Notes: a model not told the origin generated them from the letters alone. Shown: positions 1 to 61,045, counted from the whole stretch's first letter. The stretch is 61,045 nucleotides of DNA, filler included, from 4 parts of 4 records of this genome joined end to end with filler, not necessarily neighbours in it, one strand, 5' to 3'. A program made the numbers and translations.

Positions 1-62
1 CTAAACTCGTAACTCTAAACTCGTAACTCTAAAATCGTAATTCTTAACTCTAAACTCACAAC
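1..62. repeat. Degenerate heptamer tandem repeat (TCTAAAC/TCGTAAC type), about 9 units, truncated by window start
   Basis: Units read directly: ctaaac tcgtaac tctaaac tcgtaac tctaaaa tcgtaat tcttaac tctaaac tcacaac. Confidence 0.9.
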
Positions 63-90
63 TTTCACTGCTCAACCCTCACAACTCCTC

Positions 91-768
91 CTAAAGCTCT
101 TCATCTTCAAAGAACAAATGCGCGTGGGTAACACCGCCCTCTTTTTTCAAATCCGAAAGCATCTTGTTGCTGTCTTTGGCGTTTTTCATCTCCACATAAA
201 ACGAAAGTTCCATCATATCAGTTTCACCCAGTGTTTTGGAATTGATGAGCCTGTTTTTCCGGGTGTACTTTTTCAGTACATCAATGTAGGGTGGTTTGTG
301 GCCGTTATCCTCGAAAATAAAATGAAATTGCAACAGGTATTTTGTTTTGCGATGAAAAATCAGGTTGGTTTTTGAAAGCACGACCAGGATCGTTCCGATA
401 AGAATGGTAGAAGCTATAGCTACATCAAAAAGCCTTACGCCGCATGTCATCCCGATGGCAAGCGCAAAGAAAATGTACATGATGTCCTGGGTTTCCTTAA
501 CGGCAGTTCTGAACCGGATGATGGACATAGCGCCAACAAGCCCAAAAGCGCGGGCGAGGTTGTTGCCTATTACCAGAATCACGATGGTAGTAACCATTGC
601 CAGGGTAACCAACGAAAAAAGAAATGTTTGGGGGTAACCTGCTCCACGGTAAGAAACCTTGTAAAAAAAAGCAATTAATAAACCACAAACAAATGCCACA
701 AGGATTGATGAAATCACCTCTTCGACACTGGTGGGAAACTGAAAAATATTTTGTAAATCCTGCTCCAT
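91..768 (-). CDS. DUF4956-family membrane protein (MgtC-like TM region plus C-terminal ACT-like domain)
   Basis: Several TM helices; signature IGNNLARAFGLVGAMSIIRFRTAVKETQDI..IF..LAIGM..G; lies next to a VTC-domain gene, as is typical for this family. Confidence 0.85.
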   Translation of the reverse strand: MEQDLQNIFQFPTSVEEVISSILVAFVCGLLIAFFYKVSYRGAGYPQTFLFSLVTLAMVTTIVILVIGNNLARAFGLVGAMSIIRFRTAVKETQDIMYIFFALAIGMTCGVRLFDVAIASTILIGTILVVLSKTNLIFHRKTKYLLQFHFIFEDNGHKPPYIDVLKKYTRKNRLINSKTLGETDMMELSFYVEMKNAKDSNKMLSDLKKEGGVTHAHLFFEDEEL

Positions 769-780
769 GCAGATGGCGTT

Positions 781-908
781 ATTTGTTATTCGTTAATTGT
801 TATTGAGTTAAATGTAGTAATACGTGATCATTTATTGCCATTCATAGTCATTTGTGATCATTTTTGTAACTCAAAAAAATTCTAAACTCGTAATTCTAAA
901 TTCTAAAC
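781..908. repeat. Intergenic composite of short-period repeats: 7-mers (781-801), 10-mers (821-860) and TCTAAAC-type 7-mers (881-908)
   Basis: atttgtt attcgtt aattgtt; tacgtgatca tttattgcca ttcatagtca tttgtgatca; tctaaac tcgtaat tctaaat tctaaac. Confidence 0.8.
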
Positions 909-912
909 TCCC

Positions 913-1683
913 CTAAACACTCATCCCAAAAATCTTAATTCTTTCCTGTGGCCTGAAAATCTTATGGTGATCCAGCGAAAACTTATATTTCGATACCGAC
1001 TGCCGCGTTAGTTTGAACCGGAATAATATGTCGGACATCCAGGCAGGAAATGCTCCTGAAAACTTTAATTCAAGCACAAAATCCTTATAAAAGCAGGCTT
1101 CCAGCCCATCATTTCGAAACAACTCTCTAACCTTGGGAAAAGCAATCGAACGAATGTGTTTATCGAGGCTAACCCTGAACGACGGGTCAAATTTCGAAAA
1201 AAATGCTTCACGCTCATAAACCACCAAAACTACCGGCCTCAGCCCTTTCCCCTTTACATGAAAAAAAAACCGGCTTGCTTCATCATGTATTTCCGGGATA
1301 TGGCTGTCGATCACATATTTTTCGATATCACCTGTTTTAAAAAGATGCTGTATATCGTTCCAATACACCTTGCATCTGTTTTTGTCGATAAAATCGAGCT
1401 CCTTTCTTTTTATTTCAAGAAATACTTTGGGGTTACGGTCGGCATGATCATCCAGTGTGTTATAACTTCTTATCCTGATTTTTTTCCTTGATTTTATACC
1501 GTGTCGTTTATCCCAGTAGTAATCAAATTTAGTGGAGTCGAAATAAATGCTGCGCACGATATACTCATGGTGAAGCGTTTCAAGCGGTGCATTTGGATCC
1601 TCATCAACAAAACTCAAAATCGCCTTGCGCAAATGTTGAAGATGCTCATTGGGAACCAAATATTTAAATTCGTTACGCATCAT
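913..1683 (-). CDS. VTC / polyphosphate polymerase domain protein (CYTH/TTM superfamily)
   Basis: Motifs RNEFKYLV, Y.VRSIYFDS, RKKIRIRSY, FLEIKRK, YEREAF, RVSLD..IR, VLELKF, SVSKY. Confidence 0.88.
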   Translation of the reverse strand: MMRNEFKYLVPNEHLQHLRKAILSFVDEDPNAPLETLHHEYIVRSIYFDSTKFDYYWDKRHGIKSRKKIRIRSYNTLDDHADRNPKVFLEIKRKELDFIDKNRCKVYWNDIQHLFKTGDIEKYVIDSHIPEIHDEASRFFFHVKGKGLRPVVLVVYEREAFFSKFDPSFRVSLDKHIRSIAFPKVRELFRNDGLEACFYKDFVLELKFSGAFPAWMSDILFRFKLTRQSVSKYKFSLDHHKIFRPQERIKIFGMSV

Positions 1684-2772
1684 TTACATCCACTTATTAA
1701 AAAAACCAAACCAACTCATAATATAATCACGCAACAAAATCTTCCCGGCGTCCAATTCACCTTTAAACACAACACCTGGTAGCAATTCAGCTTCATGATC
1801 GCGTATTGCTGCAGTTACGATAAAAGTTTGCTTACCTCCGGCTACACTGATGTGGTTGCTGATCTGGATCACCTCCGATTTAAAAGGTTTTTTTTGCCCC
1901 AGCACAGTGCTGTGCACTTGCTGTCCGACATATACCCTGTCTCGGTCATTCAACCCTACCGGCATTTTTATGATAAGTTCATCCATCGATTCGATGATCA
2001 TTAGCGTATCGGCAGCATATGAGTTTTGGAAAATCCCGGTTATCGGGGATATGATGGTTTGCAATTCCAGTTTCTCTTCAAGGTCACTGATCTGTGTTTG
2101 AATCTTTTCGATTTCCGCTTCAACCATATTGATGGTTTCCGGCTTCTCGCCTGACATGGCAGATTCCAGTTCAGCTTTTTTGATTTCCACCTCTGCTTCC
2201 GAAAGCCTGAGTACACGTTCCTGGTCTTCAAAATCCTGCTCAGGAATCACCTCCTGCTTATAAAGTTCCTGCTGCCTTGCAAATTCTCTGTTTTGTTTCC
2301 TGGCATCTATCTCTGCATACGATAATCGTCGCCTGGCTAATTCGACAAACTCAGCCTTCTCTCCGGATTGATAACTGGCCAGTAATGCCTTTTTTACATC
2401 TAGCTCACGCCTCATTTCGTTAAGAAGCATGTGGGTTTCGTTGGAAAATATTTTCCCTATCGTATCGCCTTTTTGGATTATGGATTTTGTAAGGATTTCC
2501 GGGTTTATTTCAAAAAGAACATCATCACCTCTTGAAAATTCGCGGGTTTGATACACATGGCTTACACCTGCAACCAGATCGATCTGTGTGTTCATGATCT
2601 GTCCATTGGACCCGGCAAAAAGCACCCACTGCTTTGCCGGATAGATTTTACCCGCAATAGAGATGTTTGAAGTAATATGAATTGGGATAAAGTAAATAAC
2701 AGCGACTGCCGCCAGTAGTAAAACCCAGAGTATGTTTTTATAAAATAAGTCTGAAATTCGAGATGGGCTCAT
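1684..2772 (-). CDS. HlyD-like membrane-fusion / periplasmic adaptor protein
   Basis: N-terminal TM anchor, lipoyl-like KGDTIG half-motif, long coiled-coil hairpin, TIISPITG, V.VGQ.V beta-barrel; stop codon directly abuts the VTC gene ATG. Confidence 0.75.
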   Translation of the reverse strand: MSPSRISDLFYKNILWVLLLAAVAVIYFIPIHITSNISIAGKIYPAKQWVLFAGSNGQIMNTQIDLVAGVSHVYQTREFSRGDDVLFEINPEILTKSIIQKGDTIGKIFSNETHMLLNEMRRELDVKKALLASYQSGEKAEFVELARRRLSYAEIDARKQNREFARQQELYKQEVIPEQDFEDQERVLRLSEAEVEIKKAELESAMSGEKPETINMVEAEIEKIQTQISDLEEKLELQTIISPITGIFQNSYAADTLMIIESMDELIIKMPVGLNDRDRVYVGQQVHSTVLGQKKPFKSEVIQISNHISVAGGKQTFIVTAAIRDHEAELLPGVVFKGELDAGKILLRDYIMSWFGFFNKWM

Positions 2773-2813
2773 TAAATATCCTAGTTCCTTGAGTAAAATC
2801 AGCTAAAAAAAAA

Positions 2814-2833
2814 CAAATGTAATCATTACATTT
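2814..2833 (-). promoter_or_regulatory. Bacteroidota -7 promoter element (TACATTTG on minus strand, 2814-2821) overlapped by a perfect 9-1-9 palindrome AAATGTAAT-C-ATTACATTT (2815-2833)
   Basis: Palindrome read directly; TAnnTTTG match about 40 nt upstream of the HlyD-like start. Confidence 0.65.
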
Positions 2834-2969
2834 TCAACAGGTGGATAAAAAAGCGCCAGACAAGGGGGTAATCAAACCCTTCAAACCAATTTTTAAAAAT
2901 TCTAAATAGAGAACCCCTGATCTGGCTAAATTAGAATAGACACTCAAAATCAGAATTTATTCCGAAACA

Positions 2970-3890
2970 TCAGCCCTTATTGATGAGGCCGTTTGATTCT
3001 GCACATTCCATGTATTCAACCTGCAAGGTTACATGATAGATATTGAATTCCTGATGTAAAATTGCAGCAATTTGATTTCTGATTATTTCTGTCTCACTAA
3101 TTCGAATGTCCTGGCCGGTATTTACGTGTGCTTCAAAAAAGAGCGATTTGTCGTCGAGCCGCCAAACATGCATATGATGCACATCGTCAACACCATCAAT
3201 TTTTTGCAGGCGGTTTTGTATTTCAATCAAATCCAGATCCGGTGGAGTTGCCTGCATCAGAATGCCATAGGTTTCTTTTAGCACATGCCAGGTATGCATA
3301 AAGATGTAGATGCCGACACCCATTGTGATAACCGGATCGATCCAGTAAATTTCATACACCCACATGAAAACTCCACCGATAATTACAGCAACGGAAGAGA
3401 GTGTATCGCCAAGCAGATGCAGATAAGCGGCTTTTACATTCAGGTTTTCCCGGCGGTTGTTTTTAAGTATAAGCACCGACGCCAGATTACCAAGCAGCCC
3501 AACGGTTGCAACAATCAGCATGATCAGACTCTTCACCGGGGCCGGTTCCATCAACCGATGATACGCCTCGTAAAAAAGAAATATACAAATCGAGATCAGA
3601 ACCAGTGCATTAAAAAACGCTGCTAGTATCTGGAATCGTTTGTATCCGAAAGTATTCCGCTCATTAGCCTTTTGCTTACTAACCCGGTTTGCAATCCAGG
3701 CTATAGCAATGGCTGTGGTGTCGCCTAAATTGTGTAACGCATCGGAAAGCAAGGCCAGGCTGTTGGAAATAAATCCCCCGATCACCTGTGCAATGGTGAT
3801 AGACAGGTTCAATAAGATTACCCAGAAAAGTTTTTTGCCCTGGATATCTTTGGGGGCATGGGTGTGATTATGGTGGTGATGGTGTGTCAC
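2970..3890 (-). CDS. czcD: Cation diffusion facilitator (CzcD/ZitB-like Zn/Co/Cd exporter)
   Basis: His-rich N-terminus, SLALLSDALHNLGD, TFGYKR, AYLHLLGD, HHMHVW; probable GTG start at 3890 because the ORF-track TTG at 3899 falls inside the promoter element. Confidence 0.92.
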   Translation of the reverse strand: MTHHHHHNHTHAPKDIQGKKLFWVILLNLSITIAQVIGGFISNSLALLSDALHNLGDTTAIAIAWIANRVSKQKANERNTFGYKRFQILAAFFNALVLISICIFLFYEAYHRLMEPAPVKSLIMLIVATVGLLGNLASVLILKNNRRENLNVKAAYLHLLGDTLSSVAVIIGGVFMWVYEIYWIDPVITMGVGIYIFMHTWHVLKETYGILMQATPPDLDLIEIQNRLQKIDGVDDVHHMHVWRLDDKSLFFEAHVNTGQDIRISETEIIRNQIAAILHQEFNIYHVTLQVEYMECAESNGLINKG

Positions 3891-3896
3891 AATTTG

Positions 3897-3904
3897 CAAA
3901 GCTA
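3897..3904 (-). promoter_or_regulatory. Bacteroidota -7 element (TAGCTTTG) for the CDF gene
   Basis: TAnnTTTG match ending 7 nt before the GTG. Confidence 0.55.
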
Positions 3905-3972
3905 AGGGAAATTTGATTTTACGGAATCCTGAAAACCATCCAATTTAGAAAACCTTCTATCGTTCACTTTGT

Positions 3973-3980
3973 TAATTTTG
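3973..3980 (+). promoter_or_regulatory. Bacteroidota -7 element (TAATTTTG) for the peptidase gene
   Basis: TAnnTTTG match 17 nt upstream of ATG 3998. Confidence 0.6.
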
Positions 3981-3997
3981 CAGCAAATTTTAAAAAC

Positions 3998-6900
3998 ATG
4001 AAAAATACTTTCTTCACTTTGATATTTCTGGCTTATGCCACGCTAATTTTTGGACAAACCAACACCGTTGTTCATCATAAAATACAGGCTGAGGTAAATC
4101 CCTCAACATCAGAAATCACGGTAATAGATACCATATTTCCAGAGGTTGAGACCCCTTCAACATTTAAGTTAAATGCTGTATTCACACCCAAAAGCCTCAC
4201 CAAAGGCGTGAAAATCAAAATGGTGAAAAACAATGCAGAAGCCAAAGATATTGGTATGGACCGTGATGATACAGACGGAAGCACCGGCCTGAAAATCAAT
4301 GAATGGGAAATAAATGGCAAAGTAACTCCGATCGTGCTGAGGTATAGCGGAACCATCACATCTGCCATCAAACAAAGCGAAGAAAATTACCAGCGTGGTT
4401 TTGCCGAATCACCGGGAATAATCAGCGATATTGGCGTGTATCTGGCCGGCTCAACCTGGTGGGTACCTGTTTTCGAAAACAGCACAATGACCTTTTCGCT
4501 CACAACCATTCTTCCGGAAGGTTGGAAAAATGTAACCCAGGGGAAACGCACTTTCGAGGAGATAAAAAATGAAAAACATACAGATATATGGGTTTGCAAT
4601 CACGCACAGGAGGAGATATTTCTAATTGCTGCCGAATTTAACGAATACAGCCATAAAATGAACAGCGGTGTGGATGCCATGGCATTTTTGCGCACCCCGG
4701 ACGAAGGCCTTGCCAATAAATACCTGGAAGTAACCGAGCAATACATGGAAATGTATGTGGAAATGCTGGGTGATTACCCCTACTCCAAATTTGCGCTTGT
4801 AGAGAATTTCTGGGAAACCGGTTACGGAATGCCATCCTTCACCCTGCTTGGCGAGAAGATCATCAGGTTTCCGTTCATCCTCCATTCCTCCTATCCGCAC
4901 GAATTGCTGCACAACTGGTGGGGCAACAGCGTATATATTGATTTTAAATCGGGCAACTGGTGCGAAGGTATTACGGCATATCAGGCCGACCACCTTATCA
5001 AAGAGGGCCGTGGTGCCGGCGAAGAATACCGCCGCGAAACGCTGCAAAAATTCAGCAATTTTGTCAACACTGAAAATGATTTCCCCCTTGTGGAATTCCG
5101 CTCCCGATATGATGGTGCAAGCGAATCAATCGGGTATGGAAAGTCCCTGATGATGTGGCATATGCTGAGGCGGAAAATGGGTGATGAAAATTTTATGGAA
5201 GGATGGCGCCATTTTTACCAAAATAATAAGTTTGAGGTGGCATCGTACAATGATATCAAGGCATCGATGGAAGCGGTAACCGGGATTAGCCTTAAGCCGT
5301 TTTTCCAGCAATGGACCACCCGGAAAGGTGCTCCTGAACTCGCCATACAAAACATAGGAACCGATATGTCGGGCGGCATGCATCGCATTTTGCTCTTTTT
5401 GGAACAAACACAGGAGGGCGAGCCTTTCAACATCGACGTACCTATACATGTGGCCACCGAAAACGGGGTAGGTACCTTTATTTTCAATATGAACCTGAAA
5501 ACGCAGGGATTTCAGATTTCGGTGGATGGCAAACCCCTGCAACTGAGTGTTGACCCACAATACGATGTTTTCAGAATTCTGGATCCCGCCGAGGTGCCGC
5601 CTACCCTTTCCAAAATCTGGGCCAGCGAAAAGAACCTCATGATCATCCCGTCGAAAGCCAACAAAACACAACAGCGTATTTACCAGGATTTTGCCGAAAA
5701 ATGGCAACAGGCGGATGGTGATGAATTTAAAGTTGTACTGGATTCTGATATCGATCAGCTACCCAAAAATCAAACTGCCTGGATACTTGGATACGAAAAT
5801 AAATTTGCCAATAATGTCCAAAAGCAGCTTCTGGAATACAATGCAGGAATTACCGGTGATTCGGTTACGTTGGGGAAAAACAGCCATCTTAAATCCGGGA
5901 AAAGCGTAGTGCTGACTTTAGCCAAACCCGGCGATCTCACCCAACAGGACATTTTTATTGCTTTCGATAATGAGGCTGCCATCGGAGGTTTAACCCGAAA
6001 ACTGCCTCACTACGGAAAATACAGCTACCTTGCATTTAATGGCGATGAACCCACAAACATCGATAAAGGACAGTGGCCCATCACCCAATCACCACTGGTT
6101 AAAACTTTTGATCAAAAAGCCGAAATTCCATCACTGACTCTCGAACGAGAACCTTTGGGGAAAATCAAGGCGCTCTTTTCGGAAAGCAGAATGAAAGATG
6201 TGGTGAAACACCTGGCGTCAGGAGATATGAAAGGCCGTGGCATTGGAACGCCTGAACTGGATGAAGCGGCTGCATACATTGCTGACCATTTCGAAAAAGC
6301 AGGACTTAAACCCATCGATAAGGATTATTTCCAGGAATTTGAGCAGGGATTTCACGGCAAAGGACATTTTAATCTCAAAAATGTAATCGGAGTTATCCCG
6401 GGAACTGATCCAAAACTGGCTGATGAGCCTGTAGTGATAGCCGCCCATTACGATCACCTGGGAACCGGTTGGCCGGATGTGCATAAGGGTGATGAAGGAA
6501 AAATCCATTTTGGTGCCGACGACAATGCCAGCGGCGTTGCCACACTCATCGAACTGGCCTATTCCATGGGGAACACCACCAAACCCAAACGTACCATTGT
6601 TTTCCTGGCCACCACCGCCGAGGAAGCAGGGCTGATCGGGGCAAAGTATTTTGTGGATCACAGCAAGGATTATTTTGACGGCGATATTTTTGCCGCCGTA
6701 AACATGGACACCAACGGAAGTTTGTTCGATAAAAAACTAATGGTTTTGAATGGCAATTCAGCCCGCGAATGGAAATTCATTTTCATGGGTACCGATTATA
6801 CCACGGGCGTTTTATCTGAAGTGATCACCCAGCCGCTGGATGCCAGCGATCAGGTGGCCTTTATCGAAAAGGGGATTCCGGCGGTGCAGTTGTTTACAGG

Positions 6901-7345
6901 CCCCACCGAAAACTACCATCGACCCACCGACACCTGGGAAAAGCTGGATTACAAAGGCATGGTGAAAGTAGCAACCGTGGCAAAAGAGGTCATGGTTTAC
7001 CTTGCCGGGCGCACCGACCCCATGAACTTCCAGGGTGAAGAGAAAACCGGTGAAGAAAAGCCTGAAGCCACCCAGAGAACCCGGAAAGCCAGCACAGGAT
7101 CAGTTCCTGATTTTGCCCACCAGGGCGACGGCGTGAAAATTGGCAGCGTTATGCCCGGATCTGCCGGTGAAAAAGCAGGCCTGCTGGCTGGTGATATCAT
7201 CATGGAAATGGACGGCACAAAGCTTACAGGCCTCCGCCAATACTCCGACCTCCTCAAAAAATACCAGCCCGGTGATGTGGTGAAACTTGTTGTGGATCGT
7301 AACGGCGAAATGAAAGAAATAGAGCTGGAACTTGGAGAACGATAG
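3998..7345 (+). CDS. Secreted multidomain peptidase: M1 aminopeptidase + M28 peptidase + C-terminal PDZ
   Basis: Signal peptide; GYGMP and HELLH..NWCEG (M1 zinc motif); AHYDHLG, GADDNASG, AEEAGL, YH (M28); GSAGEKAGLLAGDII (PDZ). Confidence 0.88.
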   Translation: MKNTFFTLIFLAYATLIFGQTNTVVHHKIQAEVNPSTSEITVIDTIFPEVETPSTFKLNAVFTPKSLTKGVKIKMVKNNAEAKDIGMDRDDTDGSTGLKINEWEINGKVTPIVLRYSGTITSAIKQSEENYQRGFAESPGIISDIGVYLAGSTWWVPVFENSTMTFSLTTILPEGWKNVTQGKRTFEEIKNEKHTDIWVCNHAQEEIFLIAAEFNEYSHKMNSGVDAMAFLRTPDEGLANKYLEVTEQYMEMYVEMLGDYPYSKFALVENFWETGYGMPSFTLLGEKIIRFPFILHSSYPHELLHNWWGNSVYIDFKSGNWCEGITAYQADHLIKEGRGAGEEYRRETLQKFSNFVNTENDFPLVEFRSRYDGASESIGYGKSLMMWHMLRRKMGDENFMEGWRHFYQNNKFEVASYNDIKASMEAVTGISLKPFFQQWTTRKGAPELAIQNIGTDMSGGMHRILLFLEQTQEGEPFNIDVPIHVATENGVGTFIFNMNLKTQGFQISVDGKPLQLSVDPQYDVFRILDPAEVPPTLSKIWASEKNLMIIPSKANKTQQRIYQDFAEKWQQADGDEFKVVLDSDIDQLPKNQTAWILGYENKFANNVQKQLLEYNAGITGDSVTLGKNSHLKSGKSVVLTLAKPGDLTQQDIFIAFDNEAAIGGLTRKLPHYGKYSYLAFNGDEPTNIDKGQWPITQSPLVKTFDQKAEIPSLTLEREPLGKIKALFSESRMKDVVKHLASGDMKGRGIGTPELDEAAAYIADHFEKAGLKPIDKDYFQEFEQGFHGKGHFNLKNVIGVIPGTDPKLADEPVVIAAHYDHLGTGWPDVHKGDEGKIHFGADDNASGVATLIELAYSMGNTTKPKRTIVFLATTAEEAGLIGAKYFVDHSKDYFDGDIFAAVNMDTNGSLFDKKLMVLNGNSAREWKFIFMGTDYTTGVLSEVITQPLDASDQVAFIEKGIPAVQLFTGPTENYHRPTDTWEKLDYKGMVKVATVAKEVMVYLAGRTDPMNFQGEEKTGEEKPEATQRTRKASTGSVPDFAHQGDGVKIGSVMPGSAGEKAGLLAGDIIMEMDGTKLTGLRQYSDLLKKYQPGDVVKLVVDRNGEMKEIELELGER

Positions 7346-7443
7346 GTTATTTCTTTGATATCCATCGTTTAATCTAATAATGTGATCTTTGCTTTTCTAT
7401 ATTTAAAAATTTTAATTCACACCATCTTTAACGCTATTCGTAC

Positions 7444-8079
7444 ATGAAAAAATCATTATTCTATTTGTTTATGATTGCAATTATGATGCAGGCTTGCAGT
7501 CCCTCACAACAAATTACCAGTTATTGGGCCAATAAAGAAGCCATACCTGATAAACCCTATGAAACCATCTACATCATGGCAATCACCCAAAATGAGAATA
7601 TGAAACCTGTTGTCGAAAACAGATTGGCGGATATACTGATTTCGAGGGGGCGCAAGGTAAGGCTGAACAGCGAAATTTACCCACCTTCATTTTCAGCAGT
7701 CAAACAGCTATCAAAAGAGCAGCTTATCGAAACCATTGCAAACTCCGAAAGTGAAGCGGTTATGACCTTGGCAGTGCTGGACACCAAAACTGAAACCACC
7801 TATAACCAGGGTTCATACTATGCCCCAATGAACTATGGATATTATGGAAGTTACTACGGATATTATAACCATTATTATCCGGTGGTATATTCGCCGGGAT
7901 ATTATTCAGAGAACAAAACCTACTATATCGAAACCAACTTTTTCGATGTTGAAACAGACCAGCTTTTGTGGTCGATTCAATCATCGGCCCATAACCCTTC
8001 AGACCTTGACAGTTTTTTTAAAGAATATGCCACAACGATTATAAATAAACTCCGTGATGAGGGACTGATAGAAAAGTAG
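7444..8079 (+). CDS. Lipoprotein, DUF4136-like, with Tyr/Gly-rich segment
   Basis: Lipobox MQAC; YGYYGSYYGYY segment; C-terminal IETNFFDV..DQLLWS. Confidence 0.65.
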   Translation: MKKSLFYLFMIAIMMQACSPSQQITSYWANKEAIPDKPYETIYIMAITQNENMKPVVENRLADILISRGRKVRLNSEIYPPSFSAVKQLSKEQLIETIANSESEAVMTLAVLDTKTETTYNQGSYYAPMNYGYYGSYYGYYNHYYPVVYSPGYYSENKTYYIETNFFDVETDQLLWSIQSSAHNPSDLDSFFKEYATTIINKLRDEGLIEK

Positions 8080-8136
8080 TTTCAGGCTAGGGGGTATGGG
8101 ATTTCATTTTATGGATTTCCGGGTTAACCCTGTCAT

Positions 8137-8200
8137 AACTAACTGAACAATGGTTGTTGTTCTGTTAGTTTTCGTCAAATTCATCATTTCTTGATGAATT
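8137..8200. other. Two adjacent stem-loops downstream of the lipoprotein gene
   Basis: aactaactgaacaa / ttgttctgttagtt (14 bp, 1 mismatch) and aattcatca / tgatgaatt (9 bp). Confidence 0.5.
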
Positions 8201-8273
8201 ATTCAGTCATTCAAAGAGGGGCTTTTTCATAATGATAAAATACACCAGATTATTTTTAACGCTTGAAGTTCCT

Positions 8274-8373
8274 NNNNNNNNNNNNNNNNNNNNNNNNNNN
8301 NNNNNNNNNNNNNNNNNTTAATTAATTAANNNNNNNNNNNNNNNNNNNNNNNNNNNNNNNNNNNNNNNNNNNN
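8274..8373. other. Artificial contig-joining linker
   Basis: 44 N + TTAATTAATTAA (stops in all frames) + 44 N. Confidence 0.98.
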
Positions 8374-8374
8374 T

Positions 8375-8671
8375 ACCGTGGTTGTATTTGACCGTATTCG
8401 TGAGTACTTGGGATTATATCCTAAGCGCGATCGTGAAGAGGTTGTAAACAAAGCCTTGAACAGTACAATGCGTCGTACATTTAGTACATCGCTTTCTACA
8501 ATGGTTGTATTATTAGCGATCTTCTTGTTCGGTGGTACTTCAATCCAAGGATTTACATTTGCATTATTAGTGGGGGTTATCGTTGGTACGTACTCTTCTC
8601 TATTTATTGCATCTCCTATTGCTTATGACACAAGCTTACGTGTTCAGAAAGCAGCTGCTAAAAAGAAATAA
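8375..8671 (+). CDS. secDF: Protein translocase SecDF, C-terminal fragment (5' truncated by contig start)
   Basis: TVVVFDRIRE, RTFSTSLST, GTYSSLFIASP. Confidence 0.93.
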   Translation, partial: TVVVFDRIREYLGLYPKRDREEVVNKALNSTMRRTFSTSLSTMVVLLAIFLFGGTSIQGFTFALLVGVIVGTYSSLFIASPIAYDTSLRVQKAAAKKK

Positions 8672-8691
8672 TATTTAGAATATTATATTTC

Positions 8692-8726
8692 AATCCCCCG
8701 AATCTTTTGATTCGGGGGATTTTTTT
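8692..8726 (+). terminator. Rho-independent terminator after secDF
   Basis: aatcccccgaatc-tttt-gattcgggggatt followed by a T-run. Confidence 0.9.
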
Positions 8727-8779
8727 ATGCCATATTATCAGCTTAATCCGCTTTATTCTCTAAATTGAAAATTCTTAGG

Positions 8780-8787
8780 TATATTTG
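8780..8787 (+). promoter_or_regulatory. Bacteroidota -7 element (TATATTTG) for tatA
   Basis: TAnnTTTG match 17 nt upstream of ATG 8805. Confidence 0.65.
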
Positions 8788-8804
8788 TGAAAAATAGATT
8801 TCAA

Positions 8805-9032
8805 ATGGATAGTATTCTTTTATTTATAAGCGGAGCAGAAATTGTAATTGTATTGGTTGTAATTCTTTTGTTATTCGGATCGAAAAAGATTCCGGAATTG
8901 GCTCAGGGATTAGGGAAAGGTATGAAGGAATTCAAACGTGCTGCCGACGATATTAAAAAGGAAATAAAAGACGAAACGGATATTCTTGAAGATATTAAGG
9001 ATTTGAAAGATGATATCACAAAGAAATTATAG
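8805..9032 (+). CDS. tatA: Twin-arginine translocase TatA/E subunit
   Basis: E...[32 protein letters not shown] 8805 preferred over GTG 8787. Confidence 0.93.
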
Positions 9033-9081
9033 TTTCAATTAAAACTTTTCTTATCCGTATCAGGTAAATTTTTTCATATAA

Positions 9082-10017
9082 ATGGATTATTTGTATTTAT
9101 TCCTAGGATTTATAATCCTGTTATATAGTGGCGATTTGCTTGTTAAAGGCGGAGTTGCACTTTCCTCACATTTTAGAATATCAACTTTGGTTGTTGGAGT
9201 TACTGTTGTTTCTTTTGGAACATCGGCTCCTGAGTTGTTTGTCAGCTTGGATGCAGCATTATCTGGCAGTCCGGATATTTCTATTGGTAACGTTGTAGGA
9301 TCCAATATTTCGAACATTGCATTGGTGTTGGGCTTCACAGCAATTCTACTGCCTTTACCTGTACGAAGCAATTCGATAAAGTACGATTGGCCGGTGATGA
9401 TGGGTGCTTCGCTACTGTTCTACATTTTTATTTTAAATCATAAATTAGAAACTTACGAAGGAATAATTTTTATAATTCTTTTGATCTCGTTTATGGTGTG
9501 GACTATTTGGAACTCTAGAAGAGAGAATAGGGGATTGGCCGAAGAATTTCCTGAGGCAAAACACTCTATTCCTATAGCAGTACTATTATTGGTAGCGTCA
9601 TCGGTGGGATTGTATTTTGGTGCAAATTTATTGGTGGATAGTGCAAAAAATATTGCCATCGAATTTGGTGTTAGTGAACGTGTTATCGGATTGACTATTG
9701 TTGCCTTTGGTACATCGGTTCCCGAACTGGCAACTTCGGCAGTAGCGGCATTTAAAAAGGAGATGGACATTTCCATTGGAAATATTATAGGATCGAATAT
9801 CTTCAATATTTTTGGCGTTCTTGGAGTTACTTCAATTGTGAAAAATATTAGGATAACAGAGGCTATTATTTCTTTCGACGTGTTAATCATGTTGGCTATA
9901 TCAGTACTTCTATTTTTATTAATATTGCCGCTGAAAAAAGGAAAACTTCATCGATGGAAAGGAATTCTACTTCTGTCTTCCTATTTTATTTATGTATATT
10001 TGGTTTTCATGCAATAA
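9082..10017 (+). CDS. yrbG: Calcium/sodium antiporter (YrbG family)
   Basis: Two alpha repeats: GTSAPE..GNVVGSNISN and GTSVPE..GNIIGSNIFN. Confidence 0.92.
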   Translation: MDYLYLFLGFIILLYSGDLLVKGGVALSSHFRISTLVVGVTVVSFGTSAPELFVSLDAALSGSPDISIGNVVGSNISNIALVLGFTAILLPLPVRSNSIKYDWPVMMGASLLFYIFILNHKLETYEGIIFIILLISFMVWTIWNSRRENRGLAEEFPEAKHSIPIAVLLLVASSVGLYFGANLLVDSAKNIAIEFGVSERVIGLTIVAFGTSVPELATSAVAAFKKEMDISIGNIIGSNIFNIFGVLGVTSIVKNIRITEAIISFDVLIMLAISVLLFLLILPLKKGKLHRWKGILLLSSYFIYVYLVFMQ

Positions 10018-10027
10018 ATGAATTAAA

Positions 10028-10687
10028 ATGATTAGTGCAGAGCAAATCAAAAAAAGTTTTGGAGAGGTTAATGTTCTAAAAGGAGTTGATCTAAAGATAG
10101 AAAAGGGAGAAATTGTATCGGTTGTTGGAGCCAGTGGTGCTGGTAAAACTACCTTATTACAGATTTTAGGAACTTTGGATCGCCCTGATACAGGATCAAT
10201 TGTTTATGATGGAACAGATGTGTCCTTGTTGAATGAGAAAGATTTATCTGCATTCCGAAATTTAAATATTGGTTTTGTATTTCAGTTTCATCATTTATTA
10301 CCTGAGTTTACCGCATTAGAAAATGTGTGTATTCCAGCCTATATTGCCAAAAAATCAAAACAAGAAGCAACGTCAAGAGCAAAAGAATTGCTTGAAATGT
10401 TAAATCTTGATCATCGTTTGGATCATAAACCGTCTGAATTGTCAGGAGGAGAAAAGCAAAGAGTGGCTATTGCTCGTGCACTTATTAATGATCCTTTGGT
10501 TGTTCTTGCCGATGAACCATCGGGCAATTTAGATTCAAAAACGAGACAAGAACTTCACGAGCTTTTCTTTAGCTTACGAGATCAATTCAATCAAACTTTC
10601 ATTATTGTAACTCATGACCATGAGTTGGCTGAGATGTCGGATCGACAGATTGTAATTTCTGATGGATTAATAGAAAAGGATGCCTGA
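10028..10687 (+). CDS. lolD: LolD-like ABC transporter ATP-binding protein
   Basis: Walker [51 protein letters not shown]. Confidence 0.85.
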
Positions 10688-11456
10688 TTTAAATTCGATA
10701 GAATTGAAAGAGTTTCTCGATGAGAAATTTGAATTGTATAATCGGGAATCTTTTATTGGTAGTGATCCGATTCAAATTCCTAAACGATTTTCAAAAAAGG
10801 AGGATATTGAAATTGCTGGTTTTTTAAGTGCGGGAATTGCATGGGGGCAGCGACCTACAATAATTCGTAATGCGAATCGTCTAATGGAACTAATGGATGA
10901 GCAACCATTCGAATTTGTAACGAACGCATCGGATATTGAATTCAACACCTTTAAAGATTTTAAACATAGAACTTTTAATGGCGAGGATTGTATTTTCTTT
11001 TTAAAATCTCTTCGTAATATCTACAAGAACCATTTGGGTTTAGAATCGGTTTTTACAGCAGGATATAAACAATCGGGTGATGTAAAAGGTGCTTTATCCT
11101 ATTTCAGAAAAGTATTTTTTGAAATCGATCACCTGCAAAGAACGCAGAAACACATTTCGAATGTAGATAAAAAATCTGCGGCAAAGCGCTTGAATATGTT
11201 TTTACGCTGGATGGTGAGAAAGGATGAAAGAGCTGTAGATTTTGGTTTGTGGAGTGGAATAAATTCTTCTGGTTTGTATTTGCCACTAGATGTACACACC
11301 GGTAATGTGGGTAGAAAATTAGGATTGCTAACAAGAAAGCAGAGCGATTGGCAATCGGTTGATGAGATCACAACAAATTTAAGGAAGTTAGATCCAGCCG
11401 ATCCGGTAAAATATGATTATGCTTTGTTTGGGTTGGGGATTTTTGAAAAGTTTTAA
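10680..11456 (+). CDS. TIGR02757 / DUF2400 family protein
   Basis: [39 protein letters not shown]. Confidence 0.88.
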
Positions 11457-11458
11457 GT

Positions 11459-12178
11459 ATGGCAAATAATTATTTTGACTTTAAAAAATTTAGAATAAAT
11501 CAGGAAGGTTCTGCCATGAAAGTGGGAACTGACGGAGTTTTGTTAGGTGCCTGGACTGATATTGAAGGTGCAGAAAGAATTCTTGATGTTGGTACCGGAA
11601 GTGGGTTGATTGCTATTATGCTTGCTCAAAGATCTGCTAAAAATCTGAAAATTGATGCAGTTGAAATTGACAGTTCAGCTTATGAACAAGCTGTTGATAA
11701 CTCCAATAATTGTCCTTGGCATTCAAAAATTAGCATTTGTCACCTATCGTTTCAGGATTATGAGAAGCAAAATTTTGGTGCGTACGATAGAATTGTAAGT
11801 AATCCTCCCTATTTTATGAATGGCTTAAAAGCGAAAAACGACGCAAGAACAAAAGCCAGAAATGCAGATCACCTTCCTTTTGAAGATTTGTTGAATGGGG
11901 CAAAAAATATGCTCAAACCAACTGGTACATTATCGGTTGTACTTCCTATTGAAGAAGGCAATTATTTTGAACGTATTGCCAGATTGAATGGCTTTTGTTT
12001 GAAAAGAAAAGTATCGGTTTTGCCCAATCCTGGAAAACTTGCAAAGAGATTTTTACTTGAATTTTCCTTAGAAGAAACTGAGGTTAAGGAATATGAAATA
12101 TCAGTAGAAAATGGTCAAAGACATGTTTATTCGCCTGAATACATTGAGCTAACCAAAGCTTTTTATTTGAAGTTTTAA
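11459..12178 (+). CDS. yfiC: tRNA1(Val) adenine(37)-N6 methyltransferase
   Basis: MKVGTDGVLLGAW, LDVGTGSG, SNPPYF. Confidence 0.9.
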   Translation: MANNYFDFKKFRINQEGSAMKVGTDGVLLGAWTDIEGAERILDVGTGSGLIAIMLAQRSAKNLKIDAVEIDSSAYEQAVDNSNNCPWHSKISICHLSFQDYEKQNFGAYDRIVSNPPYFMNGLKAKNDARTKARNADHLPFEDLLNGAKNMLKPTGTLSVVLPIEEGNYFERIARLNGFCLKRKVSVLPNPGKLAKRFLLEFSLEETEVKEYEISVENGQRHVYSPEYIELTKAFYLKF

Positions 12179-12921
12179 TTTCTTTTTTCGAGCTGAAAGT
12201 TTACCCACCATTCTTCTAATTCAAATTTATTTTGGTAGGCTCCAGCCTTCAATTTATCTAATCTTTTGTTGATATATTCCTTACTGGTTAAAGCTGAAAA
12301 ATATTCTTCATTGGCTTCATTAACACTTGATATACCTATGCTAATTATTCTTTTTTCGGGTATTGTGTTTGGGTATATTGTTTCAATAGGAATACGAACT
12401 CGTGAGCTATATAAAACCTGATTGTTGGTGCTTAAATAAACCTGAACAGCTTCATCTTTATTAATTGTAGATAGTAAAATACTTTCATTTATTCTGGTGT
12501 CAATGGTTTCATATGCCTGGAATCGATCCATTAATTCTTCTTGAAATTCAACGATAGAAAATCGGTTTATATATTTACGAAAGCTTTTATCAGTAAAAGG
12601 GAATTCAACAGGTAAAGGGTAATTAACCGCATAAACATTTTTTGAATGTCCATTAGGATCTATCCAAACACTTAGTCCTAGATTATAGATTTTTTGCAGT
12701 GTAATAGGTGAATTGGTTTCTAAAACAATATCCACAAATTTGTCATCGTTAAAAACTTTAATGCTTATTTTATCACTTGCATGATAAAAGTGGGCTTCCG
12801 ATTTCGAAAAAATATCACTTTTACTATTGTTATTCCAATTGCTATTAAAATATTTTCCTCCTGAGCAGGAAGAAATAAAAATTAGAACTATTGCCAGAGG
12901 TGCTAAACGTTTTCCAATCAT
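12175..12921 (-). CDS. Hypothetical lipoprotein
   Basis: 248-aa ORF with signal peptide and lipobox-like ISSC. Confidence 0.65.
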   Translation of the reverse strand: MIGKRLAPLAIVLIFISSCSGGKYFNSNWNNNSKSDIFSKSEAHFYHASDKISIKVFNDDKFVDIVLETNSPITLQKIYNLGLSVWIDPNGHSKNVYAVNYPLPVEFPFTDKSFRKYINRFSIVEFQEELMDRFQAYETIDTRINESILLSTINKDEAVQVYLSTNNQVLYSSRVRIPIETIYPNTIPEKRIISIGISSVNEANEEYFSALTSKEYINKRLDKLKAGAYQNKFELEEWWVNFQLEKRN

Positions 12922-12951
12922 GAATTATGCGCTTTAATTTTCAAAAATATA

Positions 12952-12990
12952 AAAAGCTCATGATAATAGTGGGGATTAACATGAGCTTTT
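12952..12990 (-). terminator. Probable terminator after the saccharopine dehydrogenase gene
   Basis: aaaagctcatg ... catgagctttt inverted repeat with A/T runs. Confidence 0.7.
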
Positions 12991-13013
12991 ACTTGAGTAA
13001 ATGATGTTGGTGA

Positions 13014-14345
13014 TTATATAATTTCCTCTTTTTCGATAAATTTTACACCCAGAGTTTCCAATTCTCTAAGTATTGGCTGGTACAACTCGGGCATGGTTGG
13101 TATGTGTACTCCCGGCATGTTTATTTTACCAGTTGCCAAAAGTTTTGTTGCTATGGCTAAGGGAGTACCTACAGTATAAGACATTGCGGTATGTTCTTTA
13201 TCATTTCCTTCAAAGGTCATTGAAGATACAATTCGCTTTTTCATACCCGTATTTTCATACACAAATTGGTGTTGCATCACCAATAGATCTCTATCATTTG
13301 GTCCTAATGCCCATTTCTTTTCAAGAATTTTTTGCAGAATCATGGCTGGTGTAGCATTTTTTACCCCTGATATTTCATCAGAGAAAATTCCAAGCCAAAC
13401 CAATTTTTTCATGATTTCCGAATTTGGATCAATACCAACAAATTCACACAGATTATCTTCAGTTGAATTGCCATTTTCAGGAAGAAAACTGTTGAGATAA
13501 TCACGATGAGTCAATTGATGTGAATTCTTCATGACGTAGCTATCATCGGTACAGCCCAATTGAACCAATACATTCCAGGCTTCGGAATAGCCCGGTCTTC
13601 GCATGGTTCCTCTCATTATAGTTGGAATATTGCCCAAGCCATATAGATCGATGTATTGCAATGAATCTCGGTTGGCATAAACCTCAAATTCTCCATAACC
13701 TTCAATTTCTGTCTGAATTAGATTATTGAAAAGATGATTGTATGGAATGTATTTGTAATGACCACCTTCTTTATATTGAGCAATTCCTTGTCCGGCAACA
13801 ACTACATTTCTTGGATTCCATGAGAATTTGTAATTCCAGGGATTGTCGTCGCATGAAGGAGCAACTAATCCACCGCAGAAAGATTTAAAAGAGAGTAATT
13901 TTCCACCTTCTTTTGAAATCTGATCAATCACCTTCATTGCCGACATATGATCTAGTCCTGGATCAACACCAAGTTCGTTTAGAAATGAAATACCTAATTC
14001 TTTAGCTTCCTCGTGTAATTCCATCATTTCCTCTGAAACATAGGAAGGCGTAAGCAAATGCTTTTTATATTTCAGACACTCTTTTGCTACAATAATATGC
14101 ATTGAAGCTGGTACCATACTAATTATGATATCTGCTGCTGATATTTCACTTGCTCTCTGTTCTAAATCTTTTAGATTAAATCTTAATGCCGTTCCATTGG
14201 GATGCACTCCAACTTTTTTCTGTGCAGTTTCCAGCGACATGTCCCCTACAGTAATATGCCAATTGTATTTCTCAGATTGTGTAAGTAAATAGTGAATCAG
14301 GTCGGTTGAAGATAAACCTGCGCCTATTATTAGAATGTTTTTCAT
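13014..14345 (-). CDS. Saccharopine dehydrogenase/reductase family protein
   Basis: Rossmann ILIIGAG, NELGVDPGLDHMSAM, SFCGGL, NPWNYKFSWNPR, YANRDS, TAMSYTVG. Confidence 0.88.
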   Translation of the reverse strand: MKNILIIGAGLSSTDLIHYLLTQSEKYNWHITVGDMSLETAQKKVGVHPNGTALRFNLKDLEQRASEISAADIIISMVPASMHIIVAKECLKYKKHLLTPSYVSEEMMELHEEAKELGISFLNELGVDPGLDHMSAMKVIDQISKEGGKLLSFKSFCGGLVAPSCDDNPWNYKFSWNPRNVVVAGQGIAQYKEGGHYKYIPYNHLFNNLIQTEIEGYGEFEVYANRDSLQYIDLYGLGNIPTIMRGTMRRPGYSEAWNVLVQLGCTDDSYVMKNSHQLTHRDYLNSFLPENGNSTEDNLCEFVGIDPNSEIMKKLVWLGIFSDEISGVKNATPAMILQKILEKKWALGPNDRDLLVMQHQFVYENTGMKKRIVSSMTFEGNDKEHTAMSYTVGTPLAIATKLLATGKINMPGVHIPTMPELYQPILRELETLGVKFIEKEEII

Positions 14346-14541
14346 TGGGTCAATTTTATATCAAGTATAGAGTTGTGGTTTGTATATTTAATACTTGTTT
14401 ATTTTCCATCTGACTTAAATTTACAACATTATGAAAGTAAAAACCACGAGAATGGATAGATTTTTTGATAATACTTTTCTATATGGGCATTTATATTTTA
14501 TATCAGTTGTTCATATCTTGAATCTATTTTTAAGGAATGAG

Positions 14542-14549
14542 TATATTTG
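14542..14549 (+). promoter_or_regulatory. Bacteroidota -7 element (TATATTTG) for mutS
   Basis: TAnnTTTG match upstream of the TTG start. Confidence 0.55.
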
Positions 14550-14593
14550 TTCGAGATAGAAAAATATAAAAATTTACTCTAAATATATTTCCC

Positions 14594-17209
14594 TTGGCAA
14601 AACAGAAAAAAGCCGTTGAAACTCCTTTAATGAAGCAATATTATCAGATGAAAGACAAACATCCTGATGCGATATTGTTGTTTAGGGTTGGTGACTTTTA
14701 CGAAACATTTGAGAGAGATGCAGTTCGTGCATCGGAAATTTTAGGCATTACTTTAACCAAGCGTGCCAATGGTTCTGCATCTTATGTAGAGTTGGCAGGG
14801 TTTCCACATCATGCAATAGATACCTATTTACCAAAATTGGTGAGAGCAGGTATGCGTGTAGCTATTTGCGAGCAATTGGAAGATCCTAAAAAGACTAAGA
14901 AGATTGTGAAACGAGGTATTGTTGAATTGGTAACTCCTGGGGTTTCATTCAATGATAATGTACTTGAACATCGAGAGAATAACTTTTTGGCTTGCATACA
15001 TTTAGAGAAAAACTCAGCAGGAATTGCTTTTTTAGATGCATCAACAGGAGAATTTCTAACAGCGGAAGGGAATTTTGAATACATAGATAAATTACTGGGA
15101 AATTTTCAACCTAAAGAGGTTTTGTATCAAAAGGGAAAGGAAAAGATTTTTCATGAATTGTTTGGCGGTAAGTTCTATACCTTCACTATGGACGATTGGG
15201 TTTTTACCGAAAGTGCTGCTAAAGATCGATTGTTACGACATTTTGAAACAACATCATTAAAAGGTTTTGGAGTACAGAATCTTCGCAATGGAATTATTGC
15301 ATCAGGAGCTGTTTTGCAATATCTCGATATCACCAAACATAGTCAGGCTGGACATGTTACTCAGCTTTCCAGAATTGAGGAAGACAGATATGTATGGCTC
15401 GATAAATTTACAGTTCGTAATCTGGAATTATTTGGAGCTTTAAACGATGGTGCTCATACTTTATCGCAGGTAATGGATAAGACATTATCACCGATGGGAT
15501 CACGTTTATTAAAACGTTGGATTGCTTTGCCTCTTAAGGATATTGCTAGAATTAACAGTCGATTAGATGTAGTAAAGTTTTTTCATTCACGAGAGAACGA
15601 AGCTCTTACCATTGAAGATGAGATCAGACAAATTGGAGATTTGGAACGTATCATTTCAAAAGTTGCAGTTGCCAGAGTTAGTCCAAGAGAAGTGATTCAA
15701 TTGAAAAATGCTCTGTTAGCTATTGAACCAATTCGAGATTTCTGTATGCAAAGTGGAAATGATGGTCTTTTGAAAATTGGAGATCAGTTGAATCCATGTT
15801 TGAGTGTAAGAGAAAAGATCGAGAAGGAAATTAAAGCCGATCCACCAAATATGGTGAGTAAAGGCGGAGTGATTGCTGATGGAGTTTCCGAGGATTTAGA
15901 TGAGTTAAGAAAAATTGCTTTCTCAGGTAAGGATTATTTGGTTCAAATGCAGGTTCGCGAAAGTGAGCGAACTGGTATTCCATCACTAAAAATAGGCTTT
16001 AATAATGTATTTGGATACTATATTGAGGTAAGAAATACACATAAAGATAAAGTGCCTGAAGAGTGGATCAGAAAGCAGACATTGGTTAGTGCCGAAAGAT
16101 ACATTACACAGGAATTAAAAGAATACGAAGAGAAAATTTTGGGTGCCGAAGAGAAAATTTTGGCTCTGGAAACTCGTCTGTACGATGAATTGGTGTTGGG
16201 AATTGCCGATTATATTTCAACCATACAGTTGAATGCTGCAATGATTGGTCGCTTGGATTGTTTGCTGTCTTTTGCACGTTTGGCAAGAGAAAACAATTAT
16301 TCCTGTCCTGAAATAAACGATTCTCAGGTGATCGATATCAGACAAGGTCGTCATCCGGTTATTGAGAAACAATTGCCAATTGGTGAGCAATATATAGCCA
16401 ATGATGTATTTCTGGATAATGAAAATCAGCAGGTGATTATTATTACAGGTCCTAATATGGCTGGTAAATCTGCTTTGCTGAGACAAACTGCACTAGTTGT
16501 ACTGATGGCGCAAGTTGGAAGTTTTGTGCCTGCTGAGTCGGCAAAAATTGGTTACGTAGATAAGATTTTCACTCGTGTAGGTGCTTCGGATAATATTTCA
16601 TTGGGGGAATCAACATTTATGGTAGAAATGAATGAGGCTGCGAGTATTTTGAACAATCTATCTTCCCGAAGTTTAATTTTATTGGATGAACTAGGGCGTG
16701 GAACCAGTACTTACGATGGGATCTCCATAGCCTGGTCAATTGTAGAGTACATTCATGAGAATGTTAAGTCTAAAGCAAAAACTCTGTTTGCGACACATTA
16801 TCACGAATTGAATGAGATGGAAAAATCATTTAACAGGGTGAAGAATTATAATGTTTCGGTGAAGGAAGTGAATAACAAAGTGATCTTCCTTAGAAAATTG
16901 GTTCCTGGAGGTTCAAATCATAGTTTTGGTATTCATGTGGCAAGAATGGCTGGAATGCCAAAATCGGTTGTGAAACGCGCTGATGAGATCCTACTTCAAT
17001 TGGAAGGGAATAAAAATGGAGAATCGCTTGGTAAACCTGTTGGCGAGATTGCACAACAAAGAGAAGGTTATCAAATGAGCTTTTTTCAATTGGATGATCC
17101 GGTATTGGAACAAATAAGAGGTGAAATTGCAGATTTAGATGTAAACAATCTAACTCCTATTGAAGCATTGAATAAGCTAAATGAGATAAAAAAGATCTCA
17201 GGATTGTAA
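14594..17209 (+). CDS. mutS: DNA mismatch repair protein MutS
   Basis: [56 protein letters not shown] start. Confidence 0.98.
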
Positions 17210-17354
17210 TCAGAGAAAAAAAATAAAAAAAAGTGAGGTGCCCATTATTAAAGGCTTTCGGCGCGTACTGTCTGAATTTCAATGAGTCAGAAAAGTGGGA
17301 TTGACGGAAGTTTTTAAGATGGTTTAAAAAAAATGAGATAATTATTTTTTTTCT

Positions 17355-17385
17355 TTTGCAGAATCAAAAAATACGCATATATTTG
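17355..17385 (+). promoter_or_regulatory. Bacteroidota promoter (-33 TTTG, 19-nt spacer, -7 TATATTTG) for the tRNA
   Basis: TTTG at 17355-17358 and TATATTTG at 17378-17385. Confidence 0.75.
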
Positions 17386-17429
17386 CATCGCAATTGAGAG
17401 AACAACGGTTCACTTTTAAAAAGCAAAAT

Positions 17430-17454
17430 GCGAGAATAGCTCAGTTGGTAGAGC
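17430..17454 (+). tRNA. tRNA 5' fragment, probably tRNA-Gly, truncated by contig end
   Basis: GCGAGAATAGCTCAGTTGGTAGAGC gives the acceptor 5' strand and D-arm; the anticodon is not visible, so Gly is inferred from the GCG start. Confidence 0.75.
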
Positions 17455-17554
17455 NNNNNNNNNNNNNNNNNNNNNNNNNNNNNNNNNNNNNNNNNNNNTT
17501 AATTAATTAANNNNNNNNNNNNNNNNNNNNNNNNNNNNNNNNNNNNNNNNNNNN
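17455..17554. other. Artificial contig-joining linker
   Basis: 44 N + TTAATTAATTAA + 44 N. Confidence 0.98.
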
Positions 17555-17555
17555 A

Positions 17556-18401
17556 GACCACTTGGGCGACATGGACTTTAAAGTAACCGGTACAACTGAT
17601 GGTATTACCGCAACCCAAATGGATATTAAAGTTGACGGGCTACCTTACGAAGTACTTGCTGAAGCTTTACAACAAGCCAAAGAAGGTCGTTTGCACATTT
17701 TAGGTGAAATGATGAAAGTAATTCCTGAAGTACGCGAAGACTTTAAACCAAATGTTCCACGTATTGAAACGGTACAGATTCCTAAAGATTTAATTGGTGC
17801 TGTTATTGGACCTGGTGGAAAAGTAATCCAGGCTCTACAGGAAGAAACAGAAACAGTTATTGTAATTGAAGAATCGGAAGACTTTGGAATTGTGCAGATT
17901 TCGGGAGCCGGATTAGAGCCAATTGAAGCTGCCAAAGCTAAAATTAAGGCCATTACTGCACTTCCAGAAGTTGGCGAAGTTTACCAGGGAAAAGTAAAAT
18001 CGGTGGTTTCTTTCGGAGCATTCATCGAAATTCTACCCGGTAAAGAAGGGCTTCTCCATGTTTCAGAGATGGACTGGAAACGTGTAGAATCGGCTGAAGA
18101 GTTTACAAAAGAGGGAGTTGAGATGGAAGTAAAACTAATCGGTATTGATGAGAAAACCGGTAAATTGAAACTTTCGCGCAAGGTGCTTACACCAAAACCT
18201 GAAGGTTATGTAGAACGTCCACCAAGAGAAAATCGTGGTGGTGACCGTAGGGGCGGAGACCGCAGAAGTGGCGGAAGAGACTTTAGAGGTGGAGACCGCA
18301 GACGAGACGATCGCCGTAGAGATGACCGCAGAGGTGGAGAAAACAGAGATTTCCGTCCACGTAAAGACGAAAATAACGACGCTCCAAAATCAGAAGAATA
18401 A
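17556..18401 (+). CDS. pnp: Polyribonucleotide nucleotidyltransferase, C-terminal part (5' truncated)
   Basis: [15 protein letters not shown] domain [13 protein letters not shown]1 domain [22 protein letters not shown]-rich tail. Confidence 0.97.
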
Positions 18402-18420
18402 AATTTTGATAGATATATAA

Positions 18421-18453
18421 AAAGACGCTCTGCTGTTAAGCAGGGCGTTTTTT
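18421..18453 (+). terminator. Rho-independent terminator after pnp
   Basis: aaagacgctctgct-gtta-agcagggcgtttttt. Confidence 0.85.
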
Positions 18454-18592
18454 ATAAAAATACTGGTCGTTAGCTTTCCAGCCTCCGCGAGATAAAAACT
18501 ACTTTCGGCCAATTATAAGCGTTTCTCCGACCGTTTAGCCAGATAACAACTTTTATACTGCTTTTCATTAACTTCGCCAAAAAATAAAGCAA

Positions 18593-19075
18593 ATGGGCAA
18601 CTGGGCAAAAGAACTTCTTAAACAAATTGACGAAAAACTAAAAGATATAAAAGACAAAGACATTCGTTTTTTTCGGATAGATGAATTCAAACGAAACATA
18701 AAACGGATCGATGATATTTCCGGCTCGTGCCCTGTTTGCCAAAAAGAGCAAATAAACATTAAAGAGGTGGTAATGTCAATTGAAGAAGCAATTTCTATTC
18801 CGGGTAAAAAGCGCCGTGAATACGATCGTTTAATTTCTCGTTTGTCGAAACACATGAGAAAAGAGCACAACTTTTATCCTCCTTATTATTTCACCTACTT
18901 AATTTCATTCTTTGGGATAGTATTTGGTTCAGTTCTGGGGTATATCCTTATGCAGACGAATTCAGAAATGAAACTTGAATTATTCTTGCTTGGCTTTGCC
19001 ATTGGTTTGCTGCCAACCTATGTTTGGGGGCATTTAAAAGATAAAAAGATACGGGAAGAGAAGCGGCTGATGTAG
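18593..19075 (+). CDS. Hypothetical membrane protein (CxxC motif, two C-terminal TM helices)
   Basis: 160-aa ORF; SCPVC; two hydrophobic segments. Confidence 0.7.
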   Translation: MGNWAKELLKQIDEKLKDIKDKDIRFFRIDEFKRNIKRIDDISGSCPVCQKEQINIKEVVMSIEEAISIPGKKRREYDRLISRLSKHMRKEHNFYPPYYFTYLISFFGIVFGSVLGYILMQTNSEMKLELFLLGFAIGLLPTYVWGHLKDKKIREEKRLM

Positions 19076-19231
19076 GATAAACACATTTTACACCATTCTT
19101 TAGTGTAGCAATTTAGGTTCTTGCTTCAGTGTTCTGAACACTGCCCTAAAGCACCGTTTAATAAATAAACCGATACTTCCATTAAACGCAAAGAGTTTTC
19201 AACAATCAAAAAAATATCCAATAAAAGCATG

Positions 19232-19239
19232 TATTTTTG
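19232..19239 (+). promoter_or_regulatory. Bacteroidota -7 element (TATTTTTG)
   Basis: TAnnTTTG match upstream of the kinase gene. Confidence 0.5.
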
Positions 19240-19266
19240 AATCCCTCAAAAAAGGGAAGCAACTAA

Positions 19267-19896
19267 ATGCAATTTCTGGTAATTGAAGGAAATATCGGAG
19301 CAGGCAAATCAACACTTTCACGTATGATTGCCGAAGAAAACAACGCAAAACTCGTTTTGGAGCAATTTGCCGACAACCCTTTTTTGCCTAAGTTTTACAA
19401 AAATCAGGAACGCTATTCATTTCCTCTTGAACTGTCTTTTCTGGCCGACCGCTACAACCAGCTAAAGAAGGAAATACTGGACCTCGATCTTTTCCATAAT
19501 TTTATGGTGGCCGATTATTATTTTGCTAAAACCGCCATTTTTGCACAAAACACCTTAAAAGACGACGAATACCACCTTTTCAGGCAAATATTTGATATTA
19601 TTTTTGAATCGATGCCCAAACCCGATCTCTATGTTTACCTGCATTCTGATGTCGAACGGTTGCTGAAAAATATTGAAACACGAGGACGTGATTATGAACA
19701 AAGTATAGATCCGGCCTACCTTGAAAAAATCAGAAAAGGATATTTTAACTTTTTTAAGCATATTACTTCTTTCCCGATACTGATAATCGACATTAATGGC
19801 ATTGATTTTGTGAAAAACCCTGACCATTATCAGGAATTAAAAAATGCCATTTTTAATAGTGATTATAAATTAGGTATAAACCGCCTGATATTGTGA
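19267..19896 (+). CDS. Deoxynucleoside kinase
   Basis: IEGNIGAGKST P-loop, NPFLPKFY, PDLYVYL, RGRDYE. Confidence 0.92.
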   Translation: MQFLVIEGNIGAGKSTLSRMIAEENNAKLVLEQFADNPFLPKFYKNQERYSFPLELSFLADRYNQLKKEILDLDLFHNFMVADYYFAKTAIFAQNTLKDDEYHLFRQIFDIIFESMPKPDLYVYLHSDVERLLKNIETRGRDYEQSIDPAYLEKIRKGYFNFFKHITSFPILIIDINGIDFVKNPDHYQELKNAIFNSDYKLGINRLIL

Positions 19897-19983
19897 TAAA
19901 AACTTTATTGCCGGCTTTTATATAATGAAAAGCTTTTTATTTTTGTCTACTCAACTGAAAATTATTAATATTTAGTATAAAGA

Positions 19984-21744
19984 ATGATTATTATGAGAAG
20001 GATCAACGTTAAACCTATCGCCCTTTTCATGGCTGTTGCTGTTTTGCTGTCTAGCTGTGCAGGACTCAACAAAATGAAAAAAAATGCCGATCAAATTAAA
20101 TTCAAAGTTACCCCTGAGGTGCTTGAGGCTCACGCCAGTAAAGTTGATTTAGCAATCGACACCAGATTTCCGGCAAAATATTTCAACAAGAAAGTTACGC
20201 TTACTGCCACCCCTGTGCTAAAATACGAAGGTGGTGAAACCAAATACCAGGCAGTAACTGTTCAAGGAGAAAAAGTGGAAGCCAACAACAAAGTTATCAG
20301 TTTAAACGGTGGTAGTGTTAGCTACAAAGATGCTGTTGATTACGACAAAGCAATGGCAAAATCAGAGCTATACGTTAACATCACTGCTTCTCAAGGAGCA
20401 AAATCGGTAGATTTCGAACCGATAAAAGTTGCCGATGGTGTTTTAGCTACCAGCGAAAAAGTGATCATGATTCCTAAAGCAATTTTAGGTGTTCAACGCG
20501 AAGCTAACAATACCGGCAAATATGATCCAACTACCGATGCATTCCAACGTGTTGTACCCGACGAGATGACCGCGGATATCAAATATTTGATTAACCGTTC
20601 AAACGTTCGTCGTGATGAAACTTCGAAAGGTGAAGTTGTTGCTTTACAAGACTATACTAAAAAGGCAAACGAAGAAGAAAGAATTGACCTTAAAGATGTA
20701 GAAGTATCAGCTTATGCCTCTCCTGATGGAGAGATTGACCTGAACACTGACCTTGCTGCAAAGCGTAAAGAAACTTCTTCTGCTTTCCTGGCAAAGAAAT
20801 TAAAAGAAGCTGGTGTTGACGTTCAACTAAAAACAAAATACACACCAGAGGACTGGGATGGATTTAAAAAGTTGATGGAAGAATCAAACATTCAGGATAA
20901 AGAGTTAATCTTGCGCGTACTTTCTATGTACAACGATCCTGAGGTTCGTGAGCGTGAAATCCGTAACCTAAGTGCTACTTTTACCGATGTAGCTGATGAG
21001 ATTCTTCCTCAATTACGTCGTGCAAAAATGACCACAAGTGTTAATCTTGTTGGAAAAACCGATGAAGAATTAAAAGCAGCAGCAAAAGCTGATCCGGCCT
21101 CTTTAAATCCTGCGGAGTTACTTTACGCTGCTACATTATTCGAAGACCTTAACGAACAACTTACAGTTTACAACTCATTTATAAAGGCATACCCTAACGA
21201 CTGGAGAGGCCCCAATAACGCTGGTTATGTATTGGTAAAACAATACAAATATGCTGATGCAAAACCAATGTTTGATAAAGCTGAAAAGCTGGCGAACAAT
21301 GAGCCTATCGTCAAAAACAACGTTGGTGCTGTAACCTTAACTTCGGGAAAAGTTAACGAAGCTGAAGCCTTGTTTGGAGCTGCTGCCGGAGCCGGTGACG
21401 AAGTTAGCTATAACATGGGTATTGTTAGTGTGAAAAAAGCAGAATACGACAAAGCAGTTCAATACTTCAACAAATTCCAGGATGTAAACTCCGGTTTGGC
21501 AAAATTATTGGCTGGAAACAACAATGGTGCAGTTAAAGATCTTAACGCATGCACAATTGAAGGTTGCTATATGACAGAATATTTTAAAGCTGTTATTGGT
21601 GCACGTACTGCTAAAGAAACCTTATTATTCGATAGCCTTAAAGCTGCTGTTGAAATGAACGCCAAATTAAAAGAAATGGCCAAAACAGATATGGAATTCG
21701 CAAAATATTTCGACAATGCTAAATTTAAAGCAATTGTTGACTAA
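19984..21744 (+). CDS. Conserved Bacteroidales TPR-repeat lipoprotein
   Basis: Lipobox LSSC; SAYASPDG, EDWDGF, ILPQLRR; C-terminal TPR-like repeats (NNAG, NNVG, YNMG). Confidence 0.78.
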   Translation: MIIMRRINVKPIALFMAVAVLLSSCAGLNKMKKNADQIKFKVTPEVLEAHASKVDLAIDTRFPAKYFNKKVTLTATPVLKYEGGETKYQAVTVQGEKVEANNKVISLNGGSVSYKDAVDYDKAMAKSELYVNITASQGAKSVDFEPIKVADGVLATSEKVIMIPKAILGVQREANNTGKYDPTTDAFQRVVPDEMTADIKYLINRSNVRRDETSKGEVVALQDYTKKANEEERIDLKDVEVSAYASPDGEIDLNTDLAAKRKETSSAFLAKKLKEAGVDVQLKTKYTPEDWDGFKKLMEESNIQDKELILRVLSMYNDPEVREREIRNLSATFTDVADEILPQLRRAKMTTSVNLVGKTDEELKAAAKADPASLNPAELLYAATLFEDLNEQLTVYNSFIKAYPNDWRGPNNAGYVLVKQYKYADAKPMFDKAEKLANNEPIVKNNVGAVTLTSGKVNEAEALFGAAAGAGDEVSYNMGIVSVKKAEYDKAVQYFNKFQDVNSGLAKLLAGNNNGAVKDLNACTIEGCYMTEYFKAVIGARTAKETLLFDSLKAAVEMNAKLKEMAKTDMEFAKYFDNAKFKAIVD

Positions 21745-21767
21745 TTAAGTTGTGATAAACTTACCGG

Positions 21768-21797
21768 AAAGGGTGGCCGTTTGGTCACCCTTTTTTT
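21768..21797 (+). terminator. Rho-independent terminator
   Basis: aaagggtggcc-gttt-ggtcaccc followed by a T-run. Confidence 0.85.
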
Positions 21798-21887
21798 ATG
21801 CCGGATTTATGACAAATTCACTTTTTTAATCTTACCGAAAACCTTACTTTTCGACTTTTGTTGTTTAAGGGAAATTCAAAATAAATT

Positions 21888-23258
21888 ATGGAATACATTA
21901 ACACATACATTGAGGCGAACAAAGAACGATTTTTAGAAGAACTTTTTGGATTGATCAGGATTCCTTCCATTAGTTCAATTACCGACCATAAACCAGACAT
22001 GTACAAGGCAGCAGAGTACTGGAGAAAAACCTTGCTTGAGGCCGGTGCCGACAAAGCTAAGGTTTATGAAACCGATGGGTATCCGGTAACTTACGGGGAA
22101 AAAATTATTGATCAGGCCTTGCCTACCATTTTAATTTACGGACATTACGATGTTATGCCGGTTGATCCTGTCGATTTATGGGACTCTCCCCCATTTGAAC
22201 CTGAAATACGTGATGGTAAGATCTGGGCTCGAGGTGCTGAAGACAACAAGGGGCAGGCAATGATGCACGCCAAAGCTTTTGAGCTAATGGTAAAATCCGA
22301 AACGCTTCCATGTAATGTAAAATTCATGATAGAAGGTGAGGAGGAAGTAGGTTCTCCAAACCTTGGAAAATGGTGCGAACAAAACAAAGCAATGTTACAA
22401 GCCGACATTATCTTGGTGTCAGACACCTCAATGATCGCTGAAGATATCCCTTCAATTACAACAGGTTTGCGTGGTTTGGCCTATTGGCAGGTTGATGTAA
22501 CTGGTCCAAACCGCGATTTGCACTCTGGATTGTTTGGAGGGGCAGTTGCCAATCCGATTAATGAACTTTGTTCGATGATCGACAAAATGATCGATGAAAA
22601 AGGAAAAATTACCATACCGGGCTTCTACGACGACGTTATGGAAGTTTCGGCAGAGGAACGTGCTTTGCTGGCAGAAGCTCCTTTTGACATTGAAGCCTAC
22701 AAAAAGGCCATTGATGTAAACGAATTAAAAGGAGAAAAAGGATTTTCACCAAGCGAGCATACTGGTATCCGCCCATCCTTTGATGTTTGCGGTATCTGGG
22801 GAGGTTACACCGGAGAAGGTGCAAAAACTGTACTTCCTTCAAAAGCTCATGCAAAAATCTCATCGCGTTTGGTTCCCGATCAGGATCACGAGAAGATTGC
22901 CCTTCTTTTTAAAGAACATTTTGAAAGCATTGCACCAAAAACCATAAAGGTAGATGTTACTCCGCTTCATGGTGGACCAGCATATGTTTGTCCGATTGAT
23001 ATTCCGGCCTACAAAGCTGCTGAAAAAGCTTATAATGATACTTTTGGCAAGCGTCCGGTACCAGTTCGCTCGGGTGGCAGTATTCCAATTATCTCTACTT
23101 TTGAAGAGGTGTTGGGCATTAAATCCATTTTAATGGGATTTGGCCTGGAGTCTGATGCGATTCACTCGCCAAACGAAAACTATCCTTTGGTGCAGTTTTT
23201 CAAAGGTATTGAAACCATTCCTCTTTTTTATAAGTATTTTGCCGAGATGATGAAATAA
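21888..23258 (+). CDS. M20-family dipeptidase
   Basis: YGHYDVMP, ARGAEDNKGQ, EGEEEVGS, DLHSG, HSPNE. Confidence 0.92.
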   Translation: MEYINTYIEANKERFLEELFGLIRIPSISSITDHKPDMYKAAEYWRKTLLEAGADKAKVYETDGYPVTYGEKIIDQALPTILIYGHYDVMPVDPVDLWDSPPFEPEIRDGKIWARGAEDNKGQAMMHAKAFELMVKSETLPCNVKFMIEGEEEVGSPNLGKWCEQNKAMLQADIILVSDTSMIAEDIPSITTGLRGLAYWQVDVTGPNRDLHSGLFGGAVANPINELCSMIDKMIDEKGKITIPGFYDDVMEVSAEERALLAEAPFDIEAYKKAIDVNELKGEKGFSPSEHTGIRPSFDVCGIWGGYTGEGAKTVLPSKAHAKISSRLVPDQDHEKIALLFKEHFESIAPKTIKVDVTPLHGGPAYVCPIDIPAYKAAEKAYNDTFGKRPVPVRSGGSIPIISTFEEVLGIKSILMGFGLESDAIHSPNENYPLVQFFKGIETIPLFYKYFAEMMK

Positions 23259-23282
23259 TACTGATATAAAGCAAAATAAAGT

Positions 23283-23319
23283 AACGAGGATTTCAACAAC
23301 ATGAAACCCTCGTTTTTTT
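23283..23319 (+). terminator. Probable terminator after the dipeptidase gene
   Basis: aacgaggatttca ... tgaaaccctcgtt followed by a T-run. Confidence 0.7.
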
Positions 23320-23346
23320 ATAACTTTACTCCAAACGAATAAAACC

Positions 23347-24765
23347 ATGCAAAAACGAACCATCCTGTTTTGTTTATGCCTCCTTCTTTTCTCCTGTTCT
23401 AAAGAAAATCATCCCAACATTGTTTTTATCCTTGTAGACGACCTGGGTTGGGCAGATATAAAATGTAATTATCCCGAAAGTTTTTACGATACTCCTAACA
23501 TTGATTTACTGGCCGAAAGTGGTGTACGGTTTACGAATGCCTATTCGGCTAATCCGGTTTGCAGCCCAACCCGTGCCGCAATTATTACCGGCAAACACCC
23601 TAACCGGGTTAATATTACCGACTGGATTCCTGGACTTGATCCCAAAATGAAACCTTTGCTTGGGCCTCAAGACCAGAATAAATTGGCTTTAGAAGAAATA
23701 ACCATTGCTGAAGAATTAAAAGAAGCTGGTTATAAAACAGGATTTGTTGGGAAATGGCATTTGGGTGATGAAGGGTTCTTTCCTGAGGACCAGGGATTTG
23801 ACATTAACATTGGAGGACACCAAAAAGGCAGCCCGCCAGGTGGTTATTATTCGCCTTATAAAAACCCGAAACTTAAAGATGGCCCTGACGGGGAATATCT
23901 TACCAATAGATTAACCACCGAAAGCATCAACTTTATTAAAAAGAACAAAAAGAAACCGTTTTTTCTGTACATTTCATATTACACCGTACATACACCGATT
24001 CAGGCAGCCAAAAAACATGTAGAGAAATACGAAATAAAAAGAACCAAATCGGTTACTACCGAAGTTCCGTTTAAGAAAGAAGGTGATGGCTGGACGAAGA
24101 TGAAACAAGAAAACGCAGCCTATGCATCAATGGTAGCTGCTTTAGACGAAAATGTTGGGCGCATATTAAAAACACTCGATGAACAGGGACTGAAAAAAAA
24201 TACCTGGATACTTTTTACAAGTGATAACGGCGGACTTTCAACGTTAAAAAACAGGAATGCCCCAACGGCCAATGGACCTCTTCGTGCGGGCAAAGGATGG
24301 TGTTACGAAGGAGGTATACGTGTACCCCTGATAATTTCTGGTCCGGATGTAATTGAAAAGGGAAGAATTGAAAATAGCCTTGTTACAAGCATGGACTATT
24401 TTACAACTATTTTAACCCTGGCCGGTACTGAACATGAAAAAAATGATGGAGAAAACCTTATTCCTGTTTTAAAAGAGAAGAAAGCACTGTCCCGAGAGGA
24501 GTTATTCTGGCATTATCCACACTACCACGGCAGCATCTGGAAACCAGGCTCTGCATTTCGCAAAGGAGACTGGAAACTGGTTGTACATTACGAAAATGAC
24601 AGCTTAGAGCTATTTAACCTGGCCGATGATGTTGGAGAAACTTTAAATCTGGCGATACAACATCCCGAAAAAATAAAACAGCTAAAAGCAATTCTCGACA
24701 AAAAATTGGAAAATTCCGGTGCACTGTTCCCTGAACCTAATCCCGATTATGATCCAAGAGATTGA
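23347..24765 (+). CDS. Cys-type sulfatase (S1 family), lipoprotein
   Basis: Lipobox LFSC; PNIVFILVDDLG, CSPTRA (formylglycine motif), GKWHLG, SDNG, YEGGIRVP. Confidence 0.93.
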   Translation: MQKRTILFCLCLLLFSCSKENHPNIVFILVDDLGWADIKCNYPESFYDTPNIDLLAESGVRFTNAYSANPVCSPTRAAIITGKHPNRVNITDWIPGLDPKMKPLLGPQDQNKLALEEITIAEELKEAGYKTGFVGKWHLGDEGFFPEDQGFDINIGGHQKGSPPGGYYSPYKNPKLKDGPDGEYLTNRLTTESINFIKKNKKKPFFLYISYYTVHTPIQAAKKHVEKYEIKRTKSVTTEVPFKKEGDGWTKMKQENAAYASMVAALDENVGRILKTLDEQGLKKNTWILFTSDNGGLSTLKNRNAPTANGPLRAGKGWCYEGGIRVPLIISGPDVIEKGRIENSLVTSMDYFTTILTLAGTEHEKNDGENLIPVLKEKKALSREELFWHYPHYHGSIWKPGSAFRKGDWKLVVHYENDSLELFNLADDVGETLNLAIQHPEKIKQLKAILDKKLENSGALFPEPNPDYDPRD

Positions 24766-24817
24766 ATTTAAGTACATGTGTTCCTGATGATAAAAAATAA
24801 TCTCTTTAAATAGAAAA

Positions 24818-25834
24818 CTACAGCTCAATTGTTACTGAAACCGGATGATGATCGGAAGCATGTTTGTATTCGCTCCAAATCTTTCCATTTTCCATTTCCG
24901 TATGTACCCGGGCATTTTTCACCCAATTAATCCGGTTGCGAGAATATAAAATATGATCGATCCACACTTTTCGGTAATTCCCAAACAATGGATCTTTAAA
25001 GCTGGTAGTATATACGTCTGTAAAATCCAGTGCATCACGATCTTTTTCCTTTAACGCATCAAACAAGGCATTTCCCAAGGTAAATTGTGGTTTCCAAACT
25101 GTTCCCATTAGTTTTTCGATTGCACTACCCAACAGGCGACGTTCAACAGCATCAAATCCGGGTCCATCGTTAATATCACCACAAACCAGTAAAGGTATAT
25201 CTTTCGTATCGTCAGCTTTCATATATGCATTTAGAAATCCATCGCGTAAATGAGCAGCCTGCGCAATTAGTTTTTTACGGTTGGCTACCGATTTATCCCA
25301 CCAGGCTCCCCATTCCAAAGCTTGAAAAATGCCTTTACTTTTAAGGTGTAGCCCCAACATTCTGAAAACCTTTCCATCTGCCAGGTTTATTTGGGCATAA
25401 CAGGGTATTCGTTCAAATTTGTATTTTTCAACAATTCCATCATCTTCGGTGTCAAATTCAAAGGGTTGGAAATACTCCACATCGTTTCCTTCGAAGAAAA
25501 CAAGCGGTATAGCAGCAAACTTTCCTGTATCAATTCGTACTGCTCCTCCATTGTTCTGCGAACTTCGTTTAGTCTTCTGTAAAAATACTTTCCAGTCGCC
25601 TTCCACGTCAGTATCGAAAAACAACTGTAATTCTTCCAAATCCGATGGCCCTTCAATAACAGACACCACATCGGGTTGTATTTCGTTGATTACTTCGGCA
25701 AGGTCTTTTCTACGCTGTTTTACGGTTGAAGACTTGGTGTGAAAGGGTTTTACATCGTCGGCCTTATAAACATGATCATTGGTAAACAAATCGTTCATCC
25801 ATTCCATGTTCCAGTTTAAAAATTTGATTTCCAT
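24818..25834 (-). CDS. Endonuclease/exonuclease/phosphatase (EEP) family protein
   Basis: NWNME, PDV..VIE, HLKSK, GDIND, IDHIL, SDHHPV. Confidence 0.85.
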   Translation of the reverse strand: MEIKFLNWNMEWMNDLFTNDHVYKADDVKPFHTKSSTVKQRRKDLAEVINEIQPDVVSVIEGPSDLEELQLFFDTDVEGDWKVFLQKTKRSSQNNGGAVRIDTGKFAAIPLVFFEGNDVEYFQPFEFDTEDDGIVEKYKFERIPCYAQINLADGKVFRMLGLHLKSKGIFQALEWGAWWDKSVANRKKLIAQAAHLRDGFLNAYMKADDTKDIPLLVCGDINDGPGFDAVERRLLGSAIEKLMGTVWKPQFTLGNALFDALKEKDRDALDFTDVYTTSFKDPLFGNYRKVWIDHILYSRNRINWVKNARVHTEMENGKIWSEYKHASDHHPVSVTIEL

Positions 25835-26010
25835 CGTTTTTGGGTATTAAAATTTATGAGCATACAAGTTATGGACTTGAACCGATAAAACCAATTAAAG
25901 CAGGTGCTTATCAGAAAGTCAGGTAAAACATTTTTGACAAATAATCGTTTACTGCTCCTCCTCTTGCTCGTAATACTCGATTGGTTATAAAACTCCAGGT
26001 TTAAACTCCC

Positions 26011-26050
26011 CAAAAAACAACAGAACGATAGTTAATAAACTACCGCTCTG
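26011..26050 (-). terminator. Probable terminator after the PKD lipoprotein gene
   Basis: Minus strand reads cagagcggtagttt..actatcgttctg followed by ttgtttttt. Confidence 0.65.
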
Positions 26051-26088
26051 CATTTAATCTAAAACTACTGTCCCAAAAATATGATTCC

Positions 26089-26940
26089 CTATTTTATTTT
26101 GTTCCTGTGATTGAAAAAGTTTCTGTCTATAATCATTCTGCGCCCTGCGCTTTTTGTGGTCGATGCCGAAGAACTTTCATAAGATTCATAAACACACATA
26201 GCCTGCACTACACCGTCTCCATCATCATAAAAATCTATACCTTTCGTATCGTACCAATAACTTGTATATCCATTTGAAGACTCTTCCGAAAGAGGATCAC
26301 CATACTGTTCCACCACATCATCCATCGTACTGCCAATTTCAATGCCTTTGTTTGTTGCTCCCTGATATGGATACAGTACCCAGATGTAATAAACAGGATC
26401 GTTGCTCTCTACAGTCTTACTTGTTGTAAGAAAGTCAAATATTACCCCCTCCTCATAAAAATAAATTTCGTGGTAATAAATCCCATAATCCTCCAGGTAA
26501 TCGTTGTAGATATAATGTATGGTATCGATTGAAGGATATTCAACCTGAATTTGAGCCCATGTATCATAAACATCAACATTTTCAATTCCAACTCCCTCAA
26601 AAATGGTAACATCGTAACTAGCAACAACTTCAAGAGAAATCGTTGTTGAATCAGAATTTTCGTTTCCGATAGCTACAAGTGTCACATCATAACTTCCGGC
26701 AACCGAATATTCATGACTTGGATTGGTATCAAACGAGATATCTCCATCCCCAAAGTCCCATTGGTAATAATAGGCATTTTCCGATTCGTTCGTAAAACTT
26801 ACTGTTACTCCTGTTTCTATTTCAGTTTCGCTGGCAGTAAACGAAGCTATTACAATTTCTTCTTCATCGCAGCTGGCTAAAGCACAGATAATTCCTGCTG
26901 CAATACAATAAATCAATATTTTTTCTCTTACATATTTCAT
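26089..26940 (-). CDS. PKD-domain lipoprotein
   Basis: Lipobox LASC; VSFTNES..Y.WDFGDG....NPSHEY...G.Y.VTL. Confidence 0.82.
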   Translation of the reverse strand: MKYVREKILIYCIAAGIICALASCDEEEIVIASFTASETEIETGVTVSFTNESENAYYYQWDFGDGDISFDTNPSHEYSVAGSYDVTLVAIGNENSDSTTISLEVVASYDVTIFEGVGIENVDVYDTWAQIQVEYPSIDTIHYIYNDYLEDYGIYYHEIYFYEEGVIFDFLTTSKTVESNDPVYYIWVLYPYQGATNKGIEIGSTMDDVVEQYGDPLSEESSNGYTSYWYDTKGIDFYDDGDGVVQAMCVYESYESSSASTTKSAGRRMIIDRNFFNHRNKIK

Positions 26941-27190
26941 ATGAGCCTGTGTTATACATTTCTGAATGTAATACCGCAGGTAATGGTTTTACCCTACTAT
27001 GAAATATTGGCAAATTTGATTTTAACAATTTTTTGTTTGTTGTAATTATGAGAGAACCACAATAACGTACTCGACATACGACAAACCAAGATGCATTAAA
27101 AGTAACTTGAGACTTCTAAAACGTCAAATACAGAATCGGAAGTTTTTTTATAAGATGATTACAAGCAAAAAACTCTTTGTCCGTATAAAT

Positions 27191-28945
27191 TTATTCTCTA
27201 ATTAACTCTACATACATCAGGTCTACCTCGCTCCAATCCTCAATAACAGGTGTTAATGAAATTTCCTTATTGCCAGCTTCGGCAAATTCAATCCTCCCGA
27301 GTTGCACAAGCTCAAATTCATTTTCGCTCGGTTCAATTTTTGCTACTTGTTTTTGCTCATCCACTTCTATAGTTAGAACTGCAGTATCTGCATTTCGAAC
27401 CAAAGCCTCGATACGATATGATCCCGGTTCCGCGTTAAACATCCATTCCACACGAGTACGATTATCAACCCAGTTACGGATCATTGACTTTGAACCTGTT
27501 CCCTTTAAAATGGCATGTTTGCCATAACCCGGATTATGAATGTCGGCAAAGTCGGCTGGTAATAGAATACTACCATCTTTCAGCTTAGGCTTATTACTGG
27601 TAACCTCAACCTTTCCCCTGGTTTCAACTACAACAACAGTATTCATTTCATCAAAAATTACTGATGGTGCATGAATGTGTAAATCTCCGTCTTCGAATTT
27701 CCAGGCAAAATGCTGTTTCGGATTCGACAATAAGTATATACTGTGCACCCTGGTATCTAATCCCGGAACCACTAACAGTCCATCTTTTGGCCAATCAAAA
27801 ACATGTAAATACAAATGGGTATTTCCCTTAATCTCTTTGGTAGTACATCTTCCCCATGGCAGTTTAAAAAACGGACTGGCACTTGTTCCGTAAACCGATT
27901 CTCCATTTTGTTGCATCCATCGTCCCATTTCTTTTAAACGTTCAACACTCGGTTTTGGAATTTCGCCTTCAGCTGTTGGGCCAACATTTAACAACAAGTT
28001 ACCACCTTTACTGGCAATATCAACCAACATTTTTATTAAAGTCTCGGTCGATTTCCAATTGTCATCGTACCATTTATATCCCCAGCTGGTATTCATGGTC
28101 ATACATACTTCCCAATCATAATCCAATCCAGTTGGCGGCACATGTTGTTCCGGTGTTGAAAAATCGCCAGGCCATTGCCGGTACAAACGATTATTAGTAA
28201 TTAGATTAGGGTAATCATCTGTTATTTTTTGCAAAGCCAATGCTGCCTCTTCAGTCATTCCCCGCGGAGTATCCCACCATAGAATATCCAAGCCACCATA
28301 GTTCTCCAGTATTTCTTTTACCTGCGGTACCGCTTTATTGTTAATGTATTTCATTAAAGGTTCTCGTGGCAAGTCGGAATCCCAATGCGGCTTCCCTTGC
28401 TCAATATTCCAATAGGTACCTCCCGGCTCATGCCAGTCTTGAGCTTGAGAGTAGTAAAATCCCAGTTTAAGACCTTCTTTCTTGCACTCTTCTGCCAGCT
28501 CTTTCAACGGATCCCGATCAAAAGGAGTAGCATCAACAATGTTGTACTTGCTTGCTTTCGAATGAAACATGGCAAAGCCATCATGATGTTTTGATGTAAT
28601 TACAATATATTTCATGCCAGCGTATTTGGCTAGTTTCACCCAATACTTTGCATCATATTTTTCCGGATTAAAGGTTTTGGTCAGTTCCTCATATTCTCTA
28701 ACTTTGATCTTCGCGTTTGCCATAATCCACTCGCTGATACCAGGTATACGTTCACCTTTCCACTCACCTGCCGGATTGGCATACAATCCCCAATGAATAA
28801 ACATACCGAAACGTGCTTCTCGCCACCATTCCATTTTTTCATTTTTAATTTCAGTTGTTTTTAAGGTTGCCTGTTTTTTGTTTGTTTCTGAAACACAAGA
28901 GGCAAACAATGTAACGATAAGAGGAAGAACTAATAATCGATTCAT
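27191..28945 (-). CDS. Alpha-L-fucosidase (GH29), lipoprotein
   Basis: Lipobox FASC; WWREARFGMFIHWG, TSKHHDGF, LWWD, TPEQ, WEVCMT, LLLNVGP. Confidence 0.93.
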   Translation of the reverse strand: MNRLLVLPLIVTLFASCVSETNKKQATLKTTEIKNEKMEWWREARFGMFIHWGLYANPAGEWKGERIPGISEWIMANAKIKVREYEELTKTFNPEKYDAKYWVKLAKYAGMKYIVITSKHHDGFAMFHSKASKYNIVDATPFDRDPLKELAEECKKEGLKLGFYYSQAQDWHEPGGTYWNIEQGKPHWDSDLPREPLMKYINNKAVPQVKEILENYGGLDILWWDTPRGMTEEAALALQKITDDYPNLITNNRLYRQWPGDFSTPEQHVPPTGLDYDWEVCMTMNTSWGYKWYDDNWKSTETLIKMLVDIASKGGNLLLNVGPTAEGEIPKPSVERLKEMGRWMQQNGESVYGTSASPFFKLPWGRCTTKEIKGNTHLYLHVFDWPKDGLLVVPGLDTRVHSIYLLSNPKQHFAWKFEDGDLHIHAPSVIFDEMNTVVVVETRGKVEVTSNKPKLKDGSILLPADFADIHNPGYGKHAILKGTGSKSMIRNWVDNRTRVEWMFNAEPGSYRIEALVRNADTAVLTIEVDEQKQVAKIEPSENEFELVQLGRIEFAEAGNKEISLTPVIEDWSEVDLMYVELIRE

Positions 28946-29194
28946 GGATTTTCGTTTATCAATTTTAATTACTGGTATAAATTTCGATATAAAATTACAA
29001 AATTGGGGAATGTCGGCTCCATTATTTTCAACTGATGAATGATAATGCTATACGAATCAATACTAATTATCGGCAAAACCTGATCATTCATCCTGTTACG
29101 GAGTTTATTTGTCTTAATACATTGTTAAAGCCTAATATTCATTTTTATCTTGTATAGAAATTTAGTTAATTAGCTTTTCAATGACCATGAAAGA

Positions 29195-29974
29195 ATGAAC
29201 AAAGATTGCCTGATATTTTGTAGCTGCGGTGCCGGAATAATTTCCGATGAAAAAAAAAGCAAACTTTCTGAAGAATTTAAAGCATTGGGGATTGATGTTT
29301 TTGAACTTCATGACCTGTGTGCATTCAGTGTAAATGACAGATCATTTTTCGAGGAAATTGAAAGTACATACAATCAAAAACTCATTGTTGCCTGCTACCC
29401 TCGTGCAATAGAAAACATGTTATGTCAAAATGGGATAACTCTCACCAACTTTAAAGTGATCAACTTTCGGGAATCCGATACTCCGGAAATCATTCAACAA
29501 GTAAATACGCTAACAAGTATTAAACAATCTGATTCGGGTTACGAAATAAAAAAAACAAAACTTAATGTACCAGCCTGGTATCCGGTAATTGACGAATCGC
29601 GTTGTACCTTATGCGGACAATGTGCCCGTTTTTGCGTGTTTGGCGTGTACTCGTTTAACAAGAAAAGCTTGAATGTGGCAAATCCACTTTCATGCAAAAA
29701 CAATTGTCCGGCCTGTGGAAGAACATGTCCGGCTTCGGCAATTATTTTTCCACGCCTACCCGAAAATTCAATTTTATCCGGGGCCATTCCTCCAGAAAAA
29801 AATAAACCGCAAACAAGTGCACAAAACAACAATTTGTTTGTTATGTTGAACGAACGTAACAATAACCGCAGAAATATCTTCCGCCAGGGTGCTTTCCAAC
29901 AAGCTGAAGAAGAAAAGCGCCGTGCATTGGAAGAACTAAAACGAAGCCTGGATAATAACAAGAAAGATGATTAA
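29195..29974 (+). CDS. Fe-S protein: Cys-rich N-terminal domain plus 2x[4Fe-4S] ferredoxin domain
   Basis: FCSCG..DLC..VACYPRA; CTLCGQCARFC and CKNNCPACGRTCP. Confidence 0.8.
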   Translation: MNKDCLIFCSCGAGIISDEKKSKLSEEFKALGIDVFELHDLCAFSVNDRSFFEEIESTYNQKLIVACYPRAIENMLCQNGITLTNFKVINFRESDTPEIIQQVNTLTSIKQSDSGYEIKKTKLNVPAWYPVIDESRCTLCGQCARFCVFGVYSFNKKSLNVANPLSCKNNCPACGRTCPASAIIFPRLPENSILSGAIPPEKNKPQTSAQNNNLFVMLNERNNNRRNIFRQGAFQQAEEEKRRALEELKRSLDNNKKDD

Positions 29975-30420
29975 ACAGCTTTTAAAAACCGATAAAAAAT
30001 GCTTGTATAAATTCGCATACAATATGGGAATTAAAGGAGCTGTGGGTTTACATAAATACCAAAAGCGCTTAAAGAATGGAGATTTTTTTCCTGCGTTCCA
30101 TTTTATTTCAGTAACCGATGATTGCAACCTGAATTGCCAGGGCTGTTGGGTTACCGGTAAAAAACAAAATGCACGGATGTCTCCCGAGGTGCTCCATTCT
30201 ATCATTTCTCAATCCAAGGCTAAAGGTTCATATTTTTTTGGCATATTGGGAGGCGAACCATTGATGTACAAACCACTTTTTGATGTTTTTGAGCAACATC
30301 AGGATTGTTATTTTCAACTTTTCACAAACGGAACCTTATTAACTTCGGAACTTGCAGAACGATTACGAAAAGTAGCCAATGTAACTCCGCTTATTAGTTT
30401 TGAAGGAGATGCGGAAGTTG
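29967..30420 (+). CDS. Radical SAM protein, N-terminal part (truncated by contig end)
   Basis: CNLNCQGC (CxxxCxxC), ILGGEPL, FTNGTLL; overlaps the upstream gene by 8 nt. Confidence 0.9.
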
Positions 30421-30520
30421 NNNNNNNNNNNNNNNNNNNNNNNNNNNNNNNNNNNNNNNNNNNNTTAATTAATTAANNNNNNNNNNNNNNNNNNNNNNNN
30501 NNNNNNNNNNNNNNNNNNNN
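30421..30520. other. Artificial contig-joining linker
   Basis: 44 N + TTAATTAATTAA + 44 N. Confidence 0.98.
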
Positions 30521-30571
30521 TCGTACAACGGTTTTCAAGACCGCCGCCTTCAACCACTCGGCCATTCCTCC
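30521..30571 (-). tRNA. tRNA-Ser(TGA), 5' part, truncated by contig start
   Basis: Minus strand reads GGAGGAATGGCCGAGTGGTTGAAGGCGGCGGTCTTGAAAACCGTTGTACGA, with anticodon loop CT-TGA-AA. Confidence 0.9.
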
Positions 30572-30634
30572 AGTCGATGGATTAATTACCATTTCAGAGA
30601 GTAGCTGTCAATACTCTCATAACTGTAAAATGCG

Positions 30635-32206
30635 ATGAAAACGGAAAATAATAAAAATTCCCTCCCTCAGGAACATGAAATTCAAAACCTGACCTGCCTA
30701 TATGATATCACCAGGCACCTGGCTTCAGCCACCAACCTTCAGGACTGCCTGGAAAATGTCATGCGCAGTCTGGCTGAAATTAAAGGGATGGATAACGGCA
30801 CGGTTTCCATAGTGAACCCGTCCACAGGCGAGTTGGAAATAGAAGTTGCCCGCGGAATCACTGCAGAAGCTCGAAAAAGAGGCCGCTATAAACTGGGAGA
30901 AGGCATCACCGGTAAAGTTGTTGCCACCGGTGAACCTATAATTGTTCCCCAAATTGGCAACGAACCTCATTTTCTTAACCGTACCCGCAGCCGAGGCGAC
31001 GAGTTGAAGCAAAAAAGCTCATTTCTCTGCGTTCCCATCCTCACCGGGAGCCAGTCAATTGGCGCGCTCTCCATAGACAGAATCTATAAGGACGGGTTTG
31101 GTTCACAATCTGAACAAGACATTCGTTTTCTGACTATTACCAGCGGGCTTATTTCCCAGACAGTGGAACGAATCCTGCGCGTCAATGAAGAACAGGAAAC
31201 CCTGCGCCAGGAAAACTCACGCCTCAAACGAGAGTTGTCGGCCCAAAACAAGGTCGAGGAAATTGTAGGCAACTCCTCCAGAATGCAGGAAGTCTACGAC
31301 ATGGTGCAAAGGGTGGCGGACTCAAATGCAACTGTTTTACTACGCGGTGAATCAGGAACAGGAAAGACTATGGTCGCCAAGGCCCTGCATCATAACTCCC
31401 CCCGCAGCAAGGGTCCCTTTATAGTTGTCAACTGCTCCGCCCTGCCCGAATCCCTGCTGGAGAGTGAACTTTTCGGCCACGAAAAAGGGGCATTCACCGG
31501 GGCAAACGAAATGAAAAAAGGACGTTTTGAACAAGCCAAAGGAGGCACCTTGTTCCTCGACGAAATTGGGGAAATAAGCCCCAGCGTCCAAGTAAAGCTG
31601 CTCAATGTAATTCAGGAGCGTACTTTCCAGCGATTGGGTTCTTCCAAAGTCATGGAAACCGATATCAGGCTTGTTGCTGCAACCAACAAGGACCTGGAAG
31701 TGGCTGTCAAGGAAACCAGCTTCAGGGAGGACCTCTATTATCGTTTGAATGTTTTTCCCATTTACCTGCCTCCCTTAAGGAAAAGGCGCACCGATGTACT
31801 CCTGCTGGCGGAATATTTCCTTGAAAAATATACTCGAGAAAATAACAAACAAATACAGCGGATATCCACAGCTGCTATTGACCTGCTCATGCAGTATCAC
31901 TGGCCAGGTAATGTTCGCGAACTGCAGAACTGTATAGAACGGGCTGTACTCATCTGTGACGGCACCTCGGTGCAATCAATTCACCTACCGCCTACACTGC
32001 AGTCGTCGGAATCCATTCATTCGGGTAAGCCTCTTTCCCTGACTACTGCTGTTGAAAATTTTGAAAGAGAGCTTATTGTTGATGCGCTAAAGAAAAATAA
32101 CGGTAACCAGACAAAAGCCGCCAAAAACCTGGACACCAGTTTACGGATCATAAACTACAAAATCCATAATTACGGCATTAATCCCAAACAATTCAAGGTC
32201 AAATAA
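30635..32206 (+). CDS. NifA-like sigma-54 activator (GAF + AAA+ + Fis HTH)
   Basis: GAF with [56 protein letters not shown]. Confidence 0.9.
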
Positions 32207-32784
32207 TGGACATACTCCTCCACACCTGTTGTGGACCCTGTTCCATATACCCGGTTGAGCAACTCACTGGAAACGGACATCGTGTATCCGGGTATTTTTA
32301 TAATCCCAACATCCACCCTTACCGGGAATTCAAACGACGCACGGCGGCACTGCGACAATATTCCGAACAATCAGGGTTTGAGGTAGAGATTGACACGAAC
32401 TACGGATTAACCGAATTTCTCCGCAAGGTGGTCTTTCATGAAACTGGCAGGTGTTCACTCTGCTACGACATGCGCCTTGAAAAAACTGCCCAAAGAGCAG
32501 CAGAGACAGGTGCCGATGCCTTTACCACCACCCTGCTTTACTCAAAATATCAAAATCACGAGCTGCTTGTAAAAAAATGCGAAAAGTTTGCTCAGCTGTT
32601 CAGTGTTGATTTTTATTACCAGGATTTCCGTGTCGGCTGGCAAAAGGGAATTGATACTTCCATAGCCATGGACCTCTACCGGCAACCCTATTGCGGCTGC
32701 ATTTACAGTGAGCAGGAACGATACGACAAAAAATTGAAGAAAAAAATGCGCTTAGCAGCGGCTCAGGCTCAACGAACAGATTAA
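32206..32784 (+). CDS. queH: Epoxyqueuosine reductase QueH (DUF208)
   Basis: LLHTCCGPCS, FYNPNIHP, RC..CY, YRQPYCGCIYSE; TAATG overlap with the upstream gene. Confidence 0.9.
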   Translation: MDILLHTCCGPCSIYPVEQLTGNGHRVSGYFYNPNIHPYREFKRRTAALRQYSEQSGFEVEIDTNYGLTEFLRKVVFHETGRCSLCYDMRLEKTAQRAAETGADAFTTTLLYSKYQNHELLVKKCEKFAQLFSVDFYYQDFRVGWQKGIDTSIAMDLYRQPYCGCIYSEQERYDKKLKKKMRLAAAQAQRTD

Positions 32785-32843
32785 TTTTCCCAACTTTCTC
32801 TTTTTTATAACAAGAAGGACAACCGCTTCATCGGAGTATACTC

Positions 32844-33527
32844 ATGGATAATATTATTGTATTAGCAACGGGCAACAAGAACAAATTAAAGGAAATTCAG
32901 GCACTCTTAAAAGATACGCCTATTACCATAAAAACCATCAAGGATTTCGGTCCTATGCCTGAAGCTGTGGAAGATGGCGAAACCTTTGATGATAATGCCT
33001 ACAAAAAAGCACTGCACTATGCAAAGATGTTAGGTCTCCCATGTCTTGCCGATGATTCCGGACTTGCCGTCAATGCTCTGGATGGAAGGCCAGGTGTCTA
33101 TTCTGCAAGGTACGCCGGAGAAAACGTCTCTGACTGGGACAACTGTGAGAAGCTGCTTCAGGAAATGGAGGGTAAGCAAGATCGCTCTGCCCATTTTATG
33201 TGCGTACTCTCCCTGGCAACCCCAAAGGGACCGGCTCTGACGTGGGAAGGCAGGTGCGATGGGGAAATCCTTACTGAAAGGCGGGGAGAGGCTGGATTTG
33301 GCTACGACCCTGTTTTTTTCTATAATCCTTTCAATAAGACCTTTGCTGAAATATCGATGGAGGACAAGAGTAGGGTCAGCCATCGCGGCAAGGCACTCGC
33401 CGAGTTTGCCGCAGAGATAAGTAACGTTCAGGTATGGTTGCGGCAGCGGATGGCTGAGGTTAAGCCGCCCAAACCCGATCACTCTGAATTTGAGCATAAC
33501 GATTGGTCTCAAGAAAAAATGTGCTAA
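32844..33527 (+). CDS. rdgB: XTP/dITP diphosphatase (RdgB/Ham1)
   Basis: LATGNKNK..E, ADDSGL, PGVYSARY, GFGYDP, SHRGKAL. Confidence 0.95.
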   Translation: MDNIIVLATGNKNKLKEIQALLKDTPITIKTIKDFGPMPEAVEDGETFDDNAYKKALHYAKMLGLPCLADDSGLAVNALDGRPGVYSARYAGENVSDWDNCEKLLQEMEGKQDRSAHFMCVLSLATPKGPALTWEGRCDGEILTERRGEAGFGYDPVFFYNPFNKTFAEISMEDKSRVSHRGKALAEFAAEISNVQVWLRQRMAEVKPPKPDHSEFEHNDWSQEKMC

Positions 33528-33537
33528 GAGGTCATTT

Positions 33538-33570
33538 TGTCCCCCTCCATTGAGAAAGTGGAGGGGGACA
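33538..33570. terminator. Stem-loop between convergent rdgB and gap
   Basis: Perfect 12-bp stem tgtccccctcca / tggagggggaca. Confidence 0.7.
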
Positions 33571-33633
33571 GGCTCTTACTCTATGATCACCTCTCTGCAT
33601 GTACGCAAGGCCGCACAGAGTGATGAACAGAGG

Positions 33634-34638
33634 CTAAAGGAGCTTTTTACTGTCCAGATGCATAATCAAATCTAGCATGCGATTAGAATACCCCCATTCA
33701 TTGTCATACCAACTCATGACCTTGACAGTCTTACCGATAACCTTGGTGGACTGAGCATCAATGATGGAAGAATGATTGTCACCCTGAAAGTCGATGGAAA
33801 CCAAGGGAAGTTCAGTGTAACCTAGGTAGCGGTTAGCAGCTTCCTTCAATGCTTGGTTCACCTCCTCAACCGTTGTCTCCTTTTCCACTTCCATAACAGC
33901 ATCTACAAGAGAGACATTAGGGGTAGGTACACGCACAGCCAGACCGTCAAATTTACCTTTCAGCTCTGGAATAACCAGTGCAACTGCGGATGCAGCACCA
34001 GTTTTAGTTGGAATCATCGAAAGCGCTGCGGAACGTGCCCGACGGGGATCAGAATGGGGGGCATCCAGAAGACATTGATCACCAGTATAAGCATGTACGG
34101 TGGTCATCAATCCTGATTTGATACCGAATTTATCCATAATGACTTTGGCAAAGGGGGCCAGACAATTTGTTGTGCAAGAGGCGTTGGAAACCACGTGGTG
34201 CTCGATGGGTTCATATTCCTCCTCATTCACCCCCATGACAAAGGTTTTCACCCCAGCCTTTGCCGGAGCGGAAATGATGACCTTACTCGCTCCACCGTCC
34301 AGGTGCTCCTGTGCCGAATCCAGGTCGCGAAAGAGCCCTGTACATTCAGCCACATACTCCACTCCCATATCTCCCCATGGAATCTCTGCAGGGTTACGGT
34401 GGTTTGACACCTTGACCTTGCGTCCATTGACCACAATCCCATCCTGTTCCACTTCAACCTCTCCCTCCAGGGTCCCCATGACAGAGTCATACTTGAGAAG
34501 GTGGGCCAGAGTCTGGGTATCAGTCAGATCATTGATGGCGACAATTTCAATATTCTTGAATGCTTCATCTTTGGCTGCAGCCCTGAAAACACTTCTACCG
34601 ATGCGACCAAATCCATTTATTCCAACTTTAATTGCCAT
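33634..34638 (-). CDS. gap: Type I glyceraldehyde-3-phosphate dehydrogenase
   Basis: GINGFGRIGR, SNASCTTNCLAP, WYDNEWGYS. Confidence 0.98.
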   Translation of the reverse strand: MAIKVGINGFGRIGRSVFRAAAKDEAFKNIEIVAINDLTDTQTLAHLLKYDSVMGTLEGEVEVEQDGIVVNGRKVKVSNHRNPAEIPWGDMGVEYVAECTGLFRDLDSAQEHLDGGASKVIISAPAKAGVKTFVMGVNEEEYEPIEHHVVSNASCTTNCLAPFAKVIMDKFGIKSGLMTTVHAYTGDQCLLDAPHSDPRRARSAALSMIPTKTGAASAVALVIPELKGKFDGLAVRVPTPNVSLVDAVMEVEKETTVEEVNQALKEAANRYLGYTELPLVSIDFQGDNHSSIIDAQSTKVIGKTVKVMSWYDNEWGYSNRMLDLIMHLDSKKLL

Positions 34639-36070
34639 GTTGTTCTCCTCTTTCTGACTTCCTTTTCAGGTCAATAATTTCGATGCGATTGTTTCGGTTC
34701 GGGTACTTGGAGGACGGCCCTTCGGTCAATATTGCCCAATCGAAGTTAAGGCCAAAGCTCTTCAATTTAGTATTAATCCATTGTTGCCAATGGGTAGGAT
34801 GTTCGGGTTCATGGATGGGAAAAATGCCGTATGAAAATAGCAGGTCCTTGCATGTTTTTTTCTTGGAACTCACCCCAAATATCCAGACTGGAAGCCGATA
34901 GCGTGTGATGTTTCTGCCTGTAGCGCCGCTGCGGGTTGGTACAACTACAGCTGCAGAAGAAAGTTTATGAACCGAAGTCTCAACACTGGATGCGATTATC
35001 TCCATGGTTTCACAACCGGGATCTCCGCAAATGCTGAGTTTGGGACGACAACTCCTGATACCCTCCGCTTCCACTGCTATATCACTCAACGTTGTAACCG
35101 CTGCCACAGGGTGAACCCCGACAGCTGACTCACCGGAAAGCATGACGCAGTCAGTGCCGTCCAAGATGGCATTGGCCACATCCGTTGCTTCCGCCCTGGT
35201 CGGAATCACATTATGAATCATGGACTCCAGCATATGGGTGGCGGTGATAACTGGTTTACCTGCTGCATTCGCTTTATGGACAATTTCTTTCTGCACGACT
35301 GGTATTTTACAAATAGGGATCTCGACCCCCAGATCCCCCCTGGCCACCATTATGCCATCAGCCTCAAAAAGAATTTCATCAAGATTCTTGATGGCCTGAG
35401 AGCGTTCTATCTTGGCAATGATGAATGGATCATAGCCCAAACCAGCAGCCATGGTTCTGAGTTGCACAATGTTCTCGCCCTTTTCCACAAAAGAAAGACT
35501 GAGGGCATCAACACCATTTTCCAAGGCAAATTTTGCTATTTCTTTATCTTTGTCAGTAAAAATATCTATCCCCAGATTGACGCCAGGAACATTCACTCCT
35601 TTTCGAGACCTCAGGGGGCCACCTACCACCACTCGACAATATATTTCACGGTCGATGATTTCTTCTATCTTAAGTTTGATGAAACCGTCGTTAAGGAAAA
35701 TATGGCCACCTTGAGCCACAGCCTCCGGCAATGTTTTCAGATTAACCGATATCTTTGCCGCTGTGCCTAGAACCTGTTCGGTGGTCAGTATCAGGGACTC
35801 ATTACCAACTAATTTGATCTCCTCTTCTGCCAAATCACCAATCCTTATCTTTGGTCCTGGCAAATCTGCCATTATGGCTATAGGTCTATCTATCTTTGCA
35901 GCTGCTTTTCGAATTTCTTGTATATCGGCTTTATGTTGTTCAAATTCCCCATGAGAAAAATTGAGTCGAGCAATGGTCATACCTGCTTTAATCAACTTTT
36001 CGAGAACTTCAGGCGACCTTGAAGCAGGGCCGATAGTGCATATTATTTTTGTTTTGTTTGATGCCAGCAT
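34628..36070 (-). CDS. pyk: Pyruvate kinase
   Basis: TKIICTIGPAS, ARLNFSHG, DLPGPKIR, IMVARGDLGVE, PTRAEATDVANA; overlaps the gap start. Confidence 0.97.
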   Translation of the reverse strand: MLASNKTKIICTIGPASRSPEVLEKLIKAGMTIARLNFSHGEFEQHKADIQEIRKAAAKIDRPIAIMADLPGPKIRIGDLAEEEIKLVGNESLILTTEQVLGTAAKISVNLKTLPEAVAQGGHIFLNDGFIKLKIEEIIDREIYCRVVVGGPLRSRKGVNVPGVNLGIDIFTDKDKEIAKFALENGVDALSLSFVEKGENIVQLRTMAAGLGYDPFIIAKIERSQAIKNLDEILFEADGIMVARGDLGVEIPICKIPVVQKEIVHKANAAGKPVITATHMLESMIHNVIPTRAEATDVANAILDGTDCVMLSGESAVGVHPVAAVTTLSDIAVEAEGIRSCRPKLSICGDPGCETMEIIASSVETSVHKLSSAAVVVPTRSGATGRNITRYRLPVWIFGVSSKKKTCKDLLFSYGIFPIHEPEHPTHWQQWINTKLKSFGLNFDWAILTEGPSSKYPNRNNRIEIIDLKRKSERGEQHGN

Positions 36071-36303
36071 GTAACTTTCCTGTCGTTTCGAATAACGGAA
36101 AACATGTGAATTAATGGATAATGTAATGAGTTAATTGAGAACAAAAAAACCTGTTTTTGCTGGTTAAAGACTCACTAGATCTAACCTAAATCTCTCATGA
36201 TATTTTTTATTTCAAGCTCAATTAATTGATATTATTACTTAAAGAGTCATTGCACATTCAACAGACTGTTTTTCCCTTTAAATCAAAAAATCCCCCCTTT
36301 GGG

Positions 36304-36430
36304 TCAATAAATTTCTCAGCAGGATCTGCGCTACAAACCACTTGCTGTAGTTTACTACCGGAGTCTTCGCTACCTGCTGCGCGGCTTACGCCTTGCCCAG
36401 CGAAAGACTTTATTGATGAGAAACCTGGGT
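36304..36430. repeat. Imperfect inverted-repeat element (possible REP/MITE-like remnant) in the glpK-pyk spacer
   Basis: tcaataaa (36304) pairs with tttattga (36409-36416), with imperfect pairing continuing inward; alternative stem gtcttcgct / agcgaaagac. Confidence 0.4.
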
Positions 36431-36574
36431 AACGTTGCAACTCATTTATTACAGGTAGAGAGATTCTTAGAACCAGAATGAACGTTTCTTCTTGAAGAGA
36501 GGCCTGTAGTACATTGAAAAAACGGTGAACGTTGCAGGTGTCACTCATCGCTCTGATTGACTCTGCAAATACCA

Positions 36575-36605
36575 CCTCTTGGCTGATATAAAACCAGCCA
36601 AGAGG
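36575..36605 (-). terminator. Stem-loop downstream of glpK
   Basis: Perfect 11-bp stem cctcttggctg / cagccaagagg. Confidence 0.7.
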
Positions 36606-36636
36606 CTTTACAACTTACTGCTATGTTATCTTGCTG

Positions 36637-38169
<1,533 letters not shown>

Positions 38170-38177
38170 TTAAATGC

Positions 38178-38900
38178 CTACCCTATAAGTCTAAAACTTG
38201 CGCCCAGTTTCCAGAGGAATGCCCCTGTAACACCACCACATATCGGTGCAATTATAGGAAGCCACGCATAACCCCAGTCACTGGCACCTTTACCTGGAAT
38301 TGGCATGATTGCATGGGCAATTCGAGGGCCAAGATCACGAGCTGGATTGATTGCATAACCTGTTGGTCCTCCGAGGGACAGGCCAATGGCCATGATGAAA
38401 AAACCTACGATGAGTGGATTGAGTCCTTGGGAAAATTCGTTTTGGCCAATACCGAGTAAGATGAACAGGAGGCAGGCAGTGCCAACGAACTCACAGATAA
38501 AATTGGATGTGGTGCATTTAATGGCTGGACCAGTTGAAAATACGGCAAGTTTTAACCCTGCATCTTCAGTCTCTTTCCAGTGCGGCATATATGCTGCCCA
38601 ACAGATAATTGCACCAACAAAAGCTCCTGTCATCTGACCAGCTACGTAAACAGGAACATTAGCCCATGGGAACGCACCAATTGATGCAAGACCTATGGTT
38701 ACAGCCGGATTGATGTGTGCCCCGGAAATTGGGCCGGCAACGTAGATAGCAAAGGCAACTGCAAACCCCCAGCCCATGGTTATGACGATCCAGCCGCTGT
38801 TTTGCCCTTTGGATTTTTCCAGCAAAACGTTTGCAACAACGCCGCATCCAAAAAGTGCCAGAACCATTGTTCCAACCAATTCACTTAAAAACAAATTCAT
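38178..38900 (-). CDS. glpF: Glycerol uptake facilitator (MIP/aquaglyceroporin)
   Basis: SGAHINPAVT and GYAINPARDLGPR; true start ATG 38900 (MNLFLSELVGT) after GGAG. Confidence 0.95.
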   Translation of the reverse strand: MNLFLSELVGTMVLALFGCGVVANVLLEKSKGQNSGWIVITMGWGFAVAFAIYVAGPISGAHINPAVTIGLASIGAFPWANVPVYVAGQMTGAFVGAIICWAAYMPHWKETEDAGLKLAVFSTGPAIKCTTSNFICEFVGTACLLFILLGIGQNEFSQGLNPLIVGFFIMAIGLSLGGPTGYAINPARDLGPRIAHAIMPIPGKGASDWGYAWLPIIAPICGGVTGAFLWKLGASFRLIG

Positions 38901-39031
38901 AGTCAACTCCCACTCCAATAAAGGTTGTATAATAAGTTCGACCCCTCCAGAATCGAACGATAGCCCTATAAGAGGTGCCTGTCGCTGCTTCATTGTTGCA
39001 TTGCTGCAGCAGCGTAACTTCAGTAGTTCCG

Positions 39032-40597
39032 TTAATTGACGATATAATTTCCAGCGAGTTTGGTGAATTTTTCCACCTGATCTTTTATCCACGCCTCATC
39101 TTTGCCAAGCTCTTTGGCCATTATTTCTGCTGCTTCAGGAGCTACTTCGACAGCGGCTTTGGCATTGAGTATAAGAGCACGAGTACGTCTTGAAAGTACG
39201 TCGGAAACGGTTAAGGCCCATTCATTTTTGACTGCCCATACAACTTCGAGCCAGGAATACTGGAGCTTCTCATGCATTTTTCGGTCAAGCTCTGGATAAT
39301 CTGCAGCGAGAGCCTTGATATCAGCAATATCACTGCCGTAAACATGCATGTGATCCTTGGGATCGAACTCTTCTGTGTATCCGTGGAGTTTTACGTCTTT
39401 AGTAGGTGAGGGGCGAAAGGTATGTCCTCCCATTCTTATGGCGTTATCGATACAATCTTCTGCCATATGTCTATAGGTAGTCCACTTCCCACCAGCTATG
39501 GTGAGCAACTTACCAGGAGAGATCGTAAGGTAATGATCCCGTGCGAGGTTGGAAGTCTTACCATCAGAGTCGCCTGCTGCGATAAGAGGCCTTATGCCAG
39601 TGAATACACTCAAGACATCGTCACGGGTTATTGGATGTTCCAGGTAGCGGGCAGAGTGGTCAACCAGAAAGTCAATCTCTTCTTCCAGAGGCTTTGGCTC
39701 CATACATACGCCGTTGATTGGTGTATCTGTCGTACCGACAACAACTTTATCGTGCCATGGTACAAAGAAGATAACCCTTCCATCATCGGTCTTAGGCACC
39801 ATGATCCCTGTTTGTCCGCCCAAAAACTTACGGTCAATAACGATATGGATACCCTGGCTTGGTGCAATAAGATTTTTATGGTCGGCGTTATCCATATTCA
39901 TGACGTCATCGGTAAAAATACCAGTGGCGTTGATAACAGCCTTTGCATGCAACTCGTAGGACGTGTCGCTCAGGGTATCAGTAACCTTAACACCGTTGAC
40001 ACTGCCTATATCATTTTTTAACAACTCGGTTACTTTTGCGTAGTTGACCGGGCAGCCGCCATGATCAGCCATGGTTCGTGCCAGAGTCACAGCTAATCGT
40101 GCGTCGTCAAACTGGCCGTCATGATAAGTCACCCCACCTTTCAGTTTTTTAGTGCGTACCCCTGGAACTTCTTTAATAACGGATTTACTGGAAAGAATTT
40201 GTGATTTTCCAAAACTGTACTTGCGTGCAAGCATGTCATAGGCCTTGAGCCCTATACCGTAATAGGGGAGCCCCCACCATTTGTAATCTGGAACAATAAA
40301 TTTTTGGTTGTAGCACATGTGAGGGGCATTCTTCAGTAAAATGCCGCGCTCTTTAAGAGCCTCCATGACGAGCGAAATATTCCCTTGCTGCAGGTATCTC
40401 ACCCCGCCATGAACCATTTTTGTGCTGCGACTGGATGTTGCTTCTGCAAAATCTCCCTGCTCAAGCACCAAAACCGAATACCCTCTTGCCGCAGCATCAA
40501 GTCCCGAACCCAATCCGGTTGCACCCCCGCCAACAATAATGAAATCCCAAACCTTTGAGCTGTCTTCCATCCTGGAGATACATTCTGAACGTTTCAT
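39032..40597 (-). CDS. glpD: FAD-dependent glycerol-3-phosphate dehydrogenase/oxidase
   Basis: IIVGGGATG, TSSRSTKMVHGGVRYL, DGQFDDAR, GGKWTTYR; ATG 40597 after GGAGGG. Confidence 0.95.
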   Translation of the reverse strand: MKRSECISRMEDSSKVWDFIIVGGGATGLGSGLDAAARGYSVLVLEQGDFAEATSSRSTKMVHGGVRYLQQGNISLVMEALKERGILLKNAPHMCYNQKFIVPDYKWWGLPYYGIGLKAYDMLARKYSFGKSQILSSKSVIKEVPGVRTKKLKGGVTYHDGQFDDARLAVTLARTMADHGGCPVNYAKVTELLKNDIGSVNGVKVTDTLSDTSYELHAKAVINATGIFTDDVMNMDNADHKNLIAPSQGIHIVIDRKFLGGQTGIMVPKTDDGRVIFFVPWHDKVVVGTTDTPINGVCMEPKPLEEEIDFLVDHSARYLEHPITRDDVLSVFTGIRPLIAAGDSDGKTSNLARDHYLTISPGKLLTIAGGKWTTYRHMAEDCIDNAIRMGGHTFRPSPTKDVKLHGYTEEFDPKDHMHVYGSDIADIKALAADYPELDRKMHEKLQYSWLEVVWAVKNEWALTVSDVLSRRTRALILNAKAAVEVAPEAAEIMAKELGKDEAWIKDQVEKFTKLAGNYIVN

Positions 40598-40989
40598 ACA
40601 CCCTCCCCACTTGTTTAGTTTCGGCAAGGGAAAGCCGAAATGGTTTGAAAAACAGAATAATTATCTATCTGTCTATTGGCCAGATTATCCAGTCGCTTTC
40701 CAAATAGGCTCGTCTTACTAATAGAGACGCAACCTAACAATCCTTATTCGTTTATAAACATACCGTGGCACAAAATGAACACAAAGTCAACAAACAGTTT
40801 TCATTTGTGAAAAAAAACGTCATTGCCGATCAAAAGAAGGACACCTCTCTCGATCTCGACACCGCTGGCTGGCCACCTCTTCAAGTCATGCAAAAACAGT
40901 CAGTTAATATTTAACAACGCAACAAGCATGATCACTCTCGTGTTCATTTACCCCTTCCAAACGACCAGAAACGAAGAAAAAGGGCGCGA

Positions 40990-41009
40990 AATGTTCCTTT
41001 GCGCACATT
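40990..41009. promoter_or_regulatory. Candidate GlpR operator
   Basis: AATGTTCCTTTGCGCACATT matches 17/20 positions of the GlpR-type palindrome WATGTTCGWTWWCGAACATW; weaker sites at 40743-40762 and 40798-40813. Confidence 0.55.
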
Positions 41010-41176
41010 GCGCTTGTTACAAACACGGTCAGATGGTAAAACTGAAAACAATGAACAAGACCTTTTTTAGGCGAACACCTCTTTCAGGCTCGCTTTTTAC
41101 GCAACGTTGAAATAAAGAGCGTTTTAACTTTCAAACCAAACCACACCTTTTCGACATTGAAAACGAGGAAGCTTTT

Positions 41177-42007
41177 TTGAACGATACAACCCCCCTTAAT
41201 GAACATAGAGGCTCCACATTCACCCTGGATTCGCTCTCCAAAAGACAACGTGAAATTCTTACCATGGTGAACGAACAGGGTTTTGCAACCATCGAAGCTC
41301 TGGCAAGCCACTTTGATGTCACCCCCCAGACTATTCGGCGCGATATCAACCGACTCTGTGACTGCAAGCTCCTTCAGCGTTATCACGGAGGTGCCAGCAG
41401 GTCCTCCAGTGTTGAGAACGTTGATTACAGTACGCGTAAAAACATTCTCAACCTGGAAAAGAAACGTATAGCCGAAATGGTGGCAAAGCAGATACCCGAC
41501 CGCGCCTCACTGTTCATAAACCTTGGAACCACCACTGAAGAGGTTGCCAAGTCTCTGGCCAACCACAAGAAACTGCGAGTTATTACCAATAATCTCAATG
41601 TGGCACTGACCATGAGCAGTAATAAAGATTGTGACGTCATCATTGCTGGGGGCATGGTAAGAAGTAGAGACAAGGGGATTACCGGAGAGGCAACAGTAGA
41701 GTTTATCCGCCAGTTTAAGGTTGATTATGGCATTATTGGCGTTTCAGGGATAGACGAAGACGGAACTCTACTCGATTATGATTACCATGAAGTTCGAGTG
41801 GCGCGTGAAATTATCAATAATTCCCGCAACGTCTTTCTCGTCACAGACCACACCAAGTTCACCAGAAATGCCATGGTGCGTATAGCAGACTTTTCAGGAA
41901 TTGATGCTGTTTTCACTGACAAGAAGCCCCCTAAGACTTTCAGGGATATGCTTAAAAGAAAAGATGTAGCTCTCTTTGTTTCAGAGAGTAACGAAGAACA
42001 TGTGTGA
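41177..42007 (+). CDS. glpR: DeoR-family glycerol-3-phosphate regulon repressor
   Basis: RQREIL, FDVTPQTIRRD, RYHGGA, LFINLGTTTE, QFKVDYGIIG; divergent from glpDFK. Confidence 0.93.
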   Translation: MNDTTPLNEHRGSTFTLDSLSKRQREILTMVNEQGFATIEALASHFDVTPQTIRRDINRLCDCKLLQRYHGGASRSSSVENVDYSTRKNILNLEKKRIAEMVAKQIPDRASLFINLGTTTEEVAKSLANHKKLRVITNNLNVALTMSSNKDCDVIIAGGMVRSRDKGITGEATVEFIRQFKVDYGIIGVSGIDEDGTLLDYDYHEVRVAREIINNSRNVFLVTDHTKFTRNAMVRIADFSGIDAVFTDKKPPKTFRDMLKRKDVALFVSESNEEHV

Positions 42008-42209
42008 CGCCGCCTATACTACGAAGAATCGGAAGTTGGGTAAATCTGCTCAAAACCACAAAGCATTCCAGAGAACTAGATTTCAGCTGCTATATACGAA
42101 CATAAAGTGTTAGCTTACCATGACAGGCTCAGCACTACTAACATTTACTCTGTCCACCATCTTGAATGTTATTGCAAAACTTTACTCCACAGTGCAGGAG
42201 GATAAGTTG

Positions 42210-43664
42210 CTACTGACTTGCATCTATATATTTCTTCACCGTGCGTCTATCCATTCCAACTTGAGCGGCTACTTTCTCTAAAGTACCAAGTTGTTTGTAT
42301 AGTGTAGAGCAGTAGAGAGAGAGGAGCCCTGCTGCAGTGTATCTACCTGTATAAAAATTCCGCTGCAACTCGGACAAGTGCTCAGATATTTCAGGAGATT
42401 GTTGCCAGTTGTACGAGCGATTAAGCAGCATTTGACGCACGCATTGCTCAAGTTCCCGTATGTTACCAGGCCAGGGGTAATGAGGTGGTGCCGTTGCTTG
42501 TATGAGCTTATGGATTTTTCTGGTTAGTGGTGGGGATGGGTAGCCAAGGATACGCTCAACAGTAAAAGCAAGGATAAGCTTCATCTCCTCTGGATGCTCC
42601 TGTATGCGTTCCCGTAATGGTGGCACCTCAATGGTATCTGAACAAAGTCTGTAATAAAAATCATCCCTGAATTTCCCCTGCTGCCTCAGAACAGAAAGAT
42701 TCTGGTTGGTTGCCGCAATAACCCTGCCGCTAAAGGTTTTAAGCTCATGGGACCCAACAGGTCTAAAAACCCTTTCCTGTAAAACCTGCAGTAGATTTAT
42801 TTGTACAGGAATTGTTACCTCCCCAATTTCATCAAGAAATATTGCACCATGTGGATTGCAACGGCTAAAAACACCTTTATGCTCTTCAACTGCACCGGTA
42901 AAAGCTCCTTTCTTGTGACCGAAAAGCTCTGACTCTATAAGCTGTTCTGGGTATTGGGAGAGGTTAATGGGGATGAAAATATCTACAAAGCTCTCGGTAA
43001 AACACTTTTTCTTCCAATCAAACGGGATAAAGCAAGAACGTCCGATGGCACTCGCAGCAAGGCCTTTACCTGTACCCGTTTCTCCGAGTAAAATGGTTGA
43101 AAAATCCTCCATCCTGTTCCATAAGTACTGATCATACAAGCCGACATCGTAGGTAAATATATTATTCCATAATATTTGACGTAAGCGTCTTGCCCCTGCG
43201 CTATTTCCTCTGATAGTGCTGATGAAATAAAAAGCCCTGCGCAATTGAAAGAAAAGAGCAAAGGAACGCATTGCTTCCTTATGTGAAAAACCATATTTTT
43301 TTAATTGAAGAATCACCTCTTCAGCAAAACTCACACGAAGCGAAGTGCTGCCTGATTGCATCTGGCCACTGATAAAGCTATCATATTCCCCGCAATAATG
43401 GTGATAAAGATAGAAAAGCACACCATACCTGAGCAGGCTGCAATCCTTACGTGTTAGCTCCGCTCCTAACTTCCCTCCCTTCTGCAGGTGCAAGTTTATT
43501 TTCTGCAGCACTTCTTTCAGGAGCTGATCGAGAACCTCACGGTTATCACTGGATTCGGGCATACCTGTAATTTCCAGGTCCACTGCCCTGCGACGGGTAC
43601 TAAAAGGATTGGAAAAAATCGCTGCTTGTACTTTGTGGAAAAAGCTTCGCTCCAGACTGTCCAT
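42210..43664 (-). CDS. Sigma-54-interacting activator with an atypical N-terminal domain
   Basis: GETGTGKG, ESELFGHKKGAFTGA, FLDEIGE, WPGNIRELEQ, C-terminal HTH DRRTVKKY; no recognisable REC/PAS/GAF domain. Confidence 0.88.
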   Translation of the reverse strand: MDSLERSFFHKVQAAIFSNPFSTRRRAVDLEITGMPESSDNREVLDQLLKEVLQKINLHLQKGGKLGAELTRKDCSLLRYGVLFYLYHHYCGEYDSFISGQMQSGSTSLRVSFAEEVILQLKKYGFSHKEAMRSFALFFQLRRAFYFISTIRGNSAGARRLRQILWNNIFTYDVGLYDQYLWNRMEDFSTILLGETGTGKGLAASAIGRSCFIPFDWKKKCFTESFVDIFIPINLSQYPEQLIESELFGHKKGAFTGAVEEHKGVFSRCNPHGAIFLDEIGEVTIPVQINLLQVLQERVFRPVGSHELKTFSGRVIAATNQNLSVLRQQGKFRDDFYYRLCSDTIEVPPLRERIQEHPEEMKLILAFTVERILGYPSPPLTRKIHKLIQATAPPHYPWPGNIRELEQCVRQMLLNRSYNWQQSPEISEHLSELQRNFYTGRYTAAGLLSLYCSTLYKQLGTLEKVAAQVGMDRRTVKKYIDASQ

Positions 43665-43889
43665 GTGTTGACCTTGGGGAATATTTGTATATTTTTCTCT
43701 TGAAAAAGAGCATTTGTGTATCTTTCACTGTCTCTTGCTTTAGAAAAAGCACTATATCATCACCTCAGTGCGCATTAAATGTATATTTCCAGCTATATTT
43801 TGTTCTTTTTTAATACAATTATTTTCACAAAGAAACACTTAACCCTGATAACAGTTTGTTATTAAAGAGAAAATATTTTTTCTGCTCGT

Positions 43890-43906
43890 TAGGCACGAAG
43901 GCTGCT
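43890..43906 (+). promoter_or_regulatory. Sigma-54 (-24/-12) promoter
   Basis: TAGGCACGAAGGCTGCT: GG (43892-43893), N10, GC (43904-43905), with a GGCACG core, about 95 nt upstream of ATG 44000. Confidence 0.8.
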
Positions 43907-43999
43907 TTTATGAGGAAAACAAGGCAAAAGAGATTTTCGTCCTCTTTGCCTTTTTTCACCAGATAAAAGTTAACAGCTGAAAAGCTAAAGGAGCAAACC

Positions 44000-44983
44000 A
44001 TGAAAATAATAAATCCTACACTGTCTCTCTTTGCAGCATCCATCTTATTATGTTCCACCTCAGCCTATGCAGGCAATGCGGTTGTTGCCAGTGGAGAAGC
44101 CAGTGAAGAAGTCTTTGATGCAAATGTTCAACTCATTTCTGCGGGAGCACACCTATCCGGAACTGGATTCAACCTGAGTGGAGCCGCAGGAATAACTGTA
44201 GGGCATGCATTAAGTGAATCCGCATTAAGCGCAGTAACGATTGCTGGCCACTCAGTGGCGTTTTCTTCTGGAGTGCTCGCTAACGGTCTGTTGACAACCG
44301 CTCAACTCAGCAGTGACCTAACCGATGCAGGAGTGATGCTGTCAACTGATGCTGTTGTGCTTGCAGCCTGTGCAGCAGGTGCTGGAATCCACATGTCTGT
44401 TGATACGGCTCAGCTCTTTCTTGATCAAGCCGTTCATATTGCTGCTGCCAGTGGCCGTTTAAGCGGGGAGGTCGGTGAACTAACTCGGATGCTCACTCAA
44501 AAAGGAGTTGTCCTGAGTGCTGACAGTGCAACCCTGATTGTAAACGCTGCCGCTAAAGGTGTGCAGGTGAGCCAGGAACAGGCAAGTAAAGTAATATCTG
44601 CTTCGCTTGCAATTGCCTCAGGTTGCATCAAAACAGCTGTTATCACTGAAAGGTACCTTGTTATGACACTTGTAGAGGCCAATCAGCTGCTCGGTGAAGC
44701 AAGCATAGCCACCATACGCGCAGCTGCTGAAACAGGGCAAACAACCTATGCTTTCTCAAAGGATGTGGCGCTCCACCTCCATGGGCTTGGTATTGATGCT
44801 GCAAAACTGTCTAAAGAGCTCTCTGAGCAGGCTGCACGTGCTGCGGCCACTACTTCAGTCAAAACGGTACAAGGTGCAAACGATGCCATTGTAGTGGTGA
44901 TCAACTCGGGCTCAGGTCTTGTTGTTGTCACCCTTGATGCACTCACAGAAGCTGTGGAACAAACCACAGAAAAACTGCAATAA
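44000..44983 (+). CDS. Secreted Ala/Ser/Val-rich helical-repeat protein
   Basis: AAGGAG RBS; signal peptide ending SAYA; recurring G-x-x-(L/M/V)-S motif. Confidence 0.75.
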   Translation: MKIINPTLSLFAASILLCSTSAYAGNAVVASGEASEEVFDANVQLISAGAHLSGTGFNLSGAAGITVGHALSESALSAVTIAGHSVAFSSGVLANGLLTTAQLSSDLTDAGVMLSTDAVVLAACAAGAGIHMSVDTAQLFLDQAVHIAAASGRLSGEVGELTRMLTQKGVVLSADSATLIVNAAAKGVQVSQEQASKVISASLAIASGCIKTAVITERYLVMTLVEANQLLGEASIATIRAAAETGQTTYAFSKDVALHLHGLGIDAAKLSKELSEQAARAAATTSVKTVQGANDAIVVVINSGSGLVVVTLDALTEAVEQTTEKLQ

Positions 44984-44994
44984 GGAGGTGTGTC

Positions 44995-46143
44995 ATGAGA
45001 AAAATTACTCAACTATTAATCCTGATAATATGTACCTTCTTTGTAGTGTATGGAGCAAATGCAAAGGGGGTCAGTGAAGAGGGGAAGGATTTTTCAGGGG
45101 TAGCCGTTTCAAGTATTACAAACCAGGAAAATATCGAGCGCACAAACATGCTGGTTCAACACGTTGAAAATTATCTGAAAGAAAATGATGCCTATGTTGG
45201 CGTGGTTGCCAGGCGCGGAGCTGGTAACCCGCAGACAGGTATCTCTGATACCGATACACTTGATCTGTCTGGGATGGCGCATTGTGGTTTTGTGATTAGA
45301 AACGGCTTGGGTAACAATGCGGGATATGTGACCTACAATCTGGTGCGTATTAAAGGTGGAAAAACACAAGGTGGCAAGAGTCTAGATGTCAGTGAACTTC
45401 GTGTCTGGCGCCTTCCCCAGTTTTTTATCGGAGCTTTTGAAAAGGATGCCATCGTCTTTTTACCTGAGAAAAAAGTGCAGCTCAAATTATGGAATGTACT
45501 TCGTGCCAATGGACAACTGAAGATCACCAAACGCGATGATGTGGTAAAGGATGGCAAGGGAAAGGTTCAGGTTGATGAGACAGGTAAAACTCGCAAAGTC
45601 ACAAGGCATATCATTACCAATGGTGCGTTTGTGACTCTCCATAATCAAGAATACAACCTACTTTCAGACTATGTGAACAGTGCTACTCAAAATTGCAACG
45701 AACACCTCTTAAAGACCCTTATCGGGGTTCGGGATTACTGGCAGTTTGGTGCAAGCCTTGGCAATATGGCCATGCTGCCGCAAGCTGCAGGTAAACTGCG
45801 GGTGCAAACCCAAAAAGCGATTGAAGATAACTATGTTCCACGCCAAATGATGCTTTCCAGAACCAAATCAACTTTTGCCTTTACCCAAAATATCCGGTTT
45901 GGTGAGCGCTACAAGACCTCTCCATCTTTGTTTGGTCTTAAATTGCGTAAGGAAAAATTTGATGTGGTCAGCGTGGACAGCTTTTGTGACCCCAAGAATC
46001 AGCTGTTCCTTGGATGGCACGACTTTAAAGTCTTTCGTGAAAGTAAAAAGAGCAGTAAAGGTTTTTCAATAGAAGACTGGGGGCAGGATTATGTAAAAGT
46101 TAACCGATTTACAGGTAAAAAAAATCACATTGTACAAATGTAG
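44995..46143 (+). CDS. DUF2145-like secreted protein (putative permuted papain-like His/Cys enzyme)
   Basis: Signal peptide ending ANA; VVARRG..AHCGF..YVTYNL..FF.G..DA....P...Q..L..LHN.EY..QNCNE. Confidence 0.65.
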   Translation: MRKITQLLILIICTFFVVYGANAKGVSEEGKDFSGVAVSSITNQENIERTNMLVQHVENYLKENDAYVGVVARRGAGNPQTGISDTDTLDLSGMAHCGFVIRNGLGNNAGYVTYNLVRIKGGKTQGGKSLDVSELRVWRLPQFFIGAFEKDAIVFLPEKKVQLKLWNVLRANGQLKITKRDDVVKDGKGKVQVDETGKTRKVTRHIITNGAFVTLHNQEYNLLSDYVNSATQNCNEHLLKTLIGVRDYWQFGASLGNMAMLPQAAGKLRVQTQKAIEDNYVPRQMMLSRTKSTFAFTQNIRFGERYKTSPSLFGLKLRKEKFDVVSVDSFCDPKNQLFLGWHDFKVFRESKKSSKGFSIEDWGQDYVKVNRFTGKKNHIVQM

Positions 46144-46298
46144 CTAAAAAGTCTCGAGGAAAGAGACAAGGCCGATGATTTGATCCAACACCTGTGACGG
46201 CAAATATCGGCCTTTAATATTACGGTTACCGCCTCAAATAGTTCAGAACTGGATTTCTACAATTTCAGATAATTGTCAGTAAATGTGCGCTGTACCAA

Positions 46299-46790
46299 CT
46301 ACTGAGAGGATAAAGAGTGGATAACACTTAGGACAATTTGCATTTTTTGCGGGAGTTCTTTCCACCATTGTATAAACAGGTTTCTATCTTTTTGATACCA
46401 AAGAGCTGTTGTTATACCAATCCTGCACATTCCACTGTTACCGATACCAGCACCACAACTGATATCAGGAAAAGAGTTCATCCCGGCAACAAACGCGGCA
46501 GTGTTCTCTTTGCCCCAAGCCGTTTGGAAACGAAAAATCAAGAAAGTCGGTTTCCAGGTATCAACCCCTTCGCACGAAGACCGAATTTCGATTTCTTGGA
46601 TACCATTGACCTCATCCAGAGCACTTGTTGGGATGTTGGCATCTACAGCAATTCCCCTCCAGTCCTTTTGCCGGTGCGGAGTACCTTTTCCGAAAAGTAG
46701 CTTTTCTTTGCCATGCAAAATTTCATAAATAAAAGAGGGAGCATTTTTTTTACTTGAACCAGGGACATGCTGCCTCCTTGCACTTTGCAT
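46299..46790 (-). CDS. Hypothetical protein with a D..I..LD..N..SSCEG motif
   Basis: 163-aa ORF filling the gap between convergent neighbours. Confidence 0.6.
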   Translation of the reverse strand: MQSARRQHVPGSSKKNAPSFIYEILHGKEKLLFGKGTPHRQKDWRGIAVDANIPTSALDEVNGIQEIEIRSSCEGVDTWKPTFLIFRFQTAWGKENTAAFVAGMNSFPDISCGAGIGNSGMCRIGITTALWYQKDRNLFIQWWKELPQKMQIVLSVIHSLSSQ

Positions 46791-46930
46791 GGATTTTTCT
46801 CCGTTTAAAAAAATCTTAAAGAGTTTTCAACAATCTATCCTCTGAAAAAAACAACCGTTACCTTTCCCCGATTTAAGCACCATGGGCCAGGTAACGGTAT
46901 CGTCAAAAAGGCATCAACTGTTGTTACTGA

Positions 46931-47527
46931 TCATTTTAGATTGAGGTTTGACAGATATTCTGCCACCCCTTTTCTGGTAGGCTTCATGGCTTCATCACCC
47001 TCATTCCAATTTGCAGGGCACACATCTCCATGTGCTTCATGAAACTGTAGTGCACCGACCATTCGCAGGGCTTCCTCAATATTTCGGCCTAATGGTAAAT
47101 CGTTAATAACTGAGTGGCGAAGAATCCCCTCCTTGTCGATGAGAAAGGTACCACGAAGAGCAATTCCAGCATCCAGCAGTATTCCGTAATCAAGAGATAT
47201 TTTCTTATCAAGATCAGCAACCAGTGGGTACTGAATGTTCCCTATTCCACCTTCATTAACCGGAGTATTTTTCCATGCCAAATGTGAAAACTGAGAATCA
47301 ATAGATACCCCTATAATCTCGCAGTTCTTTTCTTTGAATTGATTTAAATATTTATCAAACTGCAAGATCTCTGAAGGGCAAACAAAAGTGAAATCCAGTG
47401 GGTAGAAAAAAAGCACCACATACTTTCCACGATATCCAGAAAGAGAAAAGTCTTCTTTCAGCGAATTGTCAGGCATAACTGCTGTAGCAGTAAAATCAGG
47501 GGCTGGTTTGGTAATGAGTGGACTCAT
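46931..47527 (-). CDS. ahpC: 2-Cys peroxiredoxin (AhpC/TSA)
   Basis: FYPLDFTFVCPSE and VCPANW. Confidence 0.95.
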   Translation of the reverse strand: MSPLITKPAPDFTATAVMPDNSLKEDFSLSGYRGKYVVLFFYPLDFTFVCPSEILQFDKYLNQFKEKNCEIIGVSIDSQFSHLAWKNTPVNEGGIGNIQYPLVADLDKKISLDYGILLDAGIALRGTFLIDKEGILRHSVINDLPLGRNIEEALRMVGALQFHEAHGDVCPANWNEGDEAMKPTRKGVAEYLSNLNLK

Positions 47528-47708
47528 TGTCTTCTCCTCAAGTTAAAGGTTAAGAGGCATATTGCTGAAAAATAAAGCATGTTTAATTTATTACAACAAA
47601 ATGACCGCTAGCACATTGCAGCCATCGGCGGTAGTTTTTCACAACTTCACAACCCGTATGCAAAACAAATAATATCTATGATAAGGATGAGCAAGCAGGT
47701 AATGTCTA

Positions 47709-48263
47709 TCAGAGATACTCCGTAAACAGCTCTTTAGAGGCTCCGGAAATAACGGCTTTGTTCACCAGCATGCCGTCGTCTTTAATTGTTTCCACACCAC
47801 TATTAACAGAGGCTGTAACAGAACCCACATCTCCGGCGAGCAGTAGAAACCCTTTCCCTCCTACAGCCATGGAGAGATGCACTCTAAACAAGGTTACGCC
47901 AGCGGCTTTTACGGCAGCATCTGCCGCACGAAGAATTGATGCAGCAGAAAAAGTTTCAATAACACCCAAGGCTTGGCCTTTGGATGCAGCCAACTCCACA
48001 CAACCTGAGATTGCAGGAAATATTGCCTGATCAATATTTGGAAGAATGAGCTGTTCTACCAAAAAGCCTTTAGAGGCCGATACACCTGCTTCAATCGCAG
48101 CATTGACAGAGCCCACCTTACCACCAATAACAATCATGTACTTACCAGGACATATCGTGCGGGCAACAAGCAACTCAACATCTGCAGCCTTAATGACGGC
48201 GTCCTGGGCAACAAACCCTGCCGCAATGCTCGACAATTCCAACATTCCAACTGCACCTTTCAT
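47709..48263 (-). CDS. pduT: Tandem-domain BMC shell protein, PduT-like (Fe-S pore)
   Basis: AVGMLE..SIA.G, TICPGKY, second domain ALGVIETFS..AADAAVKAA, GGKG. Confidence 0.88.
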   Translation of the reverse strand: MKGAVGMLELSSIAAGFVAQDAVIKAADVELLVARTICPGKYMIVIGGKVGSVNAAIEAGVSASKGFLVEQLILPNIDQAIFPAISGCVELAASKGQALGVIETFSAASILRAADAAVKAAGVTLFRVHLSMAVGGKGFLLLAGDVGSVTASVNSGVETIKDDGMLVNKAVISGASKELFTEYL

Positions 48264-49579
48264 GATATCTCCAGTCTCTCAATAACTATTGCTTTCTGGT
48301 TTATCTCAACAACAACACCGTCTACTGATGCGTGAATTTCTGCTCCCAGTTTTTCCCCAACTGTGGCTATTTTTTCTTCTTTTTTTACCTGTTGCCCTTG
48401 TTTCACCAGAGGTTCAGCCGGTGCACCAATATGCTGCTGCAGTAGAATTTCATACAGCTTAGCAGCAGTGGTAAACTTCACCAAAGGCCCTTTATCCTGA
48501 AATTGCAGCAGGTCTAAACGTTCTTTCACTCGCTTGGTAGGCGTTCTGCGATACTCAATAAGCGGATGCGCTACAGCTGTCTTATCCCCCTGATACTGCA
48601 CTTTTTTCTGGATCAACTTTCGTTTACTATTTACACAGGCTTGAGATGGATATAACCCCTCAGGACAGGCTACAATGGTGCACAGGTTACACTCACAGCA
48701 GTAAAGCGTATGTGCAGCACTGCTATCCGGCTCAACCTCTCCATTACTGAAGAGAAGATTTCGCATGGCAACATGCGGTCTCACAGGGTGACCAAGAAGG
48801 GCACGGGGACAGAGCTCGCTGCAAAAAGAACATTGATCACAAGAGGATTTACCAATTTTATTAACCTTCGTTTCCACAGCGCCGGTCTTCATCTTTGTAA
48901 CAAGGACATGATCCGGAGGGAGGACGATAAGTCCTCCGGTGGTCTTGGTAACAGGCTCATCAAGATTATCAGTCAGCCTGCCCATCATTGGTCCGCCCAC
49001 CAACAGCTCGTAAACATCCAGCTTTGGCTTTGCAAACTGCAGCACTTCTCGAAAAGAAACACCCAGGGGAACATCAATAGATATTGGATTTTCCACTTCC
49101 CCACCAACAGTGAGCAGCTTTGAAACCACTGGCCCACTCTTAGCTATATTGTAGAGAGTCTCAACATTCTGTACTATGACGTTTTGGGTAAGAGGTAATT
49201 CCCCAGGCTGGACAACTCTCCCGGTTGCCTCAAAGATGAGATTAACTTCATCTCCTGCCGGATAGAAATCACGAAGAGGAAAAATGGTTATTATATCAGG
49301 AATCGTCTTTTTAAGGTGTTGGATCACCTTTGCATGCTTTTCCTTGATCCCAATAATTATCTCTTTTGCTCGTGCCAGTTCTGCAGCATACAACAGCCCC
49401 TTAACAAACAACTCCGTTTTGTGGAGCAGTATCTCTACATCTTTATGCAGAAGAGGTTCGCATTCGGCAGCATTGACAATGAGCATCTCTGCTTCACTGG
49501 TGAGCTTCACATAACAGGGAAACCCTGCACCGCCTGCTCCAACAATACCTTTTTCTTTAATTTCTTCTGTTGAGATCAT
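48260..49579 (-). CDS. pduS: PduS / RnfC-like cobalamin reductase
   Basis: GIVGAGGAGFP, NAAECEPLL, GGPMMG, CDQCSFCSELCP, CCECNLC..CP, QHIGAPA. Confidence 0.9.
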   Translation of the reverse strand: MISTEEIKEKGIVGAGGAGFPCYVKLTSEAEMLIVNAAECEPLLHKDVEILLHKTELFVKGLLYAAELARAKEIIIGIKEKHAKVIQHLKKTIPDIITIFPLRDFYPAGDEVNLIFEATGRVVQPGELPLTQNVIVQNVETLYNIAKSGPVVSKLLTVGGEVENPISIDVPLGVSFREVLQFAKPKLDVYELLVGGPMMGRLTDNLDEPVTKTTGGLIVLPPDHVLVTKMKTGAVETKVNKIGKSSCDQCSFCSELCPRALLGHPVRPHVAMRNLLFSNGEVEPDSSAAHTLYCCECNLCTIVACPEGLYPSQACVNSKRKLIQKKVQYQGDKTAVAHPLIEYRRTPTKRVKERLDLLQFQDKGPLVKFTTAAKLYEILLQQHIGAPAEPLVKQGQQVKKEEKIATVGEKLGAEIHASVDGVVVEINQKAIVIERLEIS

Positions 49580-49610
49580 TGGCAACCCATCGTCTTCTCA
49601 GATACTATCT

Positions 49611-49907
49611 TTAAACGCGGTAGTAATTTTGAATCTTGTCTATTGCTGCTTTGACAGCCGCAGGGTTGCCAAAAATTGCCAGCATTTGCACATGTTGAGG
49701 ACAATTTCCAGACACCAGTACCGCTTTTACATCACTGGCCTTTTCTGCCATGTCCGCAGCGCAATAAAGTTCTATGAGGTGTGCCTGGACTAGCCCAACA
49801 GCACCCCACTTACCCAATTGCACATCATCTTTTGCTGCGGAGTTGATGTTGTTAACCAACATTCCCATGAAGGTCTTTGAAGGTGCCTGGATGATTTCTA
49901 TTTTCAC
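49611..49907 (-). CDS. grpU: GrpU-like BMC hexamer shell protein (Fe-S-binding GxCPQ motif)
   Basis: II..PS..GAVGLVQ..AADMAEKASDV..SGNCPQH..AIFG. Confidence 0.75.
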   Translation of the reverse strand: MKIEIIQAPSKTFMGMLVNNINSAAKDDVQLGKWGAVGLVQAHLIELYCAADMAEKASDVKAVLVSGNCPQHVQMLAIFGNPAAVKAAIDKIQNYYRV

Positions 49908-49910
49908 GTC

Positions 49911-50327
49911 CTAAGCTCCAATCAGTTCCTCAAACTTCTTCACTGCGGCTTCAGCACATTGGATATCCTGGGCAACACTGCCGCCACTGACTCCAACACC
50001 ACCAACCACCTTTCCATCCTGAACGAGCGGTATGCCACCTCCAAATATCACAACCCTGCAGTTATCAGTGGTATTGAGGCCAAACAACTCTGCTCCAGGC
50101 GCACAGGCAGTTGCCAGGACTTCTGTGGGTACTTTTACAGCTAAGGCAGTATAAGCCTTGTTGAGGGCGATATCGACGCTGACCAGCAAAGCGTCATCCA
50201 TACGCTGAGAAGCGACCATATTGCCCCCTTCATCAACCACTGATACCACCATAGGAGTACCGATTTCTTCTGCAACTTTCTTTGCTGCTGCTATCATTTC
50301 CAAAGCATTGTCCAGTTTGCTTGCCAT
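49911..50327 (-). CDS. GlcG/HbpS-family heme-binding protein (PduO-C / OrfY-like)
   Basis: VVSVVDEGGN..RMDDA..S.DIALNKAYTA..FGGGIP..GVSGGSV.QD; ATG 50327 after GGAGG. Confidence 0.88.
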   Translation of the reverse strand: MASKLDNALEMIAAAKKVAEEIGTPMVVSVVDEGGNMVASQRMDDALLVSVDIALNKAYTALAVKVPTEVLATACAPGAELFGLNTTDNCRVVIFGGGIPLVQDGKVVGGVGVSGGSVAQDIQCAEAAVKKFEELIGA

Positions 50328-50385
50328 TTTCATTCCTCCGAGATTCAATTCTTTAAGCATTGTTGACCGGTATTAATGTACGGGA

Positions 50386-51795
50386 TCAAATAATGCGAAA
50401 CCCTTCCACCAATACGCATCGTCTTGCACGAGTAAAAGAGCGTGCAGAAGTCAAACCTTCTCCAGTTGGACCAGCTATGGTAAATGAGGTGTGTCCTTCA
50501 CCTCCAAGACCAATTCCAGCATAGCAAGGACCGTTTTTTACAAAAATGGTTGTCTGCACAGCACGTGCAAACCGGGTTAAATATTCAACGTTAGTAGAGT
50601 GCATAATGGCTGTATGTCGGTTGCCCTGTTCAACCTCAACCGCAAAATCGATTGCTTCGTCAATGTTGCTCACCGCCACAATGGGGATAACCGGCATCAT
50701 TTGCTCTTTCCACACAAGCGGGTGGTCTTTGGGTGCTCTAAATATGGCCAAACGACACTCTTCGCCAACATTGATGCCGACCTCTCCCAATATCTTCTGT
50801 ATGTCTTTGCCGATACAGGCAGGGTTAGCCTTGCCGTCTTTCACTACGAGGGCGGTAACCATTTTTTCCTCTTCCTCATTGAGCAAGTAGGCTTTGCCAG
50901 TTTCCACCATGAACTTGATTAAATTTTCAGCAACCTCCTCAACAACGATCACTTCTTTTTCACAGATACAGAATATATTGTTGTTGATGCTGGCGCCATT
51001 TACGATGCATTCTGCGGCTTGACGAAGATTGGCGGTTTCGTCAACCAGGGCTGGTGGGTTTCCTGCACCTGCGCCAATGGCTTTTTTCCCTGAGGAAAGT
51101 ACAGCTTTTACAACAGGTTTACCACCAGTGGCCACCAACATGTTGATATCAGGATGATTTATTATCTCCTTAGCTCTGTCTAAAGTCGGTTCTGCAATGG
51201 CAGTGATTGTTGCTGGCGGACCGCCCGCATCAACGATTGCTTTATGAAGTACCGCCACCATTTTTGCAGAAGTGGCTTTAGCACTGGGATGCGGATTAAA
51301 TACAACGGTATTACCCGCTGCCACCATACTGATGGTATTGTTAATCAACGTTCCGGTTGGGTTGGTAATGGGAGTGAGTGCACCTATTACTCCTACCGGT
51401 GCTGGCTCGACCAAGGTCAGGCCAGAGTCTCCTGTTTTGGCGCAAGGAACCAGGTCTTCCGTGCCTGGTGTTTTCTCAGCGCAAAGAATATTTTCCCGTA
51501 CTTTATCGTCATACCTGCCGTACCCGGTATCCTCAATGGCAAATGCTGATAATTCTTCATTATTTTCAAGACATGCTGCTCTGATGGAAGCAATAATTTT
51601 CTCACGCTGCTCAATCGAGAGCAGGAGCAATTGCTTCTGTGCCGCTCTGGCACAGACTACCGCATCATCCACATTATCATACATGCCGTTAGCGGATGGA
51701 TTCACTCCAGAAGAAGGAGATGACGTATCTTTGGTTGCCAACTGCGCTACAACTTTCTGTACCAGATCTGTTATCATTTCACTTTGTGTTGTCAT
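50386..51795 (-). CDS. pduP: CoA-acylating aldehyde dehydrogenase (PduP/EutE)
   Basis: N-terminal encapsulation-type helix; KTPGTEDL, TPITNPT, ATGG, GAGAGNPP, FCICEKE, FTIAGPTGEG. Confidence 0.93.
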   Translation of the reverse strand: MTTQSEMITDLVQKVVAQLATKDTSSPSSGVNPSANGMYDNVDDAVVCARAAQKQLLLLSIEQREKIIASIRAACLENNEELSAFAIEDTGYGRYDDKVRENILCAEKTPGTEDLVPCAKTGDSGLTLVEPAPVGVIGALTPITNPTGTLINNTISMVAAGNTVVFNPHPSAKATSAKMVAVLHKAIVDAGGPPATITAIAEPTLDRAKEIINHPDINMLVATGGKPVVKAVLSSGKKAIGAGAGNPPALVDETANLRQAAECIVNGASINNNIFCICEKEVIVVEEVAENLIKFMVETGKAYLLNEEEEKMVTALVVKDGKANPACIGKDIQKILGEVGINVGEECRLAIFRAPKDHPLVWKEQMMPVIPIVAVSNIDEAIDFAVEVEQGNRHTAIMHSTNVEYLTRFARAVQTTIFVKNGPCYAGIGLGGEGHTSFTIAGPTGEGLTSARSFTRARRCVLVEGFRII

Positions 51796-51862
51796 CTCAA
51801 ACTCTCCTATATCCTTCTTGTACTGTTTATCTGTAATGTCTTATTTTGATTAATTATCCGTG

Positions 51863-52423
51863 TTACCCGGCAGCAAGAAGTATGGCCCCTGTAACAACAG
51901 CAGCAATCTGTTCATCTGCACCTAATGTCTTTCTGACGATGTTTTCAATAGTGTGCGCGCTTACTTTATTCACTGGTGTTTTGGGCATTACCTGACGCAC
52001 TCTTTCTGCACAATTGATCATCGTGTTAAAGGATTCTACAGCTGGAGCAGCAACCTGTTCGTCTTCCTCAACAGATCCCCCACTCACCCCGATTGATCCA
52101 ACAACCTGATCACCGATACACAAAGGAAAACCGCCACCAAATAATATTAGCCTGCCTTGGTGGGTATTCTGAATTCCATACAGTGGTTGTCCTGGCAGAG
52201 ACAGCTCTCCAAGGGTCCTTGTACTCATCCGGAGAACGGCTGCTGTATAAGCTTTGGAAGCAGCTATTTCCCGGCTTACCGGAAGGGTGCTATCCATGAA
52301 CGTAAAATGAACCATTGATCCTTGGTCATCTGCGATGGCAATTGCCATGGGTACACCCACTTTTACAGCCTCGTGCTCTGCTATTTTGGCTACTATCTGG
52401 GCCACTGTATAAGTGAGTTTCAT
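51863..52423 (-). CDS. GlcG/HbpS-family heme-binding protein with C-terminal extension
   Basis: MAIAIADDQG..SREIAASKAYTA..LYGI..FGGGFP..GVSGGSVEED; ATGA overlap with pduO. Confidence 0.85.
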   Translation of the reverse strand: MKLTYTVAQIVAKIAEHEAVKVGVPMAIAIADDQGSMVHFTFMDSTLPVSREIAASKAYTAAVLRMSTRTLGELSLPGQPLYGIQNTHQGRLILFGGGFPLCIGDQVVGSIGVSGGSVEEDEQVAAPAVESFNTMINCAERVRQVMPKTPVNKVSAHTIENIVRKTLGADEQIAAVVTGAILLAAG

Positions 52424-52983
52424 GGTTTCTCCACTTGAAGAGTTTGCAGTACTGCATCTGTTATCCTAGACTCCACTTCCAATCCCCAGGCCATGATAAA
52501 CAAGAGGTCACTCAGCCGATTGAAATACTGCAGTAACACTTCAAAACTGTTGTGTTCTCTATTAAGGCTGACGATAAGCCTTTCACTGCGCCTGCATACT
52601 GTCCGTGCAACATGGACAGCAGCACTTGTGTTGGATTCCCCTGGTACGACAAAACGAGTTGGTAGGTTGTAAGTAGCTGTGTACTGATCAATCCATAGCT
52701 CTATTTTGGCTACATCCTGCACGGTCAACTGTTTTGCCAGATTCTGAGTATCACCAGCATGGGATAAGGCTGCACTGGCAGTAAAAATATCTTCTTGGAT
52801 TTCGTAGATGACAGGGGCAAATGGATCTCCTTTTGTCAGGGACCTTACCACCCCTAAATGTGCCTGCAGCTCATCAAGTGCTCCATAAGCTTCCACTCGA
52901 GGATCGTCTTTTGCAACTCTCCCTCCACTAAGCAGAGACGTTGTGCCCTTGTCTCCGCCTTTTGTATACACTTTAGCTGCCAT
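52420..52983 (-). CDS. pduO: ATP:cob(I)alamin adenosyltransferase (PduO type)
   Basis: KVYTKGGDKGTT, RVEAYGALDEL, HVARTVCRRSER, NRLSDLLF. Confidence 0.93.
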   Translation of the reverse strand: MAAKVYTKGGDKGTTSLLSGGRVAKDDPRVEAYGALDELQAHLGVVRSLTKGDPFAPVIYEIQEDIFTASAALSHAGDTQNLAKQLTVQDVAKIELWIDQYTATYNLPTRFVVPGESNTSAAVHVARTVCRRSERLIVSLNREHNSFEVLLQYFNRLSDLLFIMAWGLEVESRITDAVLQTLQVEKP

Positions 52984-53005
52984 TATTTACATTTACCCAG
53001 GCTAA

Positions 53006-53275
53006 TCAAACAATATCCAACTGGTCTATGATCCCTACAATGGTTGCATCAACAGGACACTTTTCCTTTTCCACAGCCTTGCTGGCATTACTCCCGGTGG
53101 TGACGATCACTTTTTCGCCTCGTCCAGCTCCAACAGCATCTATTGCAACAATAGGGCTTCCAGCAGGTTTTTGACTCTGGGGGTCCAAAGGTTGGATCAC
53201 CTGAATTTTTGAACCAACCAAGGCCTCATGTTTTTGTGTAGCGACTACTGTTCCAATAACTTCTGCTATGAGCAT
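53006..53275 (-). CDS. pduN: BMC vertex pentamer (EutN/PduN/CcmL)
   Basis: AEVIGTVVATQKH..L.G..VAIDAVGAG.GE.V..VDATIVGIID. Confidence 0.93.
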   Translation of the reverse strand: MLIAEVIGTVVATQKHEALVGSKIQVIQPLDPQSQKPAGSPIVAIDAVGAGRGEKVIVTTGSNASKAVEKEKCPVDATIVGIIDQLDIV

Positions 53276-53312
53276 GACATTGTCTCCTAACGCTTATAAA
53301 AGCAGGATCTGT

Positions 53313-54146
53313 TCACCTCTGGTAAACCGTAATTCGGTTCTGCATTACCAGATCTTTAGCCATTGGAGTGATGATAACTCCCCGCTCACACTCCAAATCG
53401 TAACCACCTCTTGCCGCCTGAGTAACAGCAGTGGCTGTTAAAACCCTTCCCGAAAGACGCCTTGTTGGCCTAGCCAAAGAATCCTGGCTATAAAAAGGAG
53501 TAGTTGATTCAGAGGGGGAATCTGAAGCCTGTTCGGGAAGGGGTCTTTGTGCTGTTTGTTTCAAGCTGGTTTCGAAATATGTTTCAAACCTGCTTATTAC
53601 CTGACTGCTTTCACATACCGCAGCGCCATACTGTTTAACAGTAGATAATCGGTTATGCATGGCCTCTTTGAGATGCTGGGAAGCATTAGAAGGTACTATG
53701 GAGGTGTTACTGACCAAAACAACAGGCTTCTCCCCTTCTGTGATAGCATTGAGCAACAGGTGAGTGTGTGGTGCGTCGGCCATAAGTAGCGACAGTCTCG
53801 ACAATGTGTTCACACTCACCAATGGAACAAGTACCCCGTCTGCACTTCCAAGTTCATCGCTCCATTGACTCCATTGTCCCGTATTCACAGTTTGGATAAA
53901 GGGCAGTCCCTCAAGTTGCTTTTCAACGTTCTCCCGGTAACTGTTACCTGCTGTTGAAGAAAAAAACAAAGGGAGTCTATACCCCTTCATCACCAGCTTT
54001 TTCACAATATCAACAGCACCTGCAACATCACCGCTGCAACCAGTAAAAACAACAAGTAGATTTTGCCTGCTGCCGTCAGCACCAAGCTTTCTGGCAATTC
54101 TGCCTACCACCTGAAGAACTAACCTGTTTATCAGTTCACTATCCAT
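53313..54146 (-). CDS. BMC-associated flavoprotein-like protein (HFCD-type fold) with encapsulation peptide
   Basis: N-terminal MDSELINRLVLQVV; LLVVFTG, ADGVLVP..S.NTLSRL..AD; C-terminal VLT..V..IITPMAKD. Confidence 0.65.
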   Translation of the reverse strand: MDSELINRLVLQVVGRIARKLGADGSRQNLLVVFTGCSGDVAGAVDIVKKLVMKGYRLPLFFSSTAGNSYRENVEKQLEGLPFIQTVNTGQWSQWSDELGSADGVLVPLVSVNTLSRLSLLMADAPHTHLLLNAITEGEKPVVLVSNTSIVPSNASQHLKEAMHNRLSTVKQYGAAVCESSQVISRFETYFETSLKQTAQRPLPEQASDSPSESTTPFYSQDSLARPTRRLSGRVLTATAVTQAARGGYDLECERGVIITPMAKDLVMQNRITVYQR

Positions 54147-54150
54147 TGTC

Positions 54151-55005
54151 TCAATGCACTGTTTCTATATTTGTACGGCTAAATGCCCTGCACCCTAAGG
54201 CAATGCCAAGCGGAGTAACCAGCAATGGATTAAAGGGCTTCACGGTTTCAATACCGGTCTCTTCCTGAATCACGTTTTCAATCTCAGGAAAACAACTTGT
54301 CCCGCCCACCAGATATATTTTCTTAACCGGATGGTTTATCAAGTGGGTGTTGACAATAGTTGCCATTTTTTCAAATACAGGTCTTATCAACTGTAAAACC
54401 TCCTGCTGCCGGTCAGGAGAGCGTTTGATCTGTTCAGCTTCATGCTGTTGGATTCCAAAGTGGCCGGAAAGAACAAGATCAACATGGGTACCACCGGTAG
54501 CTTCATCAGCGGTGTACACAACCTTTCCATGTTCGATAATGGAAATACCCGTTGTACCACCGCCAATATCCACCACCGCACCATCAGTTATATCAAGCAC
54601 CCTAGAAGCTGCAGTCGGTTCATCAAGCATTCCAGAGACCTCAAGCCCTACCGACTCAATCACATGGCCAAAAGCTTTTGCATTGCGCCCTGTCGTCCCT
54701 GGAGGGAAGGCAACTGCAGCATTTTTAAGCGCTACCCCGGAGGCGGCCAGCTGGAGCACCTGTTGCTTTAATATGGAAATAGCGCCCACGTAATCGAGCA
54801 CCAAACCATCACGGACAAAAGACTGACTCCGCGTCAATGCACCAGCTACAGGTACTCCCTGATCATCAACCACAGCAGTAGCTATATATGCAGTGCCCAG
54901 ATCCACACCAGCATGAAGCTCCCCTTGAGAAACACATTGCCCTTCAAGGGCGAGTGTGTTCTCAAAATCTTTGATCAACGTGTTTGCTTTTTCACTGATT
55001 GCCAT
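54151..55005 (-). CDS. eutJ: EutJ (actin/Hsp70-like ATPase)
   Basis: GVDLGTA, VRDGLVLDY.GA, LDEPTAA, VVDIGGGTTG, ADEATGG.H, LVTPLGIA; start MAISEK at 55005. Confidence 0.92.
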   Translation of the reverse strand: MAISEKANTLIKDFENTLALEGQCVSQGELHAGVDLGTAYIATAVVDDQGVPVAGALTRSQSFVRDGLVLDYVGAISILKQQVLQLAASGVALKNAAVAFPPGTTGRNAKAFGHVIESVGLEVSGMLDEPTAASRVLDITDGAVVDIGGGTTGISIIEHGKVVYTADEATGGTHVDLVLSGHFGIQQHEAEQIKRSPDRQQEVLQLIRPVFEKMATIVNTHLINHPVKKIYLVGGTSCFPEIENVIQEETGIETVKPFNPLLVTPLGIALGCRAFSRTNIETVH

Positions 55006-55057
55006 GCTGTAACAACCTTCCAGGGGTAAAGTTAGAGAGTAGGATTTGTATACAGAC

Positions 55058-55684
55058 CTACTTCTTAGCGGCTTCCACACCGGTCACCTTAGCGATTGCA
55101 GCCTCTGCAGCTCCGGCAGCCCGCTCTATGTCGGACTGTCTGCCGCCAAGATACAGACGACCTACAGCACCAAAGACGCGACAGTCAACAAGGGTAACAT
55201 TGGAATTTTTCTCTGCCTCATTAGCTGCAAGAGCAATATAGGCAGCAGGTTGTACTTCAAGGATGTAAAGGTCCTGACCAGGCAAGAGCATGGAAGACAT
55301 CCTGGAAATATTTACCATCTGAGCGTGGTATGGATTTACTTTATTGATGATTTGCGAGCTAAGGACCTTTGGTTTAACCCGGTCAGTCATCTTTTTGCCC
55401 AAGGTCTTGAGCACTGCATCACCAGCATGTTTTACATCTGCCTGCTTTGTTGAATGAAATTCAAGAACGCCGAACACCCTTTCAACAACCATTAGCCCCG
55501 GCTGAACATCGGCGGACTTGACTACGGCATTGGTTATTTCATTAATGAGAACACCAGGAGCTATTTCAATAAATGTTGCAGCCATTCCCGGTACAGGGAT
55601 ATATCCTCTTGCATTGGCGCCAAGGTAGGCTGCAAATTGTGGTTGCAAACGATCAAGGTAAACAAAGGTGCGAAGATCAGTCAT
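55058..55684 (-). CDS. Permuted tandem BMC shell protein of the CcmP/CsoS1D (double-stacking) type
   Basis: DLRTFVYLDRLQPQFA, EIAPG, VVERVFG.LE.H, LEVQPAAY..AANEAEK, FGAVGRLYL.G. Confidence 0.85.
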   Translation of the reverse strand: MTDLRTFVYLDRLQPQFAAYLGANARGYIPVPGMAATFIEIAPGVLINEITNAVVKSADVQPGLMVVERVFGVLEFHSTKQADVKHAGDAVLKTLGKKMTDRVKPKVLSSQIINKVNPYHAQMVNISRMSSMLLPGQDLYILEVQPAAYIALAANEAEKNSNVTLVDCRVFGAVGRLYLGGRQSDIERAAGAAEAAIAKVTGVEAAKK

Positions 55685-55760
55685 TTTTTACTCCTTTTCA
55701 GTGGTATAAATTATCCTTGGTGCAGACTCTTTTCTACTTTCAGGATTTTCTCTTTGCCTG

Positions 55761-56606
55761 TTATTTTTTATCAGTTGGTTTGGTGGTACTTTGCTCAGGA
55801 GAACTGCTACCAGTTGTAGCTTGTCCCTTTTCTGTTGTTTGAGCCGAAGGTGCTGCCGTAGTCTTTGTGGTGGTTGTGGCTTGTCGTTTCCTGACAGGCC
55901 GTTTCCGGCTTGCTACTGCTCTTTTTCGTTGTGCTGTTTTGGTTGCCGATCTTGCCGCGTCAGTTTTTTGAGTTTGTTGAGCACTTTCGGCTGCTGTTTT
56001 GTCCGTTCTTTTTTCAACTTTTCCTGTACCTGTTGCCACTTTCTTATCAGTCGTATCCGTATCATGGACGCCAGCCTCCAAATCTCGGGCTTTAACCTGC
56101 GCAGATGTACTTCGCCCTTGGGTTGCAACCTTTTTACCCGGTGCTTTTTTGGGTGCTGCTGGTTTGGTCGTTGCCTTTTTAACCGGCGCTGCCTTGTGTT
56201 TTGCAGAAACCCTTGTTGCACGTTTTGTGACGGTTCTTTTTGAAACTGGTTTTTTTTTGGTTTCTTCTCGAACAGGAGATACAGCTATTACCTTTTCCTG
56301 ATTGTGAGCTTCAGGAACATCGTCCTGCCCAGTAAAGGGCGATGGAGTAACTTGATCAAAAGCTGCATGTGCTCGGGCAATCACATGGGTCGAAATAACT
56401 TCACCAACAGAGTTAGCAGCTGCGCTACCTGAGGCGACTGCTGCCCTTACAGCGGCTACATCACCTTTAAATGTTATGGTGATAAGTGCAGGCCATGTAA
56501 GTTTACACTCAAGCAGTGATACATTTGCTGCCTTAACTCCTGCATCGGCTGCAGCAATTGCAGGAACCAACCCTCGTGTTTCAATAAGCCCCAAGCTTCC
56601 CTTCAT
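55761..56606 (-). CDS. BMC hexamer shell protein (PduK-like position) with a long Lys/Arg/Thr/Ala-rich C-terminal tail
   Basis: SLGLIETRGLV.AI.AADAGVKAANV..GDVAAV..HVIARAH, then about 190 aa of low-complexity basic tail; TGATG overlap with pduH. Confidence 0.88.
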   Translation of the reverse strand: MKGSLGLIETRGLVPAIAAADAGVKAANVSLLECKLTWPALITITFKGDVAAVRAAVASGSAAANSVGEVISTHVIARAHAAFDQVTPSPFTGQDDVPEAHNQEKVIAVSPVREETKKKPVSKRTVTKRATRVSAKHKAAPVKKATTKPAAPKKAPGKKVATQGRSTSAQVKARDLEAGVHDTDTTDKKVATGTGKVEKRTDKTAAESAQQTQKTDAARSATKTAQRKRAVASRKRPVRKRQATTTTKTTAAPSAQTTEKGQATTGSSSPEQSTTKPTDKK

Positions 56607-57136
56607 CACAAATCCGCCTTTCCTGAATTTAGTTTCTCCACAACTTCAATCACGATTCCAACCAACAGCTCTAAATCGATTTCATCTGCATGGATGAACT
56701 GCTTTTCCCTGCTTTCATGTTCCGTACATCCTGACAACTCGGGATACTCTACCTTTGCTACCACAACCGGCATCAATGGCGTTCCCTTTACAAAACGAGC
56801 AGAGTTAGCCCCTAGCCTGCGCAACGTATCAGGATCAAAAATATCTTCTTTTATCTCAATTAACTTTTTTTCATTGGGTAAATCTCTATGGTGCAGAGCT
56901 GCCTCTCTCAATGTTTCAACCAGTCCAATACCAACACCTAGAGAAGATGCTTTTGCAGCTTCAGCGGCAAGCTCATGTGCTGAGTTTCCCTTAACATGCT
57001 TTACTGCACACGGTATCCCTTCCTCTTCAAGACCAAGCTGAATGAACTTTAACGATTGATCAGATGAAGGGGTTGCAGCATAGATCCAGACAACCGGCAT
57101 GGTTTCAACAATGGTTTGCTGATTTTTTGTTGTCAC
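56606..57136 (-). CDS. pduH: Diol/glycerol dehydratase reactivase small subunit with C-terminal extension
   Basis: LGLEEEGIP, AAKASSLGVGIG, RRLGANSARFVKG.P; GTG start at 57136 after GAGGTG. Confidence 0.88.
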   Translation of the reverse strand: MTTKNQQTIVETMPVVWIYAATPSSDQSLKFIQLGLEEEGIPCAVKHVKGNSAHELAAEAAKASSLGVGIGLVETLREAALHHRDLPNEKKLIEIKEDIFDPDTLRRLGANSARFVKGTPLMPVVVAKVEYPELSGCTEHESREKQFIHADEIDLELLVGIVIEVVEKLNSGKADL

Positions 57137-57140
57137 CTGT

Positions 57141-58958
57141 TCACCTCTGCAAATTTGCAAGCAGCAATCCAGTGGCTACTGCATTTCTCGGCCCTTCTAA
57201 TCCGCGAACATTTGCCCTGCCAATAACCACCCCATATTCCACCAATGCATCTGAAAGCATCTTAGGAATCTCAAAATCCAATGCTGAACCACCTACTAAG
57301 GCTACAAAATCGATGAGACGAATATTGCCATTAGGTGCTACAACACGAAGTGCGCGAAGTGCATTCTGGACAAAAACTTTTTGCTTTGCCTTTCTTCTCA
57401 CTTCCATAATTTTGGGTAGGTGTTCCTGAGGCTCCACGGGAATCATGCCCTCATCAGTTACCACCACCACCCGGCCAAAGAGTCTCGGATCAATGTGTTC
57501 GCTAAAAAACTGAACACTTCCATCTTCATGACGGGCATGAAAAAGTGTTTCTACTTTGGCCAACGGATTTCGTTTAATTTTTTCTGCAAGATCAAGATCA
57601 TGAATACCAAGCTCACGATCTATGAGCAGGGTGACCATGTCTCCTGCCCCGGCAAGGTGTACCCGATTAACCTCCCCTTTAGAGTCAATGATTGAGGCAT
57701 CTGTTGACCCGCCACCTAAGTCCAAAATGGCCAACGGCTTATCTGTCCCCGGTGTGGTCAAAGCACCCATGATGGCCATATCAGCTTCGACACCACCAAC
57801 CTCGACAGGAACCTGCATTTCTTCAACCAGCTTCCTGGCCAGACGCTTCATCGGTAGTAATTGAGTTTCCACCATGGCAGCCAGGCCAACAGCATTACCC
57901 ATGGCAAACTCACCGGCTACCCCACCAGTTACTTTGCGCGGGACAAGGGTATCAACAGCTATAATGTCACGTACTGTTATATCACTGACTGGCTGGTCGG
58001 TAAGCTCAGCCATAACCTTACGAACATTTTCAAACATCCCGCCAACATTGGTCCCTGGCTCTGCCTGGATCTCAACAAGCGGTGCAACCTTGACCACATT
58101 CTCCATCAAAAATTCTGCACCTTCTTCAACCGGGACAACCGCCTTACTTGTTTCACCAACAAGGGTGACCTTTCCTGCTGCAATTCGCCGCTCTTGTATA
58201 TCACCGCGAGGCGTTTTAATAACCACAGCGCTGCGTGTACCCATCAATGCTCTGGAAATAGGTACAACATGGCGGGTTTCTTCTGGAGTAAGGTTAAAAA
58301 GAGTGGCTATATCGTAAGGGTTGGAAAGTTTATCAATACTCTTTCCCTGTTCAGCAACCTCCACCACCGCTTCCATTCCAAGTGGAATCTTATCGATGTA
58401 GCGAACCTCATCTATAATCGGAATAGGTCTCTTCAAGCGGTTATGGATCAATACGCCATCATCTTTTTGGACTATGGCTCCGCTAATATTAAGGTTGTGC
58501 TCCCAAGCCTGATTAAGTAACAGTGCTGCTTTTTCAAAATCTACGCTGCCAGAAACAACAACAATAAAGGTATCTGTTGTGGCAGTGCCAGGCAGGTTTT
58601 CAATATTAATAGTTTTACCGATGCCAAGCCCCAGCCCACCAGGAGTGGATGGGTTATGTCCTATCATGGCCGATTCGGTAATAACGGTCTCGGTGATAGT
58701 TTCCATGGCAACATCGCCTATAACCGGCGTGGCCTCGTTAAGGAGGACCGAGGAAAGCTCTTTTCTTGAAAGAGATGCTTTTCCAAGGGCAAGGTCGAGC
58801 GCATCAATAACACTAAACGCGTTTTTCAACGTTCCCTTGATTCCAGAGGTCCTAACCAGGGAGCTGGAGAGAAAAGTTACCTCTCCACTCTCCCCGACTT
58901 TACCCAAGGCTACTTCTGTAGAATTGTTTCCAATATCCACGCCAGCTACATAGGCCAT
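57141..58958 (-). CDS. pduG: Diol/glycerol dehydratase reactivase large subunit
   Basis: AGVDIGNNSTEVA, NEATPVIGDVAMETITETVITES.MIGHNP.TPGG, LDLGGGSTDA, EGPRNAVATGL. Confidence 0.96.
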   Translation of the reverse strand: MAYVAGVDIGNNSTEVALGKVGESGEVTFLSSSLVRTSGIKGTLKNAFSVIDALDLALGKASLSRKELSSVLLNEATPVIGDVAMETITETVITESAMIGHNPSTPGGLGLGIGKTINIENLPGTATTDTFIVVVSGSVDFEKAALLLNQAWEHNLNISGAIVQKDDGVLIHNRLKRPIPIIDEVRYIDKIPLGMEAVVEVAEQGKSIDKLSNPYDIATLFNLTPEETRHVVPISRALMGTRSAVVIKTPRGDIQERRIAAGKVTLVGETSKAVVPVEEGAEFLMENVVKVAPLVEIQAEPGTNVGGMFENVRKVMAELTDQPVSDITVRDIIAVDTLVPRKVTGGVAGEFAMGNAVGLAAMVETQLLPMKRLARKLVEEMQVPVEVGGVEADMAIMGALTTPGTDKPLAILDLGGGSTDASIIDSKGEVNRVHLAGAGDMVTLLIDRELGIHDLDLAEKIKRNPLAKVETLFHARHEDGSVQFFSEHIDPRLFGRVVVVTDEGMIPVEPQEHLPKIMEVRRKAKQKVFVQNALRALRVVAPNGNIRLIDFVALVGGSALDFEIPKMLSDALVEYGVVIGRANVRGLEGPRNAVATGLLLANLQR

Positions 58959-58971
58959 GTCATGCTACCTC

Positions 58972-59493
58972 TCAGGCTTTTTTTAAGCGGTCCCGATTGC
59001 CGTACACCTCGCACGCTTCGCGTACGAACTCGGCACAAACCGTTGCCTGATATTTGGTTTCCAACTCAGACGCCATGGCCAGCAATTCTTCCCTGGTACT
59101 ACGGTAGGGGCGCAGGGCGTTATACATCTCAAGTACACGCTCATCTGGAATCCGTGTCATTTCCGCAGCCCGCTTCAGGTTTGAAGCGATGGATGAACGA
59201 CCTGCACTTTTTGCTATTTCTGCCTGTTGCTCCAGGGTTTCCGGACGAATCTTCACATCTTCAAACTTAATTTCGCCGGAAACGACCTTTTCAAGGGTAA
59301 TATCAGCAAGCCCTAATCCGCTGGCCGATTTCACCATATCTGGTCGTTTGGTTCCCAGAGGATAATCAGCAACACTGCTTCCAGCCGTACCGGCTGCAGG
59401 TGCTGAGCTCGCAGACGAACCACCGCCCATGGTTGCCATCACACTCTCGACCACACTGGCTATAAGAGCCGGATCAATCTGTTTTTGTGACAT
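58972..59493 (-). CDS. pduE: B12-dependent diol/glycerol dehydratase small subunit
   Basis: DYPL..KRP, ITLEKV, RAAEMT.IPDERVLEMYNALRPYRST. Confidence 0.95.
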   Translation of the reverse strand: MSQKQIDPALIASVVESVMATMGGGSSASSAPAAGTAGSSVADYPLGTKRPDMVKSASGLGLADITLEKVVSGEIKFEDVKIRPETLEQQAEIAKSAGRSSIASNLKRAAEMTRIPDERVLEMYNALRPYRSTREELLAMASELETKYQATVCAEFVREACEVYGNRDRLKKA

Positions 59494-59521
59494 ATCTCTC
59501 TTCCTTATAATGATTCAAAAA

Positions 59522-60160
59522 TTAAACTTGCAGTTCCATTGTTGGGTGGTCCTGCTGTACCAGTTCAACTTCCTTATTGTGCAGGAGAGCTGCAAGTCCC
59601 TGGTACTTGGGCCGTGCCATCGGATCATTTTTCACCGTCACAGGGTTGGGTGTTTCACCCTTTGCATACTTGGCAGCATTACGCCCCATCATGCGAAACG
59701 TTTCCAGTGTTACTAGCGGTGACTGTGAAAACAATTCCAGATTCTGCAAAGGTGGTAGATCTTCCTGATGGATAACACTTGTTCCTCTGGAAATAATACC
59801 GATGCCGATGCCTGAACCACTGAGCTTGGCTGCTTCATGGGAGATAAACCCTACATCCGCTGTCTTGTAGATACGTACAAGACGTGGGGTTAGCCCTTCT
59901 TCTTCAATACCTGCCTTTACTTCTCGCAGTACTTCATTATGGGGAATATTTATGATTGTTTTGGTCATGGTGTTGCCGAATGCCGGCGGAACGGCGACAA
60001 CAACTTCACCTTTATTGGTCCCCTTTGTTGCAGGCCCTATTTCGTTTAGATTCAGGGGTGCAACAGTTTCGGTCGCAGAAGGAGAGGTACTTGTCTCCCC
60101 TTCCATTTGCTCAACGACCTCAAGGATGATCTCTTTCAACATCTCCTGGGAAATATTCAT
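59522..60160 (-). CDS. pduD: B12-dependent diol/glycerol dehydratase medium subunit
   Basis: EVVVAV.PAF, AGIEEEG, LSGSGIGIGI.SRGT, NLELFSQ.PL, DPMARPKYQ. Confidence 0.95.
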   Translation of the reverse strand: MNISQEMLKEIILEVVEQMEGETSTSPSATETVAPLNLNEIGPATKGTNKGEVVVAVPPAFGNTMTKTIINIPHNEVLREVKAGIEEEGLTPRLVRIYKTADVGFISHEAAKLSGSGIGIGIISRGTSVIHQEDLPPLQNLELFSQSPLVTLETFRMMGRNAAKYAKGETPNPVTVKNDPMARPKYQGLAALLHNKEVELVQQDHPTMELQV

Positions 60161-60183
60161 CTTCTACAAACCTCCTGTCCAGG

Positions 60184-61045
60184 TTAGATATCTTCAGGGC
60201 TGATAGCCTGAGGTATGTTTTTCAGAAGCTCCCACCGTGCTCCTTCGAGACGGTATCCGGTTCCAGGACCCTGGTAGTCATTGGGCTGGTTAACCGCACT
60301 GATAACTTCAAAATTTTCGTCGATGATTGCTGAAGTCTGGAGGTAATCACCAGATACTTTCTGCTTAAGCATTCCAAGGACACATTCTGCGACATCGGAA
60401 AAACCATGCTTGGACAGCGCCTTAACGATATCAAGACCGGTTGTTCCTTTAGCCATCATGGCGTCAATGGCACGCAAGTCTTCAGGCATGTTACGATCAC
60501 CCATATCTTTAGTGCCGTGGGCGTAGGTGGCTGCTTCAACTTCCTCTTCAGTAATAGGTGGAAGTCGCAACTCTTCAAAAACAGCCTGTAATGCCTTGGC
60601 TGCCTTGTTACGAACAGCGATAACCCCTTCTTCATCTACAGGGTTAAGCCCACCGTCTACCTGGAGATCACGCTGAAGTACCAGATAATCATCATAATCA
60701 TCTACATCGTGTGTAGAGCCTGCAAACATGTTGTCATAGTTAGGAGACGCACTGTAACCAGAGAAGATAAAATCTGTGCCTGGCAGCATCTGCATCAGCA
60801 TCCTAGCAGTATTTCTGATGGGAGAATGGGTGAAGGTCTGGTCATTACCGGAAGCAACTTCAAGGTCATTGAGAACGGTTGCTACGTTTTCACCCAAAAT
60901 AGCTCTAACACCTGAAGGGACAGATCCGGGAACACCAACACAGGAAATAGAACCATTCTGCAGCCCCTGTACACCAGCACCTTTGGTGATCATAATGCAG
61001 CGAATTTCCAGATACAGCATGGATTTGCCTTCGGCATATCCCATC
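60184..61045 (-). CDS. pduC: B12-dependent diol/glycerol dehydratase large subunit, C-terminal half (runs off window)
   Basis: MGYAEGKSMLYLE.RC, GVQGLQNGS, NDQTF.HS, PGTDFIFSGYS..PNYDNMFAGS, GDYLQTSAI, NDYQGPGTGYR. Confidence 0.96.
   Translation of the reverse strand, partial: MGYAEGKSMLYLEIRCIMITKGAGVQGLQNGSISCVGVPGSVPSGVRAILGENVATVLNDLEVASGNDQTFTHSPIRNTARMLMQMLPGTDFIFSGYSASPNYDNMFAGSTHDVDDYDDYLVLQRDLQVDGGLNPVDEEGVIAVRNKAAKALQAVFEELRLPPITEEEVEAATYAHGTKDMGDRNMPEDLRAIDAMMAKGTTGLDIVKALSKHGFSDVAECVLGMLKQKVSGDYLQTSAIIDENFEVISAVNQPNDYQGPGTGYRLEGARWELLKNIPQAISPEDI

Follow-up and report, generated by a model that had tools for sequence, protein, structure and literature searches.

The locus described here raises the question of whether three small bacterial genes, encoding a HlyD-like periplasmic adaptor, a VTC-domain enzyme and a DUF4956 membrane protein, could together make polyphosphate and export it across the cell envelope. 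The genes lie at the start of a 61,045-nucleotide stretch of DNA, filler included (the window), whose initial annotation described three co-oriented genes with the stop codon of the adaptor abutting the VTC start codon. Our gene calls confirm this arrangement on the minus strand, and the features of the locus are as follows.

2772-1684, minus strand: adaptor gene, 362 amino acids, first in gene order
1683-913, minus strand: VTC gene, 256 amino acids, second in gene order
878-910: further copy of the repeat, between the VTC and DUF4956 genes
768-91, minus strand: DUF4956 gene, 225 amino acids, third in gene order
1..78, no strand assigned: short direct repeats with a 14-nt unit, non-coding, 3' of DUF4956
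2970..3899, minus strand: CDF (ZitB-like) metal exporter gene, co-oriented, 197 bp upstream of the adaptor

The gap between the adaptor and VTC genes is zero, and 144 bp separate VTC from DUF4956. On the 3' side of DUF4956 just 90 non-coding, repeat-rich bases remain before the window start. A contig search with the single VTC protein returned two matches in total, both from uncultured Lentimicrobiaceae MAGs. In the closer of these loci (L001, VTC 87% identical to the window copy) the two genes after DUF4956, encoding a DUF2490 outer-membrane barrel and an exported protein, are convergent, so the operon probably ends after DUF4956. An operon that continues past the window edge to further partners, as the initial annotation expected, is therefore not supported. 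The CDF exporter is probably context and not a member of the module; among the adaptor- and DUF4956-selected loci compared, the only ones with it 5' of the adaptor are the window, L001 and L058. Scans of another 32 window proteins (E<=1e-12), and the earlier scan of three, identified no TolC, CotH or glycosyltransferase, and the ABC ATPase gene of the window lies 7 kb from the trio on the opposite strand. A scan of the locus for promoters and terminators gave results at chance level.

The three genes are a conserved operon, present in many Bacteroidota and related bacteria. Conservation of the adaptor next to the VTC-DUF4956 pair had been set in advance as a check able to overturn the proposal, and such conservation was found in each of three locus sets, all of which contain near-duplicates and loci that are not independent. 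A search of 301 Bacteroidales genomes with an adaptor profile found the adaptor in 19 of them, and these together with the window and L002 make 21 loci. VTC follows the adaptor in all 21, the full trio is present in 20, and the adaptor-VTC gap is -11 to 13 bp in 18. The exception to the full trio is genome G002, where adaptor and VTC lie together and the orthologous DUF4956 is on another contig. In a sample of the phylum the profile matched 37 of 401 genomes at 42 places, 40 of which were examined. The full trio occurs at 30 of 31 full-length adaptor matches, and none of nine partial, generic matches adjoins VTC or DUF4956. The remaining full-length match, L159 of genome G630, has the order adaptor-DUF4956-TolC, and no VTC match was found in that genome. 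The third set consists of the best 80 of 522 metagenome loci selected with DUF4956 and ranked by similarity to the query. Of these, 56 contain the trio, one has a rearranged adaptor and DUF4956, four lack the adaptor and 19 are too short, which leaves the trio in 56 of 61 informative loci among the best 80. VTC and DUF4956 occur without the adaptor in L120, L125 and L126. The genes flanking the trio vary, and GC content ranges from 0.27 to 0.69. A plasmid search returned four weak, Gram-positive matches. Statements below about whole genomes come from relatives such as G001, G002 and others, not from the window's own genome.

Profile searches agree with the domain assignments of the initial annotation. 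All three proteins score above the Pfam cut-offs: VTC with 129 bits (PF09359, cut-off 23), DUF4956 with 63 bits (PF16316, cut-off 30.6) and the adaptor marginally, with 23 bits (HlyD_3, cut-off 22.2). When a profile of 18 VTC relatives was compared with the PDB, the best match was Vtc4 (3g3q, E 6e-14), and all ten matches at E<=1 were Vtc2, Vtc3 or Vtc4 chains. Residues K7, R70, R72, K92, Y156, R158 and E205 align to Vtc4 K200, R264, R266, K281, Y359, R361 and E426. S231 and K232 correspond to Vtc4 S457 and K458 by motif position only, as the PDB alignments end before this region. The tunnel motifs named at the outset (ExK, RxRxY, EIK, YER, ELK and SKY) are all present and near-invariant in 104 relatives: R70, R72, K92, Y156, R158, E205 and K232 are kept in 104 of 104, S231 in 103 and K7 in 98, the other six having gaps. 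A cryo-EM study of the yeast complex lists the nine corresponding Vtc4 residues as ligands, and mutation of each except E426 leads to loss of polyphosphate (10.1101/2023.01.27.525886). The same study reports that the lysine of the SK motif separates active Vtc4 from Vtc2 and Vtc3 in yeast, and the combination R264A/R266A/E426N inactivates the VTC complex (PMC9911596). Residues needed for polyphosphate synthesis in yeast are thus kept in the bacterial protein, which supports reading it as a polymerase.

The tunnel residues are largely common to the whole triphosphate tunnel metalloenzyme (TTM) fold, which also includes hydrolases and cyclases, so polymerase activity stays a prediction. Additionally, Thr198 of Vtc4 is replaced by E5 in the bacterial protein, which brings it closer to the CYTH hydrolase motif. 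Both the shared residues and E5 count against the polymerase reading. No hydrophobic segment was found in the VTC protein, a single 256-amino-acid domain with neither an SPX domain nor a fused membrane part. From its sequence we predict a cytoplasmic TTM domain of a long, adaptor-linked type that acts as a polyphosphate polymerase.

The structure model of the DUF4956 protein (pLDDT 75) contains five helices followed by a C-terminal beta-alpha-beta-beta-alpha-beta domain. The latter matches ACT folds, including the C-termini of MgtC proteins (7qa5, Z 8.0, rmsd 2.9, 84 residues aligned; 2lqj, Z 7.7, rmsd 3.4, 83 aligned). Weak matches to MgtC were obtained (E 1e-4 and 2e-6), and the MgtC/SapB profiles score below their cut-offs (22.9 bits against 31.4 in Pfam, 27.6 against 214 in NCBIfam), which points to remote homology only. 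No match of DUF4956 to Vtc1 was found by sequence or by fold, nor one of its membrane part to any channel, in fold searches whose lists were taken up by ACT-domain matches, and an Atlas search with residues 1-140 gave only leads below 0.8. R85 and R87 are present in 116 of 116 DUF4956 sequences, a set picked partly by the R85-x-R87 motif, in 44 of 44 sequences of the adaptor-selected loci, and also in 21 proteins of adaptor-less loci. The charge distribution suggests a topology with the N-terminus outside and the C-terminus inside, which would place the ACT domain and R85-x-R87 on the cytoplasmic side of the glycine-rich third helix. The likeness of this arrangement to the basic rings in the yeast VTC channel is one of analogy only. 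The protein appears to be an inner-membrane protein with five predicted helices of the MgtC/SapB type, and it is a candidate translocation channel. However, MgtC acts by binding PhoR (PMC6658541), and that the sole detected homolog is this regulator, not Vtc1, counts against a channel role. When longer DUF4956 proteins were sought as possible fusions, four matches came up among 1536 candidates. Two VTC-DUF4956 fusions were rejected as probable frameshift artefacts, having lost C-terminal VTC motifs and carrying linkers that look out of frame.

The model of the adaptor (pLDDT 85) matches MacA and EmrA with E-values of 1e-13 to 1e-11. It consists of an N-terminal membrane anchor, a beta-barrel, a lipoyl domain with insertions, a long alpha-hairpin and a C-terminal helix; the single hydrophobic segment lies near residues 8-40. 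Several NCBIfam adaptor families match, all below their cut-offs. Generic adaptors match the adaptor profile only from position 83 on, and the insertions in the lipoyl domain set the linked family apart. Judged by its modeled fold, the protein belongs to the membrane fusion proteins, in a subfamily linked to VTC and DUF4956. The family has 626 representatives at E<=1e-30, some generic adaptors surely included. The best 150 of these all have E<5e-85 and lengths of 292-387 amino acids, and no fusion was found among them. The nearest Atlas clusters are mostly from Ignavibacteriota and Bacteroidota.

The tip of the adaptor hairpin reads R166-x3-L170-x6-P177, and RxxxLxxxxxxS is a described TolC-binding motif in which the third position is called permissive (PMC3391258). 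Among 97 relatives R166 is invariant and L170 is kept in 90. Position 177 is serine or threonine in 70, proline, as in the window copy, in 16, and proline or alanine in 27. The hairpin is net acidic (-11 in the window copy, family median -3), which is unexpected for a duct carrying a polyanion and counts against a simple basic duct. Many TolC-family genes are present in each of the five genomes tested, and the trio probably borrows a TolC partner encoded elsewhere.

We surveyed the neighbors of 106 trio loci (76 selected by DUF4956 or the adaptor and 30 from the phylum sample), many of them on short contigs. The survey had been suggested for CotH, TolC and glycosyltransferase genes, and of these CotH is the commonest recurring neighbor (within 500 bp in 27 of 106 loci), while the other two are rarely adjacent. 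TolC adjoins the trio in three of 106 loci (L034, L044 and L092), where it directly follows DUF4956, as it also does in L159; L107 has a partial TolC upstream, found by Pfam and missed by our custom TolC profile. Genes for glycosyltransferases stand after the trio in L034 (GT2, GT8 and GT8, after TolC) and L049 (GT1) but are not the rule. In the loci surveyed, no gene for an ABC, RND or MFS pump belongs to the trio, and none recurs next to it. Genes for SdiA-regulated/phytase-like propellers occur within 500 bp in 14 of 106 loci, and other recurring genes nearby encode sulfotransferase-like proteins and glycoside hydrolases that are secreted.

CotH proteins belong to a kinase family and consume phosphate. 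Most of those linked to the trio have lamin-tail domains and end in a tail for type IX secretion. CotH genes are found in all 19 adaptor genomes, 18 of which have three or more, with per-genome numbers near seven being lower bounds (at least that many). Among the 301 Bacteroidales genomes, CotH is enriched in those with VTC (114 of 145, against 61 of 156 without VTC), in counts uncorrected for kinship, genome size and completeness. All five genomes tested also encode ppk1, so storage polyphosphate is already covered.

Most VTC genes in the 145 VTC-containing genomes are of a short type, which forms its own clade (support 1.0); the adaptor-linked VTCs form no single supported clade (0.33, midpoint root). 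In a sample of 19 short-type loci, made up of L012, L013 and 17 others chosen by hand on long contigs, a DUF2490 outer-membrane barrel is present in 15 and the adaptor in none. DUF2490 was seen once among the scanned neighbors of the trio. It was scored by Pfam scans, as a custom profile missed the L001 copy, and these scans covered 64 of 132 and 71 of 88 candidate neighbors, leaving out duplicates, proteins already scanned, recognizable proteins and antisense shadows. Because most of these short-type loci have DUF2490 without the adaptor and the scanned trio neighbors are nearly devoid of DUF2490, the adaptor and the barrel may be two alternative ways across the outer envelope.

Several known systems resemble the trio in part. 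The eukaryotic VTC complex (yeast Vtc4/Vtc3/Vtc1; PDB 3g3q, 7ytj, 8i6v) shares the homologous catalytic tunnel domain with its residues for polyphosphate synthesis, and the genetic coupling to a small membrane protein that has conserved basic residues at a predicted cytoplasmic helix end. However, the bacterial enzyme is a free domain without SPX or the fused three-helix membrane part and with E5 in place of Thr198, its membrane partner resembles MgtC, carries an ACT domain and showed no relation to Vtc1 in the searches, and the trio adds a periplasmic adaptor. MacAB-TolC and EmrAB-TolC share the adaptor fold, the membrane anchor, the arginine and leucine of the hairpin tip and, in a few loci, TolC in cis, whereas the trio has no ABC, RND or MFS pump gene and its adaptor carries the lipoyl-domain insertions. 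MgtC/SapB proteins match DUF4956 weakly over the membrane part and have a C-terminal ACT-like domain in common with it. However, DUF4956 falls below the family cut-offs, and MgtC is known as a protein-binding regulator and not as part of an export duct. In synthase-dependent secretion, as in the alginate system Alg8-Alg44-AlgK-AlgE, polymer synthesis is coupled to export with an adaptor-like subunit. The trio differs in having no glycosyltransferase and in the inorganic nature of the polymer proposed for it.

The same VTC, DUF4956 and CotH set is in print: genes for CotH, a poly-phosphate polymerase and DUF4956 are described beside Gram-positive pel loci, and the available text of that report gives no function for the pair and names no adaptor (10.1101/768473). 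The trio loci differ in that they lack pel genes and that CotH is usually encoded elsewhere in the genome. DUF4956 is otherwise mentioned in PMC6848847 and, in the available text of PMC13454231 and PMC10434189, in table rows only; PMC7332688, as far as its available text goes, covers eukaryotic VTC only. In the literature searched, which excludes subscription journals, we found no description of an adaptor-linked VTC-DUF4956 unit, no tested function for bacterial VTC-domain genes and no biochemical data on any bacterial VTC protein. The trio is a well-conserved, undescribed gene unit.

The reading that we favor, to which we give a little under an even chance, is that the trio is a pump-less machine that couples the synthesis of polyphosphate to its export through both membranes. 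On the cytoplasmic side, the VTC enzyme would dock beneath an oligomer of DUF4956 and polymerize ATP into polyphosphate; as in yeast, elongation of the chain would push it across the membrane, here through DUF4956. A ring of adaptors would then duct the polymer to a shared TolC-type channel encoded elsewhere, and at the surface it would serve secreted CotH kinases or other proteins, most likely as a phosphate donor or substrate for the kinases. The gene unit, the folds and the kept residues are observed, and each functional step of this scheme is inferred. The initial annotation's proposal of synthesis and export draws support from the adaptor linkage, the TolC-binding arginine and leucine and the CotH neighbors; its channel component is weakened by a DUF4956 homolog that is the regulator MgtC and not Vtc1. 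Also counting against an export module are the adaptor-DUF4956-TolC locus in the VTC-less G630, the split in G002, the scarcity of adjacent TolC, Pro177 in the window copy and the 61 VTC-less genomes that have CotH. A broader version, in which the trio represents a new class of pump-less tripartite exporters with the polymerase supplying both cargo and driving force, an oligomeric MgtC-like pore in the inner membrane, an adaptor-TolC exit to the cell surface (a DUF2490 barrel in the sister clade), and polyphosphate as the phosphate donor of CotH, seems to us doubtful as a whole.

Several of these observations fit other explanations. The VTC protein may be a triphosphatase, a cyclase or a short-chain enzyme, DUF4956 an MgtC-like scaffold or small-molecule transporter, and the adaptor with TolC an exporter of another small product, such as a nucleotide or phosphate donor for secreted kinases. 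E5, the MgtC homology and ACT domain of DUF4956, the acidic hairpin and the G630 locus would all suit this alternative. However, Vtc4 is the best profile relative and every PDB match at E<=1 is a Vtc2, Vtc3 or Vtc4 chain, and the SK motif, whose lysine marks the active yeast subunit (10.1101/2023.01.27.525886), is kept; we consider it somewhat unlikely. Polyphosphate could also be released only into the periplasm, the adaptor being a co-polymerase or scaffold that recruits no TolC. Alg44 is a subunit of this type for alginate, and the rarity of adjacent TolC and the proline or alanine at the third motif position would be consistent with such a role, as would the Gram-positive set, for which the available text names no adaptor (10.1101/768473). 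The invariance of R166 at the hairpin tip and the direct coupling of TolC to DUF4956 in four loci argue for TolC recruitment and make a periplasm-only role improbable.

The module might instead work inward, with secreted partners releasing phosphate or polyphosphate that the trio imports and converts, for example from polyphosphate and ADP to ATP. MgtC has been tied indirectly to phosphate uptake (PMC6658541), and the propellers, glycoside hydrolases and sulfotransferase-like proteins near the trio could be such partners. However, the commonest neighbor, CotH, would consume phosphate. Adaptor-TolC assemblies, moreover, are export ducts, and we regard uptake as distinctly improbable. That the genes are neighbors without a common function is most improbable and largely refuted: the split cases G002 and L051 and the adaptor-less L120, L125 and L126 would fit it, but linkage is near-complete in three separately selected sets and the short adaptor-VTC gaps persist while the flanks change.

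If synthesis and export are indeed coupled in this way, the trio would provide a second, export-coupled bacterial route for polyphosphate besides PPK1/PPK2 and a first transport role for the MgtC-like fold. With only three small genes, the unit is directly testable. Bacterial VTC-domain genes are common (145 of the 301 Bacteroidales genomes sampled), and the module is relevant to how phosphorus is cycled in sediments and sludge. It would also be a possible source of phosphate for the many secreted CotH kinases, and if polyphosphate is their donor, this would explain how extracellular bacterial kinases run without extracellular ATP.

Besides the trio (an adaptor of the MacA/EmrA fold, a VTC-domain enzyme and a DUF4956 membrane protein), the window carries the following features.

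1-78 and 878-910: intergenic short direct repeats with a 14-nt unit, either side of the DUF4956 gene
3998-7345: exported protein of 1115 aa in which M1 and M28 peptidase domains are combined with a PDZ domain
36637-42007: glycerol uptake and kinase cluster
48260-61044: diol/glycerol dehydratase large subunit, reactivase, aldehyde dehydrogenase and an RnfC/Nuo51-like protein

The M1-M28-PDZ protein is also found 5' of the adaptor in a related locus, L002. The last gene set is similar to a microcompartment locus of the pdu type, here in a Bacteroidales genome.

In the closest relative (L001), two genes convergent to the trio (L001:5663-6941) encode a DUF2490 barrel and an exported protein of 194 aa. 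The latter matches no Pfam family, and its N-terminal KFEREYRI is reminiscent in sequence of the CYTH motif. G001 and G002 each contain a second VTC-DUF4956 pair, of the short type (L012:1805-6161; L013:8845-13129). Both pairs are followed 3' by a highly divergent CotH-like exported protein, which has no Pfam match and weakly matches the CotH profile built in this analysis, and by an ankyrin-metallophosphoesterase.

Adaptor, DUF4956 and TolC genes lie in tandem in genome G630 (L159:4432-7700), the whole of which yields zero VTC matches. This arrangement is either what remains of a module in decay or an indication that the duct does not need the enzyme to function.

Secreted arylsulfotransferase-like proteins and CotH are recurrent near VTC-DUF4956 in six loci (L035, L036, L044, L125, L154 and L163). 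At L034:1904-8283, TolC comes immediately after the trio and is followed by one GT2 and two GT8 glycosyltransferases and by an ABC transporter. For that genome alone, this order suggests a link between the trio and surface glycans.
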